From Dehalococcoidia bacterium (GTDB taxonomy: Bacteria > Chloroflexota > Dehalococcoidia > JAUSIH01): a stretch of 64,000 nt of DNA. The DNA lies in the NCBI GenBank assembly GCA_030648205.1, contig JAUSIH010000037.1, forward strand, positions 3,744 through 67,743, read 5' to 3'. How positions within the stretch are numbered: the stretch's first letter is position 1; the number at the start of each line of letters is the position of its first letter. Positions 1-64,000 of this stretch are shown in pieces. Below the pieces are notes generated by a model. That model was not told where the DNA came from, did no database searches, and was given only the letters and a program-made list of their open reading frames with translations. The position numbers were made by a program, and so were the translations under genes.

Positions 1-528
1 CGCATTCATGGTCTGGCCGACAGGATTGCCCGGCGCATGGGTCTGCCCGACCAGGACCGGGCCGCTCTAGCCCTTGCCGCCGTCAGTAAAGACGTCGGTC
101 TTCTGGCCGTGCCGGACGGCATCCTGATGAAGCCGGGAACCCTGAACGCAGGGGAATGGGCGCACGTGTGGCTCCACGCGCCGGTGAGCGCGCAGTGTTT
201 CCAATGCGTATCCACACTGGGCGAGCACGGTCCCTCGGCGGCGCTTCCCATTGTTCGGCACCACCACGAGCGGTGGGACGGGACCGGGTATCCTGACGGC
301 CTCCGTGACAACGCCATTCCCCTGGGCGCCCGCGTTCTGGCCGTGGCCGATGCCTACGACTCCCTGACCCATGACCGTCCTCACCGGCGGCGCTACTCGC
401 AGCAGGAGGCGCAGGCCATTTTGCACGAAGGCGCGGGAAGCCAGTGGGACCCCACCATCGTCGCCACGCTCGGCGAGATTCTGGCTGATGCCGAGCATGG
501 CGGGGCGGAAGCAGACACGCTACAATAG
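1..528 (+). CDS. HD-GYP domain phosphodiesterase, C-terminal fragment (5' end outside window)
   Basis: Frame 1 is open from nt 1. Translation contains 'HHHERWDGTGYPDGL', the HD-GYP hallmark. Stop at 526-528. Confidence 0.7.
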   Translation, partial: RIHGLADRIARRMGLPDQDRAALALAAVSKDVGLLAVPDGILMKPGTLNAGEWAHVWLHAPVSAQCFQCVSTLGEHGPSAALPIVRHHHERWDGTGYPDGLRDNAIPLGARVLAVADAYDSLTHDRPHRRRYSQQEAQAILHEGAGSQWDPTIVATLGEILADAEHGGAEADTLQ

Positions 529-533
529 CGCGC

Positions 534-1745
534 ATGGGGCTTGACCTCTCCCGGACCGCGCGCCACATTGATAGCATGGCGGGCCGTCTCCACGACGGGG
601 CCGCCGACCAGGCCGGACGCCTGACGCGCGCCCGCGCTGTTCTGCATGCCCAGGATGCCCTGCTGGACGGGCTGCGGGAAAAGCTCAAGCGCGGCGGGGA
701 CAAGGTCAAGTTCCGGGTGGCGGGCCTTTCCGACGGTCTCGCCGCCCGCCACGCCGCGCCGAGCGCCCCGTCCGACTACGTGGCCCTGGGCGCCGACGGC
801 TCGCAAATCGAGGCCGACAGGCATACGCCCGCCGCATGCTTCCTGCTCAACATCGGCACGGTGTCCCTTCGCTATGGCGCGGCCCCCGGCGCCAGCCTGG
901 ACAGCGTCCCCCTGCTGCTCGCGGACGCCGCGGACCTGGAGGTGCGCGACCCCTCCAGCAGCCGGAGCGAGCGACTGGAGGGGCCGCTTCTGGGCGTGCG
1001 CCGGGCCATCGAGGAGCACAAGGCCCTGCTGGAGCTGGCGCGCCGCGCGCCCCCGGAGCTTCCGGTCGTGGCGCTGCTGGACGGTTCGCTGGTGCTGTGG
1101 ACGCTGGCGGAACAGGCCTACCCCGAGTTCGTGCGCGAGACGCTGCTGGACAAGGCGCTGCTGCCCGTCCTGGACGAGTTCGCCGCGCTGGCCCGGTCGC
1201 GGCCTCTGGCCCTTGCGAGCTACATCAGCTATCCTAGGAGCACGGACGTCGTCAACGCCCTGCGCGTCGCCGAGTGCCCGTACGCGCCGCCCGACTGCGA
1301 CCGCCACTGCTCCGGGATGGGCGCGTTCCAGCGCAAGTGCGACAAGGTGGGCGGCGTCCTTGACCGTGACCTGTTTAGCGGGCTGCTGGCCCCAGGCGAG
1401 CGCTCCGCCCTGTTCGATATCACGTCCAAGATCGTGCAGCGGTACGGGCGGCACGCGGTGCGGTTCTTCTACCTGAACGTGGGGAACGAGATCGCGCGGG
1501 TGGAGATGCCCCAGTGGGTGGCGGACTCGCCGCGCCTGCTGGACCTGGCCCACGGCCTGGCGCTCGACCAGTGCCGGCGCGGGCGCGGCTACCCGGTGTC
1601 CCTGTCGGAGGCGCACGAGCAGGCCGTGGTCCATGAGCCGGACCGCCAGCAGTTCTGGCATCTGGTGGAAAACGCCCTGGCCCGGCGCGGCATGCGCTCG
1701 GACACGTCCGCGAAGAACGTGAGCAAGAGGACGCGATGGCTATGA
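534..1745 (+). CDS. NurA-like 5'-3' nuclease
   Basis: 403 aa. 'YVALGADGSQIEADRH' matches NurA motif I (xDGS) and a second 'LLDGSLVLW' follows. It lies upstream of a HerA-like ATPase gene. Confidence 0.55.
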   Translation: MGLDLSRTARHIDSMAGRLHDGAADQAGRLTRARAVLHAQDALLDGLREKLKRGGDKVKFRVAGLSDGLAARHAAPSAPSDYVALGADGSQIEADRHTPAACFLLNIGTVSLRYGAAPGASLDSVPLLLADAADLEVRDPSSSRSERLEGPLLGVRRAIEEHKALLELARRAPPELPVVALLDGSLVLWTLAEQAYPEFVRETLLDKALLPVLDEFAALARSRPLALASYISYPRSTDVVNALRVAECPYAPPDCDRHCSGMGAFQRKCDKVGGVLDRDLFSGLLAPGERSALFDITSKIVQRYGRHAVRFFYLNVGNEIARVEMPQWVADSPRLLDLAHGLALDQCRRGRGYPVSLSEAHEQAVVHEPDRQQFWHLVENALARRGMRSDTSAKNVSKRTRWL

Positions 1746-2380
1746 CCAGCGGCGACAGCCCTTCCGCCGCAGCGCGCGCGCACGGCGCGGAAGGGCGGCG
1801 CATCGGCGAGGTGGTCCTGGCCGAAAGCGCGCGGTTCACCGTTCACTGCTACGATTTGCACGGAGCGCCGCCTCTGGGCGCGTTCCTGCGCGCCAGCAAC
1901 GGCCATACGCCGGTGTACGCCGTCGTGGCGGGCGCCTCCACGGTGAGCATTGACGCGGGACGGCGGCCCGTGGCCCTGGGCGCGGAGATGGAGAGCGAGG
2001 AGGAGGTGTACCGGAGCCAACCACAACTGGCGCAGCTCTTCCGGACGGAAGCGCAGGCCCTGGCCGTGGGCTTCCACGATCCTTCCACGGAAGGACCGCG
2101 GCACTACCTCCCGCCGCGTCCGCCGCGCATTCACGCTTTCGTGTACCTCTGTCCGCCGGAGGAGGTGCGGGCGTTCACCCAGTCGCTGGACTTCCTGGCG
2201 CTGCTGGCGAACGCGCCCATTCCCTCAGCGGACGACGTGCTGGCCGCGTGCGTCCGGGAGGCCGCCGCCGCCCACGACGACCGGCAGGCGTTCCTGCTGC
2301 GGGCGGGCCGGGAGACGGCGCGGCTGCTGGGCGCGGACGCGCAGCGGCTCATGGCTGTCCTGAAGCGCATACGGCCGTAG
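1736..2380 (+). CDS. hypothetical protein (overlaps NurA stop by 10 nt, probably co-transcribed)
   Basis: 214-aa ORF whose start is translationally coupled to the end of the NurA-like gene. No recognisable motif. Confidence 0.45.
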   Translation: MAMTSGDSPSAAARAHGAEGRRIGEVVLAESARFTVHCYDLHGAPPLGAFLRASNGHTPVYAVVAGASTVSIDAGRRPVALGAEMESEEEVYRSQPQLAQLFRTEAQALAVGFHDPSTEGPRHYLPPRPPRIHAFVYLCPPEEVRAFTQSLDFLALLANAPIPSADDVLAACVREAAAAHDDRQAFLLRAGRETARLLGADAQRLMAVLKRIRP

Positions 2381-2394
2381 GAGCTATTCCAAAA

Positions 2395-2812
2395 ATCGGC
2401 TTCATGGTTCGACCCTTCGGCTCTGCTCAGGGCAGGCAGGCTCACCATGAACGGGAAAACCACCGCTCACCCTGAGCTTGTCGAAGGGCGAACAGGCATT
2501 TTGAAATGACTTCTAGTGTGGTGTCTCCGAAATTCATTGCCAACGTCATTGCGAGCCCCGATGAAATCGGGGCGTGGCAATCTGGTTGCGGGGTACACCC
2601 CTCCTCCAGATTGCTTCGTCCTCCTTCCGCGGAAGGACTCCTCGCAATGACAATTCCTAAGCGTATTTCAAGGACAGGACGCCAGGTTCTGTTGACAATC
2701 TGCATTTCCCCGCTCATGGTGAGCTTGTCGAATCCATGAGCGGGATAACAATATCCCCCGCTCGCCCTGAGCTTGTCGAAGGGCGAGCGAACAAGGTCAA
2801 CAGAACCTAGCG
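2395..2812. repeat. composite MITE-like repeat cluster (modules 'gctcaccctgagcttgtcgaagggcga', hairpin 'gtcattgcgag...ctcgcaatgac', 'ctagtgtggtgtc')
   Basis: Sub-modules recur at 12826-12970, 26420-26700, 28330-28540, 32840-33060, 35832-36185 and 37303-37727. The ORFs inside (2442..2717, 2506..2739) are repeat-encoded artefacts. Confidence 0.75.
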
Positions 2813-2830
2813 CGGGAAGGAAAACGAGAG

Positions 2831-3721
2831 ATGAACATCGGCGTGATAGGAACGGGCAGAATCGGCTCGCGCATGGCGGCGAACCTGCTGAAGGCCGGCC
2901 ACAAGGTGTTTGTGCACGACGTCAGGAGAGAGGCGACGGACGCGCTCGTCAAGGCGGGCGCCGCGTGGGCGGACACGCCCGCCCGCGTCGCCGCGGCCAG
3001 CGACATGACCATTGCGTCGCTGCCCGGCCCTGCTGAAGTCGAGCAGGTCGCGCTGGGACAGGACGGCGTACTCGCCGGAGCGCGGAAGGGCCATATCTAC
3101 ATTGATACGACAAGCAGCTATCCCAGCCTGATACAGCGCATAGCGGCGGAGGCGGATAAGAAGGGCGTGCAGGTGATTGATGCGCCTCTGACGGGCGGCA
3201 CATCGGGCGCCGAAGCGGGGACGCTCATCTTCATCGCGGGCGGGTCGAAGGAGGCGCTGGAGAGGGCGCAGCCGATTCTGAGTGTGCTCGGCAGGAAGGT
3301 CTTTCACATGGGGCCGAGCGGCTCCGGCAACGCCGCGAAGCTGGTCAACAACATGCTCGGCCAGATAGAGGTCTATGCCTTCGCGGAGGCCCTGGCCTTG
3401 TCGGCGAAGTTTGGCCTGGACCTCAAGCAGGTTGTGGAACTGCTCAGCAGCGGGCAGACCGGCAGCGGCATCCTCACCCAGTTCTACATGAGCAAGGGGC
3501 TGAAGGGAGACTTCGAGCCGGGCTTTACCGTGGACCTGGCGTTCAAGGACCAGACACTCATTGCACAACTTGGCAGGGAGCTTGGCGTGCCGCTCTATTT
3601 CAACGCGCTTGTCCTTCAGAGGATTGCCGATACGCGCGCCCGGGGCTTGGGGTCGAAAGACCACACGGCGGCTATCATTCCGCTGGAGGAACTGCTCAAG
3701 GTCAAGATCAGGGTCGAGTAG
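2831..3721 (+). CDS. NAD-binding 3-hydroxyisobutyrate / 6-phosphogluconate dehydrogenase-family oxidoreductase
   Basis: N-terminal Rossmann motif 'MNIGVIGTGRIGSRMAANLLKAGHKV'. The 296-aa length and C-terminal helices match the HIBADH family. SD 'ggaaggaaaacgagag' precedes the ATG. Confidence 0.8.
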   Translation: MNIGVIGTGRIGSRMAANLLKAGHKVFVHDVRREATDALVKAGAAWADTPARVAAASDMTIASLPGPAEVEQVALGQDGVLAGARKGHIYIDTTSSYPSLIQRIAAEADKKGVQVIDAPLTGGTSGAEAGTLIFIAGGSKEALERAQPILSVLGRKVFHMGPSGSGNAAKLVNNMLGQIEVYAFAEALALSAKFGLDLKQVVELLSSGQTGSGILTQFYMSKGLKGDFEPGFTVDLAFKDQTLIAQLGRELGVPLYFNALVLQRIADTRARGLGSKDHTAAIIPLEELLKVKIRVE

Positions 3722-3820
3722 ACGCGAGGCCCACGCGCCGTCGGACGGTCCGACGGACATCGCTCGCCACGAAAGTTGCTCTGTATGCTACAATCCGAAT
3801 CGTTCTGCCTATGAATAAGT

Positions 3821-5467
3821 ATGAATAAGCAAGACGTGAACAAGGACGGCGCGCAGGCCCAGCGGCTCGGCGCGGTCGTCGGCGGATCGCTCGGCGAGGG
3901 GCTGGACGTCCACCTGGACGCCGACGTCTCAGTGGAGGACGTCAAGGTTGGCCGCTTCGTTACCATCCAGGGCCAGAAGCAGCGCTTCTTCGGCGTGGTG
4001 ACGGACGTGGCCCTGGCCTCCGCCGACCAGCGGCTGTCCGCCATCCCGCCGGACGCCAGCGACCCCTTCATCGCGCAGGTGCTGGCGGGCACGGGCGCGT
4101 ACGGCCTTATCACTGTCACGCCCATGCTCACCCTCGGCGGCGGCATCGCGGGCATCGAGGGGCCGCAGCCGGTCAAGACGGTGCCGTCGCACTTCTCGGA
4201 GGCGCGCACCGCCACGGACGCGGACGTGGAGCTGGTCTTCGGGCGCGAGGACGAGCACCATTTCGTGGTGGGCACGCCGCTGGACATGGAGACCAGGGTC
4301 TGCCTGGACCTGCACGAGTTTGTGAAGCGGAGCAACGGGGTCTTCGGCAAGAGCGGCACGGGCAAGAGCTTCCTCACGCGGTTGCTGCTGATTGGCATCA
4401 TTCAGAAGCAGGCGGCGGTCAACCTCGTCTTCGACATGCACAACGACTATGGGTGGGAGGCGCCCCGCGAGGGCGGCCCGCCCGTCAAGGGCCTGAAGCA
4501 GTTCGCCCCGGGCAGGGTGGCCGTGCTGACCCTCGACCCCGAGAACGCGCGCCGACGCCGCGTGTCCACGGACGGCGATGTCCAGATTGGCTTTGAGGAT
4601 GTGCAGCCGGAAGACATCGCCATGCTGCGCGAGACGCTCAACCTCACGCCGCTGGCGGCCCAGTCCGTGTACCGGCTGGTGAAGCGCTTCGGCTCGAAGA
4701 AGTGGTTGGGGGAGTTTCTAGCGCTGGACGCGGAGGGCGTGAACGCGCTGGCCGCCGAACTCGGCGAGCACGAAGGGACGCTCCACAACCTGAGGCGGGG
4801 CCTCGACCGGCTAGGCCGCATGGGCTTCCTGGCGCCGCGCGCTCCGGTGGACTCGGTGCAGACCATCCTGTCCAACCTCCAGCAGGGGAAACACGTCGTG
4901 CTGGAGTTCGGGCGGTACGGCGAAGACCTTGCCGCCTACGTCCTCGTCGCCAACATGCTGACCCGGCGCATCCGCGAGCGCTACGTGCATCTGATGGAGC
5001 AGGCCCAGGGCGATAGGGGCCAGATGCCCCGGCCCGTCGTCATCACCATTGAGGAAGCGCACAAGTTCCTGAGTCCCGAGGTGGCTGGCATGACCGCCTT
5101 CGGGACCATTGCACGGGAAATGCGCAAGTACAACGTCACCCTGCTGGTGGTGGACCAGCGTCCCAGCGGCATTGACGAGGAGGTCATGTCGCAGATCGGC
5201 ACCAAGATCACCTGTCTGCTGGACAACGAGCGGGACATTGACGCGGTGCTGACGGGCGTCTCCGGCAGCCGGGAGCTGCGCGGCGTCCTGGCCAAGCTGG
5301 AAACGAAGCAGCAGGCGCTCATCTTCGGGCACGCGGTGCCCATGCCCGTGGTCATCAAGACACGGGAGTACGGCACCGCCAAGTCCTACGCGGAGCTGAA
5401 GTTCGCGGACGCCTCTCAGTTGAAGCGCGCCGCCGAGGATGACATAGACCTGTTTCCCAAGCAGTAG
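3821..5467 (+). CDS. HerA-like (FtsK/HerA superfamily) ATPase
   Basis: N-terminal HAS-barrel-like region ('VKVGRFVTIQGQKQRFFGVVTDV'). Walker A 'FGKSGTGKSF', Walker B 'VVITIEEAHKF' and the HerA C-terminal 'LLVVDQRPSGIDEEV' are present. Confidence 0.75.
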   Translation: MNKQDVNKDGAQAQRLGAVVGGSLGEGLDVHLDADVSVEDVKVGRFVTIQGQKQRFFGVVTDVALASADQRLSAIPPDASDPFIAQVLAGTGAYGLITVTPMLTLGGGIAGIEGPQPVKTVPSHFSEARTATDADVELVFGREDEHHFVVGTPLDMETRVCLDLHEFVKRSNGVFGKSGTGKSFLTRLLLIGIIQKQAAVNLVFDMHNDYGWEAPREGGPPVKGLKQFAPGRVAVLTLDPENARRRRVSTDGDVQIGFEDVQPEDIAMLRETLNLTPLAAQSVYRLVKRFGSKKWLGEFLALDAEGVNALAAELGEHEGTLHNLRRGLDRLGRMGFLAPRAPVDSVQTILSNLQQGKHVVLEFGRYGEDLAAYVLVANMLTRRIRERYVHLMEQAQGDRGQMPRPVVITIEEAHKFLSPEVAGMTAFGTIAREMRKYNVTLLVVDQRPSGIDEEVMSQIGTKITCLLDNERDIDAVLTGVSGSRELRGVLAKLETKQQALIFGHAVPMPVVIKTREYGTAKSYAELKFADASQLKRAAEDDIDLFPKQ

Positions 5468-5542
5468 CAAGCGGTGCGCTGGCAAGAGGGATTCGCGGCG
5501 CGCCGCCAAGCAAGAATACTGACGACGCATAAGGAGGCATGT

Positions 5543-6673
5543 ATGCAAGCTCTGGTCATCGGCGGGAGCGGCCCGACGGGCCCGTTCATCATCAACGGGC
5601 TGCTGGCCCGGGGCTATCAGGTCACGGTGCTGCACCGCGGCTTTCACGAAGTGGAGTACGACAAGCCGGTAGAGCACATTCACACGGACCCCTACTTCCC
5701 GGAGCCGGTGAAGCAGGCGCTGGGCGACCGTCGCTTTGACGTCGCCATCGTCACCTACGGGCGGACCCGCCACATCGCGGACATCCTCGCGGGCAGGGTC
5801 AAGCACCTGCTGACGGCCAGCGGCTCGCCCGCCTACCTGGGGTGGCTGGACCAGAGCCAGGCGCCCAACGGGCGGCTGGTCGGCCCTCTGCGCGAGGACG
5901 ATCCCGTTGTCCGCGACCCCAGCGTCAACAAGTTGTGCTCGCTGGTCGTCGCGACGGAAGACAGCATCCTTGAGCATGGCAAGAAGGGCGACTTCCAGAC
6001 GACCATCTTCCGCTATCCGAACATCTACGGGCCGCGCATGCTCAACCCCCGCGAGTGGTGCGTCGTCCGCCGCGTCCGCGACGGGCGCAAGTTCATGATC
6101 CTGCCCTTCGGCGGCATGACCTTCCACGAGCGGACCTACGCGGAGAACGCCGCCTACGCCTTCATGCTGGCCGTGGAAAAGCCCTTGGCCGCGAACGGGC
6201 AGATTTACAACCTGGCCGAGGAGCGCAAGTACAGCCTGCGCCAGGTGGTGGAGGTCGTGCTGGAGGTCATGGGGGCCAAGATGGAGTTCCTGGACCTGCC
6301 CTGGGACTGGGCGGAGGCGGGAAAGCCGTTCATCCGGCACTGGCACCACAAATTGCTGGACAGCACCAAGCTCCGTCAGCAGCTTGGCTACACGGAGTTC
6401 GTTCCCACCGCGGAGGCGATGCGCAGGACGGTGGAGTGGTACGTGAAGAACCCGTTGAAGCCGGGCTGCGAGGAGGAGAAGACCCTGCAGGACGCCTTCG
6501 ACTACGCGGCGGAGGACAGGGTGTATGCGATTTGCAAAGAGACGTCCGCCAGACTGGCGGAAGCGTACCAGTCCAAGTTCGCCTGGCGCCACACGTACGA
6601 GCACCCGAAGGAGGTGGGCGAGAAGCGCTACGAGCAGGGATCGGCTCCAGGCAAGGGAAAGCAGCCGTCGTAA
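5543..6673 (+). CDS. atypical NAD(P)-binding (epimerase/NmrA-like) protein, paralog of 33109..34254
   Basis: 'MQALVIGGSGPTGPFIINGLLARGYQVTVLHRGFHEVEY'. SD 'aaggagg' lies 5 nt upstream of the ATG at 5543. About 50% identical to the protein at 33109. Confidence 0.65.
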   Translation: MQALVIGGSGPTGPFIINGLLARGYQVTVLHRGFHEVEYDKPVEHIHTDPYFPEPVKQALGDRRFDVAIVTYGRTRHIADILAGRVKHLLTASGSPAYLGWLDQSQAPNGRLVGPLREDDPVVRDPSVNKLCSLVVATEDSILEHGKKGDFQTTIFRYPNIYGPRMLNPREWCVVRRVRDGRKFMILPFGGMTFHERTYAENAAYAFMLAVEKPLAANGQIYNLAEERKYSLRQVVEVVLEVMGAKMEFLDLPWDWAEAGKPFIRHWHHKLLDSTKLRQQLGYTEFVPTAEAMRRTVEWYVKNPLKPGCEEEKTLQDAFDYAAEDRVYAICKETSARLAEAYQSKFAWRHTYEHPKEVGEKRYEQGSAPGKGKQPS

Positions 6674-6715
6674 CATCCCCGCGGTGCAAGAGGCGTCCAC
6701 GCTGAATCTCAACCT

Positions 6716-7780
6716 GTGAGGTCCGTCATGGCGACCCGCGCCCGCGTCCTGGACGTCCAGGACGACCTTGAGGTCATCAACGAGTACGCCTATGAGCAGG
6801 GCTGGACGGACGGCCTGCCGATTGTTCCGCCCACCCCTGCGCGCGTGAACGCGATGATGCGCGCCGTGGACCGCCGTCCGGATGACGTGGTGGCCCACCT
6901 GCCGCCGCTACGGGCCGCCGCGACGGTGGAGAAGATAGCCATCAGCGCCGTCATGGCGTGGTGCAAGCCGGAGTACTTCCCCGTCGTGCTCGCCGCGGTG
7001 GAGGCCGCCGCGGACCCGCGTCTGTGCATTATGGCCATGAACACGACAACGAACCCCACCGTGCCGTTCGTGCTCGTGAACGGGCCTGTGCGCAACGACA
7101 TAGACCTGAACTGCTCGTGGAGCGTGCTGGGGCCGCGCAAGCGCGCCAACGCGACGATTGGCCGCGCTCTCAGCCTCATCATGATCAATTTGGCGGGTCG
7201 TTTGCCGGAGCAGACGTGCAAGGCGACGTGGAAGATGCCGGGCGCGTTCACCATGTGCGCGGGTGAATACGAGGAGGAAAGCCCCTGGGAGCCTTTCCAT
7301 ACAGACCGGGGCTTCAAGAAGGACGAGAGCACGGTCACGCTCATGTCGCCCGTCTCCGCCGTGAACATCGTGGACAATGAGAGCCAGACGCCGGACGAGC
7401 TGCTCGCCAACATCAACGCGGGCATGTTGGGCGCGGGCAGCAACAACGTCTTTCCTTTCTACGGCATCGGGAACATGGGGCTGATGCTCTGCCCCAACCA
7501 TGCACAGCTTCTGGCCCGGCAGTACACTCGGCGACAGCTCCAGGAGCACTTCCTGACTCACCTCAGGCTGCCTGCGTCGTACCTCAGCCCCCGGCGCGTG
7601 GCGATGATGAAGTCGGCGGACCTGGGGCAGATTGAGGACGGCTATGTGCGGTACGCCGCCCGCGCCGACCAGTTCCTGATCTTCGTGGCGGGCGGACTCG
7701 GCGGGCTGCATTCCGGATTCTTCCCCACGCTGGGCGACTCCAAGGCGGTGACGTACCCCATCCGCCTGCCCGACAGATAG
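6716..7780 (+). CDS. uncharacterised conserved protein, 'GWTDGLPxVPPT' family, paralog 1
   Basis: 354 aa. Shares 'EQGWTDGLPIVPPTPARV...AISAVMAWCKPEYFPVVLAAVEA...VNGPVR...IGRA' with the ORFs at 7800 and 11769. Confidence 0.6.
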   Translation: MRSVMATRARVLDVQDDLEVINEYAYEQGWTDGLPIVPPTPARVNAMMRAVDRRPDDVVAHLPPLRAAATVEKIAISAVMAWCKPEYFPVVLAAVEAAADPRLCIMAMNTTTNPTVPFVLVNGPVRNDIDLNCSWSVLGPRKRANATIGRALSLIMINLAGRLPEQTCKATWKMPGAFTMCAGEYEEESPWEPFHTDRGFKKDESTVTLMSPVSAVNIVDNESQTPDELLANINAGMLGAGSNNVFPFYGIGNMGLMLCPNHAQLLARQYTRRQLQEHFLTHLRLPASYLSPRRVAMMKSADLGQIEDGYVRYAARADQFLIFVAGGLGGLHSGFFPTLGDSKAVTYPIRLPDR

Positions 7781-7799
7781 ACCGAATCGCGGGACGAGG

Positions 7800-8867
7800 T
7801 TGCGCATGGACCTTCAGTCACAGCGCGTGGAGACGGCGGGCGCCGACGATGCGATAGAGCTGTTCTTCGATAAGGGGTGGACGGACGGCCTGCCGGTCGT
7901 GCCGCCCACGGCGGAGCGGGTGGAGCGCATGATCGCCGCCGGTGGCCGTGGGGCGGATGAGCTTGTCGGCCTCATTCCGCCCAAGGGAAGCGCCGGTACG
8001 GTCGAAAAGCTGGCCGTGAACGCCGTGATGGCGGGCTGCAAGCCGGAGTACTTCCCCGTCGTCCTTGCCGCAGTGGATGCGATGCTCGCCCCCGAGTTCA
8101 ACTGGAACGGCGTCGCCACCACGGCGCACATCGCGTCGCCGCTCGTCATCGTGCACGGCCCTGTGCGCAAGCGCATTGGCGTGAACTGTGGCTGGGGGGT
8201 CTTCGGCAACGGGTGGCGCGCGAACGGGACCATAGGGCGCGCGGTCGCCCTCATCATGTGGAACCTGGGGGGCGCCATCCCCGGCGAGACCTGTCGCAAG
8301 ACCATGGGTCACCCGGGCAAGTGGAGCTACTGCATCGGCGAGAACGAGGAGGTCAGCCCGTGGCCGCCGTTCCACGCGGAGCGGGGATTCAAGCCGGAGC
8401 AGAGCGCGGTGACGGTCTTCGGGTGCGAGGCGCCGCACGGCGTGCGCTCGGTGGGCGACGCGAAGGCCGTGATGTACAGCATTGCCAGCGCGTACTCGAC
8501 CATTGCGAACAACAACATAGCGTACATGGGCCAGGCGCTGGTGGTCGTCGGCTCCCTCTGTGCCGAGGTGTTCAGGAACGAGAATTGGTCCAGGCAAGCG
8601 GTGCAGGAGTTCATCTGGCAGCACGCGCGCCTGCCCGTGGGCGTGGTGGACGGAAGCGGCACGTACTCCGAGGGGCTGGAGCACCACTTCTGGCCGCAGT
8701 GGGTGGACAGGAAGAATCCCCGCGATCTCGCGCCCATCACGAAAAGGCCGGAGGACATCCACGTGCTGGTGGCCGGCGGCTATGGCCGCTCGTGCGCCAT
8801 CTGCCCTGGCTGGGGTGAATTCGGCGGTTTCGCGGTCACGCGGGAGGTCCGGCTGGCTTCCCGCTAA
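7800..8867 (+). CDS. uncharacterised conserved protein, 'GWTDGLPxVPPT' family, paralog 2
   Basis: 355 aa. 'DKGWTDGLPVVPPTAERV...NAVMAGCKPEYFPVVLAAVDA', collinear with paralogs 1 and 3. Confidence 0.6.
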   Translation: MRMDLQSQRVETAGADDAIELFFDKGWTDGLPVVPPTAERVERMIAAGGRGADELVGLIPPKGSAGTVEKLAVNAVMAGCKPEYFPVVLAAVDAMLAPEFNWNGVATTAHIASPLVIVHGPVRKRIGVNCGWGVFGNGWRANGTIGRAVALIMWNLGGAIPGETCRKTMGHPGKWSYCIGENEEVSPWPPFHAERGFKPEQSAVTVFGCEAPHGVRSVGDAKAVMYSIASAYSTIANNNIAYMGQALVVVGSLCAEVFRNENWSRQAVQEFIWQHARLPVGVVDGSGTYSEGLEHHFWPQWVDRKNPRDLAPITKRPEDIHVLVAGGYGRSCAICPGWGEFGGFAVTREVRLASR

Positions 8868-8901
8868 ACCGGCCAGCCGCCAACCGCGCAGCGCCGAGAA
8901 A

Positions 8902-8940
8902 CGAAGGAGCGCCCCTCCGAGGGGCGCTCCTTCGTTCTGC
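8902..8940. terminator. bidirectional intrinsic terminator (perfect palindrome 'cgaaggagcgcccctc/cgaggggcgctccttcg')
   Basis: A 16-bp perfect inverted repeat lies between convergent genes (7800..8867 + and 8953..10704 -), followed by 'ttct'. Confidence 0.6.
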
Positions 8941-8952
8941 CGGGACCTGGCG

Positions 8953-10704
8953 TTAGCGGCTTATCCAGACCTTGTCCATCTTCAGATTGTCGTAGAGACC
9001 GTTGCCCGGCTCGTAGTCCCGCACTTCCTTCCACCAGGCGCGGTAGTACAGGTCCCAGTAGGACACAATGTAACCGCCGAGTTCAATGATGCGCAACTGC
9101 ATGTTGCGGACGATCTCCTTGCGCTTCGCTATGTCCAGCGTCCGTGTCTGCTGATCGTACATCGCGTCAATCTGCTTGTCGCTGAACGAGCCGAAGTTCC
9201 GAGAGCCGTCCGTCACGTAGAGCGCCGCGAAGGTCGGGTCGGGGTCGTCCATCGGCTCCGCGAGACCCCACCAGGCTGAATCGAAGGTCTTGTTGTTCAG
9301 ACGATCGAAGGCCGGCCCTTGCTCCTGCAGGTCTAGCTGTACGTCAATGCCGACCTCCGCAAGCTGCTGCTTGATAACGGGCCCCAGGCGGCCTGAGCCG
9401 CCGATGCGGTTGAGCATCACCGTCTTGGCGCCTTTGCCGTAGCCCGCGTCCGCGAGCAGTTTCTTGGCGGCCGCAATGTCCTGGGTCTTGTCCGGCCGAT
9501 AGCCGGGCAATTTGATCAGGTCATCTGGCGTAAGTCCCCAGACACCCTGAGGGTTTAGCGCCGCTCCTATCACGCCACCACCGCCGCCGGCCTTGAGCAT
9601 GTTCTGGCGGTCCAGCGCCAGTTGAACGGCCTGTCGGACGCGCACGTCCTTCCAGGGGTCGCGGGTCATGTTCATGAAGAAGACCGTGCGGGCGAGCGCC
9701 GGGTGTTCGGCGAGAGTGACGGTGCTGGCCATCTCCGTCCGGACGGTGTCCGCCTGGGTGGGCGACAGCGCGCGTGATGCGATGGTTGTTATGCGCACGC
9801 GGCCCGCGCGGAACGCCGCGAAGCGTGTGTTGTCGTCGCGGATGATGAAGAAGGTCAGGCCATCCATGTAAGGCAGGCCCTTGTCCCAGTAATTCGGGTT
9901 CTTCTTCATCTGAATGCTGACGTCACGGTCGTGCCTGGCCCACGTGAAGGGCCCCGTGCCGTTCACCACGCGCTTCATGTCACCGTTGTTTGCCAGAAGG
10001 GTGTGCTTGGGCATCATGAGGATGTTGTCCGTGGCCATGCCGCGCAGGAACGAGGCGCTGGAGAACTTGAGGGTCACGCGGACCGTGGAGGCATCTACCG
10101 CCTCGGCCTTGCTCATCGCGGCAAGGAGCGCCTCTCCCCGCGGGCTGATGGTCTTGAACTCCTGAGGGCGCGCCATGCGGGACAGGCTATAGACGACGTC
10201 TTCCGAGGTGAACGGCTTGCCATCGTGCCAGGTCACGCCCTTGCGCAGGCGGAAGGTATAGACCGTGCCGTCCCCGTTGACCTCCCAGCTCTCAGCAAGC
10301 TCCGGCACCACCTCACCGTGGTTCTTGTAGTGGTACTTGACCAGGCCGTCGTACACGTTGCGGAGCGGGGCGAGCGAGCTGACCGATGTCTGCTCAGCTA
10401 TGTCGTAGTTGGGCGGGTCCTCAAAGTGAGCTACGTTGAGGATGCCGCCGCTGGTGGGCTGCGCGCCGCCCGCGGCAGGCACGGGCGCGGGCGCGGAGGT
10501 CGGTGGGCGGGGCGTCGGCGAAGCGGCGGTCGCCGGCGCGGACGGTGCGGTGGGCACAGCGGTGGGCCGCGGTGCGGCAGTCGCCGCGGGCGCAGCGGGC
10601 GTGGGCGCGGACGGCGCGGGCGCAGCGGCTGGCGCGCACGCTCCGGCGAGGAACGCCAGGGCCAGGACGGCTCCTGATAGACGGTGCAAACTAGATAGTC
10701 TCAC
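8953..10704 (-). CDS. ABC transporter substrate-binding lipoprotein, family 5 (peptide/nickel type)
   Basis: SBP_bac_5-like body ('NVAHFEDPPNYDIAEQTSVSSLAPLRNVYDGLVKY'). Likely GTG start at 10704 with SD 'aagaggaggg', giving signal plus lipobox 'LAFLAGAC'. The longer ORF to 10860 is probably an over-extension. Confidence 0.75.
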   Translation of the reverse strand: MRLSSLHRLSGAVLALAFLAGACAPAAAPAPSAPTPAAPAATAAPRPTAVPTAPSAPATAASPTPRPPTSAPAPVPAAGGAQPTSGGILNVAHFEDPPNYDIAEQTSVSSLAPLRNVYDGLVKYHYKNHGEVVPELAESWEVNGDGTVYTFRLRKGVTWHDGKPFTSEDVVYSLSRMARPQEFKTISPRGEALLAAMSKAEAVDASTVRVTLKFSSASFLRGMATDNILMMPKHTLLANNGDMKRVVNGTGPFTWARHDRDVSIQMKKNPNYWDKGLPYMDGLTFFIIRDDNTRFAAFRAGRVRITTIASRALSPTQADTVRTEMASTVTLAEHPALARTVFFMNMTRDPWKDVRVRQAVQLALDRQNMLKAGGGGGVIGAALNPQGVWGLTPDDLIKLPGYRPDKTQDIAAAKKLLADAGYGKGAKTVMLNRIGGSGRLGPVIKQQLAEVGIDVQLDLQEQGPAFDRLNNKTFDSAWWGLAEPMDDPDPTFAALYVTDGSRNFGSFSDKQIDAMYDQQTRTLDIAKRKEIVRNMQLRIIELGGYIVSYWDLYYRAWWKEVRDYEPGNGLYDNLKMDKVWISR

Positions 10705-11151
10705 AAACCCTCCTCTTGATACGGCCCTGTTCAGGGCCGTCCCCCCAAAAACACTTGGGGTAGGATAATATGCCGCAGATTCAAAGTCAAGCCCTGGCCG
10801 CCTTGCGCACGGAGGAGAGCGGAGCGGACTTCGTGCATCAGGCAGGCGGCAAGTCGACACAGGCTATCCAGAGGCCTTGACAGTCCATGTGTCCGCGCAT
10901 ACGATACGCTTTGGCCTCGCAGGATTGGGTTGCGCGCCGCGGCCTGCTCCTTCGCCTCGCCACGACGCAGCGCCGCCACTGTTATCGGGTGCGGACTTGC
11001 GGAGCGGTGTACGCATGCGATAAAGGCAACTCCAGGAGGACTGGACTCGCGGATTGGACAAAGCTCTGGACGGTGTCAGGGCGCCTGGGTGGCGCCCGGT
11101 GGTGGCAGGCCCCCTTTTCCCCTCGGTCGGACCGAGTGACAAGGAGCACAT

Positions 11152-11712
11152 ATGGCGAAGATACGATTGCTCCAGCCGGTGGCGCCCGAGCCGCAGGCTG
11201 CCTCGAAAGTCAGCCCGCGCCTGACCGATGGCGTGCGCGGCAAGCGGCTGGGCTTCCGCGTTTACTGGCCTCGCTTTGCTCTGTTTATGGAGAAGGCCGA
11301 GCAGGTGTTGCGCGAGCGCTATGGCATCGGCTCGGTGAACCGGATCGAGGGGCTGGTGACGCAGAACATCACCGTCTATGGAAAACAGAAAGAGGAGTGG
11401 GCGGCCTGGCAGCAGAGCAGCGACGCCGCCATTCTGGGCCTGGCTGCCTGAGGGTCGTGCACATCCTGGCTTGTCCAGGACGTGATTGACACCGAAAAGA
11501 AGGGTATTCCCACCGTCATGGTGGTGACCGAGGAGTTCGTGGAGCTGGCGAAGGCGGCGGCGCGCGCCCGCGGCTATCCCGACCTCCCCATGGTGGTGCT
11601 GCCACACCCGTTCGAGACGAAGTCCGCCGAAGAGGTCGAGAGGATAGCGGTGGAGAAGGCGGACGAGCTGGTGCGGAAGCTGACGGCCCCGCTGTCGCCC
11701 GTGCGGGCCTAG
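11152..11712 (+). CDS. UGSC-family selenoprotein (in-frame TGA = Sec at 11449-11451)
   Basis: ORFs 11152..11451 and 11482..11712 are in the same frame, separated only by TGA. Read-through gives '...ILGLAA-U-GSC-TSWLVQDVIDTEKKGIPTVMVV...'. A hairpin at 11457-11484 starts 6 nt after the TGA, like a bacterial SECIS. Confidence 0.6.
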
Positions 11713-11768
11713 GCGCGACGCCGCTCTTTTTCCGCTGGGAGTTGATGACGGAGCAGCAGGACTGACAC

Positions 11769-12824
11769 ATGTCTTCACTACAATTGCGCTCGCCGATCGT
11801 GGAGGCCGAGGACGACCTGGATGGCGTCTTCGCCGAGTATTATCGAAAAGGCTGGACGGACGGCCTGCCCATCGTCCCGCCCACGGAGGCGCGCGTGCGC
11901 CGGATGATAGAGGCGTCTGGACGCTCGCCGGACGAGGTGGTCGGGGTGTTCCCGCCGCGCCAGGCGCAGGGAACGGTGGAGCAGATAGCGGTCAACGCCG
12001 TCATGGCCGGGTGCCTGCCGGAGTACCTCCCCGTGGTGCTCGCCATCGCCGACGCGATGACCGACCCGGGCTTTGATCTCTTTTCGCTCAACACGACCAC
12101 CAATGCGGTCGCCATCCTGACCGTGGTCAACGGCCCCGTCCGCCAGCAGCTTGACATCAACTGCAGCTACGGCCTCCTTGGGCCGGGCTGGCGCGCCAAC
12201 GCGACCATCGGGCGGGCGGTGCGGCTGGTGCAGACGAACATCGCGGGTGCGCTGCCGGGGCCGGTCAGCAAGTCCACGCATGGACAGCCCGGACGCTACG
12301 CCATGTGCTTCGGCGAGTTCGAGGAGAAGAACCCCTGGGAGCCGCTGCACGTGGAGCAGGGGTTCAAGCGCGAGGAGAGCGCCGTCTCCCTGTTCACCGC
12401 GCAGGGCACGGTCCCCATCACCGAGTCGCGCACCCGGACGGCGAAGGCGCTCATCCACTTCATCGCGCACTGCATGGACATCGTGGGCACGAACAACATG
12501 CTGTCGGGGCATCCCGGCGATTCGCTGCTCATCCTGTGCCCCGACCATGCGGCGATCATCGCGCGGGACGGCTACTCGAAGAAGGCGCTCCAGGAGGCGC
12601 TCTTCGCGAAGACCAACCGGATATCGCTGAGCCGCTGGCCGGAGGACAAACACGAGGAACTTCTGAAGAACCGGAAAGCCACAGGGCGGTTCGTGTCCCT
12701 GCACGACGGCCCCGCCAACTTCCGCATCGTTGTCGCCGGGGGGCTTGGCGGCATCCATTCGACCTGGGTCCCCACCTACGGCCATTCGGTCGCCATCACC
12801 AGGCGAATCAAGGCTGGAAGCTAG
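11769..12824 (+). CDS. uncharacterised conserved protein, 'GWTDGLPxVPPT' family, paralog 3
   Basis: 351 aa. 'RKGWTDGLPIVPPTEARV...NAVMAGCLPEYLPVVLAIADA'. Confidence 0.6.
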   Translation: MSSLQLRSPIVEAEDDLDGVFAEYYRKGWTDGLPIVPPTEARVRRMIEASGRSPDEVVGVFPPRQAQGTVEQIAVNAVMAGCLPEYLPVVLAIADAMTDPGFDLFSLNTTTNAVAILTVVNGPVRQQLDINCSYGLLGPGWRANATIGRAVRLVQTNIAGALPGPVSKSTHGQPGRYAMCFGEFEEKNPWEPLHVEQGFKREESAVSLFTAQGTVPITESRTRTAKALIHFIAHCMDIVGTNNMLSGHPGDSLLILCPDHAAIIARDGYSKKALQEALFAKTNRISLSRWPEDKHEELLKNRKATGRFVSLHDGPANFRIVVAGGLGGIHSTWVPTYGHSVAITRRIKAGS

Positions 12825-12825
12825 T

Positions 12826-12970
12826 GTAGTGTCCCTGAAATACGTTCCCTATTTCACGTCATACCGGCGAAAGCCGGTATCCAGAGAAGCGCAGGGGAAT
12901 GCTGGATTCCGGATCAAGTCCGGAATGACGGACACTGTAAAGCTGTTGCTGAGACACTACACTAGCAGCG
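12826..12970. repeat. MITE-like element with terminal inverted repeats 'ctagtgtagtg...cactacactag'
   Basis: Starts 2 nt after the stop of the gene at 11769..12824. Its internal module 'ccggcgaaagccggtatccagagaagcgcaggggaatgctggattccggatcaagtccggaatgacgg' recurs inverted at 32880-32990 and partly at 35960-36010. Confidence 0.75.
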
Positions 12971-13104
12971 GAGCACAGCGCGGAGATATTGCGCGAGATG
13001 GGCTACTCGCAGGCGGACATTCAGAAGTTGAGCGACGAAGGGGCCGTGGGGCTGTCCGACAGCTCTCCGTGCCTTCCTCGGTAGCAGATTGAAAGGAGAC
13101 ACGA

Positions 13105-13974
13105 ATGGCTTACCAGTACATCCTCTACGGGGTCGAGAACCGGATAGCGACCATCACGTTGAACCGTCCGGAGAAGATGAACGCGGTGCATGACGCCATG
13201 CGCGCGGAGATCAGCGCCGCATACGCGGACGCGGCCAAGGACGATGCAGTCAAGGTGGTCATCCTGAAAGGCGCCGGGACGTGCTTTTCGGCGGGCCACG
13301 ACCTGCAGGCGGTGGGCCGGCCCTACGGGTTCAACGACGGGCGCACGGAGGAGGAGCGCAGCCGGCGCCCCAGCCAGCGCGTCCGCCTGCGCCGCGACCG
13401 CTGGATAGCGGAAATCTGGCGGGACATCCTCGTCCACCCCAAGATCACCATTGCGCAGATACACGGCCACTGCCTGGGCGGCTCAAGCCTTATGCAGCTC
13501 TGCTGCGACGTCGCGGTCGCCGCTGAGGACGCTACCCTGGGCCACCCGGAGTACCGGCTGGTCGGCCCCAAGGTAAGCCTGCTCCAGATGCTCATCATGG
13601 GAATGCGCCGCGCCAATTTTGTGTGCTACACGGGCCGCAAGTTCACGGGCAGGGAGGCGGAGCGCCTCGGCCTCGTCAGCCTGGCAGTCCCCGCCGACAA
13701 GCTGGAGGAGGAAGTGCGGACCATGGCCCAGTCCTTCGCCCAGTTCCCCGCGGACGGCATTGCCATCGGCAAGGCCATCACGCACCAGGCGCTGGAGGCG
13801 CTGGGGGTCACCAAGGCGTTCAGCCAGTGGTACATGGGCCACACGCTGGGGACCAACATCCAGTTTGAGCAGGAAGACCACAACTTCTTCCGCGAGCGCC
13901 GGGAGAAGGGCACCAAGACCGCCTTCCACGAGCGCGACGCGCGGTTTGACAAGCTTGGCAAGGCGAAACGCTAG
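13105..13974 (+). CDS. enoyl-CoA hydratase/isomerase (crotonase) family protein
   Basis: 'YILYGVENRIATITLNRPEKMNAV...ILKGAGTCFSAGHDL' is a crotonase-fold signature. SD 'gaaaggagac' precedes the ATG. Confidence 0.8.
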   Translation: MAYQYILYGVENRIATITLNRPEKMNAVHDAMRAEISAAYADAAKDDAVKVVILKGAGTCFSAGHDLQAVGRPYGFNDGRTEEERSRRPSQRVRLRRDRWIAEIWRDILVHPKITIAQIHGHCLGGSSLMQLCCDVAVAAEDATLGHPEYRLVGPKVSLLQMLIMGMRRANFVCYTGRKFTGREAERLGLVSLAVPADKLEEEVRTMAQSFAQFPADGIAIGKAITHQALEALGVTKAFSQWYMGHTLGTNIQFEQEDHNFFRERREKGTKTAFHERDARFDKLGKAKR

Positions 13975-14182
13975 CTAACTTTGCGCTCCCACAGGTACGA
14001 GCGGCGTTCAGAGGAGGGTGTCCCCGAGCAGCGGACACCCTCCCGGCTTTCTGGCACGGGCGCGGCGGCCTCGCCAAACTGGCGCGGCGGCAGGTGACGT
14101 GCTACGATTACCGTGTCGCCGCCACGGATATTCCGCACGTGGCAATCGGCGGATACGCCCTTCGGGAGCGAGGTAACCATTC

Positions 14183-15259
14183 GTGTTTATCTTCGACACC
14201 ATGCTGGGGCGCGACTACGAGCAACTGGTCGTGTGCACTGACAAGGCCTCGGGCCTACGCGCCTTCATTTGCATTCACGACACCACCCTTGGGCCGGCGT
14301 TGGGCGGAGTCCGCATCTGGCCCCACAAGACGGAGGAGGACGCGCTGACCGATGTGCTGCGGCTTGCGCGCGCCATGACGTACAAGGCGGCGGCGGCGGG
14401 ACTCTCGCTGGGCGGCGGCAAGGCGCTCATCATGGCCGACCCGCGCCGCGACAAGAGCGAGGCGCTGCTGCGGGCGTACGGCCGGTTCGTCGAAGCGGTG
14501 GGCGGCCGCTACATCACCACCGAGGACATGGGTAGCACCACGGACGACATGGAGATTATCGCCACGCAGACGCGCCACGTGATCGGCCTGCCCGTGGCGC
14601 AGGGCGGCAGCGGCGACCCGTCGTCCATGACAGCCTACGGCGTTTTTCGCGCCATGCAGGCGTGCGCGAAGGACGTCTGGGGCAATCCCTCCCTCCAGGG
14701 ACGCACGGTGGCCGTGCAGGGCTTCGGCAAGGTAGCCTCCAATCTGGCGGCGCATCTGAAAAGGGACGGAGCGCGGCTTATCGTGACCGACATCAACGAG
14801 CAGGCGGCGGACAGGGCGCGCCGCGAGTTCGACGCGCGGCTGGTCGCGCCTGACGACGTCTTCGATGCCGCGTGCGACATCTTCGCCCCTTGCGCTCTGG
14901 GCGGCGCTTTGAACGACACCACCATCCCGCGCCTGCGCTGCAAGGTGGTCTGCGGCGGCGCCAACAACCAGTTGGCGGAGGACCGACACGGTGAGGGGCT
15001 GATGAAGCGGGGCATCCTGTACGCGCCTGACTTCATCGTCAACGCGGGCGGCGTCATCAACCTCAGCGTGGAGCTGATGCCGCTGGGCTACAACGAGGAG
15101 ATGGCGCGGGAGCGCACGTCGCGCATCTATGGGACGCTGGAGAAAGTCATCGCCGTCAGCAAGGCGGAGGGCATCCCCACCAGCCGCGCCGCCGAACGCC
15201 TGGCGGAAGAGCGCGTCGGCGGGGCGCGTGCGGTCAAGCGCATCTGGCTGCCTCACTAA
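14183..15259 (+). CDS. Glu/Leu/Phe/Val dehydrogenase family (leucine/valine dehydrogenase-like)
   Basis: 'GPALGGVRIWP...AAAGLSLGGGKALIMADP' is the ELFV dehydrogenase catalytic Lys region. C-terminal Rossmann 'VAVQGFGKVASNLA'. The start could be the ATG at 14201. Confidence 0.8.
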   Translation: MFIFDTMLGRDYEQLVVCTDKASGLRAFICIHDTTLGPALGGVRIWPHKTEEDALTDVLRLARAMTYKAAAAGLSLGGGKALIMADPRRDKSEALLRAYGRFVEAVGGRYITTEDMGSTTDDMEIIATQTRHVIGLPVAQGGSGDPSSMTAYGVFRAMQACAKDVWGNPSLQGRTVAVQGFGKVASNLAAHLKRDGARLIVTDINEQAADRARREFDARLVAPDDVFDAACDIFAPCALGGALNDTTIPRLRCKVVCGGANNQLAEDRHGEGLMKRGILYAPDFIVNAGGVINLSVELMPLGYNEEMARERTSRIYGTLEKVIAVSKAEGIPTSRAAERLAEERVGGARAVKRIWLPH

Positions 15260-15272
15260 CCCGCTGTCTGTC

Positions 15273-16598
15273 ATGACACAGCCCCCCCGACAGTCCACGA
15301 CGCGTTCCGAAGCCCTGTTCGCCGAGGCGCAGCGCTACCTGGTCGGCGGGGTCAACAGCCCGGTGCGGGCATTCCGCGCCGTGGGCGGCTCGCCCCGGTT
15401 CATCGCCCGCGGGCAGGGGCCGTACGTGTGGGATGTGGACGGCAACCGGTACGTTGACTACGTCTGCTCGTGGGGGCCGCTCATCCTGGGCCACGCGCAC
15501 CCGCGGGTCATTAAGGCGGTGACGGCGGCCGCCGCGCGCGGCACGAGCTATGGCGCGCCCACCGAGGCGGAGGTGGAGTTGGCCCGTCTGGTCTGCCAGG
15601 CGATGCCCTCCATCCAGATGGTGCGCTTCACCAGCTCCGGCACCGAGGCCTGCATGAGCGCCCTGCGCCTCGCCCGCGCCTACACGGGCCGGAGCAAGGT
15701 CGTCAAGTTCGAGGGGTGCTACCACGGCCACGCCGACGGCCTGCTGGTCAAGGCGGGCTCCGGCGCGGCGACCTTCGGCGTGCCGGACAGCGCGGGGGTG
15801 CCCGCGTCCTACGCCCAGGAGACGTTGGTCTGCCCCTACAACGACCTGTCGGCCCTGGACGAGCTGTTCGACAACCATGAAGGGGAGATCGCCGCGGTCA
15901 TCGTGGAGCCCGTGGCGGCGAACATGGGCGTGGCGCCGCCGCTGCCCAGCTTCCTGGAGGGCCTGCGGCAGGTCACGCGCAAGTGTGGGGCGCTGCTCAT
16001 CTTCGATGAGGTGATTACGGGCTTCCGCGTCGCCTGGGGTGGGGCGCAGGCCCTTCCGATGTGCGGAAGGGTGACACCGGACCTGACCTGTCTGGGGAAG
16101 GTCATCGGCGGGGGGCTGCCCGTGGCCGCCTATGGAGGGCGGCGGGACATCATGGAAATGGTGTCGCCGCTGGGGCCCGTGTACCAGGCGGGCACTCTGT
16201 CCGGCAATCCGCTGGCCATGGCGGCGGGCCTGGCGACGCTGAAGGCGCTTGGCGCGCCTGGCGTGTACGAGCGGCTGGAGGCGCTGGGCGAGTCCCTGGA
16301 GCGCGGCCTGCGGGACGCGGTCGCGCTCAACGGCGTGGAGGCGTGCGTGCAGCGAGTCGGCTCCGTGCTGACGCTCTTCTTCCGCCAGGGCCCCGTCACC
16401 GACTGGGCCACGGCGAAGCGGGCCGACACGCGGCGCTACGCCGCGTTCTTCCATGCCATGCTCCGACAGGGCGTGTACCTGCCGCCCTCGCAGTTCGAGG
16501 CGTGGTTCGTGTCACTGGCGCATACGGAGGAGGACATCACGGCCACGGTGCGCGCGGCGGGCGAGGCTCTGGCGGGAGTACGTTCCGCGGCTTCTTGA
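15273..16598 (+). CDS. hemL: glutamate-1-semialdehyde 2,1-aminomutase
   Basis: 'EALFAEAQRYLVGGVNSPVRAF...GPLILGHAHP...YGAPTEAEVELA' is canonical HemL. The ATG at 15273 follows the upstream stop. The ORF extension back to 15129 is rejected. Confidence 0.9.
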   Translation: MTQPPRQSTTRSEALFAEAQRYLVGGVNSPVRAFRAVGGSPRFIARGQGPYVWDVDGNRYVDYVCSWGPLILGHAHPRVIKAVTAAAARGTSYGAPTEAEVELARLVCQAMPSIQMVRFTSSGTEACMSALRLARAYTGRSKVVKFEGCYHGHADGLLVKAGSGAATFGVPDSAGVPASYAQETLVCPYNDLSALDELFDNHEGEIAAVIVEPVAANMGVAPPLPSFLEGLRQVTRKCGALLIFDEVITGFRVAWGGAQALPMCGRVTPDLTCLGKVIGGGLPVAAYGGRRDIMEMVSPLGPVYQAGTLSGNPLAMAAGLATLKALGAPGVYERLEALGESLERGLRDAVALNGVEACVQRVGSVLTLFFRQGPVTDWATAKRADTRRYAAFFHAMLRQGVYLPPSQFEAWFVSLAHTEEDITATVRAAGEALAGVRSAAS

Positions 16599-16623
16599 GA
16601 TTGCGTTATCCGTGGGGTATACT
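16595..16623 (+). promoter_or_regulatory. sigma70-like promoter TTGAGA-17-TATACT upstream of dnaN
   Basis: -35 at 16595-16600, a 17-nt spacer, -10 at 16618-16623. It sits ~50 nt upstream of the dnaN ATG. Confidence 0.5.
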
Positions 16624-16674
16624 AGCGCCACTCGATTCTCGATATATTTCTTTTTTGCCTGAGGAGGCTGTCCG

Positions 16675-17805
16675 ATGCGTGTCTCTTGTCTTCAAGAAAA
16701 CCTGGCGAAGGGCCTCTCGATTGTGGGACGTGCGGTCGCGGTCCGCTCCACGCTGCCCGTGACGCAAAATGTTCTGATCGCGACGGACAACTCCCGGCTG
16801 AAGCTGGCGGCGACGAATCTGGAGATCGCGGTCTGCTGCTGGATAGGGGCGAAGGTGGAGGAGGAGGGAGCTCTCACGGTGCCGTCCCGCATCCTCACCG
16901 AGTTCGTCAGCGCGTTGCCCAACGACAAGATTGCCTTGACGGTACCCGCCAAGGGTAAGGTGCTGCACATGGCCTGCGGGCGCTACGAGGCGCGTATGAG
17001 CGGCATTGACGCCGACGACTTCCCGCCCATTCCGGAGGTGGGCGGCGACCTGACGGCGACGATTGAGCCGGATGTCCTCCGCACGACCATCGGCCAGGTG
17101 GCCCTCGCGGCGGCGCAGGAAGACTCGCGGCCCGTGCTCACCGGCGTGAACATGTCCTTCAGCGAGGATATGATGACTCTGGCCGCGGCTGACGGGTTTC
17201 GGCTGGCGGTGCGCAAGACCAAGCTGTCGGCCCATGTGACTGAGGCGAGCGTCATCGTGCCCGCGCGGGCGCTGATGGAGCTGGCCCGGCTGCTGGCCGA
17301 CCAGGCGGACCCGGTTGAGGTGACCGTCAACACGGCTCGCAGCCAGGTACTCTTCCGTCTGAAGAACGTGGAGCTGGTCTCGCAGCTTCTGCAAGGCACC
17401 TTTCCGAACTATACGCAACTCATTCCCCAGGGTCACGCCTCTCGCGCGGTGGTGGACGCCGGAGAGTTCCAGCGCGCCACCAAGACGGCCGCTATTTTCG
17501 CTCGGGACGCCAGCGGCATCGTCCGGATCCAGGTCACGCCCGGCGCCGACGGCGCGCGGGGCAAACTGACTGTCATGGCCCGCGCCGAGGAGGTGGGCGA
17601 CAACCAGTCCGAGATTGACGCGGTGGTCGAGGGCGAGGCGGCGAAGATCGCGTTCAACAGCAAGTACCTGCTGGACGTGCTGTCGGTGCTGGACAAGGGG
17701 CAGGTGGCGCTGGAGACGACCAGCCCGTCGAGTCCGGGCGTCATCCGGCCCGTCGGCGACGACAGCTACGTGCACGTGGTCATGCCGATGTTCGTTCAGT
17801 GGTAG
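16675..17805 (+). CDS. dnaN: DNA polymerase III beta sliding clamp
   Basis: 'MRVSCLQENLAKGLSIVGRAVAVRSTLPVTQNVLI' and a three-domain clamp architecture, 376 aa. Confidence 0.9.
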   Translation: MRVSCLQENLAKGLSIVGRAVAVRSTLPVTQNVLIATDNSRLKLAATNLEIAVCCWIGAKVEEEGALTVPSRILTEFVSALPNDKIALTVPAKGKVLHMACGRYEARMSGIDADDFPPIPEVGGDLTATIEPDVLRTTIGQVALAAAQEDSRPVLTGVNMSFSEDMMTLAAADGFRLAVRKTKLSAHVTEASVIVPARALMELARLLADQADPVEVTVNTARSQVLFRLKNVELVSQLLQGTFPNYTQLIPQGHASRAVVDAGEFQRATKTAAIFARDASGIVRIQVTPGADGARGKLTVMARAEEVGDNQSEIDAVVEGEAAKIAFNSKYLLDVLSVLDKGQVALETTSPSSPGVIRPVGDDSYVHVVMPMFVQW

Positions 17806-17881
17806 AGGTGACGGTCTGTTCAGGCGCTGGTCGGCAGGCCAATCAGCTTTGAGTTTGCCCTGACTGCGGCTGTCGGCGAAA

Positions 17882-18583
17882 CTAGGCCCTGGGCAGGAGT
17901 TCGCGGGTCATAACGCGCAGTATGCGCAGCCCCGTGGGGATGGGTGGAAGCTTGCTCCGCCCGCCGATGCGGTCACCTTCTCGGGTAGGGATCTCCGCCA
18001 CCTTGCACTTCAGCTTCAGCGCGCGGATCGTCATCTGGGACTCGATCTCGAACTGTTGCGCGTCGAGGTTCATCTCCTCGAATCGCGCCCGCCGCACGCC
18101 GCGGAAACCGTTCTGCGTATCGGTGATGTGGCCGCCCCACAGTAGCCGGAAGGCCAGGGTGAAGCCAAGATTGGCCCACTTGCGGGTTGCGATGATCTTG
18201 CCATCCTCCTCATTGCGCGCCCCTTTCATGAACCGTGAGGCGATCGCCAGGTCGGTTCCCTGCTTGACCAGGTCTACGAGGCGTACGATGTCCGCGGGGT
18301 CTTCGTTGCCGTCCGGACTGAAGAAGATGAGGTAATCCCCTTTGGTTTCCGCAGCGCCGATCTGAAAGGCAAGCCCTCGGCCGGGAACGCTCTGCCGCAC
18401 CACGCGCAGACCGCGCTGCTCCAGGAACTCCACCGTGCCGTCAGTCGACCCACCGTCGACTGCGATGCATTCGTCCACGGCGTGAAAGGGGATGCGATCA
18501 AAAAGCGCGCGTACTCCGTGGATCTCATTGCGTGTAAGCAAAATGAGCGACGTCGTGCCGGTCTGCTGTCCTGTTACTGCCAT
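17882..18583 (-). CDS. family-2 glycosyltransferase (polyprenyl-phosphate sugar synthase-like)
   Basis: 'ILLTRNEIHGVRAL...IAVDGGSTDGTVEFL...GRGLAF' is a GT2 DxD-type fold. It lies downstream of a large polytopic membrane protein gene on the same strand. Confidence 0.75.
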   Translation of the reverse strand: MAVTGQQTGTTSLILLTRNEIHGVRALFDRIPFHAVDECIAVDGGSTDGTVEFLEQRGLRVVRQSVPGRGLAFQIGAAETKGDYLIFFSPDGNEDPADIVRLVDLVKQGTDLAIASRFMKGARNEEDGKIIATRKWANLGFTLAFRLLWGGHITDTQNGFRGVRRARFEEMNLDAQQFEIESQMTIRALKLKCKVAEIPTREGDRIGGRSKLPPIPTGLRILRVMTRELLPRA

Positions 18584-18738
18584 CCCTCCTCCTGATAACG
18601 CGATGGGAAAATGTGGCGAAGCACTGTTTCCCTCACGGGAGCAAGGTCACCATTGCAGACTATATCACAAATAGGATGAGTCATGGCAGTGGGGCATGAT
18701 GCCGCTTGTTGGGGTATAGCACTCGCAGGATGAAGATA

Positions 18739-20769
18739 TTACTTCTCCCGGCGCTCCAGCACTTTGACGGCTCCCGCTGACAGCGTCTCAACATAGGTGT
18801 CTTTCAGGTACCGCACGATCTCTGGCTCCATCACGTCGATCGGGACGCCCCAAAGGGATGCGCCGTCGTATATGACGAACCGGGTCTTGTCGCGTTCAAG
18901 GTCCGCGATGACGCGCCGCCTGTCCTCCCGCGTGTTAGGCATGAGAAAGAAGTCGAATCGTGTGCTGCTCGTGCGGTCGGTCAGGAAATAGTAAACCGGT
19001 GAGTACGAAAAAACGAAGATGTGCTCGGACGGCGCCGTGCGCTCTCGAATAAAACGCACGACGCTTTCAATCTCGCCTCGCGTCTTTTGCGTGACCCACA
19101 TGCCCTCGGCGCGGGGAATGGTGAGCTGTACCGCCTCCTCGCCGTACCATGCCTGGTACGGCACGGGTGCGCCAAGAGCGGCGCGGAGTTTGAGGATGGT
19201 TTGCTGGGCGAATGGCCCGGACGCTGTGCTGTACGCCCCGTACAGCACAAGCCCTCCCGCAAGGGCCGCGACGGCGAGGCCGCGGGCTGCCATCACCCCG
19301 GGCGCGCCTCGCCTTGGCCAAAGGTCATCCATATATATCCAGGCCAGGATGGTGACCGGAGGAAGCGTGCCGACGATGGACCATGCGGCGCTGAGGGAGA
19401 GGGTGTAGGGGAAAAGGGCGACACCGAGGACGACGAGGCCGAGCTTGAGCGCATCCCTGGTATCGAACCGTCGTTTGACCAGACGAACCGCGAGACTCGC
19501 GCACACGGTCATGTACAGGGCCACTGGCAGATAGTCGGCGAGGGCCAGGGCGAGGCGGCCCACGCCGTGGGGTGGGAAGACGCCGCTGGACACGCTACGG
19601 GACAAAAGGTCCGCCGCTTCAAGCAGGCCCGCCCGGAGGTCGGGGTAAGGGATGCCAGGGTAGCTGGACACGCGATAGCCGGCGAAGGAGACGACGTTGT
19701 GGACATAAGCGGCAAGGGCGCCGTTGAGCGCAAGAAAGGCCAGGACAGGTATGGCGACCACTGCCACGCCGAGGGCGGCCCATGCCGCGGAAGTCAGCGA
19801 TGCGCGCGGGTCTCGCCTCTCCCAGGCGTTTGCGACCAGCATCACCGCGATTGCCGCGAGCGCGGCCACGCCCGTCTCCTGGCTGTAGAACAGCGCGAAG
19901 CCCGCAAGCAGGCCGGAAGCTGTCATCAGCAGGCGCGCGCGCCTCTCGCGCGCCAACCAGCAGAGAAAGACGGCCACAACGGCGGGTGTCGTCCTGAACA
20001 CGGCGCTTTGCATGCCAGGAAACAGGGGAAAGTGAATGACGATTGCCAGGACCGCTCCGGTGTAAGCCAGGAGACGCCAGCGCAGGACGCGGCGTAGCAT
20101 CAGCGCAATGGATACGAGCGCGATCAGGTTGAGAATGAAGTTGAAGACGCGCAGGGTCAACACGGATGCGCCGACGAGCGACATGGCCGCGGCCAGCGGA
20201 TACTCCATAAGCGGACCGTACAACAGGTGTGTGTCTCGGTAGAGCACGCCGCCATGCAGGACGGTATTGGCCCAACTCAAGTGCATCCCCTGGTCCTGCA
20301 GGAAGACCCAGTCCGCGCCGGTCCCCCAGAAGATGACGGGGCTGTAGGCAAGCAGAAGGACACCGGCAGCGGCCAGAGCTGCTTCCAGGAGGGTGAGTGG
20401 AGGAGAGGACACCGACGGAGGAGCGGGCTCCAAGGCGCGATATGGGGCGACGTTGATGTTATCCGCGCGGCGGGATGCCAGGAGCGCCCATGCGAGCCAG
20501 AAGATGAGGGCGACGCCGACCGTCAAAAACATCCAGAGAAGATAGTGGATGTTTTCCTTGTACTTGACGTACCCGCTCAGCGTGCCGGGGCTGATGATAC
20601 CCTGCGCCCTGGCGCTTTCCAGGGACTCCACACCGACGGGCCAGACGCTCGTTGCGACATAGGCGGCCAGCAGCCCGAGAGCAAGCCCCGCGGCGAGAGC
20701 GATGTTGCCTGTGGAAGCATTTTCCGGACGGGAGGCAAACTGTGTCGCCTTGAGGAAGGCTGCCTTCAT
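18739..20769 (-). CDS. large polytopic membrane protein, probable GT-C-type glycosyltransferase
   Basis: 676 aa with more than 12 hydrophobic helices and a soluble C-terminal domain. Operon partner of the GT2 gene. No catalytic motif verified. Confidence 0.5.
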   Translation of the reverse strand: MKAAFLKATQFASRPENASTGNIALAAGLALGLLAAYVATSVWPVGVESLESARAQGIISPGTLSGYVKYKENIHYLLWMFLTVGVALIFWLAWALLASRRADNINVAPYRALEPAPPSVSSPPLTLLEAALAAAGVLLLAYSPVIFWGTGADWVFLQDQGMHLSWANTVLHGGVLYRDTHLLYGPLMEYPLAAAMSLVGASVLTLRVFNFILNLIALVSIALMLRRVLRWRLLAYTGAVLAIVIHFPLFPGMQSAVFRTTPAVVAVFLCWLARERRARLLMTASGLLAGFALFYSQETGVAALAAIAVMLVANAWERRDPRASLTSAAWAALGVAVVAIPVLAFLALNGALAAYVHNVVSFAGYRVSSYPGIPYPDLRAGLLEAADLLSRSVSSGVFPPHGVGRLALALADYLPVALYMTVCASLAVRLVKRRFDTRDALKLGLVVLGVALFPYTLSLSAAWSIVGTLPPVTILAWIYMDDLWPRRGAPGVMAARGLAVAALAGGLVLYGAYSTASGPFAQQTILKLRAALGAPVPYQAWYGEEAVQLTIPRAEGMWVTQKTRGEIESVVRFIRERTAPSEHIFVFSYSPVYYFLTDRTSSTRFDFFLMPNTREDRRRVIADLERDKTRFVIYDGASLWGVPIDVMEPEIVRYLKDTYVETLSAGAVKVLERREK

Positions 20770-21058
20770 ACAATGCCCTGGGAGACGGGGTTATCAGGCA
20801 TGGGCTCCTGCCTATCAGATGCACCGACGCGCAGACTGGTTGAAATGGACTATTACTATACATGGCCCGATGGTCGCACGCAAAGAGGGGGACTTACACA
20901 GTCTCTCCGCGCGGTCGCCTTTTATACAGGGGTATTGTTCCTGGGTCTCCTATCAAGCGAGGCCCTAGAAGATGTCAGTCACGAGGTAACCGACAGAGAC
21001 GTGCGCGCCAGGACTGGATTTGACAAGCTGCGCGCGCTTGAGCGCAAGCTCATCGTGA

Positions 21059-21424
21059 TCAGCGGGCGCCTTTCGCCTTGGGCTTCTTTGGCGGAAGTGA
21101 CGCGGCGTAAGCAAAGGTCTTCTCAAGCCAGACCAGGATATCGCCTTCCGCGTTCAGCAAGGCCTGGGGAACAAGCACATAGTCCCCCATAGTGCGGCCC
21201 GGCATGGGATCGAACGGCTTTGAATCTGGGAGCCTGAGGAAGGCGGCGCAATCAGAGGGCGACAGCCGGAGCACGAACGAGTCCTGGTGCAGCCCCGCGA
21301 ACATGTGCCCGTTGGCGAACGCGGCGGGATAGCCGAACATCTTGCGCTTCGCCGCCTCGGGTAGGGACTGCATGGTGACCTCGAAGAGGCGGACCATCTT
21401 GCTTGGCGCAGGCTGCCATTTCAT
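21059..21424 (-). CDS. TfoX N-terminal-domain family protein
   Basis: 'MFGYPAAFANGHMFAGLHQDSFVLRLS' matches the TfoX_N-like motif. Confidence 0.55.
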   Translation of the reverse strand: MKWQPAPSKMVRLFEVTMQSLPEAAKRKMFGYPAAFANGHMFAGLHQDSFVLRLSPSDCAAFLRLPDSKPFDPMPGRTMGDYVLVPQALLNAEGDILVWLEKTFAYAASLPPKKPKAKGAR

Positions 21425-21513
21425 GACGCGACTCCCCGCTGCTGCCCGGATTAAGCGAAGGACATGTGTTGAGAACAGTGTGTTTGGCTAATGCTGGCGG
21501 GCGCTGCCAATCG

Positions 21514-22212
21514 CTACATCAGCCCCTTCACCGCCCGCTGGACAACCCGGTTCGCGATGTCCACTTTTGCCTTGGTCTCCCTTTTCAGGTCGTCCACATG
21601 GAGAGGCTGGTTCTCGGCCAGTGCCTCTTGGGCTCTCCTATCGATTAAATCCAGCATGTCTTTCTTCAGATTGTCAAACTCCTCGCCCGCCTGCTTCACT
21701 GCTCGGGACGCCAGCGGCGTGGTGCTGAAGCCCAGGACAGACAGGAAGCCCGTCCATGAAGCGCCCACGAAAATGGCCTGGAACTGCTTCGGCAAGGTGA
21801 CGTCAAAGCCCTCGACTTTCACCTTGTCGGACAGAAGCGCGGCGATTGCGCCGCCAAGGACCGCGTACAGGACGAAGCCGAGAAGGCGGGTGGTCACCTG
21901 CCCCTGCTTGATCTCGCGCTCCAGCTTCTCCAGGCGTTGGCGGTCGTCTTCCAGCTCGCGCTGGGCCGTGTCAAGGGCCTTGCCGAGCTGGTCCAATTGC
22001 GCCTGGGGAAGCGTGCTCTTCTGGAGCGTGTCCTGTATCTTGTCGATCTCCTCGCGGGTCTTCTTGTTGTGCTCCCGCAGGTCTTTCGCCTCCTGGTCCG
22101 TGTCAATAGTGTCAAAGAAGGGGCGAAACTCAGGGATGACCTCCTGCTGGGCGATGTAGATGGTGATGAGTGCACCGAGCACGCCCAGGGCGAACAGAAT
22201 CAAGAAGTCCAT
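21514..22212 (-). CDS. membrane-anchored coiled-coil protein, unknown function
   Basis: N-terminal TM ('FLILFALGVLGALITIYIA'), a long heptad-rich region and a second TM in the middle. Confidence 0.5.
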   Translation of the reverse strand: MDFLILFALGVLGALITIYIAQQEVIPEFRPFFDTIDTDQEAKDLREHNKKTREEIDKIQDTLQKSTLPQAQLDQLGKALDTAQRELEDDRQRLEKLEREIKQGQVTTRLLGFVLYAVLGGAIAALLSDKVKVEGFDVTLPKQFQAIFVGASWTGFLSVLGFSTTPLASRAVKQAGEEFDNLKKDMLDLIDRRAQEALAENQPLHVDDLKRETKAKVDIANRVVQRAVKGLM

Positions 22213-22706
22213 GGCAGTTCCTCCTTTGCGGCGCTAGCTTACGTCCCCCAACCGAAACACCTTGCTCTCGCGGATTGTGGAAACACCCGTGTGCCGTGCT
22301 TCCCGTTCGGGAAGGTGATCCGCTTTGTGTTTTCCGTTCGCGTCACCTCTATTTCGGGCGCGAACTCGGCTTTATTCTACACCCGCTGTCCATCCCTGCC
22401 GGAGGGCGGGAAGCGCGGCATGAGCACAAACTCCGTGACCGTGTAGTCGCCTGTGCAACAGCCCGGGTTTCTAGGACATGTGCCGGCCACCGCCCGCCCT
22501 TGGGCGCTTCCTCGCTTCGGAATGAGGAGATTCGCGGCGCTGCCAGCGTGAGGGTGCTGGAAGCTATTCCGCACCTAAGTATGTCGGCTTCCTTGGACCC
22601 AACCGGCATGCTATAATACAGATACTTACCCACCAGTCTGTTCCTGGCGCTATCTTCTCATTGAGGCTCTCGCGGAACGGCAAGCAGACAGGAGGGTCTT
22701 ATCCCT

Positions 22707-22735
22707 TTACACACAGATAGGCAATCTCGTATAAT
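22707..22735 (+). promoter_or_regulatory. sigma70-like promoter TTACAC-17-TATAAT upstream of the S1-like gene
   Basis: -35 at 22707-12, -10 at 22730-35. It sits at the 3' end of an unusually long (535-nt) non-coding region. Confidence 0.5.
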
Positions 22736-22748
22736 GAAACTGTAACTT

Positions 22749-23946
22749 ATGACATCTACATCGTCGGACAGCCCTTCCGAGACGCCAAACGGAATGCAGA
22801 AACTCCTGGAGCAAGAAAAAGGACAGGGGTATAAGAGTCTGCGCCGTGGGGACGTGACTGAAGGGATTGTCATGCGAATGGACAAGGACGGCATCCTTGT
22901 CAGCCTGGGCCTGAAGTCCGAGGGACTGGTGCCCGCGCAAGAGATGCGGACGCTGAGTCCGCAGGCCCTGGGCAGAATGCACGTGGGAGACCGCGTTCTC
23001 GCCACCGTCATACGTGGAGAGAACGAGTTTGGGGAAGTCCTCCTGTCGGTGGACCAGGCCCGGAGCGAGGTGGGTTGGCGGCTCCTGGAAAAGGGCCTGG
23101 AGAGCGCCGAGGCGATTGAGGTGGAGGTGACGGGCAACAACAAGGGGGGCTTGCTGGTTGACGTGGAAGGCGTTCAGGGCTTTATTCCACTCTCTCAGAT
23201 GGGGTTGATGATACGTGCGGATGACCCCCAGGCGCAGGAGAAGCTGGACAGCCTGACAGGCCAGTCCATGCGGTGTAAGGTCATCGAGTTGAACCGCCGC
23301 CGCAACCGGGTCATCCTGTCGGAGCGAGCGGCGCTCCAGGAGAAAAGGGCGCAGCAGAAGGAGCTCCTTCTGGCTGGGCTCAAGGAAGGGGATGTGCGCC
23401 ACGGACGGGTGACCGGAGTGACCACCTTCGGGGCGTTCGTGGACATCGGCGGGGCCGAGGGACTGGTGCACATCTCCGAGATGTCGTGGGAGCAGGTCGC
23501 CACGGCTGACCAGGTGGTCAAAGTGGGCGACGACGTGGAAGTCTACGTCCTCAAAGTGGACGCGGAGACCAAGAAGATAGCATTGAGCCTCCGGCGGCTG
23601 AAGCCGGAGCCGTGGCAGACGGTCACCGATCGGTATCAGGTGGGGCAGATTGTGAGCGGGATCATCACAAAGTTAACGACCTTTGGGGCCTTCGCGCGGA
23701 TTGAGGGGTCCGTGGAAGGTCTTGTCCACATATCGGAGCTGAGCGACCGTCCCATTCGACACCCCAAGGAGGTGGTGAAGGAGGGCGACACGGTACCTTT
23801 GAAGGTCCTGCGGATTGAGCCCGAGCGGCACCGCCTGGGCCTCAGCCTGCGTCAGGCGCTGGAGGCGGGCGCGGAGCCAGGGCTCTCAGTCAGCGCCGGT
23901 GCGCCGCAGAGCGCCGGGGGGGAAGCTGCTACGACGGGAGAGGAAC

Positions 23947-23954
<8 letters not shown>
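22749..23954 (+). CDS. rpsA: 30S ribosomal protein S1-like (four S1 domains)
   Basis: Four repeated S1 modules ('GDVTEGIV..', '[17 protein letters not shown]', '[22 protein letters not shown]', '[22 protein letters not shown]'). Confidence 0.8.
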
Positions 23955-26415
<2,461 letters not shown>

Positions 26416-26419
26416 GTCT

Positions 26420-26700
26420 GTTGCAAACCCTCACCCCCTGCCCCCGCTCCCTTTACGAAAGGGAGCGGGGGTATTGAATCTGGGGGTATCCCCCAGGCCC
26501 CCGCCAGAGGGACTGCGGCCCCTCTGGACACCCCAAAATGGGCCTTCGCGAGCGCCCCATGTGTTCTGTAGGCTCTGCTTCTATTGAGATGCAGGTCAAA
26601 GCTCTGCCGGGGTCTGGGGTGTCCCCAGAAGTCTTATCTCCCCCTTTCCCGCAGGAGAGGGGGAGAGGTGAGTATCTGAAGAAACAAGGCTTGTGCCGCA
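26420..26700. repeat. MITE-like repeat (module 'ctgggggt.tcccccag.cccccgccagaggg...cccctctgg')
   Basis: Near-identical module at 28470-28530 and 37440-37495. Second partial copy at 26620-26690. Confidence 0.7.
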
Positions 26701-26850
26701 GGGTAGGCGCCCGGCCTTTTGGACGGTCTAGGCTGCCAGCAGACGGAAGACGGACGTTCCAGCGGATGGGGAAGCGCAACGCTTCCCCATCTGTGTTTCC
26801 GGCGGGTGGCCCGCTATAGCTCTGCTATAATGTGGCCGGAGATAAGACTG

Positions 26851-28281
26851 ATGCCGCGCCAGCGTTCACGGATGTCCTTTTTCTGCAAGGAGTGCGGAGC
26901 GGAAAGCCCCAAGTGGGCGGGTTCCTGTCCCGCGTGCGGCCACTGGAACACAATGGTGGAAGCGCCCGCCGCCGGGCCCGCGACCTCTGGCGCCCGCTCC
27001 TGGCTCTCGTCCGCGGAGGCGGCGCCGCAGGAGCTGGCTACGCTGGCCCCCGCGGCCCGCGCGCGCCTGCCCGTGCATATCGGCGAGGTGGACCGCGTCC
27101 TGGGCGGTGGCATCGTGCCCGGCTCGCTGGTCCTGGTAGGCGGCGACCCCGGCATCGGCAAGTCCACCCTGCTGCTGCAGGTGGCGGCGTCCGCGGTGGA
27201 GGCCCTGGGACCGGTGCTCTACGTCTCCGGCGAGGAGTCGGCCCAGCAGATACGCCTGCGCGCCGAGCGTCTGGGCATCTCCGGCAAGGGCCTGTTCCTG
27301 TGCGCCGAGACGTCGCTGGAGGCTGTCCTGCGCCACATGGACGCCATGAAGCCCGCTCTGGGCATTGTGGACTCCATTCAGACGGTGTGGGCGGAGGACG
27401 TGGCGGGCGCGGCGGGAAGCGTGGCGCAGGTGCGGGAGTGCGCCCTGCGGCTCATGCAGTGGGCCAAGGCGCGCGGCACGCCCGTCTTCATCACCGGCCA
27501 CGTGACCAAGGAGGGGGCCATCGCCGGGCCGCGCGTGCTGGAGCACATGGTGGACGCGGTGCTGTACCTGGAGGGGGAGTCCTTCGGCGCCTACCGCATT
27601 CTGCGCGGGGTCAAGAACCGCTTCGGCTCCACGAACGAGGTGGGCGTCTTCGAGATGACGGACAGGGGCATGCGCGAGGTGGCGAACCCGTCGCTGGCGT
27701 TCCTTTCGCCGCACGCTGCGCCCGCTCCGGGCGTGGCCATCGTGCCGACGCTGGAGGGCACGCGGCCCCTGCTGGCGGAGGTGCAGGCGCTGACATCGCC
27801 GTCGCAGTTCGGCACGCCGCGGCGCACGGCCAACGGCGTGGACCTGAACCGGCTGCACCTTATGACGGCGGTGCTGGGCCGGCGGCTGCGCGTCCCGCTG
27901 GGGAACCAGGATGTCATCGTTAACGTGGTGGGCGGCCTGCGCATTGACGAGCCCGCCGCCGACCTGGGCATTGCGCTGGCCATCGTGTCCAGCTTCCGCA
28001 ACGTGCCCGTGCGCGACAAGATGGTGGTCGTGGGCGAGGTCGGGCTGAGCGGCGAGCTGCGCCCCGTGAGCCAGACGGACCGGCGTCTGGCGGAGGCGGC
28101 CAGCCTGGGGTTCCGCGCGTGCCTGCTGCCGAGCGCCGCCATGCCCGCGGCGCCGCCGGAGGGGCTGGAGTTGTTGCCCGCCGCTACGCTGCGGGAGGCG
28201 GTGCGATTGGCTATGCCGCTCGCGGCGAAGCCGGACGAACGGGATGCGGAAGATGACCTGGTGTTTGAGGACAAGTCATGA
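26851..28281 (+). CDS. radA: DNA repair protein RadA/Sms
   Basis: Zinc finger 'CKECGAESPKWAGSCPACGHWNT', RecA-like Walker A 'GGDPGIGKST', 'KNRFG' motif and a Lon-like C-terminal domain. The start is the ATG at 26851 or 26872. Confidence 0.9.
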   Translation: MPRQRSRMSFFCKECGAESPKWAGSCPACGHWNTMVEAPAAGPATSGARSWLSSAEAAPQELATLAPAARARLPVHIGEVDRVLGGGIVPGSLVLVGGDPGIGKSTLLLQVAASAVEALGPVLYVSGEESAQQIRLRAERLGISGKGLFLCAETSLEAVLRHMDAMKPALGIVDSIQTVWAEDVAGAAGSVAQVRECALRLMQWAKARGTPVFITGHVTKEGAIAGPRVLEHMVDAVLYLEGESFGAYRILRGVKNRFGSTNEVGVFEMTDRGMREVANPSLAFLSPHAAPAPGVAIVPTLEGTRPLLAEVQALTSPSQFGTPRRTANGVDLNRLHLMTAVLGRRLRVPLGNQDVIVNVVGGLRIDEPAADLGIALAIVSSFRNVPVRDKMVVVGEVGLSGELRPVSQTDRRLAEAASLGFRACLLPSAAMPAAPPEGLELLPAATLREAVRLAMPLAAKPDERDAEDDLVFEDKS

Positions 28282-28329
28282 CCGCTACGTCTCCGCATAC
28301 TGCGTCTTCTTTCCCCTTCGACGGGCCCG

Positions 28330-28540
28330 TCCTTCGACAAGCTCAGGACGAGCGGAAGATTGCCCCGCTCATGGTGAGCCTGTCGAACCATGAGCTTGCG
28401 CCTGCACCGTTGGGCCAGAATCCCTCACCCCCTGTGTCCCCCTCTCCCCAGGAGAGGGGGAGAGAAATGAATCTGGGGGTGTCCCCCAGACCCCCGCCAG
28501 AGGGGGACAACCCCTCTGGACTCCCCGCACATGGGCTGTC
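28330..28540. repeat. MITE-like repeat overlapping the 5' end of the larE-like gene
   Basis: Modules 'cgctcatggtgagcctgtcgaaccatgag' and 'ctgggggtgtcccccagacccccgccagagggggacaacccctctgg'. Confidence 0.7.
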
Positions 28541-29366
28541 GGAGAGGGCTCTCGACCAGAAGCTGGAGGCCCTGCACGCCCTGCTCCGCGAGATGGGTTC
28601 GGTCGTCGTCGCGTATTCGGGCGGCGTGGACAGCACCTTTGTCGCCGCTGTTGCCTGCGACGCGCTCGGCGACCGGGCGCTCGCCGTGACCGCCGTGTCG
28701 CCGCAGATTACGGACGTGGAGCTGGCGGAGGCGAAGGAGCTTGCCGTGCGCATCGGCGTCCGGCACATCGCCCTCGATACGCTGCAGATGGAGGACGCGA
28801 ACTTCGTCCGGAACGACGCGCGCCGCTGCTACTTCTGCAAGACGGAGCTGTACACGAAGCTGTCGCCCATCGCCCGCGCGCGGGGCTTCGCGTGGGTCGT
28901 GAACGGCACGAATACCGACGACCTGGGCGACTACCGCCCCGGCCTGGATGCGGCGGCGGAGCACCGCGTGCGCAGCCCGCTGGTGGAGGCGGGCGTCTCC
29001 AAGGCGGAGGTGCGGGAGCTGTCGCGGCGTCGCGGCCTACCTACGTGGGACAAGCCCGCCTCGCCGTGCCTGGCATCGCGGCTGCCGTACTGGACGCGCG
29101 TCACCGTCGAGGCGCTGACGATGGTGGGCCGCGCCGAGGCCTATCTGCATAGCCTGGGTATCCGCGAGGCGCGCGTGCGCCACCACGGCGACCTCGCCCG
29201 CATTGAGGCGGACGCGGCGGGCATGGCGCTGCTGGCGCGGGAGGACGTGCGCGCGCAGGTGAAGGAGCGGCTGCGGTCGTTCGGCTACGCGCGCGTGGAA
29301 GTGGACCCGAGAGGGTTTCGCAGTGGCAGCCTGAACGAGGCGTTGGGACGGAGGAGCGGCCCGTGA
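28467..29366 (+). CDS. larE: PP-loop ATPase, LarE-like (ATP-dependent sacrificial sulfur transferase family)
   Basis: 'LREMGSVVVAYSGGVDSTFVAAVA' is the PP-loop SGGxDS. 'CYFCK' and the C-terminal region match LarE/TIGR00268. The start is uncertain. The only in-frame ATG with an SD (28467) lies inside the repeat. Confidence 0.65.
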   Translation: MNLGVSPRPPPEGDNPSGLPAHGLSERALDQKLEALHALLREMGSVVVAYSGGVDSTFVAAVACDALGDRALAVTAVSPQITDVELAEAKELAVRIGVRHIALDTLQMEDANFVRNDARRCYFCKTELYTKLSPIARARGFAWVVNGTNTDDLGDYRPGLDAAAEHRVRSPLVEAGVSKAEVRELSRRRGLPTWDKPASPCLASRLPYWTRVTVEALTMVGRAEAYLHSLGIREARVRHHGDLARIEADAAGMALLAREDVRAQVKERLRSFGYARVEVDPRGFRSGSLNEALGRRSGP

Positions 29367-29785
29367 GGCGACATCATAAGCTAGCCATCGTCCTTGTCGT
29401 GACCGCCGTGACTCTGGCGGTGCTGGTCGCGCGGCTGAGCGTGTCGTCAATCGTCCACGCGCCGACGAAGCCGCCCGAATACACGGCGTCGGACAGCCGC
29501 ATCGAGGCGCGCGTAGGCGAGACGTTCGTGATTGTGCTTGAGTCCAATCGCACGACGGGCTATGGCTGGGCGCTGGCGGAGCAGCCGAACGCGGCGGTGG
29601 TGACGCTGGTCGGCTCGGAGTATGTTGCGCGGGGCGTCGGCATTCCCGGCCAGGGCGGCGAGGAGCGCTGGACGTTCCGCGCGGCGGGCGCGGGCGCGGC
29701 GGCGTTGCGGCTGGCGTACATGCGGCCGTGGGAGAAGGATATGCCGCCCGCGAAGACGCAGACGTATGCGGTGAGCGTGAGGTAA
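29363..29785 (+). CDS. chagasin-family (I42) peptidase inhibitor-like secreted protein
   Basis: N-terminal TM/signal and 'NRTTGYGW' (chagasin motif NPTTGYxW). About 140 aa, the typical size. Confidence 0.55.
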   Translation: MRRHHKLAIVLVVTAVTLAVLVARLSVSSIVHAPTKPPEYTASDSRIEARVGETFVIVLESNRTTGYGWALAEQPNAAVVTLVGSEYVARGVGIPGQGGEERWTFRAAGAGAAALRLAYMRPWEKDMPPAKTQTYAVSVR

Positions 29786-29882
29786 GGGGAGGCGCTGCGC
29801 TCGTTCGGCTACACTTGCGTCGAGGTTTGACTCACGGGGGTACAGGGGCGGGAGTTGAATGAGGGAGTGAGATTACAGAGCA

Positions 29883-30965
29883 ATGAAGTATCGAAACGAG
29901 CTTGAAGAACACCGTGCACTCGAATATCAACGCTGGAACAAGAAGCGGAAATTTAGGCAGACTGTTACTGTAATGTTGATCCTTGGGGCAGTAGCAGCCG
30001 TTATCGGCACTGTTGCTCTACTGGTACCCACTATCAAGCCTGACCAACAACTAACACGAGTCACTCAGTTCCTGCAAAGTCTTTCCCCGTCCACTGATAT
30101 TTCATCCGCATCAAAGGCGCTTGCTTTCCCAACTTCAGATAGCTATGCGGCGCAACCACCTGTTGCTTTAGCTACCGTTACACCGGATGCGATCAAATTG
30201 AGGTCCGAACTTCCACGGGACGTTTATGAGCAGTTTTATAACGACTTCTACGCGGGATGTGTAGATCCTCCGCGAGACAAGCTTGGAGTCGCGAAAACCT
30301 GGTCAGGCACTGGGAATTCTACGGTCATCATTCCACCACAGTTCGGCACTTATTTTCTTGTGCTCATTGCCAATCCATCCTCCTCGGGCTGGCGTTTTGA
30401 TAGCGTCCTTGACACAGGCTCCAGTGGCAAGAAACAGTCCCTAAGAGTCAGCAGCACAGCACCTACGGTGCTGACCGATTCGCAGGAATGGTGTACGATG
30501 GGCGCCGGTGTCCCACGTCCATACGCACTTGAAATCCAGTCCCAAAACTTAGCTTGGACAGTTCATTTAGTGACCTCTGGCGGCCAGAGCGTGCTCTCCA
30601 AGGCTGTCAACGATTCGTTATCTGGCTATTATGGTGTATGTCCAGCGGTACCTCCTGTGGGTAGTTTAGGTGTCCTGAGAACATGGAGTAGTACTCAAGG
30701 CAATATGCAGCAATCTATAGAGTTTGCAGGTGGGCCTCCCTTTTACTTCTTAGGGGTAAGATTCGAGCCGTTGCAAAAGGAATGGAGCTTTGAAAGTACC
30801 GAGATCAATGGCAACCGCCGGGTGGCTGGTCCGAAAGTCTCCTATCAAACCGGTGAGAGGGTTAACTTTACAGCCACATGTCCGGATGGCCCTGGGTTAG
30901 GGCATCTGGACATCCAGTCGCAAGGAGGAGATTGGACTATTTACCTGATAGGTGTCCGTAGGTAA
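29883..30965 (+). CDS. hypothetical membrane-anchored protein with internal duplication, encoded in an AT-rich island
   Basis: N-terminal TM ('VTVMLILGAVAAVIGTVALLV'). Two ~100-aa repeats both end in '...IQSQ..W T(V/I)(H/Y)L(V/I)'. Local GC is ~48% versus ~67% in the flanks. Confidence 0.5.
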   Translation: MKYRNELEEHRALEYQRWNKKRKFRQTVTVMLILGAVAAVIGTVALLVPTIKPDQQLTRVTQFLQSLSPSTDISSASKALAFPTSDSYAAQPPVALATVTPDAIKLRSELPRDVYEQFYNDFYAGCVDPPRDKLGVAKTWSGTGNSTVIIPPQFGTYFLVLIANPSSSGWRFDSVLDTGSSGKKQSLRVSSTAPTVLTDSQEWCTMGAGVPRPYALEIQSQNLAWTVHLVTSGGQSVLSKAVNDSLSGYYGVCPAVPPVGSLGVLRTWSSTQGNMQQSIEFAGGPPFYFLGVRFEPLQKEWSFESTEINGNRRVAGPKVSYQTGERVNFTATCPDGPGLGHLDIQSQGGDWTIYLIGVRR

Positions 30966-31050
30966 AAAGACAGCTTAGAGTCAACCACATTGAGGGCGAC
31001 AGCTCGATTGCTTTAGAAGTTGGCAGCAGTTGTAAAGGAGGATAGCAGTC

Positions 31051-31338
31051 ATGCCGAAAGGAAAGTCCAAACGCGGCAATGCGCACACGTCCGAAAACCT
31101 TGTCCTTCACTTTATGGCAATTCCGACCATTGTCCTAATTAGTATCTATGTCGCCGGCACTCTCGTCGAAAGCCTTTTCGGTCTGCCTGGAGCAATCAAG
31201 TATATCTTTTTGGGTATTGGCGGCACAGGCTTTGTAGTAGTTTATTTCAATCGAGAAATCAAGGCCCATTTTCAAATAGACATGGCCAGCGGAGCCAACA
31301 AACTTTACCAGACACTCAAAAATAGCAAGAAAAGCTAA
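31051..31338 (+). CDS. small two-TM membrane protein (in AT-rich island)
   Basis: 95-aa ORF with two hydrophobic helices and low-GC codon usage like its neighbour. Confidence 0.35.
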   Translation: MPKGKSKRGNAHTSENLVLHFMAIPTIVLISIYVAGTLVESLFGLPGAIKYIFLGIGGTGFVVVYFNREIKAHFQIDMASGANKLYQTLKNSKKS

Positions 31339-31617
31339 GCCATTTTGCGACAACGGATTAGAGCAATACAACAATTACTTGGCACACAACTGACACGATC
31401 GTCACCGTCTAGGTGAAGAAGCCGCTGGACAAGGTGATTCCCGTGCGCCTGTCCGCGGACGTGTGGGAGGCCCTGCGCAAGGAGGCGCGTGAGCTTGGCG
31501 TCGGGCCGACGACGGCTGTGCTCGGAATGACAGGAAACGTCGGTCCGCTCATGGATTCGACAGGCTCACCACGAGCGGGCTATTATTTGGCCTGACGCTT
31601 AATTGAGAGGCCGTCCC

Positions 31618-32817
31618 ATGACCATTGCGTACTTTGACCTGATAGGCGGCGCGAGCGGCGATATGACGCTCGGCGCGCTGGCGGACGCCGGGCTGGACAT
31701 GGCGGCGCTGGAGTCGGCGCTTCGCACTCTGCCCGTGCGCGGCTACCGCCTGGAGGCGGAGCGCGTGCGGCGCGGCGCTCTCTCCGCCACGCGCGTCCGC
31801 GTCCGCATCACACGCCGCTCCAAGCAGCCGCGCACCCTCGCCGACCTGCTCGCCATCGTCCGCGCGGGCAAGCTGCCGACGCGCGTCCGCGAGCAGGCGG
31901 CGGCCATCTTCCGTCGCCTGGCGGAGGTCGAGGCCAAAGTCCACGACGTGCCCGTCGAGCAGGTCCACTTCCACGAGCTGGGCGCGGTGGACACCGTCGT
32001 GGACGTGGTCGGCGCGTGCCTGGGCCTGCACCTGCTGGGCGTGGACCAGGTGTACGCCTCGCCGCTGCCGCTCGGCCACGGCCTCATCCGCTCTGACGAC
32101 GGCCCGCTGCCTCTGCCCGCGCCTGCCACGCTGGAGCTGGCCGCGCGCGCGAAGGCCCCCCTTCGGCCCGACGACGGCACGATGGGCGAGACGGTCACGC
32201 CCACGGGCGCGGCCATCCTGACCACCCTCGCTGAGTTCCGGCGGCCCGCCATGCGGCTGGAGCGCGTCGGCTACGGCGCGGGCGGGCGCGACACGCCTGA
32301 GCGTCCCAACGTGCTCGCCGTGTGGCTCGGCCAGCCTGTCGAGAGCGCAGGGGAGACGCCGCTGGCGCTGCTGGAGACGAACATTGACGACATGGACCCG
32401 CGCATCTACGGCCACCTGATGGAGCGGCTGCTGGAGGCGGGCGCGCGCGACGCGTGGTACACGCCCATCCAGATGAAGAAGGGGCGGCCCGCGACGATGG
32501 TGAGCGTGCTCGCGACGCCCGACCTCGAAGGCGCGCTCGTCGGTCTGCTGCTGCGCGAGACGACGACGCTGGGCGTGCGCGTGCGCGACGTGCGCCGCCA
32601 CGAGGCGCAGCGCGAGAGCGTCACGCTCAAGACGAGCCTCGGCGAGGTGCCGGTCAAGGTGAAGCGCATCGAGGGCAAGGCGGTGGGCGCGACGCCGGAG
32701 TATGATGTGTGCCGGCGCATCGCGCGGGAGAAGGGGATGCCGCTCGTGGATGTGCTGCGGCGCGTGCAGCGGGAGGCGGAGGCGAAGCTGCTCAAGGGCG
32801 GCGACAAAAGGGCATAG
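31618..32817 (+). CDS. larC: nickel insertion protein LarC (pyridinium-3,5-bisthiocarboxylic acid mononucleotide nickel chelatase) family
   Basis: 'MTIAYFDLIGGASGDMTLGALADAG' matches the LarC/DUF111 N-terminus. About 400 aa. Confidence 0.8.
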   Translation: MTIAYFDLIGGASGDMTLGALADAGLDMAALESALRTLPVRGYRLEAERVRRGALSATRVRVRITRRSKQPRTLADLLAIVRAGKLPTRVREQAAAIFRRLAEVEAKVHDVPVEQVHFHELGAVDTVVDVVGACLGLHLLGVDQVYASPLPLGHGLIRSDDGPLPLPAPATLELAARAKAPLRPDDGTMGETVTPTGAAILTTLAEFRRPAMRLERVGYGAGGRDTPERPNVLAVWLGQPVESAGETPLALLETNIDDMDPRIYGHLMERLLEAGARDAWYTPIQMKKGRPATMVSVLATPDLEGALVGLLLRETTTLGVRVRDVRRHEAQRESVTLKTSLGEVPVKVKRIEGKAVGATPEYDVCRRIAREKGMPLVDVLRRVQREAEAKLLKGGDKRA

Positions 32818-32839
32818 GTGTGTCCTGTCTCTGAAGTAC

Positions 32840-33060
32840 GCATACTAATTCATGCATGAGAAGTTGTTCGAGGAAACGCCCTTGGGCACTTGCCGTCTTT
32901 CCGGCGAAAGCCGGAATCCAGCGTTCCCTTGTGCTTCTCTGGATACCGGCTTCCGCCGGTATGACATGGAATAGGGAACGTATTTCGGGGACAGGACAGT
33001 AGATTCATTTCCCTATCTCCCTCTCCCTGTCAGGGAGAGGGAGACGCAGAGGGTGAGGGT
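32840..33060. repeat. MITE-like repeat (inverted copy of the 12826-12970 module plus hairpin 'tccctctccctgtcagggagagggag')
   Basis: 'ggcgaaagccggaatccagcgttcccttgtgcttctctggataccggcttccgccggtatgac' is the reverse complement of 12860-12930. Confidence 0.7.
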
Positions 33061-33108
33061 GGTATCCTGAACACGCTGCCCGGCGCAACGGGCTGAACGG
33101 AGAAAGAG

Positions 33109-34254
33109 ATGTCGAAGACGGCGCTGGTCATCGGCGGCACCGGCCCCACGGGGCCGTTCGTTGTGAACGGACTGATGGACCGCGGCTACACGGTCACGAT
33201 CTTCCACGGCGGCTTCCACGAGGTCGAGTTCAAGAGGCCGGTCGAGCACATCCACAACGACCCGCACTTCAAGGAGACGTTCGAGGCGGCGCTCGGCACG
33301 CGCACGTGGGACATCGTCATCTTCGCCTACGGGCGGCTGCGGCTGGCCGTTGACGTGCTCAAGGGGCATACGGGCCGGCTCATCGCGCTGGGCGGCGCGA
33401 CCGGCACCGCGGCGCAGCCGGACGACCCGCGCTGGGGGCCGTTCGGCATGCCCGCCTACGTGTCGGAGGACAACACCATCATCGAGGACAATCCGAACCG
33501 CAACAAGTTCGGCTATCAGATGGCGGAGGCGCAGGCGGCGCTGCTCCAGGCGCACAAGGAGGGCCACTACAACGCGACGTACATGGGCTTCCCCATCGTC
33601 TACGGCCCGCGGCAGCCCGGCCCGCACGAGTGGTCCATCATCCGCCGCGTGCTCGACAAGCGCCCGCACTTCATCATCGCGGACGGCGGCATCAAGCTGG
33701 AGAGCCGCGCCTACGTGGAGAACGCGGCGCACGCGCTGTTGCTGGCCGTGGACAAGCCGGACATCTCGGCGGGCAAGAAGTACGGGATGGCGGACGACAA
33801 TATCTTCACCATGCGCCAGCGCATCGAGGCCATCGCGAACTACATGGGCCACAAGTTCGAGTTCGTGGACATGCCCTTCGACCTGGCGGTCCCGTGTCAC
33901 GTGCTCTGGCGCAACGCGCGCGGGCACCGCATCCGCAACCTGCAGAAGATACGGGCTGACCTGGGGTACAGGGACGTCGTCGCCGCCGACGAGGCGATGC
34001 GCCGCACCGTGGACTGGCTGGTGAAGAACCGTCCGGAGCCGGGCGGCGAGGCGGAAATACAGCTCGGCGACCCCTTCGACTACGCGAAGGAGGACCAGCT
34101 CATTCGGGCGTGGAAGGACTGGCGGAACATGTTCCCGCGGGTGGACTACCCGGTGCTGCCGCCGGCGCACATGTACCGCCACCCGAAGAAGCCGAACGAG
34201 CCGTGGACGCGGCCCGACCACTGGGCCACCGGCAGAGGCGAGAAGCCGAAGTAG
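33109..34254 (+). CDS. atypical NAD(P)-binding (epimerase/NmrA-like) protein, paralog of 5543..6673
   Basis: 'MSKTALVIGGTGPTGPFVVNGLMDRGYTVTIFHGGFHEVEF'. SD 'ggagaaagag' precedes the ATG. Confidence 0.65.
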   Translation: MSKTALVIGGTGPTGPFVVNGLMDRGYTVTIFHGGFHEVEFKRPVEHIHNDPHFKETFEAALGTRTWDIVIFAYGRLRLAVDVLKGHTGRLIALGGATGTAAQPDDPRWGPFGMPAYVSEDNTIIEDNPNRNKFGYQMAEAQAALLQAHKEGHYNATYMGFPIVYGPRQPGPHEWSIIRRVLDKRPHFIIADGGIKLESRAYVENAAHALLLAVDKPDISAGKKYGMADDNIFTMRQRIEAIANYMGHKFEFVDMPFDLAVPCHVLWRNARGHRIRNLQKIRADLGYRDVVAADEAMRRTVDWLVKNRPEPGGEAEIQLGDPFDYAKEDQLIRAWKDWRNMFPRVDYPVLPPAHMYRHPKKPNEPWTRPDHWATGRGEKPK

Positions 34255-34284
34255 AAGCAGAAAAGCCTATGACCTAGATACTCT

Positions 34285-34329
34285 GAATGGAGCGGACCCT
34301 CGAACAGCAGGTTTCGCTCCATTCTTTTG
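34285..34329. terminator. intrinsic terminator hairpin 'gaatggagcg...cgctccattc' + TTTT
   Basis: A 10-bp perfect stem followed by 'ttttgc', between convergent genes. Confidence 0.55.
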
Positions 34330-34340
34330 CTCAAACACAC

Positions 34341-35117
34341 TCAACCAGCGGATTCTATACTTAGGGGCATCAGATGGCTCGGGTCCGTATCAAACCTAAT
34401 CCTCACACGCGTCGCTCTGAATTCAGCAGTGAATGAGCCAACCTCAATTACCGCTTCAAAAGTGCCGACTCGAACCCTTGGATAAGCTAGGCCAGTTTCA
34501 GTTGGCGTAAGCCAGTTAGTAGGATGTGGAACGTCTGCAGCTACATACAGATACTCACACCCGTTATTCCCTGAAATAGTTGTATCTATGGGGCTACGAT
34601 CGGTCCATGACCACGGGTATCGATGACCCTCCGGTGGAAAGGCGCCAGTTGGCAACTCCGGGTCTTGTGGCCCCACCGGTAGTAACCCTTGTGGAGTGTC
34701 TATCAACATTGTGATGCTGATCAGTGTTCCATAACAATCGGCGATAGGTAGAGCGCTTGGGTTTTCGACCTTCAAGCGCAGAAAGTGAACCCTATTTGGG
34801 TCTACGTAAGGTTCTGCCCAAGAGATTGTCAAGCGTTTTTGTGTTAGTAGCGTTACGCGAGAATGCTCATTTTGCCATCGTATTGCGGGCGCGATTACAA
34901 ACGCAATGATTGCCACAGGCAATACCAAGCCAAATAACATGGTGTTGCCTTCAAGTATCCCCTTCACACCATAAGCACCGACCAATCCTAGCGCCCACGC
35001 CAAAACGGTCAGCCAGTTGCTCAGAAGTGACTCGCTCTTTTCCCACCGCCAAAAAGACCACTTGAGGCAGTCCGCCCAGAAGACAAGGATTTGTTTTGCA
35101 AAAAGCAATATCCGCAC
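34341..35117 (-). CDS. hypothetical membrane protein in a low-GC patch
   Basis: 258 aa with two N-terminal TM helices. Local GC is ~50%. Confidence 0.45.
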   Translation of the reverse strand: MRILLFAKQILVFWADCLKWSFWRWEKSESLLSNWLTVLAWALGLVGAYGVKGILEGNTMLFGLVLPVAIIAFVIAPAIRWQNEHSRVTLLTQKRLTISWAEPYVDPNRVHFLRLKVENPSALPIADCYGTLISITMLIDTPQGLLPVGPQDPELPTGAFPPEGHRYPWSWTDRSPIDTTISGNNGCEYLYVAADVPHPTNWLTPTETGLAYPRVRVGTFEAVIEVGSFTAEFRATRVRIRFDTDPSHLMPLSIESAG

Positions 35118-35333
35118 GCCGCCATACTAACACATTTGTGTTCCAGGTATGGTACATAACGCGTGTCGTTCGCCCTTCTTACCCCGACCCTTCCCGAGCT
35201 GGCCGCGCGCCCGCGCCATCGGAATGAGCGATAGTCTCACGACAGCCCGTCCATCGCCTCATTGCGCTTCGGATAGCCAGCCGCTACCATAGAGCGGTTG
35301 GCTATTTTGTTTGACGACCGAGGCGCACGGGAC

Positions 35334-35831
35334 ATGGACGACCTGACACACGTCATCATCTACACGGACGGCGCCTGCCTGGGCAACCCGGGCCCGGGCG
35401 GCTACGGCGCGCTGCTCATCAACGGGGACAGGCGGCAGCACATATCGGGTGGGTACCGCCTCACCACGAACAATCGCATGGAGATCATGGCCGCCATCGT
35501 CGCGCTGGACGCGCTGCGCTCCCGCTGCCGCGTGACGCTCTACAGCGACTCGCAGTACGTCGTCAACGCCATGTCCAAAGGCTGGGCGCGGAAGTGGCGC
35601 TTAAACGGCTGGATGCGGAACAAGGACGAAAGGGCCATCAATCCTGACCTGTGGGAGCGCCTGCTCCAGCAGTGCGAGCGGCATGACGTCGAGTTCAAGT
35701 GGGTCAGGGGCCACGCGGGCATTGACGGCAACGAGCGCGCCGACCGGCTTTCCATGCAAGGGGCGCAAAAGCCCGGCCTGCCGCCGGACATCGAGTACGA
35801 AAAGACCGCCGGAGGCCCTGCGCGCAGATAG
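35334..35831 (+). CDS. rnhA: ribonuclease HI
   Basis: 'VIIYTDGACLGNPGPGGYGALL...NNRMEI...YSDSQYVVNA...WVRGHAGIDGNERADRL' are the RNase H catalytic motifs (DEDD). Confidence 0.85.
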   Translation: MDDLTHVIIYTDGACLGNPGPGGYGALLINGDRRQHISGGYRLTTNNRMEIMAAIVALDALRSRCRVTLYSDSQYVVNAMSKGWARKWRLNGWMRNKDERAINPDLWERLLQQCERHDVEFKWVRGHAGIDGNERADRLSMQGAQKPGLPPDIEYEKTAGGPARR

Positions 35832-36185
35832 CCCCTTTGAAAAAGCGGCGTCATTGCGAGTCCCGATGCAATCGGGACGTGGCAATCTGGAAGTGGGGGT
35901 GCGTCCCGTCCCCGCCGCATTGCCGTGAGAATGGCCTCTTCGTCATTCCCGCGTTCGCGGGAATCAAGGAAAGCCACGGGCATGGATTCCGGATCAAGTC
36001 CGGAATGACGGGTTGGTGGCCATGTTTTCATCTCCCGTGGCACCCCAATAGGGCATGGCTGATTGCCGCGCTGCGCTCGCAATCAGCGAACCGGGGGCGC
36101 CGCGTCTCCGCCAGATTGCTTCGCTCCGCTCGCAATGACGGACGGGGGGCGCTGCGTCCGCGGATGAGTGCACGGCTGTGTAGTA
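35832..36185. repeat. MITE-like repeat cluster (two 'gtcattgcgag/ctcgcaatgac' hairpin modules plus the 'ggattccggatcaagtccggaatgacgg' module)
   Basis: It begins right after the rnhA stop. Modules are shared with 2556-2668, 12900-12935 and 37588-37700. Confidence 0.7.
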
Positions 36186-36195
36186 CAATACGTTC

Positions 36196-37305
36196 ATGCC
36201 TTCATCATCTCTCCCTTCTACATTCTTTGACCTAACGCTGGACGAGCTGACCGAGCGGCTGCGCGGCATGGGCGAAAAGACCTTCCGCGCAAAGCAGCTC
36301 TACCACTGGGTCTATCGTCGCTTCGCCGCGTCCTACGACGAGATGACCGATCTGCCCGCGCCGCTGCGCCAGCGCTTCGTGGAGGAACTGCCGCTGCGCA
36401 GCCTCAAGCGCGTCGTGGTGCAGGAGTCGAAGGACGGCACGACGCGCAAGGCGCTCTTCCGCCTCCGCGACGGCCACACCATCGAGACGGTGCTGATGCT
36501 CTACCTGCCCAAGAAGGGCGGCGCGTGGCGGCGCACGGTCTGCGTCTCCACGCAGGTGGGCTGCGCGCTTGCGTGCTCCTTCTGCGCCACCGGCCAGATG
36601 GGCCTTGCGCGCGACCTCTCCGCCGGCGAAATCGTGGAGCAGGTCATCGCGTTCGCGCGGGAGCTGCGCCAGGAGGGTCTGGCGAAGGAGGAGCAGCCCG
36701 TCACGAATGTCGTCTTCATGGGCATGGGCGAGCCGTTCGCCAACCTGGACGGGACGTGGAAGTCCGTCCACATCCTCAACGACAAGGACGGCTACGCCCT
36801 GGGCGCGCGGCACATCACCATCTCGACGGTCGGCATCGTGCCCGGCATCCAGCGTCTCATCAAGGAGAAGGTGCAGGTCAACCTCGCCGTCTCCCTGCAC
36901 GCGCCGAACGACGAGATCCGCTCGCGCATCATGCCCATCAACAAGCGCTACCCCGTTGACGAACTGCTGAAAGCCTGCCGCGAGTACGTGGACGCCACCC
37001 ACCGTCGCGTCTTCTTCGAGTACCTCATGATCCGCGACCTGAACGACGGCATAGAGCACGCCCATGAGCTGGGGCGCAAGCTGTACGGCATGACCTGCCA
37101 CGTGAACATGCTGCCCATGAACCCCGTCCCCGGCTCTGACATGCGCGGCTCGCCTCCGGCTCGCGTCAATGCCTTCGGGGAAGAGCTCCGCAAGTGGGGC
37201 ATCCGCTCAACCGTCCGCTTTGAGAAGGGCGTGGACATCCAGGCGGGCTGCGGCCAGCTCAAGACCGCGGTGGAGAGAGGCCGCGAGAAGGCGGGCGCGC
37301 GCTAG
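36196..37305 (+). CDS. rlmN: 23S rRNA (adenine2503-C2)-methyltransferase, radical SAM
   Basis: 'FRAKQLYHWVYRR' and radical-SAM 'CVSTQVGCALACSFCATGQMG'. 369 aa. Confidence 0.9.
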   Translation: MPSSSLPSTFFDLTLDELTERLRGMGEKTFRAKQLYHWVYRRFAASYDEMTDLPAPLRQRFVEELPLRSLKRVVVQESKDGTTRKALFRLRDGHTIETVLMLYLPKKGGAWRRTVCVSTQVGCALACSFCATGQMGLARDLSAGEIVEQVIAFARELRQEGLAKEEQPVTNVVFMGMGEPFANLDGTWKSVHILNDKDGYALGARHITISTVGIVPGIQRLIKEKVQVNLAVSLHAPNDEIRSRIMPINKRYPVDELLKACREYVDATHRRVFFEYLMIRDLNDGIEHAHELGRKLYGMTCHVNMLPMNPVPGSDMRGSPPARVNAFGEELRKWGIRSTVRFEKGVDIQAGCGQLKTAVERGREKAGAR

Positions 37306-37727
37306 TGTAGTGCTTTCGCAATCTCGTTACCTGCGAGACTCTGCAACGTTGATCGCCTTTGCATGGTTCCTGGTCTTTGACCCAGGGAACCATCCCCTTC
37401 AGTTCCCCTTTCCTTCTCCGAGGAAGGGGAATGAGGGATACTGGGGGTGACCCCCAGTGCCCCCGTCAAAGGGGGCTCTGCCCCCTCTGGCTCCCTCGTG
37501 CCGGAGATTCCAGACGCACCCCTTCCGTAACGAAGCGTTGGAAGCACTACACTAGTGTCCTGTCCCTGAAATACGCGTACGAAATTGTCATTGCGAGGAG
37601 TCCTTCCGCGGAAGGACAACGAAGCTATCGGGAAGAGGGATGGACCCGGCCGCCAGATTGCCACGGCCCTCCTTCGTCTGGCCTCGCAATGACATTGTGA
37701 CAAACTTCGGGGACACCACACTAGGAA
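37303..37727. repeat. MITE-like composite element bounded by 'ctagtgtagtg' (37304) and 'caccacactag' (37717)
   Basis: It contains the 'ctggggg...ccctctgg' module, a second internal TIR pair ('cactacactagtgtcc' at 37545) and the 'gtcattgcgag...cgcaatgac' hairpin. Confidence 0.75.
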
Positions 37728-37770
37728 GAAACCTCACCAGCGGGGCCGACCGGGATTCTCGTCGTTTCGC

Positions 37771-37799
37771 TTGACATCGTCTTGGCTTGCTCCTATACT
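37771..37799 (+). promoter_or_regulatory. consensus sigma70 promoter TTGACA-17-TATACT for the tRNA-tuf operon
   Basis: -35 at 37771-76, a 17-nt spacer, -10 at 37794-99. It sits 32 nt upstream of the first tRNA. Confidence 0.6.
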
Positions 37800-37830
37800 T
37801 GTTATTTGTGTAAATCGCCGCACATGAAAG

Positions 37831-37903
37831 CGCGTCCTTGCCCGAGTGGCGCAATGGCAGCGCAGCCGATTTGTAATCGGCAGGTTAGCGGGTTCGAATC
37901 CCC
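37831..37903 (+). tRNA. tRNA-Thr (anticodon TGT)
   Basis: Acceptor 'gcccgag/ctcgggc', anticodon arm 'gccga-ttTGTaa-tcggc' and T-loop 'ttcgaat'. One C-C mismatch in my T-stem fold. CCA is not encoded. Confidence 0.6.
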
Positions 37904-37997
37904 TCTCGGGCTTTTCTCACTATCGGGAGGGGGTCTGAGCAAAGCTGTGCGCCCGCTGGCAGAGACGCAAATCGTGTGGTAAACTAGACCCTCATAC

Positions 37998-38085
37998 GGA
38001 GGGGTGGGTGAGTGGTTAATACCAGCAGGCTGTAAACCTGCCGCCCTGACGGGCTGCGTAGGTTCGAATCCTACCCCCTCCACCA
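37998..38085 (+). tRNA. tRNA-Tyr (anticodon GTA), type II with long variable arm, CCA encoded
   Basis: Acceptor 'ggagggg/cccctcc', anticodon loop 'ctGTAaa', variable arm 'gccgccctgacgggctgc' and T arm 'gtagg-ttcgaat-cctac'. Confidence 0.85.
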
Positions 38086-38124
38086 TAGAAGAAGCGGAAG
38101 AGGTAATCCCAGGCACAGAGTCGG

Positions 38125-38200
38125 GCCCTCATAGCTCAGCCGGTAGAGCACGGTCTTGGTAAGACCGGGGTCACCAGTTCGAATCTGGTTGAGGGCTCCA
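38125..38200 (+). tRNA. tRNA-Thr (anticodon GGT), CCA encoded
   Basis: Acceptor 'gccctca/tgagggc', D arm 'gctc-agccggta-gagc', anticodon arm 'cggtc-ttGGTaa-gaccg' and T arm 'accag-ttcgaat-ctggt'. Confidence 0.85.
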
Positions 38201-38223
38201 TTTAGGCAGGAGGAAGTTGTAGC

Positions 38224-39447
38224 ATGGCAAAGCAGAAGTTCGAAAGGACCAAACCGCACGTCAACATCGGCACCATCGGTCACATTGACCATGGCAAGAC
38301 AACGCTGACGGCGGCCATCACCAAGGTCCTGTCGACCAAGGGCCTGGCGAAGGAGCGCGCCTACGCGGACATTGCCAAGGGCGGTGTCGTCCGGGCCGCG
38401 GGCAAGATCCTGACGGTCGCCATCTCGCACACGGAGTACGAGACGGAAAAGCGTCACTACGCGCACGTGGACTGCCCCGGCCATGCTGACTACATTAAGA
38501 ATATGCTCACCGGCGCCGCGCAGATGGACGGCGGCATCCTCGTCGTGAGCGCGCCCGACGGCCCCATGCCGCAGACGCGCGAGCACGTGCTTCTCGCTCG
38601 TCAGGTGCAGGTGCCGTACATTGTCGTGGCCCTGAACAAGATGGACCTGGCCGAGGACCAGGAGCTTGTGGACCTGGTGGAACTTGAGGTCCGCGACCTA
38701 CTGAAGAAGTACAACTTCCCGGGTGACGATCTCCCCGTCGTCCGCGTGAGCGCGCTGAAGGTACTGGAGTGCGGCTGCGGCAAGCGCGAGTGCCAGTGGT
38801 GCGGCGCCATCTGGAAGCTCATGGACGCCGTGGACGCGAATATCCCGGTCCCGATGCGCCCCACGGACAAGCCCTTCCTGATGCCCGTTGAGGACGTCTT
38901 CGGCATCAAGGGACGCGGCACCGTGGTCACCGGTCGCGTGGAACGCGGCACCGTGAAGGTGGGCGACGAAATCGAGATTGTCGGCTTCGAGGACGCCGGG
39001 GGCGCCGCCAAGAACCGCAAGGTGATCGTGACGGGTGTGGAGATGTTCCACAAGACGCTGGACAGCGCCGAGCCCGGCGACGCCGTGGGCCTGCTCCTGC
39101 GCGGCATTGAGCGCGAGGAGATATGGCGCGGCATGGTGTTGGCCAAGCCCGGCTCCATCAAGCCGCACACCAAGGCGGAGAGTGAGGTTTACGTGCTGAC
39201 CAAGGAGGAGGGAGGCCGTCATACTCCCTTCTTCACCGGCTACAAGCCGCAGCTCTACATCCGGACCACCGACGTGACCGGGGACATCGCCCTGCCCGAG
39301 GGAGTGGAGATGTGCATGCCCGGTGACAACATCCGCATGACCATCAGGCTCATCTCGCCCGTGGCCATGGAGGCCGGACTGCGCTTCGCCATCCGCGAGG
39401 GCGGCCGGACGGTGGGCTCGGGCGTAGTCACCAAGATCACGGAATAG
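38224..39447 (+). CDS. tuf: translation elongation factor Tu
   Basis: '[32 protein letters not shown]', 'DCPGHADY', 'NKMD'. 407 aa. Contains an atypical Cys4 insertion '[11 protein letters not shown]' in domain I. Confidence 0.95.
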
Positions 39448-39473
39448 GAGACGGCGCGAAGCCGCAATAGCGT

Positions 39474-39638
39474 ATGGCCAAAAAAGGCGACCGCATCACC
39501 ATAGACATGGCGTGCAACGACTGTAAGGAGCGCAATTACAGCACGTCCAAGAACAAGCGCAACGATACCGGCCGCCTGGAGCGGAACAAGTTCTGCTCCA
39601 GGTGTGGTGGGTATCGTCCTCACAAGGAGGTCCGCTAA
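39474..39638 (+). CDS. rpmG: 50S ribosomal protein L33
   Basis: Hand translation gives '[54 protein letters not shown]' (54 aa, CxxC...CxxC zinc ribbon). It is below the 60-aa cutoff, so absent from the ORF track. Confidence 0.85.
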
Positions 39639-39906
39639 CCTGGAAGCCGCGGCAAGGGACAAAGAGGCGAAGCTGGCCAAGAAGCCGGCGGTGGGTGGAG
39701 AGCGCCCCAAGCTCAACCTGCCCGGCGTGCGCTTCTTCCAGGATATCATCGCCGAGCTGAAGCGAGTGGTCTGGCCCACCCGGCAGGATGCGATGCGCAT
39801 GAGCATGATGGTCATCATCGTCTCCGTGGCGGTGGGCCTGGCCCTGGGCGTCGTTGACTACATCTTCACAGTTGTGGTAGACCGGATACTGATTGGCGGC
39901 GCGTAG
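39604..39906 (+). CDS. secE: preprotein translocase subunit SecE (start uncertain)
   Basis: '[22 protein letters not shown]' plus a single C-terminal TM. The GTG at 39604 overlaps rpmG. The SD 'aaggagg' at 39624-30 suggests the real start may be near 39640, but no canonical codon is there. Confidence 0.7.
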
Positions 39907-39954
39907 GCGGGGCCGGCGGAAACAGCCTCGGCCACGCAGCGGGTTAAGGCATCC

Positions 39955-40554
39955 ATGACCATGACGGAAACCCAGCAAAAGGCGCAACAGACGACTACGG
40001 CCCAGGCCGCGGACACCGAGGCCAAGTGGTTTGTTGTCCATACGTACTCCGGCTACGAGGAGCGCGTCCGGCGCAACCTCACGCAGCGCATTGAGACCAT
40101 GGACGTCAAGGACAGGATATTTGAGGTCGTGGTCCCGGAGGAGTCCATCGTCGAGCTGCGGGATGGCCAGCGGCGCGAGCGCAAGGTGCGCGTTTATCCC
40201 GGCTACATTCTCGTCAAGATGGTCATGGACGAGAAGAGTTGGTTTGTGGTGCGCAACACCCCCGGCGTGACCGGCTTCGTCAGCGCCAAGGACGAGAAGG
40301 ACCGGGACGTGCCCATCCCGCTCAGCGACGATGAGGCCCAGGGCATCCTGAAGCGGATTCAGGAGAAGATACCCAAAATCAAGGTGGGGATCTCCAAGGG
40401 CCAGACGGTGCGCATCAAGGAAGGGCCGTTCGTGGACTTCATCGGCACCGTGGACCAGGTCTTCCCGGACAAGGGCAAGGTACGGGTGCTGGTCTCCTTC
40501 TTCGGTCGGGAGACCCCGGTGGAAATGGACTACTTCCAGGTGGAGAAGCAGTAA
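39955..40554 (+). CDS. nusG: transcription termination/antitermination factor NusG
   Basis: 'KWFVVHTYSGYEERV' NGN domain and C-terminal KOW 'GQTVRIKEGPFVDFIGTV'. Confidence 0.9.
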   Translation: MTMTETQQKAQQTTTAQAADTEAKWFVVHTYSGYEERVRRNLTQRIETMDVKDRIFEVVVPEESIVELRDGQRRERKVRVYPGYILVKMVMDEKSWFVVRNTPGVTGFVSAKDEKDRDVPIPLSDDEAQGILKRIQEKIPKIKVGISKGQTVRIKEGPFVDFIGTVDQVFPDKGKVRVLVSFFGRETPVEMDYFQVEKQ

Positions 40555-40584
40555 GCGGAAGGCTTCTGGTATGGACCCGGAGCA

Positions 40585-40616
40585 CCGGCCGGGGGTCGCG
40601 CCCCTGGCCTTATTTT
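40585..40616 (+). terminator. hairpin plus U-tract between nusG and rplK (attenuator/partial terminator)
   Basis: 'ccggccggggg tcgcg cccctggcc' followed by 'ttatttt'. Confidence 0.45.
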
Positions 40617-40630
40617 GTGAGTGAAGCATT

Positions 40631-41053
40631 ATGGCTAAAAAAGTCAAGACAATCGTCAAGCTCCAGATTACGGCGGGCAAGGCCACGCCGGCGCCGCCTG
40701 TCGGCCCTGCCCTGGGCCAGCACGGCGTCAACATCATGGCCTTCTGCAAGGACTATAACGAGCGGACGGCCCAGTACGCCGGCTCGATTGTGCCTGTCGA
40801 GATCACCGTCTTCGAAGACCGGTCGTTCACGTTCGTCACGAAGACGCCGCCCGCCAGCGACCTGCTGAAGAAGGCGCTGGGCGTGGAAAAGGGCTCGGGC
40901 ACGCCCAACAGGTTAAAGGTGGGCAAGCTGCCGCGCTCCAAGATCCGCGAGATCGCCCAGGCCAAGATGAAGGACCTGAACGCTTCGGACGTGGACGCCG
41001 CCATGCGGATTGTCGAGGGCACGGCCCGCAGCATGGGCATAGACATCGTCTAG
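40631..41053 (+). CDS. rplK: 50S ribosomal protein L11
   Basis: '[43 protein letters not shown]'. Confidence 0.95.
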
Positions 41054-41130
41054 TCAGGACACACACCTCGCCGCCGGCGAAGCCGGGACGGGCCGAGGGA
41101 GACGGACAGCCGTCGCTGAGGAGAACACCA

Positions 41131-41844
41131 ATGGCAATACACGGCAAAAAGTTTCAAGAAGCGGCCAAGCAGGTGGACAGGGCCAAGGCCTATGCGCCGC
41201 AAGAGGCTATTGACGTCGCCAAAAAGGCGGCCTTCGCAAAGTTCGACGAAACGGTAGAGGTGCACATGCGCATGGGCGTGGACTCGCGCCAGGCGGACCA
41301 GCAGGTCCGGGGCGTGGCCACGCTGCCTCACGGGCTGGGCAAGACGGTGCGGGTGCTCGTCTTCGCGGTGGGCGACACCGCCAAGGCTGCCCAGGATGCG
41401 GGCGCCGACTTTGTGGGCGGGGATGAGCTGATTGCGAAGGTGGACGGCGGCTGGGTGGAGTTCGACGTGGCGATGGCGACTCCCGACATCATGGGCAAGG
41501 TGGGCAAGCTGGGCAAGGTGCTGGGCCGCAAGGGCCTGATGCCCAACCCGAAGTCCGGCACGGTAGTCCAGGCAAAGGACGTCGCCAAGGCCATCGTCGA
41601 GGCCCGTAAAGGCCGTGTGGAGTTCCGCCTGGACAAGACGGGCATCATCCATGTGCCCGTGGGCAAGGCGAGCTTCGATTCTCAAAAGCTGGCGGACAAC
41701 GTCGCTGCGCTGGTGGACGCGGTCAACAAGGCGCGGCCCGCCGGCGCCAAGGGCCAGTACATTCGCACGGTGTTTCTTAAGACCACCATGGGGCCGAGCG
41801 TCAAGCTGGACGTGGCAGGCATGCTGACGAAGAAGGTGGAGTAG
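41131..41844 (+). CDS. rplA: 50S ribosomal protein L1
   Basis: '[24 protein letters not shown]...[10 protein letters not shown]'. Confidence 0.95.
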
Positions 41845-42049
41845 GAGGCGCGGCGGCCCACCACAGGGCCGCGTACCTGGCGCGCACAAGAACATACAGC
41901 GAGCCGTAGACCGCGAGTGGCCGTAAGGGCCTGAAGGGCGCCAGCCCGCTCGCCGAGGCGCATGAGAGCAGCCCCCCTGCAAGGGGTGTGTTGCACGTCC
42001 CTGCGCTCCCGTCTGCGGCCGCGGGGATTTTTGTTGGAACGGAGGTGTT
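41845..42049 (+). promoter_or_regulatory. rplJ 5' leader (candidate L10 autoregulatory leader / attenuator)
   Basis: A 205-nt structured GC-rich untranslated region ending in 'gcggccgcggggatttttgttgg' just before the rplJ SD. Position is analogous to known L10 leaders. Structure not verified. Confidence 0.35.
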
Positions 42050-42631
42050 ATGCCGGCAAAAAAGATCCCGGAAAAGAAGGTCAAGGCAGTCGAGCAGCTC
42101 CAGGACAGGATAGGGCGCTGCACGATCGCCGTCGGCGTGGACTTCAAAGGCGTTAAGGGTGGCGCCATGACGGCCATGCGGCGCAAGATGCGGGGGCAGA
42201 AGATTGAGGTGCGGGTGGTCAAGAACACCCTCACCCGCATCGCCGCGGAGAAGGCGGGCCGTCCCGACCTGATGAAGGTGGTACAGAACACGACGGCCAT
42301 CGTGTTCGGCTACGGGGACCCGGCGGAGATAGCCAAGGCGGTGTGCGAGTACGGGCAGGCGGAGAAGACGCCCCTGTCGCTTCGGGGGGCGCTTCTTGAC
42401 AGGCGCGTGCTCAGCCTTGACGATCTGAAGGTACTGGCCGCCCTGCCGCCCCGGGCCCAGCTTGTGGCCATACTCCTGGGTCAGATCCAGGCGCCGCTGG
42501 TCCGTCTGGTGTCCGTGCTGAACGGCCCGTCCCGTGGCTTGGTGACGGTCCTGCATCGCCACGCCGAGCAGTTGCAGAAGCAGGTGGCGGCTTCGGCTGC
42601 TCCTGCCGCCCCTGCTGGTCAAATTAGCTAG
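42050..42631 (+). CDS. rplJ: 50S ribosomal protein L10
   Basis: 'KKVKAVEQLQDRIGRCTIAVGVDFKGVKGGAMTAMRRKMRG'. Confidence 0.9.
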   Translation: MPAKKIPEKKVKAVEQLQDRIGRCTIAVGVDFKGVKGGAMTAMRRKMRGQKIEVRVVKNTLTRIAAEKAGRPDLMKVVQNTTAIVFGYGDPAEIAKAVCEYGQAEKTPLSLRGALLDRRVLSLDDLKVLAALPPRAQLVAILLGQIQAPLVRLVSVLNGPSRGLVTVLHRHAEQLQKQVAASAAPAAPAGQIS

Positions 42632-42666
42632 AGCGCGCATAAGCGCGTACTAAAGGAGGAATTGTC

Positions 42667-43053
42667 ATGGCCCTGAGCAGAGAAGAACTGGTGCAAGCCA
42701 TTAAGGAGCTTCCCGCTATGGATCTGGCGGAGCTGGTCAAGGACCTGGAGAAGGCATTCGGCGTCAGCGCCGCCGCGCCCGTCGCCGCGGCCGCCGCACC
42801 CGCGGCAGCAGGCGCCCCCGCAGCCGCCAAGGCGGAGGAGAAGACCGAGTTCACAGTCATCCTCAAGGAGATCGGCGCAAATAAGATCAACGTCATCAAG
42901 GCCGTCCGCGAGGTGACCACACTGGGCCTCAAGGAAGCCAAGGACCTGGTGGAGGCCGCGCCCAAGCCCGTTAAAGAGGGCATCACCAAGGACGAGGCGG
43001 CCCAGGTCAAGTCCAAGTTGGAAGCTGCCGGCGCCGTCGTCGAAGTCAAGTAA
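42667..43053 (+). CDS. rplL: 50S ribosomal protein L7/L12
   Basis: '[45 protein letters not shown]...[35 protein letters not shown]'. Confidence 0.95.
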
Positions 43054-43074
43054 GCACATCTGGCCCCTGCATAC

Positions 43075-43118
43075 AGAAGGAGGAGACCCCGGCGGAAGGG
43101 CCTCCTCCTTCTGTTGCC
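43075..43118 (+). terminator. intrinsic terminator after rplL ('agaaggaggag...ctcctccttct' + 'gttg')
   Basis: An 11-bp perfect stem with a 15-nt loop, followed by a T-containing tract. It ends the ribosomal operon. Confidence 0.55.
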
Positions 43119-43342
43119 GTTCATCCCCTGTACCCCGCCTTGCGGGGCGCGCCAGCGCACCCGTCGGTGGCCCTACTCCCACAACACGTCGCATTGCTTT
43201 TGTTGGCCCCTGAGACGCGGCGAATGACGCCTAAAAGGTCATCTTTCTCCGGCGGCGTTTCCTCCCCTATGACGCTTGCCTTTCGCCGTACCCTCCGCTA
43301 AGCTTTTGCTGACGGACCGATGACTCCCGGCAGGAGGCGCCC

Positions 43343-44050
43343 GTGGACACACATGCCCTCGACTACACCCTCCGTATCCGAGACCTGCCTGCCTCCGAGC
43401 GGCCCCGCGAGCGTCTGCGGGACGCCGGCCCCAACGCCCTCTCCGCCGCGGAGCTTCTGGCGATCCTGCTCCGCACGGGCACTCCCTCCGAGAGCGCGCT
43501 GGCCCTCGGCTCGCGCCTGCTGTCGCAGTTCGGCGGGCTGGCGGGACTCGCCCGCGCCTCGCTCCGCGAGATGTGCGCGACGCACGGTGTGGGCGAGGCG
43601 AAAGCCGCGCAGCTCATGGCAGGCTTCGAGTTGGGGAAACGACTGCTGGCGCTGCATCCGGAGGAGCGCGCCGTGGTGCGCAGCCCGGCGGACGCCGCCA
43701 ACCTTCTTCAGGCGGAGATGGGGCTTCTGGCCCAGGAGCACCTGCGCGTCCTCCTGCTGAACACCAAGAACCGGGTGATCGGCGTCTCGGAGGTGTACAA
43801 AGGCAACGTCAACTCGTCAATGGTGCGTCCCGGCGAGGTCTTCCGCGACGCCATCCGCGAGAATTGTCCCGCCATCATCGTGGCGCACAACCACCCGTCG
43901 GGCGACCCCACGCCCTCGCAGGAGGACGTGCAAATGACTCGAAGACTGGTGGACGCGGGAAAACTGCTGGACATTGAGGTGCTGGACCACCTGATCATCG
44001 CGGGCAACAGCTTTGTCAGCCTCCGCGAGAAGAAGCTGGGGTTTGAGTAG
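43343..44050 (+). CDS. radC: RadC-like JAMM/MPN-domain protein (UPF0758)
   Basis: N-terminal HhH region and the JAMM motif '[22 protein letters not shown]'. Confidence 0.8.
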
Positions 44051-44053
44051 GCA

Positions 44054-46879
44054 GTGATGCATCCGGCCACGTCCTCGCGCCTGACCATTGTAGCCATCGG
44101 CGTTGCGCTGGCCCTCCTCTTCGCGGTGGAGGAGCTGGTCCGCACCATGTCGCCTGCCATCTTTGCCGTTCCTCCGTACATCGTCGGGGTTGCCCTGCTG
44201 GTGTGGGCCACCCGAGGCGTGACCCGCCGTCGTCCGGAGGCTTCCCCCGCGGTCGCGGCGCGAGCGGGGCGGCCGGGAGCAGCGGCTATGGCGCTGCTGA
44301 GCTTCAGCGCTCTCGTGCTGGTTGTCTCGTCCATCCTTGTGATCGTGGACGCGCGCCGCGCTCCGAGCATGTACTTCGACCGGGCCATGGTGCTGATGGC
44401 CGCGGGCATGGCGGCGGGCGTTGTGGGGTTCGCTCTGTGGCTGGGATTCTCGTGGGCCGGCGCGGGCCGCTGGCTGCGCGCGAACTGGCGGGAAGTCGCG
44501 GTGATCGCCGCCATCGTCGTCTTCGGCGCTTTTCTGCGCTTGTACCGCATCGGCGAGTACCCGCCGCCGGGCGGGCTGGCCCAGGACGAAGGGCTGACAG
44601 GTGCGTCCGCGTCGCTCATCGCATTGGATCCCGGCTTCAGGCCGCAGCCCATCCATCCGATCTCGTACTACTACATCGCGGGCTACGCCGCCCGCGTTTT
44701 CGGGGACGACGTGCTCACCCTGCGTCTGGTGCACGTGGTGGTGGGCGTGGCCCTGCTGCCCGCGTTCTACCTGCTGGCGCGCGTCTTGCTAGGCGTCTGG
44801 CCCGCGCTGGCGGTGACCTTCCTTCTGGCCGTCGAACGGTGGTATGTCAACAACAGCCGACTGTTGTACAACTGGATGCACGTGTCGCTGTTTGAAGTCC
44901 TGGCCGTCCTCGGCCTCATCCTGGGATTGCGGACACGGCAGCCGGCGTACTTCGCCCTCGCCGGATGGGCGCTGTCCGAGGGCGTCAAGGGGTACGTCAC
45001 GTTCCGCGTCGTCATCATCGCCGTTGTGCTGTACCTGGTGTGGCTGGCCATCGCTGACAGGCGGGCGCTGAAGGGGAACCTGGTGAATCTGGGCGTCTTC
45101 GCCCTCACCTTCGGCGTCTTCGCCGCGCCGTACATCTCCAACGTCATCCGCGAGCCGTACTGGTTCTTCGAGCGGCACGTGGTCATCCAGAACATCGCCG
45201 CCGACGCGGCGCGTCAGAACCTTACGGTCCCGGACCTTCTGTGGCGGAACGCCCAGGGGATCCTGTCGCTGCTCATGCAGCGGGGCGAGCGCTGGGCCGT
45301 GGAGAACCTGCAGAACGCGCCGTTGCTGGACCCCGTTACAGCGGCGCTGGCCCTGGCGGGCGTGGGCTATGCGCTCGTCCGGTGGCGTCGCGAGGGCAAC
45401 GTCCTGCTGCTTCTGCTCATCGCGGGTACGCTCGCGGGAGGAGGCCTCCTGTCGCAGGACCCCATAGGCCGTCGCATCTTCGGTGTCTTTCCCATCCTGC
45501 TGCTGGTCGGCGGGCAGGCGCTCCTGGACGCGGGCCGCGCACTGGCGGGGGTCGCGTGGCGGCCCCGGCTTGTCCATGCGGCAAGCGCCACGGTCCTGGG
45601 CGTCCTGCTGGTTGGCGCCGCCGTGTCCGGCATCTACACATTCTTCTGGGGCCAGGCCCGGAACCCGGTAACGCTCATGGAGTTCATGGGGCCGCGCGTG
45701 GCGACTGCGAACGGCGTGCGGGCGCTCCCCGGCAGGCCCTATGTGTACCTGATGTCCGACCTGGAGTGGTTCCATCCCATTCAGGACTACACCTGGCTGG
45801 CGGGCCGTCCGGAGGGCCGCAGGGTGCAGGACCTGCGCGACGTGGCGCCCGGCAAGGATGCCCCGGGGCGCGACGTGGCCTTTGTCATCGCCACGCCCTA
45901 CAGCACACGCGCGCTGGCCGTCGAGCTGCAGCGGCTGTACGCGGGCGGCACGGCCACCTGGTACGATTCGCCGTTTCCCTCCGTGCGGCCATACTCGGTC
46001 GTCACCTACTACGTGACGTCGCAGGTCATGGTCAGCTCGCAGGGGCTGCTGTCCATATACCAGGAAGGTCTGTCGCCTCCCCAGCCGTCCGCGCGGCCTG
46101 ACGCGACTCTGGCGCTGGGCTGGGGCGACGGCGGCCCGCCGTCCACAGTGCGCTTCGCACGGTGGGCGGGGGCGCTCTACGCGCCCATCTCCGGAGTCTA
46201 CACCTTCTCACAGCCACCGGGCCACATCCTCGTCCTTGCCGTTGACGGTGTGGAGACGCTGGCGGCGCTGAAGACCCGAACGGCCATCCCCATGGCGCGC
46301 GGATGGCACCGCCTGGAGGCTGTCGCCACCCTTGACCCCGCGCGGCCTCCGCCCATCCTCTCGTGGCTGCGGCCGGACAACGTGGAGGAGCCTGTGCCCG
46401 CCGCGTTTCTGCGTCCTGTTGAAAGGCCGGGTGGACTCCTGGGCACCTACGAGTCGGACTCGCAGTCCTTCCAAGCCATAGACCCCGTGGTCTCCGCGTT
46501 CTGGGCGCCGCACCCGCTGCCGACGCCCTACCGCGTCCGCTGGCAGGGCGCTCTCCTGACGCCGCAGGCGGGAGCTTATCGTCTTGAGATGACGCTGCTG
46601 GGCGGGACGGCAAGGCTGTGCGTTGACGGCAACGAGGTCATCCAGGCGCAAGCCTCCCGCGACCTGCCGGGGATGACCTTCGCCGCGCCGTCGCTGAGCC
46701 TTGATGCGGGCCGGCATGCTGTGGAGATCGCGTTTGTATGGCGCGACAGCGAGGTGTCCGGAGTGGAGCTTCGGTGGGCGCCGCCAGGCGGCCAGATGCA
46801 GGTTATCCCCTCCACCGCGCTGCAGCCGGCCGCGTCGGGCGGTCCGGTGTCGGGCTCAGCCTGCCCGCCGCCTGGCTAG
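44054..46879 (+). CDS. large GT-C-fold (PMT/ArnT-like, GT39/83-type) membrane glycosyltransferase with C-terminal PA14-like domain
   Basis: 941 aa. About 12 TM helices with the first extracytoplasmic loop 'YRIGEYPPPGGLAQDEGL'. The C-terminal ~140 aa ('YRVRWQGALLTPQAGAYRLEMTLLGGTARLCVDGNEV...') resemble PA14/GLEYA. Confidence 0.55.
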   Translation: MMHPATSSRLTIVAIGVALALLFAVEELVRTMSPAIFAVPPYIVGVALLVWATRGVTRRRPEASPAVAARAGRPGAAAMALLSFSALVLVVSSILVIVDARRAPSMYFDRAMVLMAAGMAAGVVGFALWLGFSWAGAGRWLRANWREVAVIAAIVVFGAFLRLYRIGEYPPPGGLAQDEGLTGASASLIALDPGFRPQPIHPISYYYIAGYAARVFGDDVLTLRLVHVVVGVALLPAFYLLARVLLGVWPALAVTFLLAVERWYVNNSRLLYNWMHVSLFEVLAVLGLILGLRTRQPAYFALAGWALSEGVKGYVTFRVVIIAVVLYLVWLAIADRRALKGNLVNLGVFALTFGVFAAPYISNVIREPYWFFERHVVIQNIAADAARQNLTVPDLLWRNAQGILSLLMQRGERWAVENLQNAPLLDPVTAALALAGVGYALVRWRREGNVLLLLLIAGTLAGGGLLSQDPIGRRIFGVFPILLLVGGQALLDAGRALAGVAWRPRLVHAASATVLGVLLVGAAVSGIYTFFWGQARNPVTLMEFMGPRVATANGVRALPGRPYVYLMSDLEWFHPIQDYTWLAGRPEGRRVQDLRDVAPGKDAPGRDVAFVIATPYSTRALAVELQRLYAGGTATWYDSPFPSVRPYSVVTYYVTSQVMVSSQGLLSIYQEGLSPPQPSARPDATLALGWGDGGPPSTVRFARWAGALYAPISGVYTFSQPPGHILVLAVDGVETLAALKTRTAIPMARGWHRLEAVATLDPARPPPILSWLRPDNVEEPVPAAFLRPVERPGGLLGTYESDSQSFQAIDPVVSAFWAPHPLPTPYRVRWQGALLTPQAGAYRLEMTLLGGTARLCVDGNEVIQAQASRDLPGMTFAAPSLSLDAGRHAVEIAFVWRDSEVSGVELRWAPPGGQMQVIPSTALQPAASGGPVSGSACPPPG

Positions 46880-46905
46880 AGGATAGGCCGGCCCTCCGTC
46901 GGTCT

Positions 46906-47385
46906 TTAGGTCGAACTCCAGGGGATGGCGCCGATGGGCCCCACGCTCCAGTCGGGTTCGTATTGACTGTGGCCGAGGGAGAAGAGCGCGACGAGCAGAA
47001 GGATGGCGAAAGCCCACCAGTAGCGGCGGAGCGCGCGGTTGGCCAGCCCCTCGTGGTGCCTGGCAACGCGCCTGGCCCGCTCAATCTGACGATGCACCGC
47101 GTCGTGGGAGACGGCTTCACGTCGCGCCCAGCGGCTCAGAAGCTCGGCGCACTCCGCTTGGGCGAACGCGATCTCCTGGCGCGCGGACGGGCTCGTGGAG
47201 CCGACGGCGAGGGACGAAAGGTAGCTGTGCACCGACCGCAGTTGCTGCCATTCCGTCAGGCCGGGGGACTCGAAGTCCAGGGGGTTGTTGATGGTCAACT
47301 GCTGTTTGAAGAGCTGCATCTTGTTGCCCCCCTCGTTAAACGACAAGGTTAGCATGGCTGACCTTTCCACCGAAAGGCCAGCCAT
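46906..47385 (-). CDS. hypothetical protein with C-terminal TM (last gene of the minus-strand operon)
   Basis: 159-aa ORF directly downstream of lipoprotein A1. The start may be the internal Met ('MQLFKQQ'). Confidence 0.35.
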   Translation of the reverse strand: MAGLSVERSAMLTLSFNEGGNKMQLFKQQLTINNPLDFESPGLTEWQQLRSVHSYLSSLAVGSTSPSARQEIAFAQAECAELLSRWARREAVSHDAVHRQIERARRVARHHEGLANRALRRYWWAFAILLLVALFSLGHSQYEPDWSVGPIGAIPWSST

Positions 47386-47462
47386 GCTGCACAGGCGTCA
47401 ACTCGTACTAGCTACGCGCCGATCCAATGCCTCTTTCGCGGGTCGCCGCCCTGGCGTGCGGC

Positions 47463-49097
47463 TTACGGCACCACCTCTATCGCCAGCCGGAAGATGGGCA
47501 GTTGATATCCATACTCCAGGCTGGGATGGTCCTGAAGCGCGGTCAGTTGCGGCGTCTGGTACATGAAGGGGGGCTTCCCGTGCCCCTGATAGACGGTGGG
47601 GTACAGGTCAATCAAGTGCGTCCCCGGCTGGCCAGTCGCCCGCATGTTAATGACCACATCGCCTTTGCTGTTGAAGCCGCAGGCGTAGCCAATGTAGCTG
47701 TTGTCGTACGTGAGCGTGAAGGTGTTGTCAAGCTCCGTCCATCCGATGCCCTTCACGTGGACCTGGAACATCTCTCCCACCTTCACGCGGGAGGGAGTGA
47801 CCTCCACAAGACTCTGCTGGACGTAGAAGAAGGGCTCCGCGACCACCTTGTCGCCCTGCACGACCTTGAGCGTGTGCCACCCGCCGAGGTCGTCGGGGAC
47901 CTGGAAGTCCAAAGTCAGCGCACCCTGATTGTCCGATTTCGCTGTCCCCAGCGAGAGTTCCGCCAGCGCCCAGCCTCTGCCGCTCACGCGACTGCCTCTG
48001 GCCGTCATGAAGAAGACTTCGGTGGGGGTGTTGGCCGTCAGGCCCGTGACTCGCAGGGTCGCGTTGGAAAGAACGGGCCCTGTCGAGGGCGTGATGGTTG
48101 CCCGCGCTCCGGAGTTTATGGGCGTTTCACTCGCGGTGGTACGTATCGCGCTGAAGTTCAGCTTAACCACGCCCGGCTCCGGCCCGTCCAGGCTGGTGGC
48201 CGGCACGCCTGGGTCTTCCGTGACGGTGAACGTGAACTGGAAGGTGGGGGTATGACCCACTGGCGCCTGCTCCCAGTTCAGGTAGGGCACGCTCTTGTGG
48301 CCGTGCCAGAGTTCAATGACGTGTTTTCCCGGCGGCCCGCTGGCGCGAATAGCCGCCGTGGCCTGTCCACCCGTGGTGACGGTTGAAATGAACCCGGTGA
48401 ACTGGTTATCGTAGGTGAGGACCCAGGTGTTCTCGTACGGCCTCCAGCCGATCCCTTTGCCTTTGATGGTGATAGGCGTTCCTATGGGCCCTTGCGTGGG
48501 GGTGACGGTGAACTCCGGCAGGACGCGGAAGCCTCCCCGCGTCACATCCTGTCCGTCAACCACGCCGTACACGTCATGCACGCCGCCGTAGCCGTCCGGG
48601 GCGACAAGGTTCGCGCTCAGCTTGCCTTGTCCGTCGGTGACGGCGCGGCCGACAGGAACGCGCTTCTCGGTCCACTTGGCTTCGTAAAACTCTATGGTCT
48701 CCTGGCTGGGCTCCATGTCATAGCGTGCGCTCGCCGTCGCCCAGAAGAACTGCACCTCTTTGCTGGCGGGCAGGCCCTCGGCGCTGATGCTGAAGGGCTG
48801 GCCCACGCTGCCCTTGACGGGATTCACGTTGAGCGGCTTTGGGAGAGCGGCGGCGGCTGGCGCCGCCGCGGGCGCTGGCTGTCGAGGCGCGACCGCCGCC
48901 ACCGCTTCCGGCGCGCGCGGCTGCTCCATCTGCTTGGCCGCGGCCGGTGCGGCGACCGGCGCGGAACGCGGGGGTGCGGGAGAGGCCGATGAAACTCCCG
49001 GCGTACAGGCCGCCGCCAGCACAATCAGTCCAGAGAGGGCCAGATTGAATCCGGCCATCGGCAGATGTCGCTTTGGGAACGTTGCAAGGTTTTTCAT
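47463..49097 (-). CDS. uncharacterised lipoprotein 'A1' (~540 aa, internally duplicated beta-rich domains); paralog of 50037..51653
   Basis: SD 'gaaaggggggagg', then ATG at 49097. Lipobox 'VLAAAC'. Two internal repeats ('TVTPTQGPIGTPITIKGKGIGWRPYENTWVLTYDN' / 'EVTPSRVKVGEMFQVHVKGIGWTELDNTFTLTYDN'). Co-linear and similar to A2 over the whole length. Confidence 0.6.
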   Translation of the reverse strand: MKNLATFPKRHLPMAGFNLALSGLIVLAAACTPGVSSASPAPPRSAPVAAPAAAKQMEQPRAPEAVAAVAPRQPAPAAAPAAAALPKPLNVNPVKGSVGQPFSISAEGLPASKEVQFFWATASARYDMEPSQETIEFYEAKWTEKRVPVGRAVTDGQGKLSANLVAPDGYGGVHDVYGVVDGQDVTRGGFRVLPEFTVTPTQGPIGTPITIKGKGIGWRPYENTWVLTYDNQFTGFISTVTTGGQATAAIRASGPPGKHVIELWHGHKSVPYLNWEQAPVGHTPTFQFTFTVTEDPGVPATSLDGPEPGVVKLNFSAIRTTASETPINSGARATITPSTGPVLSNATLRVTGLTANTPTEVFFMTARGSRVSGRGWALAELSLGTAKSDNQGALTLDFQVPDDLGGWHTLKVVQGDKVVAEPFFYVQQSLVEVTPSRVKVGEMFQVHVKGIGWTELDNTFTLTYDNSYIGYACGFNSKGDVVINMRATGQPGTHLIDLYPTVYQGHGKPPFMYQTPQLTALQDHPSLEYGYQLPIFRLAIEVVP

Positions 49098-49133
49098 CGT
49101 CCTCCCCCCTTTCATTCGATGTACAGGCCGTTG

Positions 49134-49928
49134 CTATTCAATGATCTGGAGTCGCGTGTCCTCAGGGGGACTGCCTTGAGGAAAGATCAGGTACGGGGGC
49201 TTCCATGTGTACTTGCGCCCGTCCTTGGTGGCTATGTCAAACTCGTAGGTCAGGGCGCCCAGCGGATAGTTGAGGGGGACATCCCATTGGGTCACCCACA
49301 TGAAAGGGGCGTCAGGCTGGCGCCCGCCGGCGCGCTGGCCGAACCGCACGGTCTTTTCGTCGCCGTTCTGCATGCGCAGCTTGACGGTCGATCCATCCTG
49401 AGGTGTAAGGCGCTTCCCCGTGGATGTGTCGAACACTTCGAAGCGCCAGACTATGTTCATCCCGCGCTTGAACACGGTGGCGCCGACACAGGCGATGCTG
49501 CCCTGGATGACGTCTTCGGCATTGATCTTCAGATTGCCATGGGAGGAGGTCAGCACTTCCACGTAGACAACGAACGGGACGGGCTCGTAGAGAGAGGGTG
49601 GTGGCGGGGGTGGTGGTCGTGGCGTCGGGGCGCCGGGCACGGGCGTTGGCGCCGGTGTCCGCGGCTTGGCCAACGCCGCCGACACGAGCGCCATGCTGCC
49701 GGCTTGCTTGGCCGCGGCGGCTGCCTTCTGCTGCGCCGCCTGAATCTCCTGGTCCTTGGCGGCGAGTTGCTTCTGCAGGTCCGCTGCCTTCTTTTCCTGG
49801 GCCGTCGCCTGCGCCTTCGCGGCGTCCAGGTCTGCCTGGGAGATGCCGCTGCAAGCCGAGGCCAGCATGAGGATCGTGCCCAGCAGTCCGAACACTGCCG
49901 ACTTCTTGAACCGTATGCCGAATTTCAT
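49134..49928 (-). CDS. uncharacterised lipoprotein 'B1' (coiled-coil plus Pro-rich linker plus C-terminal domain); paralog of 51684..52493
   Basis: SD 'aaggaga', then ATG at 49928. Lipobox 'MLASACSG'. 'SQADLDAAKAQATA' coiled coil, a 'PPPPPPP' linker and the C-terminal domain 'VWRFE..D..TGKR.T..DG.TVK.R...GE......QRAGGR.PDAP.MW...WD.PLNYPLG'. Confidence 0.6.
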   Translation of the reverse strand: MKFGIRFKKSAVFGLLGTILMLASACSGISQADLDAAKAQATAQEKKAADLQKQLAAKDQEIQAAQQKAAAAAKQAGSMALVSAALAKPRTPAPTPVPGAPTPRPPPPPPPSLYEPVPFVVYVEVLTSSHGNLKINAEDVIQGSIACVGATVFKRGMNIVWRFEVFDTSTGKRLTPQDGSTVKLRMQNGDEKTVRFGQRAGGRQPDAPFMWVTQWDVPLNYPLGALTYEFDIATKDGRKYTWKPPYLIFPQGSPPEDTRLQIIE

Positions 49929-50036
49929 GCGTTCTCCTTTGTCAGTGGGGTGGTCTCGTCCATATGATGGTCGGTGCTTCAACCCAGACAAGCTGTATAT
50001 TTCGGGTCTCACCTCCGTTGGCTACCGCCTGGCCAG

Positions 50037-51653
50037 CTACGGCACCACCTCTATGGCCAGCCGGACGGCGGGCAGCTTGTATCCCAGCGACAGGGCAGGG
50101 AAGTCGTCTTTGTAGCTCAGGATGGGTACCTGGTATCCCCACGGCGGCTTCCCGTGCCCCTGATAGATCATCGGGTACAGGTCCACCAGGTGAATGCCAG
50201 GCGCGCCTGTGGCCACGAGGTTTACCGTGACGTCGCCCATGCTGTTGAAGCCGCACGCGAAGCCGATGTAGGCATTGTCATAGGTCATCGCCACGCCGTT
50301 CGTCAGCTCGGTCCAGCCCACTCCCTTGATGCGGATTGTAAAGGTCTCGCCAGCCTTCACGCGCGTTGGCGTCACGTCCACGAGGCTGATCTCGACGTAG
50401 TAGGGGACATCCGCGACAACCTTGCCCCCTTGCACCAGCTTCACCACGTGCCAGCCGCCCAGGTCGTCCGGGACCTGGATCGTCCCCGCCAGCACCCCAT
50501 TCGCGTCGGTTCTGGCCTTGAGAAGGGATGTCTCGTTCAAGCTCCACCCGCTCGGGCTGACGCGATTGCCGCGAACGGTCACCCAGAAGGCTTCCACATC
50601 GCTGTTGGGCGTGAGACCGCTCGCATTTAGCGCAGCTTTGGAGAGGATGGGGCCGGAGGCGGGTTTCAGCGTGGCGGTGGGGCCCGGCGACCGCAGGACG
50701 CCGCCCGCGCTACCTTGCGTGGTCTTGACAGCCTCGCTCACCGAGGCGACGCGGCTCGCGTCCGGCCAGTCGAGCGAGAAGGCCGGAAGGCCCTTGCTCT
50801 CGGTCACGGTGAACCAGGCGCGGAGGTCTGGTATGTGGGCGGTGCCGGACTGCTGGTTATTGAGGTACGGGACGGACTTGGCGCCATGGTTGAAGTCCAG
50901 GACGTGCTTGCCCACCGGGCCCGCGGCGCGGATGTGGGCTGTCGCCGTGCCGCGCGTGGTCACCGCCGTGATAATCCCCGTGGGCTGGTTGTTGTAGCGG
51001 AGCGCGATGGTGCTCTCGTAGACCTTCCAGCCGAGTCCGGTCATTTTGATGGTGATGGGGGTGCCGATGGGTCCTTCCTGCGGCGTGATGGTGACGTTCC
51101 GCATGATGCGGTAGCCGCCGCGCGCAACGTCGCCATTGTCCACGACGGCGAAGATGTCATGGACCTCCCCGAAGTCCTCCGGCGCCTTGAGCGACGCCGA
51201 GAACCTGCCTTGAGCGTCCGTGGTTGCCTGCCCCAGAGGCATCCGCTTCTCGACGAAATTCCTCTCGTAGAACTCGACGTTCTCCGCGGTGGCCTTCATG
51301 ACATAGCTGCCGTCCACCGTGACCCATAGCAACGTCACCGGCTTTCCGGGCGCAAGGCCGTCGCCGCTGATGGTGAAGGCGTCACCCACATAGCCCTTGC
51401 TGGGCTCGACCTTGAGCAGCTTCAGCGGTACGGGAGTGGGCGTGGGCGCCGTGGCGGGGCCGGCGCCGATCACCGGAACGTCCTGCATGTTTGGCGCAGT
51501 CGTTGTGGAAGAACTGGGGGAGGGCGGTCGCTCAGCGGGCTGCGCTTGCGGGGCAGAGACACAGGCCGCAAGCAACAGACCCGTGAGCGCAAGCATCAGG
51601 AACAGTCGTGCCCTCAAAGACCAATGCCTTGCTGATTCGTATGCGTTTGTCAT
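50037..51653 (-). CDS. uncharacterised lipoprotein 'A2' (paralog of A1)
   Basis: SD 'ggaggg', then ATG. Lipobox 'LLLAAC'. Shares '...LPxxRLAIEVVP' C-terminus and domain order with A1. Confidence 0.6.
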   Translation of the reverse strand: MTNAYESARHWSLRARLFLMLALTGLLLAACVSAPQAQPAERPPSPSSSTTTAPNMQDVPVIGAGPATAPTPTPVPLKLLKVEPSKGYVGDAFTISGDGLAPGKPVTLLWVTVDGSYVMKATAENVEFYERNFVEKRMPLGQATTDAQGRFSASLKAPEDFGEVHDIFAVVDNGDVARGGYRIMRNVTITPQEGPIGTPITIKMTGLGWKVYESTIALRYNNQPTGIITAVTTRGTATAHIRAAGPVGKHVLDFNHGAKSVPYLNNQQSGTAHIPDLRAWFTVTESKGLPAFSLDWPDASRVASVSEAVKTTQGSAGGVLRSPGPTATLKPASGPILSKAALNASGLTPNSDVEAFWVTVRGNRVSPSGWSLNETSLLKARTDANGVLAGTIQVPDDLGGWHVVKLVQGGKVVADVPYYVEISLVDVTPTRVKAGETFTIRIKGVGWTELTNGVAMTYDNAYIGFACGFNSMGDVTVNLVATGAPGIHLVDLYPMIYQGHGKPPWGYQVPILSYKDDFPALSLGYKLPAVRLAIEVVP

Positions 51654-51683
51654 GACCGCCCTCCGATCCCAGTTTAATGACTG

Positions 51684-52493
51684 CTATTCGACGATTTGAA
51701 GCCGACTGTCTGCCGTCGCGCTCACCAGCGCTGGCTGCTTCCATGTGCCAGTCGTCTTGCCATCCTTGGATGTCACAGTGATGCTGTAGTCGAGGCCGCC
51801 CAGCGGGTAGTTGAGCGGGATATCCCAAAACGCGTTCCACATCCAGGGTGCATCAGGGACGCGCCCGCCGGCTCGCTGGGACCACCGGGCGGTTATCTCC
51901 TCGCCGTGCGGGAGCCGCATCTTGACCGTCGCTCCGTCCAGGTCCGTCACCCGCTTGTCCGTGGCGAGGTCAATCGCCTCGAAGCGCCAGACGATGCGCT
52001 GCCCGCGCTTGAACACGCTGGTGGGCAGGCAGTTGACGGTGGAGGCTATGTCAAACTGGCTGGGCCTTTGTGTAGCCAGCGCCTCGACATGGAAGTAATA
52101 GGGGCCCACGGGCTGGGAGTAAGAAGCGGGAGTCACGGGCCGTGGTGGCGCCGCGACGCCGGGTGGGAGCGGCGTGGGAGTGGGAGGAGGCGGCGGCTGG
52201 GGCACTTTCTTCGCACCGATGAGCACCGTCACGCCCGCCGGGCCCGCGCTCTTCAGCGCGTCCTCTGCCTTCTTCTGCTCGGCCGTCAGCTTCTGTTGAA
52301 TGGTTGTGATCTCCTGCTGCCTGGCGGCCAGGTCCTTCTGGACAGCCGCCGTCTTCTGCTCGGCGGCGGTCGCCTGCGCCTTGGCGGCGTCCAGGTCCGC
52401 CTGGGAGATGCCGCTGCAGGCCGAGGCCAGCACCAGCGTTGCGCTCAGCGCCGAGAAAACCCCTAGCCTTTTGATACCTTTGCTAAACCCCAT
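51684..52493 (-). CDS. uncharacterised lipoprotein 'B2' (paralog of B1)
   Basis: Lipobox 'LVLASACSG'. Same coiled-coil, poly-Pro and C-terminal domain architecture as B1. Confidence 0.6.
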   Translation of the reverse strand: MGFSKGIKRLGVFSALSATLVLASACSGISQADLDAAKAQATAAEQKTAAVQKDLAARQQEITTIQQKLTAEQKKAEDALKSAGPAGVTVLIGAKKVPQPPPPPTPTPLPPGVAAPPRPVTPASYSQPVGPYYFHVEALATQRPSQFDIASTVNCLPTSVFKRGQRIVWRFEAIDLATDKRVTDLDGATVKMRLPHGEEITARWSQRAGGRVPDAPWMWNAFWDIPLNYPLGGLDYSITVTSKDGKTTGTWKQPALVSATADSRLQIVE

Positions 52494-52555
52494 GATGACC
52501 TCCTTTATCTCCTTTTTGGTGCGAGCCCAAAATACCGGCGCCGAAATGGCTTAGT

Positions 52556-53158
52556 CTATGGTCCCTTGTAGTCCAGGTTGGGGTACAAGGGGGCCGTAGG
52601 GCGGGTTACCTTGATGGCCTTGATCTCAAAACCGCCGCCTTTTGAAGATGCATGGCACGCGTTGCAGCCGTCAATGGCGTTGTCGTAAGCCTTTTCAAAG
52701 GCGGCTTTGTCTTTGGCCTTGGCCGCTGCTTCCAGGGCTTTCAGCGCTGGCGCCCAGTCACTCATGGCCTGCGCTCTTCCCGGGCGTGTCACCGCAATGG
52801 TGTTAAGCTCTTCGCCAGCGCGATAGATCTCGAAGCCGGCGAATTCCCAGTTTCCTGCCTGAGCAGCAAACCACATCAGGTTGAAGCTCTCGGTGAACTC
52901 GCGCATCCTGCCGGCTGTGCCAGGCTGGATAGCCCAGAGGGGCAGCTTTGTGTCAACCTTGGTGAACTTCTCGTCTATGATCTTGGTTACAGCTTCCGCG
53001 GAAGGGCCAGACGCACCTGCCGGGCCGGCCAGGCCTTGCGGTCCGGCAGGGCCGGGTGAGCCGGTAGGGCCAGCCGGGCCCTGGGGGCCAGCACACGCGG
53101 CCAGGACCAGAGTCATCAGGAGTCCTAGGATCAGAACAGGCCCGAGTTTTCTGAGCAC
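52556..53158 (-). CDS. cytochrome c'-like (class II, C-terminal CxxCH) lipoprotein with N-terminal collagen-like GXY repeats
   Basis: GTG start at 53158 with SD 'aaaggagg'. Lipobox 'LVLAAC'. Ten consecutive GXY triplets 'GPQGPAGPTGSPGPAGPQGLAGPAGASGPS'. Helical domain ends in 'AIDGCNACHASSKGG', a heme c site near the C-terminus as in cytochrome c'/c556. Confidence 0.6.
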   Translation of the reverse strand: MLRKLGPVLILGLLMTLVLAACAGPQGPAGPTGSPGPAGPQGLAGPAGASGPSAEAVTKIIDEKFTKVDTKLPLWAIQPGTAGRMREFTESFNLMWFAAQAGNWEFAGFEIYRAGEELNTIAVTRPGRAQAMSDWAPALKALEAAAKAKDKAAFEKAYDNAIDGCNACHASSKGGGFEIKAIKVTRPTAPLYPNLDYKGP

Positions 53159-53211
53159 GGAAACCTCCTTTGTTTGCTTACTTTGTGCAGGTCGCCGGGT
53201 AGCTCCTTTTC

Positions 53212-54189
53212 TCACCTCCTGCCGTGGACTCGGGAGATGCTGAAGGCCTGGTACAGGATGAACCCGAAGATTCCCCAGACCGCCAGTACAACAAGGGCCA
53301 GGCCAGAAGTGGCCCAGTGGTCGAGGAGTTGGTGGATGAGAGGCCGGTCCGCCACGCCGACTGTAAGAGACGCCGCCCACGGAGGTATGATGCCCAGCCC
53401 CGTCGACTCCATGACGTAGGCCGACGGCGGCGCGCCCGTGGACTGGATCGCTATGGCCTGCTCGCTCTCAGCGTACACGCCCATGCCCTCGAAGCGTGCC
53501 GTGATGGCGTACTGGTTCGTGGCAAGAGTGGGCTTGAAGTCCAGGAAGGCGACTCCTTTGGCATCGGTCTTCGCGGAGCCGATGTCCATCTTGCCCTTCC
53601 TGCCCGCGAACTCGGCGTCCAAGAGGAAGCGGACCTCCGCTTTGGGAACGGGGTTGCCGGAGCCGTCGTTCAGCGAGGCCATCAGGGCGACGGTCTCGCC
53701 TCCCGTGACCCAGGAAGAGGGAGAAACGTTCAGCTTTGTCGGGGTCAGCGCCGCGGCCCCACCGCCGCCACCGCCGCGCCGGACATTCAAGGCGCCGCGT
53801 TGCATGAAGTCGTGGATCTCGCAGTCCAGGTCGCACTTGAAGCGGAACGTGCCCGGTTTGTCCGCGAGGAACTTGAAGGTGAACTCTTTGTGTTCGGACG
53901 TGAGCTTGTCCGACTCCAGCTTGTATCCTTCCAGCACAATGATATGCTCGTCATGGATATACCCTTTGTGCGCCCACACGAAGGTCATCTCCACGAGCTT
54001 GCCCTGCTCGACTTCAATGACCGGGTCCCCTTCCTTGCCGTTGTAAGCGAACCCGGAGTCTGTTATCTCCACCCGCAGCTTCACGGGGTCATCGGCGCGG
54101 GCGACTCGCAGGGGCGTCAGCGCCAACAGAGCGACCAGGACGGCGGCGACTATTGCCGCGCGTCGTGTCCAGCTAACCATTTCTCGCAC
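53212..54189 (-). CDS. membrane-anchored cupredoxin-domain protein (type-1-like Cu site) with Ig-like domain and C-terminal TM
   Basis: N-terminal signal/TM. Cupredoxin beta-sandwich with 'WAHKGYIHDEH' and 'FKCDLDCEIHDFM' (C-x2-H-x2-M as in amicyanin, with an extra Cys 4 residues upstream). Gly-rich linker, a second beta domain and the C-terminal TM 'LALVVLAVWGIFGFILY'. Confidence 0.55.
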   Translation of the reverse strand: MREMVSWTRRAAIVAAVLVALLALTPLRVARADDPVKLRVEITDSGFAYNGKEGDPVIEVEQGKLVEMTFVWAHKGYIHDEHIIVLEGYKLESDKLTSEHKEFTFKFLADKPGTFRFKCDLDCEIHDFMQRGALNVRRGGGGGGAAALTPTKLNVSPSSWVTGGETVALMASLNDGSGNPVPKAEVRFLLDAEFAGRKGKMDIGSAKTDAKGVAFLDFKPTLATNQYAITARFEGMGVYAESEQAIAIQSTGAPPSAYVMESTGLGIIPPWAASLTVGVADRPLIHQLLDHWATSGLALVVLAVWGIFGFILYQAFSISRVHGRR

Positions 54190-55552
54190 CTCCCGTCTGC
54201 GGCGTGAGCGTGGTGGGCCCGGCCGCTAGTCCCGCGGACGGCGCCGACTGCTTGGCTTTCTCCTGCTCCCATCCTTCCTTCATCTCCCACACGGGGATTA
54301 TCGGAAAGAGCTTGGTGAAAAGCGTCAGGGTGAGCGCGAAGCCTCCGAAGGATGCCACGGTGACAGCTATCTCCACCCATGAGGGGGTATAGACGCCCCA
54401 GTCATACGGCAGAAGGGGCAGGGAAAGCGTTGGAACGACGATGATGAACCGTTTGATCCACATGCCGATGTTCACCAGGATGGACCCGATCAGCATCAGT
54501 GGGATGGTGCGCGTCCGGCGGAACGCCGCCCAGATGATGGGCAGAATCTGACCGAAGAAGAATCCCCCCCAGACCAGGGGGCTGTACTTGCCGAGCAGGA
54601 GCGACTCCAGCAGGAGTTTATCCTCGCTCGCCAGCTTGTAGCCTATGGTCAGGTACTCGGCGAAGGTGAAGTAGAGGTAGCCGATGCCGAATACCACGAG
54701 CAGGTAGCTCAGGTAGCGGAAGTGCTTCTCCGTTAAGTACTCCTCCAGGTGATAGACCTTGCGGAAGATGATCATGAGGGTGATGAGCATGGCCGTGCCG
54801 GAATACAGGGCGCCGACGGCGAAGTAGGGGGCGAAGATGGTGCTCGCCCAGCCCGCGCGGTAGGTCATGCCAAAGATCCAGGAGACCACTGAGTGCACCG
54901 TCACGCCGATGGGGATGATGATGAGCATCATGATGCCCGCGCCGCGCTCCAGGTGCCTGTGCTGCTCGGGCAATCCCTGCCATCCCAGGGAGACCAGAGA
55001 ATAGACGCGGTGACGCAGCCCGGATACCTTGCCGGCGAATTTGTCGCGCAGGAGGGCGGAGTCCGGAATAATGAACAGGAACAGGTAAATGACGCTGGCC
55101 GTCAGGTACGTGCTGATAGCCAGAATGTCCCACAGGAGGGGCGATTCAAGACGCCCGTACAGAAGAATGTTGGCGACCCGATCAGGGCGTCCCATGTCAA
55201 CTATGGGCATGAGGCCGCACATCAGCAGGGCGGAGACGGTGGTGATTTCCGCCAGGCGCGTGATCGGTCGGCGCCACTCCGCGCCCGTGATGCGCAGAAT
55301 GGCGGAGATGAAGGTGCCGGACATGCTCACTCCGCTGAAGAAGACGAAGTTGGAGATGTACAGGCCCCAGACCACCGTGTCACGCATCCCCGTGACGGCA
55401 AGGCCTCTCTGGAGCTGCTCGTAGTAGGCGACGAAGCCCACCCCCATAAGCACGACCAGGACGGCCATCCAGGCGTACCATGCGCGGGACGTATGCAAGA
55501 GGGGGCGATAGACCGTCTCTTCCAGTCGTTCTTCACGACTCGCGGTCGTCAT
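54173..55552 (-). CDS. NrfD/PsrC-family polytopic quinone-interacting membrane subunit
   Basis: 459 aa with ~10 TM helices and the typical NrfD N-terminal segment ('AWYAWMAVLVVLMGVGFVAYYEQLQRGLAVTGMRDTVVWGLYISNFVFFSG'). The start ATG at 55552 overlaps the stop of the FeS subunit. Confidence 0.8.
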   Translation of the reverse strand: MTTASREERLEETVYRPLLHTSRAWYAWMAVLVVLMGVGFVAYYEQLQRGLAVTGMRDTVVWGLYISNFVFFSGVSMSGTFISAILRITGAEWRRPITRLAEITTVSALLMCGLMPIVDMGRPDRVANILLYGRLESPLLWDILAISTYLTASVIYLFLFIIPDSALLRDKFAGKVSGLRHRVYSLVSLGWQGLPEQHRHLERGAGIMMLIIIPIGVTVHSVVSWIFGMTYRAGWASTIFAPYFAVGALYSGTAMLITLMIIFRKVYHLEEYLTEKHFRYLSYLLVVFGIGYLYFTFAEYLTIGYKLASEDKLLLESLLLGKYSPLVWGGFFFGQILPIIWAAFRRTRTIPLMLIGSILVNIGMWIKRFIIVVPTLSLPLLPYDWGVYTPSWVEIAVTVASFGGFALTLTLFTKLFPIIPVWEMKEGWEQEKAKQSAPSAGLAAGPTTLTPQTGGARNG

Positions 55553-56481
55553 TACTTGCCTCCTTCATGGGTCTTGTCCAGAGTGGCCCCCAGTTCCTGC
55601 CATGAGCGCGGGTTCTGGGTAGCGCGCTCGTCGCCGACGTGGTGGCCGTATTCCTGGCCGTGGCCGGGGATGTACCACACCCGTGGCCGCGTGCCCAGCT
55701 CCTCCTTCAGGCGGTAGGCGCTATTCTCGCCCAGGAACGTGGAGAGCTTGACGATGTCCGTGCCGTTGGTGGCGATGTCCTCGGTCAGATCGCCAAGATA
55801 GATCGCCTTCATGGGGCACTTCTCGGCGCAGGCGGGGAGCTTCCCATCCGCCGTGCGGTGCGCGCAGAGCATGCACTTCTCCACGGTACCCTGGCGGTGG
55901 GGAACGGGGAATTCAGGGCTGTACTTGGCGAATGTGGCCCCGGGCGGGTTCTGCGGCTGGTTCCAGTTGAAGGAGCGAGCTCCGTAGGGACAGGCGGCCA
56001 TGCACATGCGGCAGCCAATGCACCGCTCGTGGTTAATGAGGGTGACTCCCTCCTCCGTCCTGTAGGTGGCCCCCACCGGGCAGACCTTGACGCAGGGCGG
56101 GTTCTCACACTGCATGCACGGGCGGGGCAGGTAGTAGGTGTGGCCTGCCTCGCTTTTCACGTTCATGACCCTGAGCCACTGCTGCCCCGCCGGGACGAAG
56201 TGTTCCGTGTTGCAGGCCTCGGTGCACGCGGGCGGCTTGTCCTGCGTGACGCAGCCCTCGCACTTCCGCAGGTCAATCACCAATGTCCACTGGCGAAGCA
56301 CGCCGCCAGCCTTTTTGCCGGCTTCACCGGATGCGGTCCCGGTGGATTTACCCATCATCGAGGGCACAAGCGGCGCTGCGACGGCGGCCGCTCCGGCCAC
56401 TCCAATCAGTGCTAACAGCCGTCTCCGGCTGATTTTCCCGGCTTCGCCGGACTGGTTGGGGTCGCTGGTGTCACTGTCCAT
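55552..56481 (-). CDS. TAT-exported 4x[4Fe-4S] ferredoxin-type subunit (NrfC/PsrB/DmsB-like)
   Basis: Twin-arginine signal 'SRRRLLALIGVAGAAAVA'. Four Cys clusters ('CEGC..C...C', 'CMQCENPPCVKVCP', 'CIGCRMCMAACP', 'CMLCAH...CAEKCP'). SD 'aagggagggg' precedes the ATG at 56481. The upstream ATG at 56538 lacks an SD. Confidence 0.8.
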   Translation of the reverse strand: MDSDTSDPNQSGEAGKISRRRLLALIGVAGAAAVAAPLVPSMMGKSTGTASGEAGKKAGGVLRQWTLVIDLRKCEGCVTQDKPPACTEACNTEHFVPAGQQWLRVMNVKSEAGHTYYLPRPCMQCENPPCVKVCPVGATYRTEEGVTLINHERCIGCRMCMAACPYGARSFNWNQPQNPPGATFAKYSPEFPVPHRQGTVEKCMLCAHRTADGKLPACAEKCPMKAIYLGDLTEDIATNGTDIVKLSTFLGENSAYRLKEELGTRPRVWYIPGHGQEYGHHVGDERATQNPRSWQELGATLDKTHEGGK

Positions 56482-56640
56482 GGTCTCCCCTCCCTTGACT
56501 CGATCGAGGAACCCTCCCGCTCCTCGGCGCATATTCATATGCCAGATTCATTATGGCCGTTTAGAGGGGAGGGCAACATCCGAAAAACCTCGCGTCTTCC
56601 AGCGCGTGGAAACACCTGCTGTCAACACGTAGTCGTTCGG

Positions 56641-56670
56641 TTGCGATTCAAAGCGCGCCGCAAATATACT
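56641..56670 (+). promoter_or_regulatory. sigma70-like promoter TTGCGA-18-TATACT for the two-component system; divergent region shared with the NrfCD-like operon
   Basis: -35 at 56641-46, -10 at 56665-70. It lies in the 220-nt divergent intergenic region, 56482-56701. Confidence 0.45.
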
Positions 56671-56701
56671 AGAATAGAGTGTGAAAGCAGGTGCAGGGCG
56701 T

Positions 56702-57370
56702 ATGGAGCCGATTCGGGTTGTCCTGGGGGAAGACCACTCGCTGGTGCGCGAGGGGACGCGGCGCATCCTTGAGCAATACCCTGACCTGGTTGTCGTGGGA
56801 GAGGCCGGCGATGGGGAGCAGGCGCTTGAGATGGTGGGACGCCTGCAGCCAGACGTTGCTATCCTGGACGTTCGGATGCCAAAGCTCAGCGGCATCGAGG
56901 TAGTGCGTCGGATAAAGGCGTGCTCCCCGAACACGAAGGCATTGATGTTGACTGCCTACGATGACGACGACTACATTCTGGCATCAATGGAAGCGGAGGC
57001 GGCGGGCTATCTTCTTAAGACCGCCAGGGCCAGTGAGCTGGTAGAGGCGGTCCGGAGTGTCCATGCGGGCGAGTCTGTCCTGCACCCTGCTATCGCAGCG
57101 AAGGTGGCTCGCTTGTGGGGGCGCCGCCGGGTCAAGGTGGAGCAGGAGCCCGCCGAGGCGCTCAGCCCGCGGGAGCGCGAGGTGATGGACCTCGCCGCCA
57201 AGGGCCTTCGCAACAAGGACATAGCCGAGAAACTGTCCATAAGCGTGCGGACCGTGGAGGGACATTTCAATAGCATATTTGCCAAGCTGGGTGTCTCCTC
57301 CCGCGTTGAGGCTATTCTCTACGCGGTGTCGTTGCACACGGTCACTCCTGAAGAGGACAAGCGGACATAA
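56702..57370 (+). CDS. NarL/FixJ-family response regulator (REC + LuxR HTH)
   Basis: 'IRVVLGEDHSLVREG...VAILDVRMPKLSGIEV' receiver domain. The C-terminus 'LSPREREVMDLAAKGLRNKDIAEKLSISVRTVEGH' is a LuxR-type HTH. Confidence 0.85.
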   Translation: MEPIRVVLGEDHSLVREGTRRILEQYPDLVVVGEAGDGEQALEMVGRLQPDVAILDVRMPKLSGIEVVRRIKACSPNTKALMLTAYDDDDYILASMEAEAAGYLLKTARASELVEAVRSVHAGESVLHPAIAAKVARLWGRRRVKVEQEPAEALSPREREVMDLAAKGLRNKDIAEKLSISVRTVEGHFNSIFAKLGVSSRVEAILYAVSLHTVTPEEDKRT

Positions 57371-57372
57371 CT

Positions 57373-58941
57373 ATGGCGATTGACTACGTACGCAACGGCG
57401 ACCAGAGTTCTTCCTCGCGGCCCTTGGACGGGTTGGTTGAGAAGGGCAGGCATCGGCTTTCGCCTTATCTTCCCCGTTTCAGGGACTGGCGCTTCTGGGC
57501 GGTCCAGGGCTTGATAGCACTCATCGCGGGGACGCACACTATCCTGGAAGTCATGCGCCACAGCGGGTACACGGTCTTCGTGGGCCCTCCGGACGCGCAG
57601 GTGGTCCTGCTCTCTTTCATACCCGTCTCGCTGTTCTTCGTCCCCGTGGTGTACGCAGCCCTTAACTTCGGCCTGGCGGGCGCTGTGGCGACCGCCATAT
57701 GGTGTACGTTTCTTACAACACCCAACATCATGCTTCATTCGGAAACGGAGCGCATCCGCGAAGTCTTGCAGTTGGGGATTGTGGACGGCGTCGCGGTCTT
57801 CGTGGGGCAGCGCGTTAACCGGGAGATGAGCGCGCGGAAAGAGGCGGAAGACGCCAGCGCGGCGCTGCGTGTGTCAGAGGCCAAGTACCGGGGGCTTTTT
57901 GAGTCCTCCCCGGCGCCCATCCTCGTCCTGGACTCGCAGGGGGTCGTTTTGGAGGCCAATCCGGCGGCGGGCGTGCTGCTGGCCAGGTCTTCCGACGCTC
58001 TCAAGGGCGCCCATGTTTCTGACCTTTTTGAAACGCCGGGGGCCGAGCGGATACTGGGCTTGCTTCAGGAGGGCAGACGCGAAGACTCGTACGTTGTTTT
58101 GAAGTCCCTGGCCGGTGAGGAAACATACTTGGAGCCGATGGGGACGCGTATCAACGGCGGCCAAGCCAAAGCCGTCGTTCAGGTATTACTCAGGGACGTG
58201 ACTGTGGAGCGCCAGAGGCAGTTGGGCCTGCGGGCCTACGCCGCCCACGTGCTCCGCGCGCAGGAAGAAGAACGCAAGCGCATCGCCCAGGAGCTCCACG
58301 ATGAGACCGTCCAGACCCTCATTCTGCTGTGCCGTCGCCTGGATGTAGTGGAGACCGGGTGCGGGTCTATGCCCTCGTCCGCCATGGATGGGTTGAGGGA
58401 GGCCCGGAAGACGGCTGAAGCAGTCGTCAGAGACCTGCGGGATTTCAGCAAGGCTCTGCGGCCGCCGACGCTGGACGACCTTGGGTTGGTCACTTCCATT
58501 CGCAGGATTCTGATGGACCTGATGGACAGGGCCAAGGTGAATGGCCAGATAAAGGTGGTGGGGGAGGAGCGGCGCCTGCCGCCGGACCTGGAGCTTGCCT
58601 TATTCCGGATCGCGCAGGAGGCAATGCGGAACGTGGAGCGTCATGCCCAAGCGCGGGAAGTGACGGTGACCCTGTCCTTCTCCGGACGCGAGGCCAGGCT
58701 GGACGTTGTGGACAACGGCGTGGGCTTTGTGCTGCCTCCCCACTCGAGCGACATGGCCGCGTTCGGCCGGCTGGGGCTTCTCGGTATGCGGGAGCGGGCG
58801 GAACTGCTGGGCGGCAGGCTTGAGGTCAAGTCCACCGCTGGCAAGGGCACGCGGATCACCGCCTCTATTCCCGCTCCCGCTGACTCCACCTCACAGCCCC
58901 TCAGCCCCACCGGAAGCGCTGGGGGGAGAGGCAGTCCCTAA
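57373..58941 (+). CDS. membrane sensor histidine kinase (HisKA_3/NarX-DesK type) with PAS domain
   Basis: N-terminal TM helices, a PAS-like region ('LFESSPAPILVLDSQGVVLEANPAA'), H-box 'RIAQELHDETVQTL' and HATPase 'VVDNGVGF...GLLGMRERAELLGGRLEV'. Confidence 0.8.
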   Translation: MAIDYVRNGDQSSSSRPLDGLVEKGRHRLSPYLPRFRDWRFWAVQGLIALIAGTHTILEVMRHSGYTVFVGPPDAQVVLLSFIPVSLFFVPVVYAALNFGLAGAVATAIWCTFLTTPNIMLHSETERIREVLQLGIVDGVAVFVGQRVNREMSARKEAEDASAALRVSEAKYRGLFESSPAPILVLDSQGVVLEANPAAGVLLARSSDALKGAHVSDLFETPGAERILGLLQEGRREDSYVVLKSLAGEETYLEPMGTRINGGQAKAVVQVLLRDVTVERQRQLGLRAYAAHVLRAQEEERKRIAQELHDETVQTLILLCRRLDVVETGCGSMPSSAMDGLREARKTAEAVVRDLRDFSKALRPPTLDDLGLVTSIRRILMDLMDRAKVNGQIKVVGEERRLPPDLELALFRIAQEAMRNVERHAQAREVTVTLSFSGREARLDVVDNGVGFVLPPHSSDMAAFGRLGLLGMRERAELLGGRLEVKSTAGKGTRITASIPAPADSTSQPLSPTGSAGGRGSP

Positions 58942-59131
58942 GGAGGCCTCTGTGCCTGCCGCTCGGAATAGTACCAGCGGTAAGGCAGAACTCAGCCCCC
59001 CGCTTCTCCGCCTCGTGCCATTCCGCGGCAGGCCCCTTCTGACATGCAATCGTACCGTTGTCTTGCCCCAGGCGCGAGTCTGACAGAGCCTGTCGCTTTG
59101 CTGTCGGAGCTTTGGAAGATTGCCGTGTCGC

Positions 59132-60289
59132 TTACTTGGCCCGCTTGCCTTTGGGAGGGGTGCTCCGGCCCTTGAAGCGCTTGAGCAGGCCGGTGAGGGT
59201 GTCGCGGAAGCCACCGTACTCCAGCTCGCTGTAGGGGAGCATGGCGGCCCCGGACCATCCCTGGTCGCGCATGTACAGGGCCTTCTCCTGGGCCTTCGTC
59301 CGCACCACGTCCCAGGCGACGTTCGCGAAGAAGTCGCAGTGATTCTCGGAGAAATAACCCGCCACGTCCATGGAGAACCCCACGCAGGAGACGAGCGGCA
59401 GGCAGTATATCCCCGTGACGGGCGTGCCCAGGGGGACGGGCATGAGAGGCATGACGTGCGAGCCGCGCGCGTCGCCGCCCACGTAGTGCGCCTTGGCGAA
59501 GGGGGAGAGCAGCTCTTCCGGCGCGGGGAAGATGCCCTGGTTGCGGACGAGCGCCACGGGGTCGTCTTTGCCGGTGTATGTGCCCGCGATGCTGTGAAGC
59601 CGCTGCGCCGACACGGATACGGCCACGTCGCCCGTGGTGCGGGAGATGATCGCGTCAATGCCGAACCGCTCGTTGTCGCGGAGCAGCATGGCGATCTGGT
59701 AGTAGTCCTCCGGAGCGTTGAGTTCAATGATGCTGTCCGTTCCGGTGTGGTCCATGTCAATGATGCGGAATGTGAATCCCTTGATCATCTTGGGCAGCAT
59801 CAGGCCGGCGCAGTACATGGGGTCGGCGAAGGCGAGGAACAGGGGAAGGTTGTAGGCGCCGGGGCCGCACTTGTCGGCGGCGAACATGCAGAAGGACTCG
59901 GCGGCCCGGTTCTTGTTGGTCTTGACGGGGTTGTGGTCAAACTCCACCTCCGCCACGGCGGGGCCCGCCCCCCGGATGTTTCCCGACGGCGCATCCACCA
60001 GCAGGTCCTGTCCGGCCCCGTACAGCCCGGAGCGCTGTGCTATGGACGTCGCCTGTACAAAGGTGTTCCATGCGAACTGGTGGATGTCCGAGTTGCCCTC
60101 ACCTCGCGTGTGCGACATGAGTATGGCGATGTCGTCGCCGGTGTGGGACACAAAGCCGTCTATGACGAGTTTCTTGCCGATGGCGGATTTGACCGCCCGG
60201 CGCACCGACTCCACCATCTTCTGGGATGGCGTGGTGTGGCCGCCAATGGAGCCGACGTCTGCCTTCAGGATGGACAGGGTCATTTTCAT
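59132..60289 (-). CDS. fbp: bifunctional fructose-1,6-bisphosphate aldolase/phosphatase (FBPase class V)
   Basis: 'LSILKADVGSIGGHTTPS...FVSHTGDDIAILMSHTRGEGNSDIH' is highly characteristic of archaeal-type FBP aldolase/phosphatase. 385 aa. Confidence 0.85.
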   Translation of the reverse strand: MKMTLSILKADVGSIGGHTTPSQKMVESVRRAVKSAIGKKLVIDGFVSHTGDDIAILMSHTRGEGNSDIHQFAWNTFVQATSIAQRSGLYGAGQDLLVDAPSGNIRGAGPAVAEVEFDHNPVKTNKNRAAESFCMFAADKCGPGAYNLPLFLAFADPMYCAGLMLPKMIKGFTFRIIDMDHTGTDSIIELNAPEDYYQIAMLLRDNERFGIDAIISRTTGDVAVSVSAQRLHSIAGTYTGKDDPVALVRNQGIFPAPEELLSPFAKAHYVGGDARGSHVMPLMPVPLGTPVTGIYCLPLVSCVGFSMDVAGYFSENHCDFFANVAWDVVRTKAQEKALYMRDQGWSGAAMLPYSELEYGGFRDTLTGLLKRFKGRSTPPKGKRAK

Positions 60290-60353
60290 GGTGTTATCTC
60301 CTTCTTGATGTGTTCAGTGGGGCCACGGGCGCCAGGATGCCAATGTTATATCG

Positions 60354-61112
60354 CTATTGCGCCACCCAGCCGCCGTCCACCACCATGGGGTGCCCGGTCA
60401 CAAAGGACGCCGCGTCCGAGCAGAGCCACACGACAGCTTCAGCAATCTCCTCCGGCGCGCCCATCCTTCCGACAGGCTCTCCGGCGGCTAGCTGGGCCGC
60501 CGCCGCCGCATTTCCCCCTGTGAAGTGCTCGATCATCGGCGTGCGAATGACCCCCGGGCATACGGCGTTGACCCTGATGCCCGACTTGGCGTACTCCAGC
60601 GCGGCCGTCTTTGTCAGGCCCACGACGCCATGCTTGCTCGCCACGTAGGGCGTGACGCCGGGGAAGCCGACGAGACCGGCGATGGACGAGCAGTTGACGA
60701 TGGCGCCGCCCTTGTGCTTCAGCATCTCCGGAATCTCGTATTTCATGCAGAGCCAGACGCCCTTGAGGTTGATGCCGATGACACGGTCGAAGTTCTCCTC
60801 CGTGCTGTCAACGATAGGCGCGGCTGCCCCCTCGATGCCCGCGTTGTTGAAGGCGCAGTCCAGACGGCCGTATTTCCGGACGGTCCTCTCCACCATTGTC
60901 TGCACGTCTGCGGTCCTGGACACGTCCGTCTTGATGAAGATGGCCTGGCCGCCGGCCTTCTTGACCATCCGCACCGTCTCGTCGCCGCCGGCGACCAGCA
61001 CGTCGGCCACGACGACCCGTGCGCCCTCCCGTGCGAACGCCAGCGCCGTTGCGCGGCCTATGCCCGAGCTGGCTCCTGTGACGATGGCGACCTTCCCATC
61101 AAATGTGCCCAT
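60354..61112 (-). CDS. short-chain dehydrogenase/reductase (SDR) family oxidoreductase
   Basis: 'GKVAIVTGASSGIGRA', 'NNAG' and catalytic 'YVASKHGVVGLTK'. Confidence 0.8.
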   Translation of the reverse strand: MGTFDGKVAIVTGASSGIGRATALAFAREGARVVVADVLVAGGDETVRMVKKAGGQAIFIKTDVSRTADVQTMVERTVRKYGRLDCAFNNAGIEGAAAPIVDSTEENFDRVIGINLKGVWLCMKYEIPEMLKHKGGAIVNCSSIAGLVGFPGVTPYVASKHGVVGLTKTAALEYAKSGIRVNAVCPGVIRTPMIEHFTGGNAAAAAQLAAGEPVGRMGAPEEIAEAVVWLCSDAASFVTGHPMVVDGGWVAQ

Positions 61113-61250
61113 GATGCTGTCCTGGCCTTTCCCCCTCCCGGCTTCCGGCGTCTGTCCAGCCTAGCGGCGTTGCAACGCTCATTTCCTGCGGCTACGCGAA
61201 AAGAGGGAATGGGAGGACGTGGGCCGAGTCCGGGCGCAGTGGTCTGGGCC

Positions 61251-62915
61251 CTACGCCGCCCAGGCCGGGTTGTACACGCCGTAGACCTCGCGCAGCACGT
61301 CGCAGATTTCGCCGAGCGTTGCGTAGGCGCGCACCGCGTCCAGCATCGCCGGCATCACGTTCTGGTCGTCGCGCGCGGCCCGCTTCAACTCGTCCAGCCG
61401 CTTCAGCGTCTCCCTGTTGTCCCGCTCGTGGCGCACCTGGGCAAGCCGTTGCATTTGCCGTCGCTCGCTTTTCGGGTCGATTTTCAGGATTTGCATGGAA
61501 GTCGGCTCCTCGACGACGTAGTCGTTCACGCCGACGATGATGCGGTCGCGCCGGTCCACCTCCTGTTGGTAGCGGAAGGAGGCCTCGGCGATCTCGCGGA
61601 CGAAGAACCCGCTCTCCACGCACGCCACCACGCCGCCCATGTCCTCCACGCGCCGGAAGTACTCCCGCGCTCCCTCCTCCATCTTATTGGTCAGCCACTC
61701 CATGTAGAAGCTGCCGCCCAGCGGGTCTACCGTGTTGGCCACGCCCGTCTCGTGGGCGATGACCTGCTGCGTGCGCAGGGCGATGAGCGCCGCCTTGTCG
61801 GTGGGCAGAGAGAGGGCTTCGTCCATCGAGTTGGTGTGGAGCGACTGGGTGCCGCCCAGTACCGCCGCGAGCGCCTGAAGGGCCACGCGCGCCACGTTCA
61901 CCTCCGGCTGCTGCGCCGTCAGGGAGCATCCCGCCGTCTGGGCGTGGGTGCGCATCCACAAGGTACGCTCGCTGGTTGCCTTGTATTTCTCCTTCATCTC
62001 CCGTGCCCAGATGCGGCGCGCCGCCCGGAACTTGGCGATCTCCTCGAAGAAGTCGTTATGGACGTTGAAGAAGAAGCTCAACCGCGGCCCGAATTCGTCA
62101 ATCTTCAGGCCCCGCTCCAGACAGGCGTCCACGTAGGCGAACCCATCACTCAGCGTGAAGGCCAGCTCCTGGACCGCCGTGGACCCCGCCTCCCTGATAT
62201 GGTAGCCGCTGATGCTGATGGGGTTCCATTTGGGCATGTTACGGGTTGCGAACTCCACCGTGTCCACCACCAACTTGATGGAGGGCGCCGGCGGGAAGAT
62301 GTATTCGTTCTGGGCGATGTATTCCTTCAGGATGTCATTCTGGAGGGTGCCGCCCAGGGACGCCATGGGAATGCCCTTCTTCTCGGCGGCGATGATGTAC
62401 ATGGCCCAGATGGGCGCGGCGGGGCTGTTGATGGTCATGGACGTGGTGATCTTGTCCAACGATATGCCGTCGAACAGGACTTCCATGTCCCGCAGCGAGG
62501 ACACGGCCACGCCGCACTTGCCGAACTCGCCCTTGGAGGCGGGATGGTCCGAGTCGTAGCCCATGAGCGTAGGCAGGTCGAGCGCGACGGACAGGCCCGC
62601 GCCGCCGGACTTCAACAGGTACTTGTACCGCTGGTTCGTGTCCTCGGCGTCTCCGAAGCCCGCGAACTGGCGCATGGTCCAGAGCTTGCCGCGGTAGCCG
62701 GTGGCGTGGACGCCGCGCAGGAAGGGGTACTCGCCCGGCAGGCTCATGTCCCGCTTGTAGTCGAAGCCTTCCAGGTGGCGCTGTGTATAGACCCGCTCGA
62801 TGGGTGTATTGGAGAGGTTGGTCGGGTCTTTGCGCGCCTCGCGCGCATGGCCGTTGCTCTCCCGCGCGTGGGCCTCTTTTCCTTTAACATGGCCGAGCTT
62901 CTTGGCGTCGGGCAC
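61251..62915 (-). CDS. methylmalonyl-CoA mutase-family large (substrate-binding) subunit, no fused B12-binding domain
   Basis: '[61 protein letters not shown]' is the acyl-CoA mutase TIM-barrel signature. 554 aa. Confidence 0.85.
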
Positions 62916-63172
62916 AAGGACACCTCCCTGGGAGACGCTAGCGCCACATGCCGGCCCTGATGGAGAGGAACGCGGGCGAGTCTGCTATCATCAGATGCGC
63001 TGAAACATGCGGATTTATTGGTCTAAGTGTAGCAAAGGCGTCATATAGTGTCAACGCTGGCAAATAGGGCCACGGGACCGCCGCGCCATCCCCGGCGGAG
63101 CGCGCCTGTCTCTCTCGGCGCGTCTGGTAAACTGGAACAGGGTGCACATCCCGCAGGGAAGGGGACAGCGTC

Positions 63173-64000
63173 ATGCGCAAGCCAGAGGCCGATAGGCCGG
63201 TGCGTTCTCCAATCGCGACGACTTCGCGCCCGCCCTCCGTACGCTACGATGTGACCCTGCTGTCCCCCGGCGACCTGCACCTTTTCAACGAGGGTTCCCA
63301 TTGTCGTCTGTATCAGGCGCTGGGCGCTCACCCCCTGTCGGTCGGTGGCGAGGACGGCACGTACTTCGCCGTATGGGCGCCGGGCGCGACGCAGGTCTCC
63401 GTGACGGGTGAATTCAACGGCTGGAACAGGGCCAGCCATCTCCTGCGACCATGCGGTCAGTCCGGTATCTGGGAGGGCTTCGTTCCCGGAGTCGGCGAAG
63501 GCGCCGTTTACAAATTCAACGTGGTCTCCCGGCACGGCGGGTACAGCGTGGACAAGGCGGACCCCTTTGCGTTCCACACCGAGACGCCTCCCCGGACGGC
63601 CTCCATCGTGTGGGACGCCGCGTACGCGTGGGGCGACCAGGCATGGATGGACACGCGGCGGCGGCGCAACGCTCGGGAGGCCCCCATCGCTATCTACGAG
63701 GTCCACGTAGGCTCGTGGATGCGCGTGCCGGAGGAAGGCAATCGCTCGCTGACCTACCGCGAGATGGCCCCCCGGCTCGCGGAGTACGTGCAGCGCATGG
63801 GGTTCACGCACGTGGAGTTCTTGCCCGTCATGGAGCACCCCTTCTATGGCTCCTGGGGCTACCAGACCACCGGCTACTTCTCGCCCACCAGCCGCTACGG
63901 CGCGCCCGAGGACTTCATGTACCTGGTTGACTATCTGCACCAGCAGGGCATCGGCGTCATCCTCGACTGGGTGCCCTCCCACTTTCCGTCCGACGAGCAC
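63173..64000 (+). CDS. glgB: 1,4-alpha-glucan branching enzyme, N-terminal part (3' end outside window)
   Basis: Hand translation from the ATG at 63173 is open to the window end. It gives '...LFNEGSHCRLYQALGAH...FAVWAPGATQVSVTGEFNGWN...YKFNV...IYEVHVGSW...GFTHVEFLPVMEHPFYGSWGYQTTGYF...GIGVILDWVPSHFP'. It is not in the ORF track because it lacks a stop. Confidence 0.85.
   Translation, partial: MRKPEADRPVRSPIATTSRPPSVRYDVTLLSPGDLHLFNEGSHCRLYQALGAHPLSVGGEDGTYFAVWAPGATQVSVTGEFNGWNRASHLLRPCGQSGIWEGFVPGVGEGAVYKFNVVSRHGGYSVDKADPFAFHTETPPRTASIVWDAAYAWGDQAWMDTRRRRNAREAPIAIYEVHVGSWMRVPEEGNRSLTYREMAPRLAEYVQRMGFTHVEFLPVMEHPFYGSWGYQTTGYFSPTSRYGAPEDFMYLVDYLHQQGIGVILDWVPSHFPSDEH

What the first reader, a model, noticed from the sequence alone, without database searches (positions are those of the whole stretch)
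52556..53158. Cytochrome c'-like lipoprotein tethered by a collagen-like (GXY)10 linker
After the lipobox 'LVLAAC' the mature protein begins with ten uninterrupted Gly-X-Y triplets, 'GPQGPAGPTGSPGPAGPQGLAGPAGASGPS', followed by a four-helix-type domain. That domain ends with a single haem c site 'CNACH' near the C-terminus, the class II cytochrome c'/c556 topology. Bacterial collagen-like tracts fused to a small cytochrome are unusual. Such a tract could serve as a semi-rigid tether holding the haem domain away from the membrane, or mediate trimerisation.
Basis: seen in the sequence. Interest (0 to 1): 0.55.

Follow-up and report, generated by a model that had tools for sequence, protein, structure and literature searches.

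The report
Collagen-stalked lipoprotein cytochrome c
A Dehalococcoidia bacterium encodes a small lipid-anchored haem protein joined to its membrane anchor by a short collagen-like (Gly-X-Y)10 stalk; this build recurs in many Chloroflexota cytochromes, and I found no paper describing it.

Summary
A 200-aa gene lies on the minus strand (52556-53158) with a good ribosome-binding site. It encodes a signal peptide with lipobox LAAC, one Ala, ten uninterrupted Gly-X-Y triplets, and a ~147-aa domain ending in CNACH. AlphaFold gives a confident four-helix bundle with the haem motif at the end of helix 4. Cytochromes c' are the commonest structural matches, but neither the sequence scores nor the fold-search E-values are significant. 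Met85 is invariant in 88 relatives, so His/Met ligation (c556-like) is more likely than a five-coordinate c'. The haem domain belongs to a large family with no Pfam or NCBIfam model of its own (576 clusters at 50% identity). In Chloroflexota its members are lipoproteins. The spacer after the lipid-bearing Cys varies: (GXY)3-22, a coiled coil, a Pro/Thr/Ala-rich stretch, or none in Tectomicrobia and Betaproteobacteria members. Gly codons change only synonymously while X/Y positions change fast. The same lipobox-plus-GXY head occurs on multihaem cytochromes and a cupredoxin. Neighbours are quinol-oxidising modules (NrfCD-like, Rieske/cytochrome b), Ccm genes and a HisKA_3/NarL-type two-component system. 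Best reading: a tethered electron carrier. Triple-helix formation is unproven.

The parts
52556..53158 (-). Whole gene: 200-aa lipoprotein monohaem cytochrome c (GTG start, TAG stop at 52556-52558)
   Evidence: ORF list. An identical 200-aa gene call exists in a public assembly. Orthologues in L019 and L020 are 90% identical with the same start.
53164..53171 (-). Ribosome-binding site AAAGGAGG, 5 nt upstream of the GTG
   Evidence: Read directly from the sequence.
53093..53158 (-). Signal peptide, residues 1-22. Lipobox L-A-A-C occupies 53093-53104, and Cys22 is the predicted lipid-modified first residue of the mature protein.
   Evidence: Sequence. A lipobox-type motif is found in most Chloroflexota relatives. 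An Lgt gene lies next to a homologue in L001.
53000..53089 (-). Collagen-like tract (Gly-X-Y)10, residues 24-53: GPQ GPA GPT GSP GPA GPQ GLA GPA GAS GPS
   Evidence: Six-frame scan. Pfam Collagen 21.7 bits, below the cut-off. Gly codons show 3-4 synonymous and 0 non-synonymous changes against L019/L020, while X/Y codons show 6-7 non-synonymous changes out of 20. No DNA tandem repeat. AlphaFold pLDDT about 60 with no secondary structure in the monomer.
52559..52999 (-). Haem domain, residues 54-200: N-terminal helix 54-65, four-helix bundle (81-100, 104-124, 126-147, 151-170), and a C-terminal tail with a short hairpin
   Evidence: AlphaFold model, whole-chain mean pLDDT 86, above 90 over most of the domain. 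Foldseek top hits are cytochromes c', PsbQ and Kusta0087/88. 576 related clusters in the representative library.
52904..52906 (-). Met85 codon: invariant Met, candidate sixth haem ligand
   Evidence: Invariant in 88 aligned sequences. A Met at the equivalent spot is also present in the distant soil homologues printed. It is the fifth residue of helix A, at the same end of the bundle as His169 (topological inference).
52652..52666 (-). Haem c attachment motif C165-N-A-C168-H169
   Evidence: C, N, C and H are invariant. CNxCH is present in 116 of 122 single-domain representatives.
55552..56538 (-). First gene of the operon: NrfC/DsrO-like 4Fe-4S protein with twin-arginine signal SRRRLL
   Evidence: Pfam Fer4_11 and NCBIfam DsrO at 192.8 bits, just under the 200-bit cut-off. 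N-terminus.
54173..55552 (-). NrfD/DsrP-like integral membrane quinone-interacting subunit
   Evidence: Pfam NrfD 1.1e-28. NCBI names it 'NrfD/PsrC family' in a Dehalococcoidia MAG.
53212..54189 (-). Membrane protein with a cupredoxin-like domain, an Ig-like (Big) domain and a C-terminal TM helix; ends 53 nt upstream of the cytochrome start
   Evidence: Pfam hits are all sub-threshold: Big_3_5, Big_1, Cupredoxin_1. Weak PDB hits to cupredoxin domains of Cu nitrite reductase and multicopper oxidase. H82, C119, C123 and H126 are invariant in 36 homologues.
47463..52493 (-). Four downstream lipoprotein genes, as two paralogous pairs. Coiled-coil lipoproteins: 51684-52493 and 49134-50012. Ig/TIG-like lipoproteins: 50037-51653 and 47463-49115. 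Their spacers are coiled-coil plus poly-Pro, or Pro/Ser/Thr/Ala-rich, not GXY.
   Evidence: The pair is conserved after the cupredoxin gene in L092 and L093.
56681..58941 (+). Divergent two-component system: NarL/GerE-type response regulator (56681-57370) and a histidine kinase (57373-58941) with a hydrophobic N-terminal region, PAS and HisKA_3 domains
   Evidence: Pfam; sequence and hydropathy. The same type of system lies next to the cytochrome in L001/2, L004/5, L016/22, L019, L020, L031, L041 and L090.

Best explanation
The gene encodes a lipid-anchored monohaem cytochrome c that most likely acts as a tethered electron carrier on the outer face of the cytoplasmic membrane of a Dehalococcoidia (Chloroflexota) bacterium.

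Shown:
- A signal peptide with lipobox, a (GXY)10 tract, and a confidently predicted four-helix bundle with CNACH at the end of helix 4.
- Invariant Met85, Cys165, Asn166, Cys168 and His169.
- A position in a tightly spaced operon after a Tat-exported NrfC-like Fe-S protein, an NrfD-like quinone-site subunit and a membrane-anchored cupredoxin-like protein.

Inferred:
- Cys22 is diacylglycerol-modified and the signal peptide is cleaved.
- Haem is attached covalently outside the cytoplasm and ligated by His169 and Met85, giving a low-spin electron-transfer haem rather than a gas-binding c'.
- The 30-residue Gly-X-Y tract is an extended stalk, about 9 nm if fully extended. It lets the haem domain reach donors and acceptors: the NrfCD-type quinol module, the cupredoxin protein, or other partners.
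- The direction of electron flow is unknown.
- The neighbouring PAS-HisKA_3/NarL-type system probably regulates the cluster.

The tract is one of several interchangeable stalk types in this family. Strict conservation of Gly at every third residue suggests it can form a collagen-type triple helix, but that is not demonstrated.
For: Anatomy and conservation:
- Gene, start and frame.
- CNxCH and Met85 invariant in 88 sequences.
- Four-helix bundle, whole-chain mean pLDDT 86, above 90 over most of the domain.
- Cytochromes c' are the commonest Foldseek hits, at TM 0.41-0.62 on the target; the best TM is 0.77 to the four-helix cytochrome Kusta0087/88.
- hhalign and Pfam align helix D plus the haem motif to cytochrome c'.
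- Tandem three-domain relatives exceed the PF01322 cut-off at 39 bits.

Context that fits electron transfer:
- NrfC (Tat signal) and NrfD precede the gene here and in L019. NrfC and NrfD follow it in L016 and L090.
- L091 has Rieske, cytochrome b and a class I cytochrome c upstream, and CcmE/F/H/ABC downstream.
- L018 has an MtrC/MtrF-like multihaem gene immediately upstream.
- In L016 and L090 the third gene carries a class I cytochrome c domain. In the window it carries a cupredoxin-like domain. The Ig-like/C-terminal part matches in L016 and Big domains are called in L090.

Stalk:
- 56 of 94 relatives have 5 or more triplets. The first Gly is two residues after the lipobox Cys in 52 of 56. 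X is Pro in 60% of triplets; Y is Ala in 48% and Gln in 16%.
- Gly codons change only synonymously, while X/Y positions change 3-4 times faster than the haem domain.
- Members named as Tectomicrobia or Betaproteobacteria have a plain signal peptide and no spacer.

Precedent: cytochrome c_y is a TM anchor, a 69-residue linker and a 100-residue haem domain, and its linker length limits its reach (PMC7876108).
Against: - No experiment: haem binding, lipidation, ligation and redox partners are all inferred.
- Sequence similarity to any solved structure is insignificant, and all Foldseek E-values are 0.076 or higher.
- The cytochrome is not a fixed subunit. L092 and L093 keep the two-component system, NrfC, NrfD, the cupredoxin protein, the coiled-coil lipoprotein and the Ig-like protein, but lack the cytochrome. 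L001 and L004 carry the cytochrome with only a two-component system. L003 and L017 show neither neighbour, though both are cut close to the cytochrome gene on one side.
- An invariant Met could be a non-ligating distal residue, as occurs at the equivalent pocket position in some c' proteins (my own knowledge).
- Ten Hyp-free, uncharged triplets should give a weak triple helix. Close relatives have as few as 3 triplets, or a coiled coil instead, so the function does not depend on a helix of fixed length.
Confidence: 0.6

Rival explanations
1. The tract forms a true collagen triple helix. The protein would then be a lipid-anchored homotrimer, or a heterotrimer with other GXY-headed lipoproteins. 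The stalk would be a rigid rod of about 9 nm carrying three redox domains, rather than a flexible single-chain spacer. This rival concerns the tract only. It is compatible with the electron-carrier reading, so the confidences overlap.
For: - Gly at every third residue is kept without interruption in 56 relatives at 35-90% identity, although the DNA is not repetitive.
- Gly codons show only synonymous change.
- Pro is favoured at X, and Ala, Gln and Thr at Y, as in other bacterial collagen-like proteins (my own knowledge).
- Aperiodic Pro/Ala/Ser/Thr spacers in the same operon show that GC-rich composition alone does not produce the periodicity.
- The alternative spacer in close relatives is a coiled coil, which is another oligomerising rod.
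- Tandem paralogues P0022 and P0068 have tracts that are 80% identical while their domains are 41% identical; the background for tracts is 63 +/- 7%.
- Named sources are mostly groundwater or aquifer metagenomes. These are presumably cold, which would favour short helices (inference).
Against: - Only 10 triplets, no charged residues, no Arg at Y and no hydroxyproline. Peptides of this kind melt at or below room temperature (my own knowledge).
- No trimerisation domain was found. Helix 54-65 is also present in members without a tract.
- Known class II cytochromes are monomers or dimers (my own knowledge).
- Close relatives differ widely: 3 against 16 triplets at 89% domain identity.
- The AlphaFold monomer model is uninformative for this region, with pLDDT about 60.
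Confidence: 0.35
2. The protein is a haem-based sensor partner of the neighbouring two-component system, sensing gas or redox state as cytochrome c' binds NO and CO. It would act like the accessory lipoproteins that modulate some histidine kinases.
For: - A HisKA_3 kinase and a GerE-type regulator are the most frequent neighbours: the window plus eight further distinct loci.
- In L001/2, L004/5, L031 and L041 the order is kinase, regulator, cytochrome on one strand, and no quinol module is seen.
- The kinases in L001 and L004 have about 260 residues between their two hydrophobic segments. That region could contact a lipoprotein.
- The fold resembles that of the NO-binding cytochromes c' and Kusta0087/88.
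Against: - The invariant Met suggests a closed, six-coordinate haem.
- The kinases in the window, L016 and L090 share a conserved hydrophobic N-terminal region with only short gaps between its hydrophobic stretches, followed by PAS and HisKA_3. I see no sizeable outside domain.
- The same type of two-component system flanks NrfCD-cupredoxin clusters that lack the cytochrome. It therefore looks like the regulator of the cluster.
- Other neighbours are bc-type complexes, Ccm genes and an MtrC-like cytochrome.
Confidence: 0.12
3. The tract is a neutral low-complexity spacer. It would be a by-product of GC-rich codons and past slippage of 9-nt units, with no structural role beyond separating the anchor from the domain.
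For: - Genome GC is 64.5%.
- Spacer type and length are highly plastic between close relatives, and members named as Tectomicrobia or Betaproteobacteria need no spacer.
- X/Y positions evolve fast.
Against: - No DNA repeat is detectable.
- Gly is never replaced, although its codons drift synonymously.
- The periodicity holds across very divergent tracts.
- Aperiodic spacers exist beside it in the same operon.
Confidence: 0.15

Closest known systems
Ambler class II cytochromes c (cytochrome c', cytochrome c556; Pfam PF01322)
   Same: - Predicted four-helix up-down bundle.
- A single CxxCH at the C-terminal end of the last helix.
- c' structures are the commonest Foldseek hits.
- A Met at the start of helix A, as in the His/Met members such as c556 (my own knowledge).
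   Different: - Below the Pfam cut-off, and only helix D aligns.
- No significant PDB sequence hit.
- An invariant Asn inside the motif (CNxCH).
- An extra N-terminal helix and a 30-residue C-terminal tail with invariant Pro187.
- Lipid-anchored with a stalk, whereas the classical members are soluble periplasmic proteins.
Kusta0087/Kusta0088 four-helix cytochrome c complex of Kuenenia stuttgartiensis (PDB 6r6o)
   Same: Best structural superposition: TM 0.77 normalised on the target, rmsd 3.1 A over 118 columns. It is a small four-helix haem c protein.
   Different: Only 13% identity and Foldseek E = 0.55. It is a soluble anammox protein that forms a heterodimer, with different haem ligation (my own knowledge). 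It has no lipobox and no stalk.
Membrane-anchored cytochrome c_y of Rhodobacter capsulatus, and lipoprotein cytochromes c of Gram-positive bacteria
   Same: The build is an anchor, a long linker and one small haem domain that shuttles between membrane complexes. Linker length sets the reach: c_y has a 30-residue TM helix, a 69-residue linker and a 100-residue domain (PMC7876108).
   Different: c_y has a TM-helix anchor, an aperiodic linker and a class I fold. Here the anchor is a lipid, the linker is strictly Gly-X-Y and the fold is class II-like.
Bacterial collagen-like proteins (Scl1/Scl2, BclA, Lcl)
   Same: Uninterrupted Gly-X-Y with Pro mainly at X. These are the only NCBIfam and PDB sequence neighbours of the tract.
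   Different: - Those proteins have long collagen-like regions, an adjacent trimerising domain, and roles in adhesion or spore surfaces (PMC8968730; lengths are my own knowledge).
- Here there are 10 triplets, no trimerisation domain, an N-terminal lipid anchor and a redox cargo.
Alternative complex III with auracyanin in Chloroflexus
   Same: A quinol-oxidising NrfD-type membrane subunit with an Fe-S subunit on the outer face, handing electrons to membrane-tethered small copper or haem carriers in a Chloroflexota cell (my own knowledge of ACIII and auracyanin).
   Different: - This cytochrome is the only product of the eight-gene cluster 47463-56538 with a CxxCH motif, so there is no ActA-type pentahaem subunit.
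- NrfC is a 328-aa Fe-S protein without a molybdopterin-like part, so there is no ActB-type large subunit.
- The carrier has a four-helix fold.

Membership tests
Class II cytochrome c (c'/c556; PF01322) | Four-helix up-down bundle | tested here: met
   AlphaFold model: helices 81-100, 104-124, 126-147 and 151-170; pLDDT above 90 over most of the domain. This is a prediction, not a solved structure.
Class II cytochrome c (c'/c556; PF01322) | Single CxxCH close to the C-terminus, at the end of the last helix | tested here: met
   CNACH at residues 165-169, within helix 151-170. C, C and H are invariant in 88 sequences.
Class II cytochrome c (c'/c556; PF01322) | Sequence match to the family model at the curated threshold | tested here: not met
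   21.8 bits against a cut-off of 26.5, covering model positions 78-118 only. 25 of 88 relatives hit, all at E of 3.6e-4 or weaker. Only tandem three-domain relatives exceed the cut-off, through summed scores.
Class II cytochrome c (c'/c556; PF01322) | Significant structural similarity to solved members | tested here: inconclusive
   c' entries are the commonest hits, with Foldseek probability 0.85-1.00 and TM on the target 0.41-0.62. But E is 0.076 or higher, and PsbQ four-helix bundles score equally.
Class II cytochrome c (c'/c556; PF01322) | Haem ligation: five-coordinate His (c') or His/Met (c556) | not testable with these tools
   Invariant Met85 at the start of helix A favours His/Met. 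Spectroscopy is needed.
Collagen triple-helix repeat proteins (PF01391; Scl, BclA, Lcl) | Uninterrupted Gly-X-Y repeats | tested here: met
   Ten triplets, residues 24-53. Relatives carry 3-22 triplets.
Collagen triple-helix repeat proteins (PF01391; Scl, BclA, Lcl) | Match to the Pfam model at the curated threshold | tested here: not met
   21.7 bits against 27.2. 40 of 88 relatives match at E of 0.01 or better, and members with longer tracts carry a precomputed PF01391 hit.
Collagen triple-helix repeat proteins (PF01391; Scl, BclA, Lcl) | Adjacent trimerisation or nucleation domain | tested here: inconclusive
   No such domain in Pfam or NCBIfam. The helix after the tract is also present in tract-less relatives. 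Whether the lipid anchor could set the chain register is untested.
Collagen triple-helix repeat proteins (PF01391; Scl, BclA, Lcl) | Formation of a trimeric triple helix | not testable with these tools
   Only monomer prediction was available, and the tract has pLDDT about 60.
Bacterial lipoproteins (Lgt/LspA substrates) | Signal peptide ending in a lipobox [LVI][ASTVI][GAS]C | tested here: met
   MLRK, a hydrophobic core, then L-A-A-C22. A lipobox-type motif is found in most Chloroflexota relatives.
Bacterial lipoproteins (Lgt/LspA substrates) | Lgt and LspA present in the organism, and actual acylation | not tested
   The window holds no recognised lgt or lsp gene among the ORFs I scanned. 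An Lgt gene lies next to a homologue in L001.
Alternative complex III (ActABCDEF) | Pentahaem ActA and large ActB subunit together with NrfD-type subunits | tested here: not met
   This cytochrome is the only product of the eight-gene cluster with a CxxCH motif. The Fe-S subunit is a 328-aa NrfC/DsrO-like protein. The cluster may work like a quinol:carrier oxidoreductase, but it is not ACIII.

The most novel reading that the evidence does not exclude
Collagen-like triple-helical stalks could be a lineage-wide device of Chloroflexota. Placed straight after the lipid-bearing Cys, they would assemble extracytoplasmic redox proteins into lipid-anchored homo- or heterotrimers held at a set height above the membrane. 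The cargo would be four-helix cytochromes, multihaem cytochromes and cupredoxins. Together these would form an electron conduit across the space between the membrane and the wall or S-layer. This would be a new job for prokaryotic collagen, and a new principle for organising respiratory chains in cells without an outer membrane.
Probability: 0.15. Interest if true: 0.75.

Novelty: new variant of a known kind. Interest (0 to 1): 0.5.

Why it matters
Membrane-tethered small electron carriers are known, and so are bacterial collagen-like proteins. Joining the two appears undescribed: a strictly periodic Gly-X-Y stalk between a lipid anchor and a redox domain. My six literature searches aimed at this found nothing. 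A 2022 review of prokaryotic collagens mentions neither cytochromes, lipoproteins nor Chloroflexi.

The motif is not a one-off. It sits on most Chloroflexota members of a large haem family that has no family model of its own, on multihaem cytochromes of Anaerolineae and Chloroflexia, and on a cupredoxin. It may therefore say something general about how these poorly understood, mostly uncultured bacteria arrange respiration outside the cytoplasmic membrane.

It also offers a natural, very short, hydroxyproline-free collagen segment. Its folding could be tested with a built-in spectroscopic reporter, the haem.

Tried and rejected
- **Wrong frame or strand.** Rejected. The ribosome-binding site, the orthologue starts and an identical public gene call all agree.
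- **Recent DNA slippage array.** Tandem Repeats Finder found nothing at a minimum score of 30.
- **PDB sequence searches.** The single sequence and the 88-sequence profile gave only collagen peptides, ribosomal protein S20 and cytochrome c' at E of 0.09 or higher.
- **Locus scan with the full alignment A1.** The single-protein scan of genomes found only two true homologues, plus six multihaem cytochromes that matched through the N-terminal head.
- **Protein search with the 56-residue head alone.** Only six fragments came back, so there is no catalogue of cargo domains. That search was wasted.
- **Core-subunit idea.** Rejected. L092 and L093 keep the whole NrfCD-cupredoxin cluster without the cytochrome.
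- **Sensor-partner idea.** Kept only as a minor rival.
- **Rest of the window.** Only housekeeping genes were found: ClpB/ClpC-type AAA+ chaperone, RadA-like, EF-Tu and a solute-binding protein.
- **Not possible here.** A trimer prediction, and measuring the Met85-His169 distance in the model, because coordinates are not exposed.
Full report
**1. Observation**

The feature is a gene on the minus strand at 52556-53158. It starts with GTG. AAAGGAGG lies 5 nt upstream (read). Orthologues L019 and L020 start at the same residue, and a public assembly carries an identical 200-aa gene call.

The product has four parts:
- a signal peptide ending in the lipobox L-A-A-C22;
- Ala23;
- a 147-residue domain with CNACH at residues 165-169.

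No other run in any frame of the 64-kb window (64.5% GC) exceeds six triplets. Ten in-phase Gly at the domain's Gly frequency have P of about 5e-12. Tandem Repeats Finder sees no DNA repeat. The window comes from a Dehalococcoidia MAG; the neighbouring proteins are NCBI MDO8531374-81.

**2. The haem domain**

Sequence evidence is weak:
- Pfam gives only sub-threshold hits: Collagen 21.7 against 27.2 bits, and Cytochrom_C_2 21.8 against 26.5 bits over helix D alone.
- NCBIfam matches only the tract, to collagen-like adhesins.
- PDB sequence searches are insignificant.

Structure prediction is clearer. AlphaFold on an 88-sequence alignment gives a confident model (whole-chain mean pLDDT 86, above 90 over most of residues 55-200). 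It shows helices at 81-100, 104-124, 126-147 and 151-170, preceded by helix 54-65 and followed by a 30-residue tail.

Foldseek against the PDB returns no hit with E of 0.001 or better. Cytochromes c' are the commonest hits (TM 0.41-0.62 on the target), alongside PsbQ four-helix bundles. The best superposition is the four-helix cytochrome Kusta0087/88, at TM 0.77. hhalign aligns only helix D to Alcaligenes cytochrome c', at 73% probability. It aligns nothing to b562.

The invariant residues are Met85, Cys165, Asn166, Cys168, His169 and Pro187. Met85 is the fifth residue of helix A. His169 is near the end of helix D. In an up-down bundle these lie at the same end, as in His/Met four-helix cytochromes. 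This is a topological inference. I therefore read the haem as six-coordinate His/Met, but that is not shown.

The family is large. A search of 1.84 billion representatives found 576 clusters at E of 0.001 or better. These include tandem three-domain forms, each domain with its own CNxCH. Only those forms pass the PF01322 cut-off, through summed scores.

**3. The stalk**

Among 94 family members, 56 have 5 or more triplets and 29 have 10 or more; the range is 3-22. The first Gly is two residues after the lipobox Cys in 52 of 56. X is Pro in 60% of triplets. Y is Ala in 48%, Gln in 16% and Pro in 10%.

The spacer is interchangeable:
- P0007, P0008 and P0010 carry a coiled-coil-like spacer. It resembles the N-terminus of the window's next gene.
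- Others have Pro/Thr/Ala-rich spacers.
- The members without a lipobox have a plain signal peptide and no spacer; those that carry a source name are Tectomicrobia or Betaproteobacteria.

These changes happen between close relatives. P0007's domain is 81% identical to the window's. P0034 has 3 triplets and P0014 has 16, at 89% domain identity.

The periodicity nevertheless looks selected. Against L019 and L020, the ten Gly codons show 3-4 synonymous and 0 non-synonymous changes. The twenty X/Y codons show 6-7 non-synonymous changes. The 147 domain codons show 10-15. Other lipoproteins in the same operon have aperiodic Pro/Ser/Thr/Ala spacers, so composition alone does not explain the pattern.

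Whether ten uncharged, hydroxyproline-free triplets form a triple helix cannot be decided here. No trimerisation domain is evident, and the monomer model is uninformative for the tract.

**4. The module is general in Chloroflexota**

Hits that matched the query only through its N-terminal head include hexahaem cytochromes (P0097, P0099-P0101, P0106, P0107, P0109, P0115, P0117, P0120), a cupredoxin (P0119) and several domains of unknown function. Each has the lipobox followed by (GXY)8-12.

A genome scan found six multihaem cytochromes with the same head, in Anaerolineae, Anaerolineales, Anaerolineaceae and Chloroflexia MAGs. In two of these loci NrfC- and NrfD-like genes lie about 2.3 kb downstream. 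Every GXY-bearing protein or locus that carries a source name is from Chloroflexota.

Six literature searches aimed at this found no description. A 2022 review of prokaryotic collagen-like proteins contains no mention of Chloroflexi, cytochromes or lipoproteins.

**5. Context**

The gene is fourth in a tightly spaced minus-strand cluster:
- NrfC/DsrO-like Fe-S protein with the Tat signal SRRRLL;
- NrfD/DsrP-like membrane subunit;
- a cupredoxin-like, Ig-like, TM-anchored protein;
- this cytochrome;
- two pairs of lipoproteins, each pair a coiled-coil protein and an Ig/TIG-like protein.

Between the cupredoxin gene and the cytochrome gene the consensus scan shows no promoter-like or terminator-like site on this strand. 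The one nearby terminator-like hit lies inside the cupredoxin coding region.

A NarL/GerE-type regulator and a PAS-HisKA_3 kinase lie divergently upstream. The kinase's N-terminal region is hydrophobic, and I see no sizeable outside domain.

Across related loci:
- L019 has the same order.
- L016 and L090 have the two-component system, the cytochrome, NrfC and NrfD. Their third gene carries a class I cytochrome c domain where the window has a cupredoxin-like one.
- L091 places the cytochrome after Rieske, cytochrome b and a class I cytochrome c, and before Ccm genes.
- L018 places it after an MtrC/MtrF-like multihaem gene.
- L001/2, L004/5, L031 and L041 have only the kinase, the regulator and the cytochrome.
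- L092 and L093 keep the whole NrfCD-cupredoxin-lipoprotein cluster and the two-component system but lack the cytochrome.

The cytochrome is therefore an accessory carrier rather than a core subunit. The two-component system is most simply the regulator of the cluster.

**6. Mechanism and comparison**

The best-supported reading is a lipid-anchored, probably His/Met, four-helix cytochrome c. It would exchange electrons with quinol-oxidising modules and small copper or haem partners on the outer face of the membrane. Its stalk would be about 9 nm if fully extended.

It would work like cytochrome c_y, which has a TM anchor, a 69-residue linker and a 100-residue haem domain, and whose linker length limits its reach (PMC7876108). 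From my own knowledge it would also work like the tethered auracyanins that serve alternative complex III. It is a member of neither family, and the cluster is not ACIII: no other product of the cluster has a CxxCH motif.

It is class II-like in fold and in the position of the haem motif, but it fails the Pfam threshold and carries its own decorations. The tract has the collagen sequence signature but is below the Pfam cut-off, short, and without a trimerisation domain.

**7. Verdict**

This is a new variant of known kinds: a tethered cytochrome and a bacterial collagen-like segment. Interest is moderate, at 0.5.

The main open point, and the source of any higher interest, is whether these stalks really form triple helices that oligomerise redox proteins across Chloroflexota.

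Noticed in passing
window 53212-54189 (-): The cupredoxin-like, Ig-like, TM-anchored protein upstream has invariant H82, C119, C123 and H126 in 36 Chloroflexota homologues. The motif C-x3-C-x2-H(-x2-M) resembles the CuA signature C-x3-C-x3-H-x2-M more than a plain type-1 site. Met129 is Leu in most relatives.
   Followed up: partly
window 47463-58941; L019, L092, L093: A gene cluster recurs in Chloroflexota with or without the cytochrome: HisKA_3/GerE two-component system, Tat-NrfC, NrfD, cupredoxin-Ig protein, coiled-coil lipoprotein, Ig/TIG lipoprotein. I know of no assigned function for it. In the window the last two genes are duplicated: 51684-52493 with 50037-51653, and 49134-50012 with 47463-49115.
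   Followed up: partly
L016 6820-7908; L090 6611-7705: In these related clusters the third gene carries a class I cytochrome c domain where the window has a cupredoxin-like domain. The Ig-like/C-terminal part matches in L016, and Big domains are called in L090. This looks like a swap of redox domains on one scaffold.
   Followed up: partly
P0121-P0125, P0128: Some relatives are tandem triplications of the CNxCH four-helix domain, giving three haems in 512-675 aa. P0121 is a lipoprotein with Pro/Thr/Ala-rich spacers. P0124 and P0125 add a further C-terminal CxxCH; in P0124 it lies in a class I cytochrome c domain.
   Followed up: no
L004 8001-8666 and 8925-9605 (P0022, P0068): Two tandem paralogues from different subfamilies have collagen-like tracts of 16 and 17 triplets. 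The tracts are 80% identical while the haem domains are 41% identical; the background for tracts is 63 +/- 7%. This suggests either gene conversion of the head or selection for co-assembly.
   Followed up: partly
L008-L013; L009 12469-13720; L012 12456-14344: Multihaem cytochromes of Anaerolineae, Anaerolineales, Anaerolineaceae and Chloroflexia MAGs carry the same lipobox-plus-GXY head. In L009 and L012, NrfC- and NrfD-like genes lie about 2.3 kb downstream.
   Followed up: partly
window 51684-52493 (-) and P0007/P0008/P0010: The coiled-coil spacer of some cytochrome orthologues ('ACSGVKQSDLDALKQQ...') closely resembles the N-terminus of the window's next gene ('ACSGISQADLDAAKAQ...'). This suggests that stalk modules are exchanged between unrelated lipoproteins.
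   Followed up: no
window 57373-57900 (+); L016 and L090 kinases: The hydrophobic N-terminal region of the histidine kinase ('RPRFRDW.FWAVQGL...FIP.SLFFVPVVYAALNFG') is strongly conserved between loci whose cytochromes belong to different subfamilies. It may be a membrane-embedded sensing domain.
   Followed up: no
L001 8851-9618 (-): A prolipoprotein diacylglyceryl transferase (Lgt) gene lies immediately downstream of a cytochrome homologue. This fits with these proteins being true lipoproteins.
   Followed up: no
window 59120-60523 and 60525-62960 (+): Two long ORFs (467 and 811 aa) downstream of the histidine kinase have no Pfam match at E of 0.01 or better.
   Followed up: no
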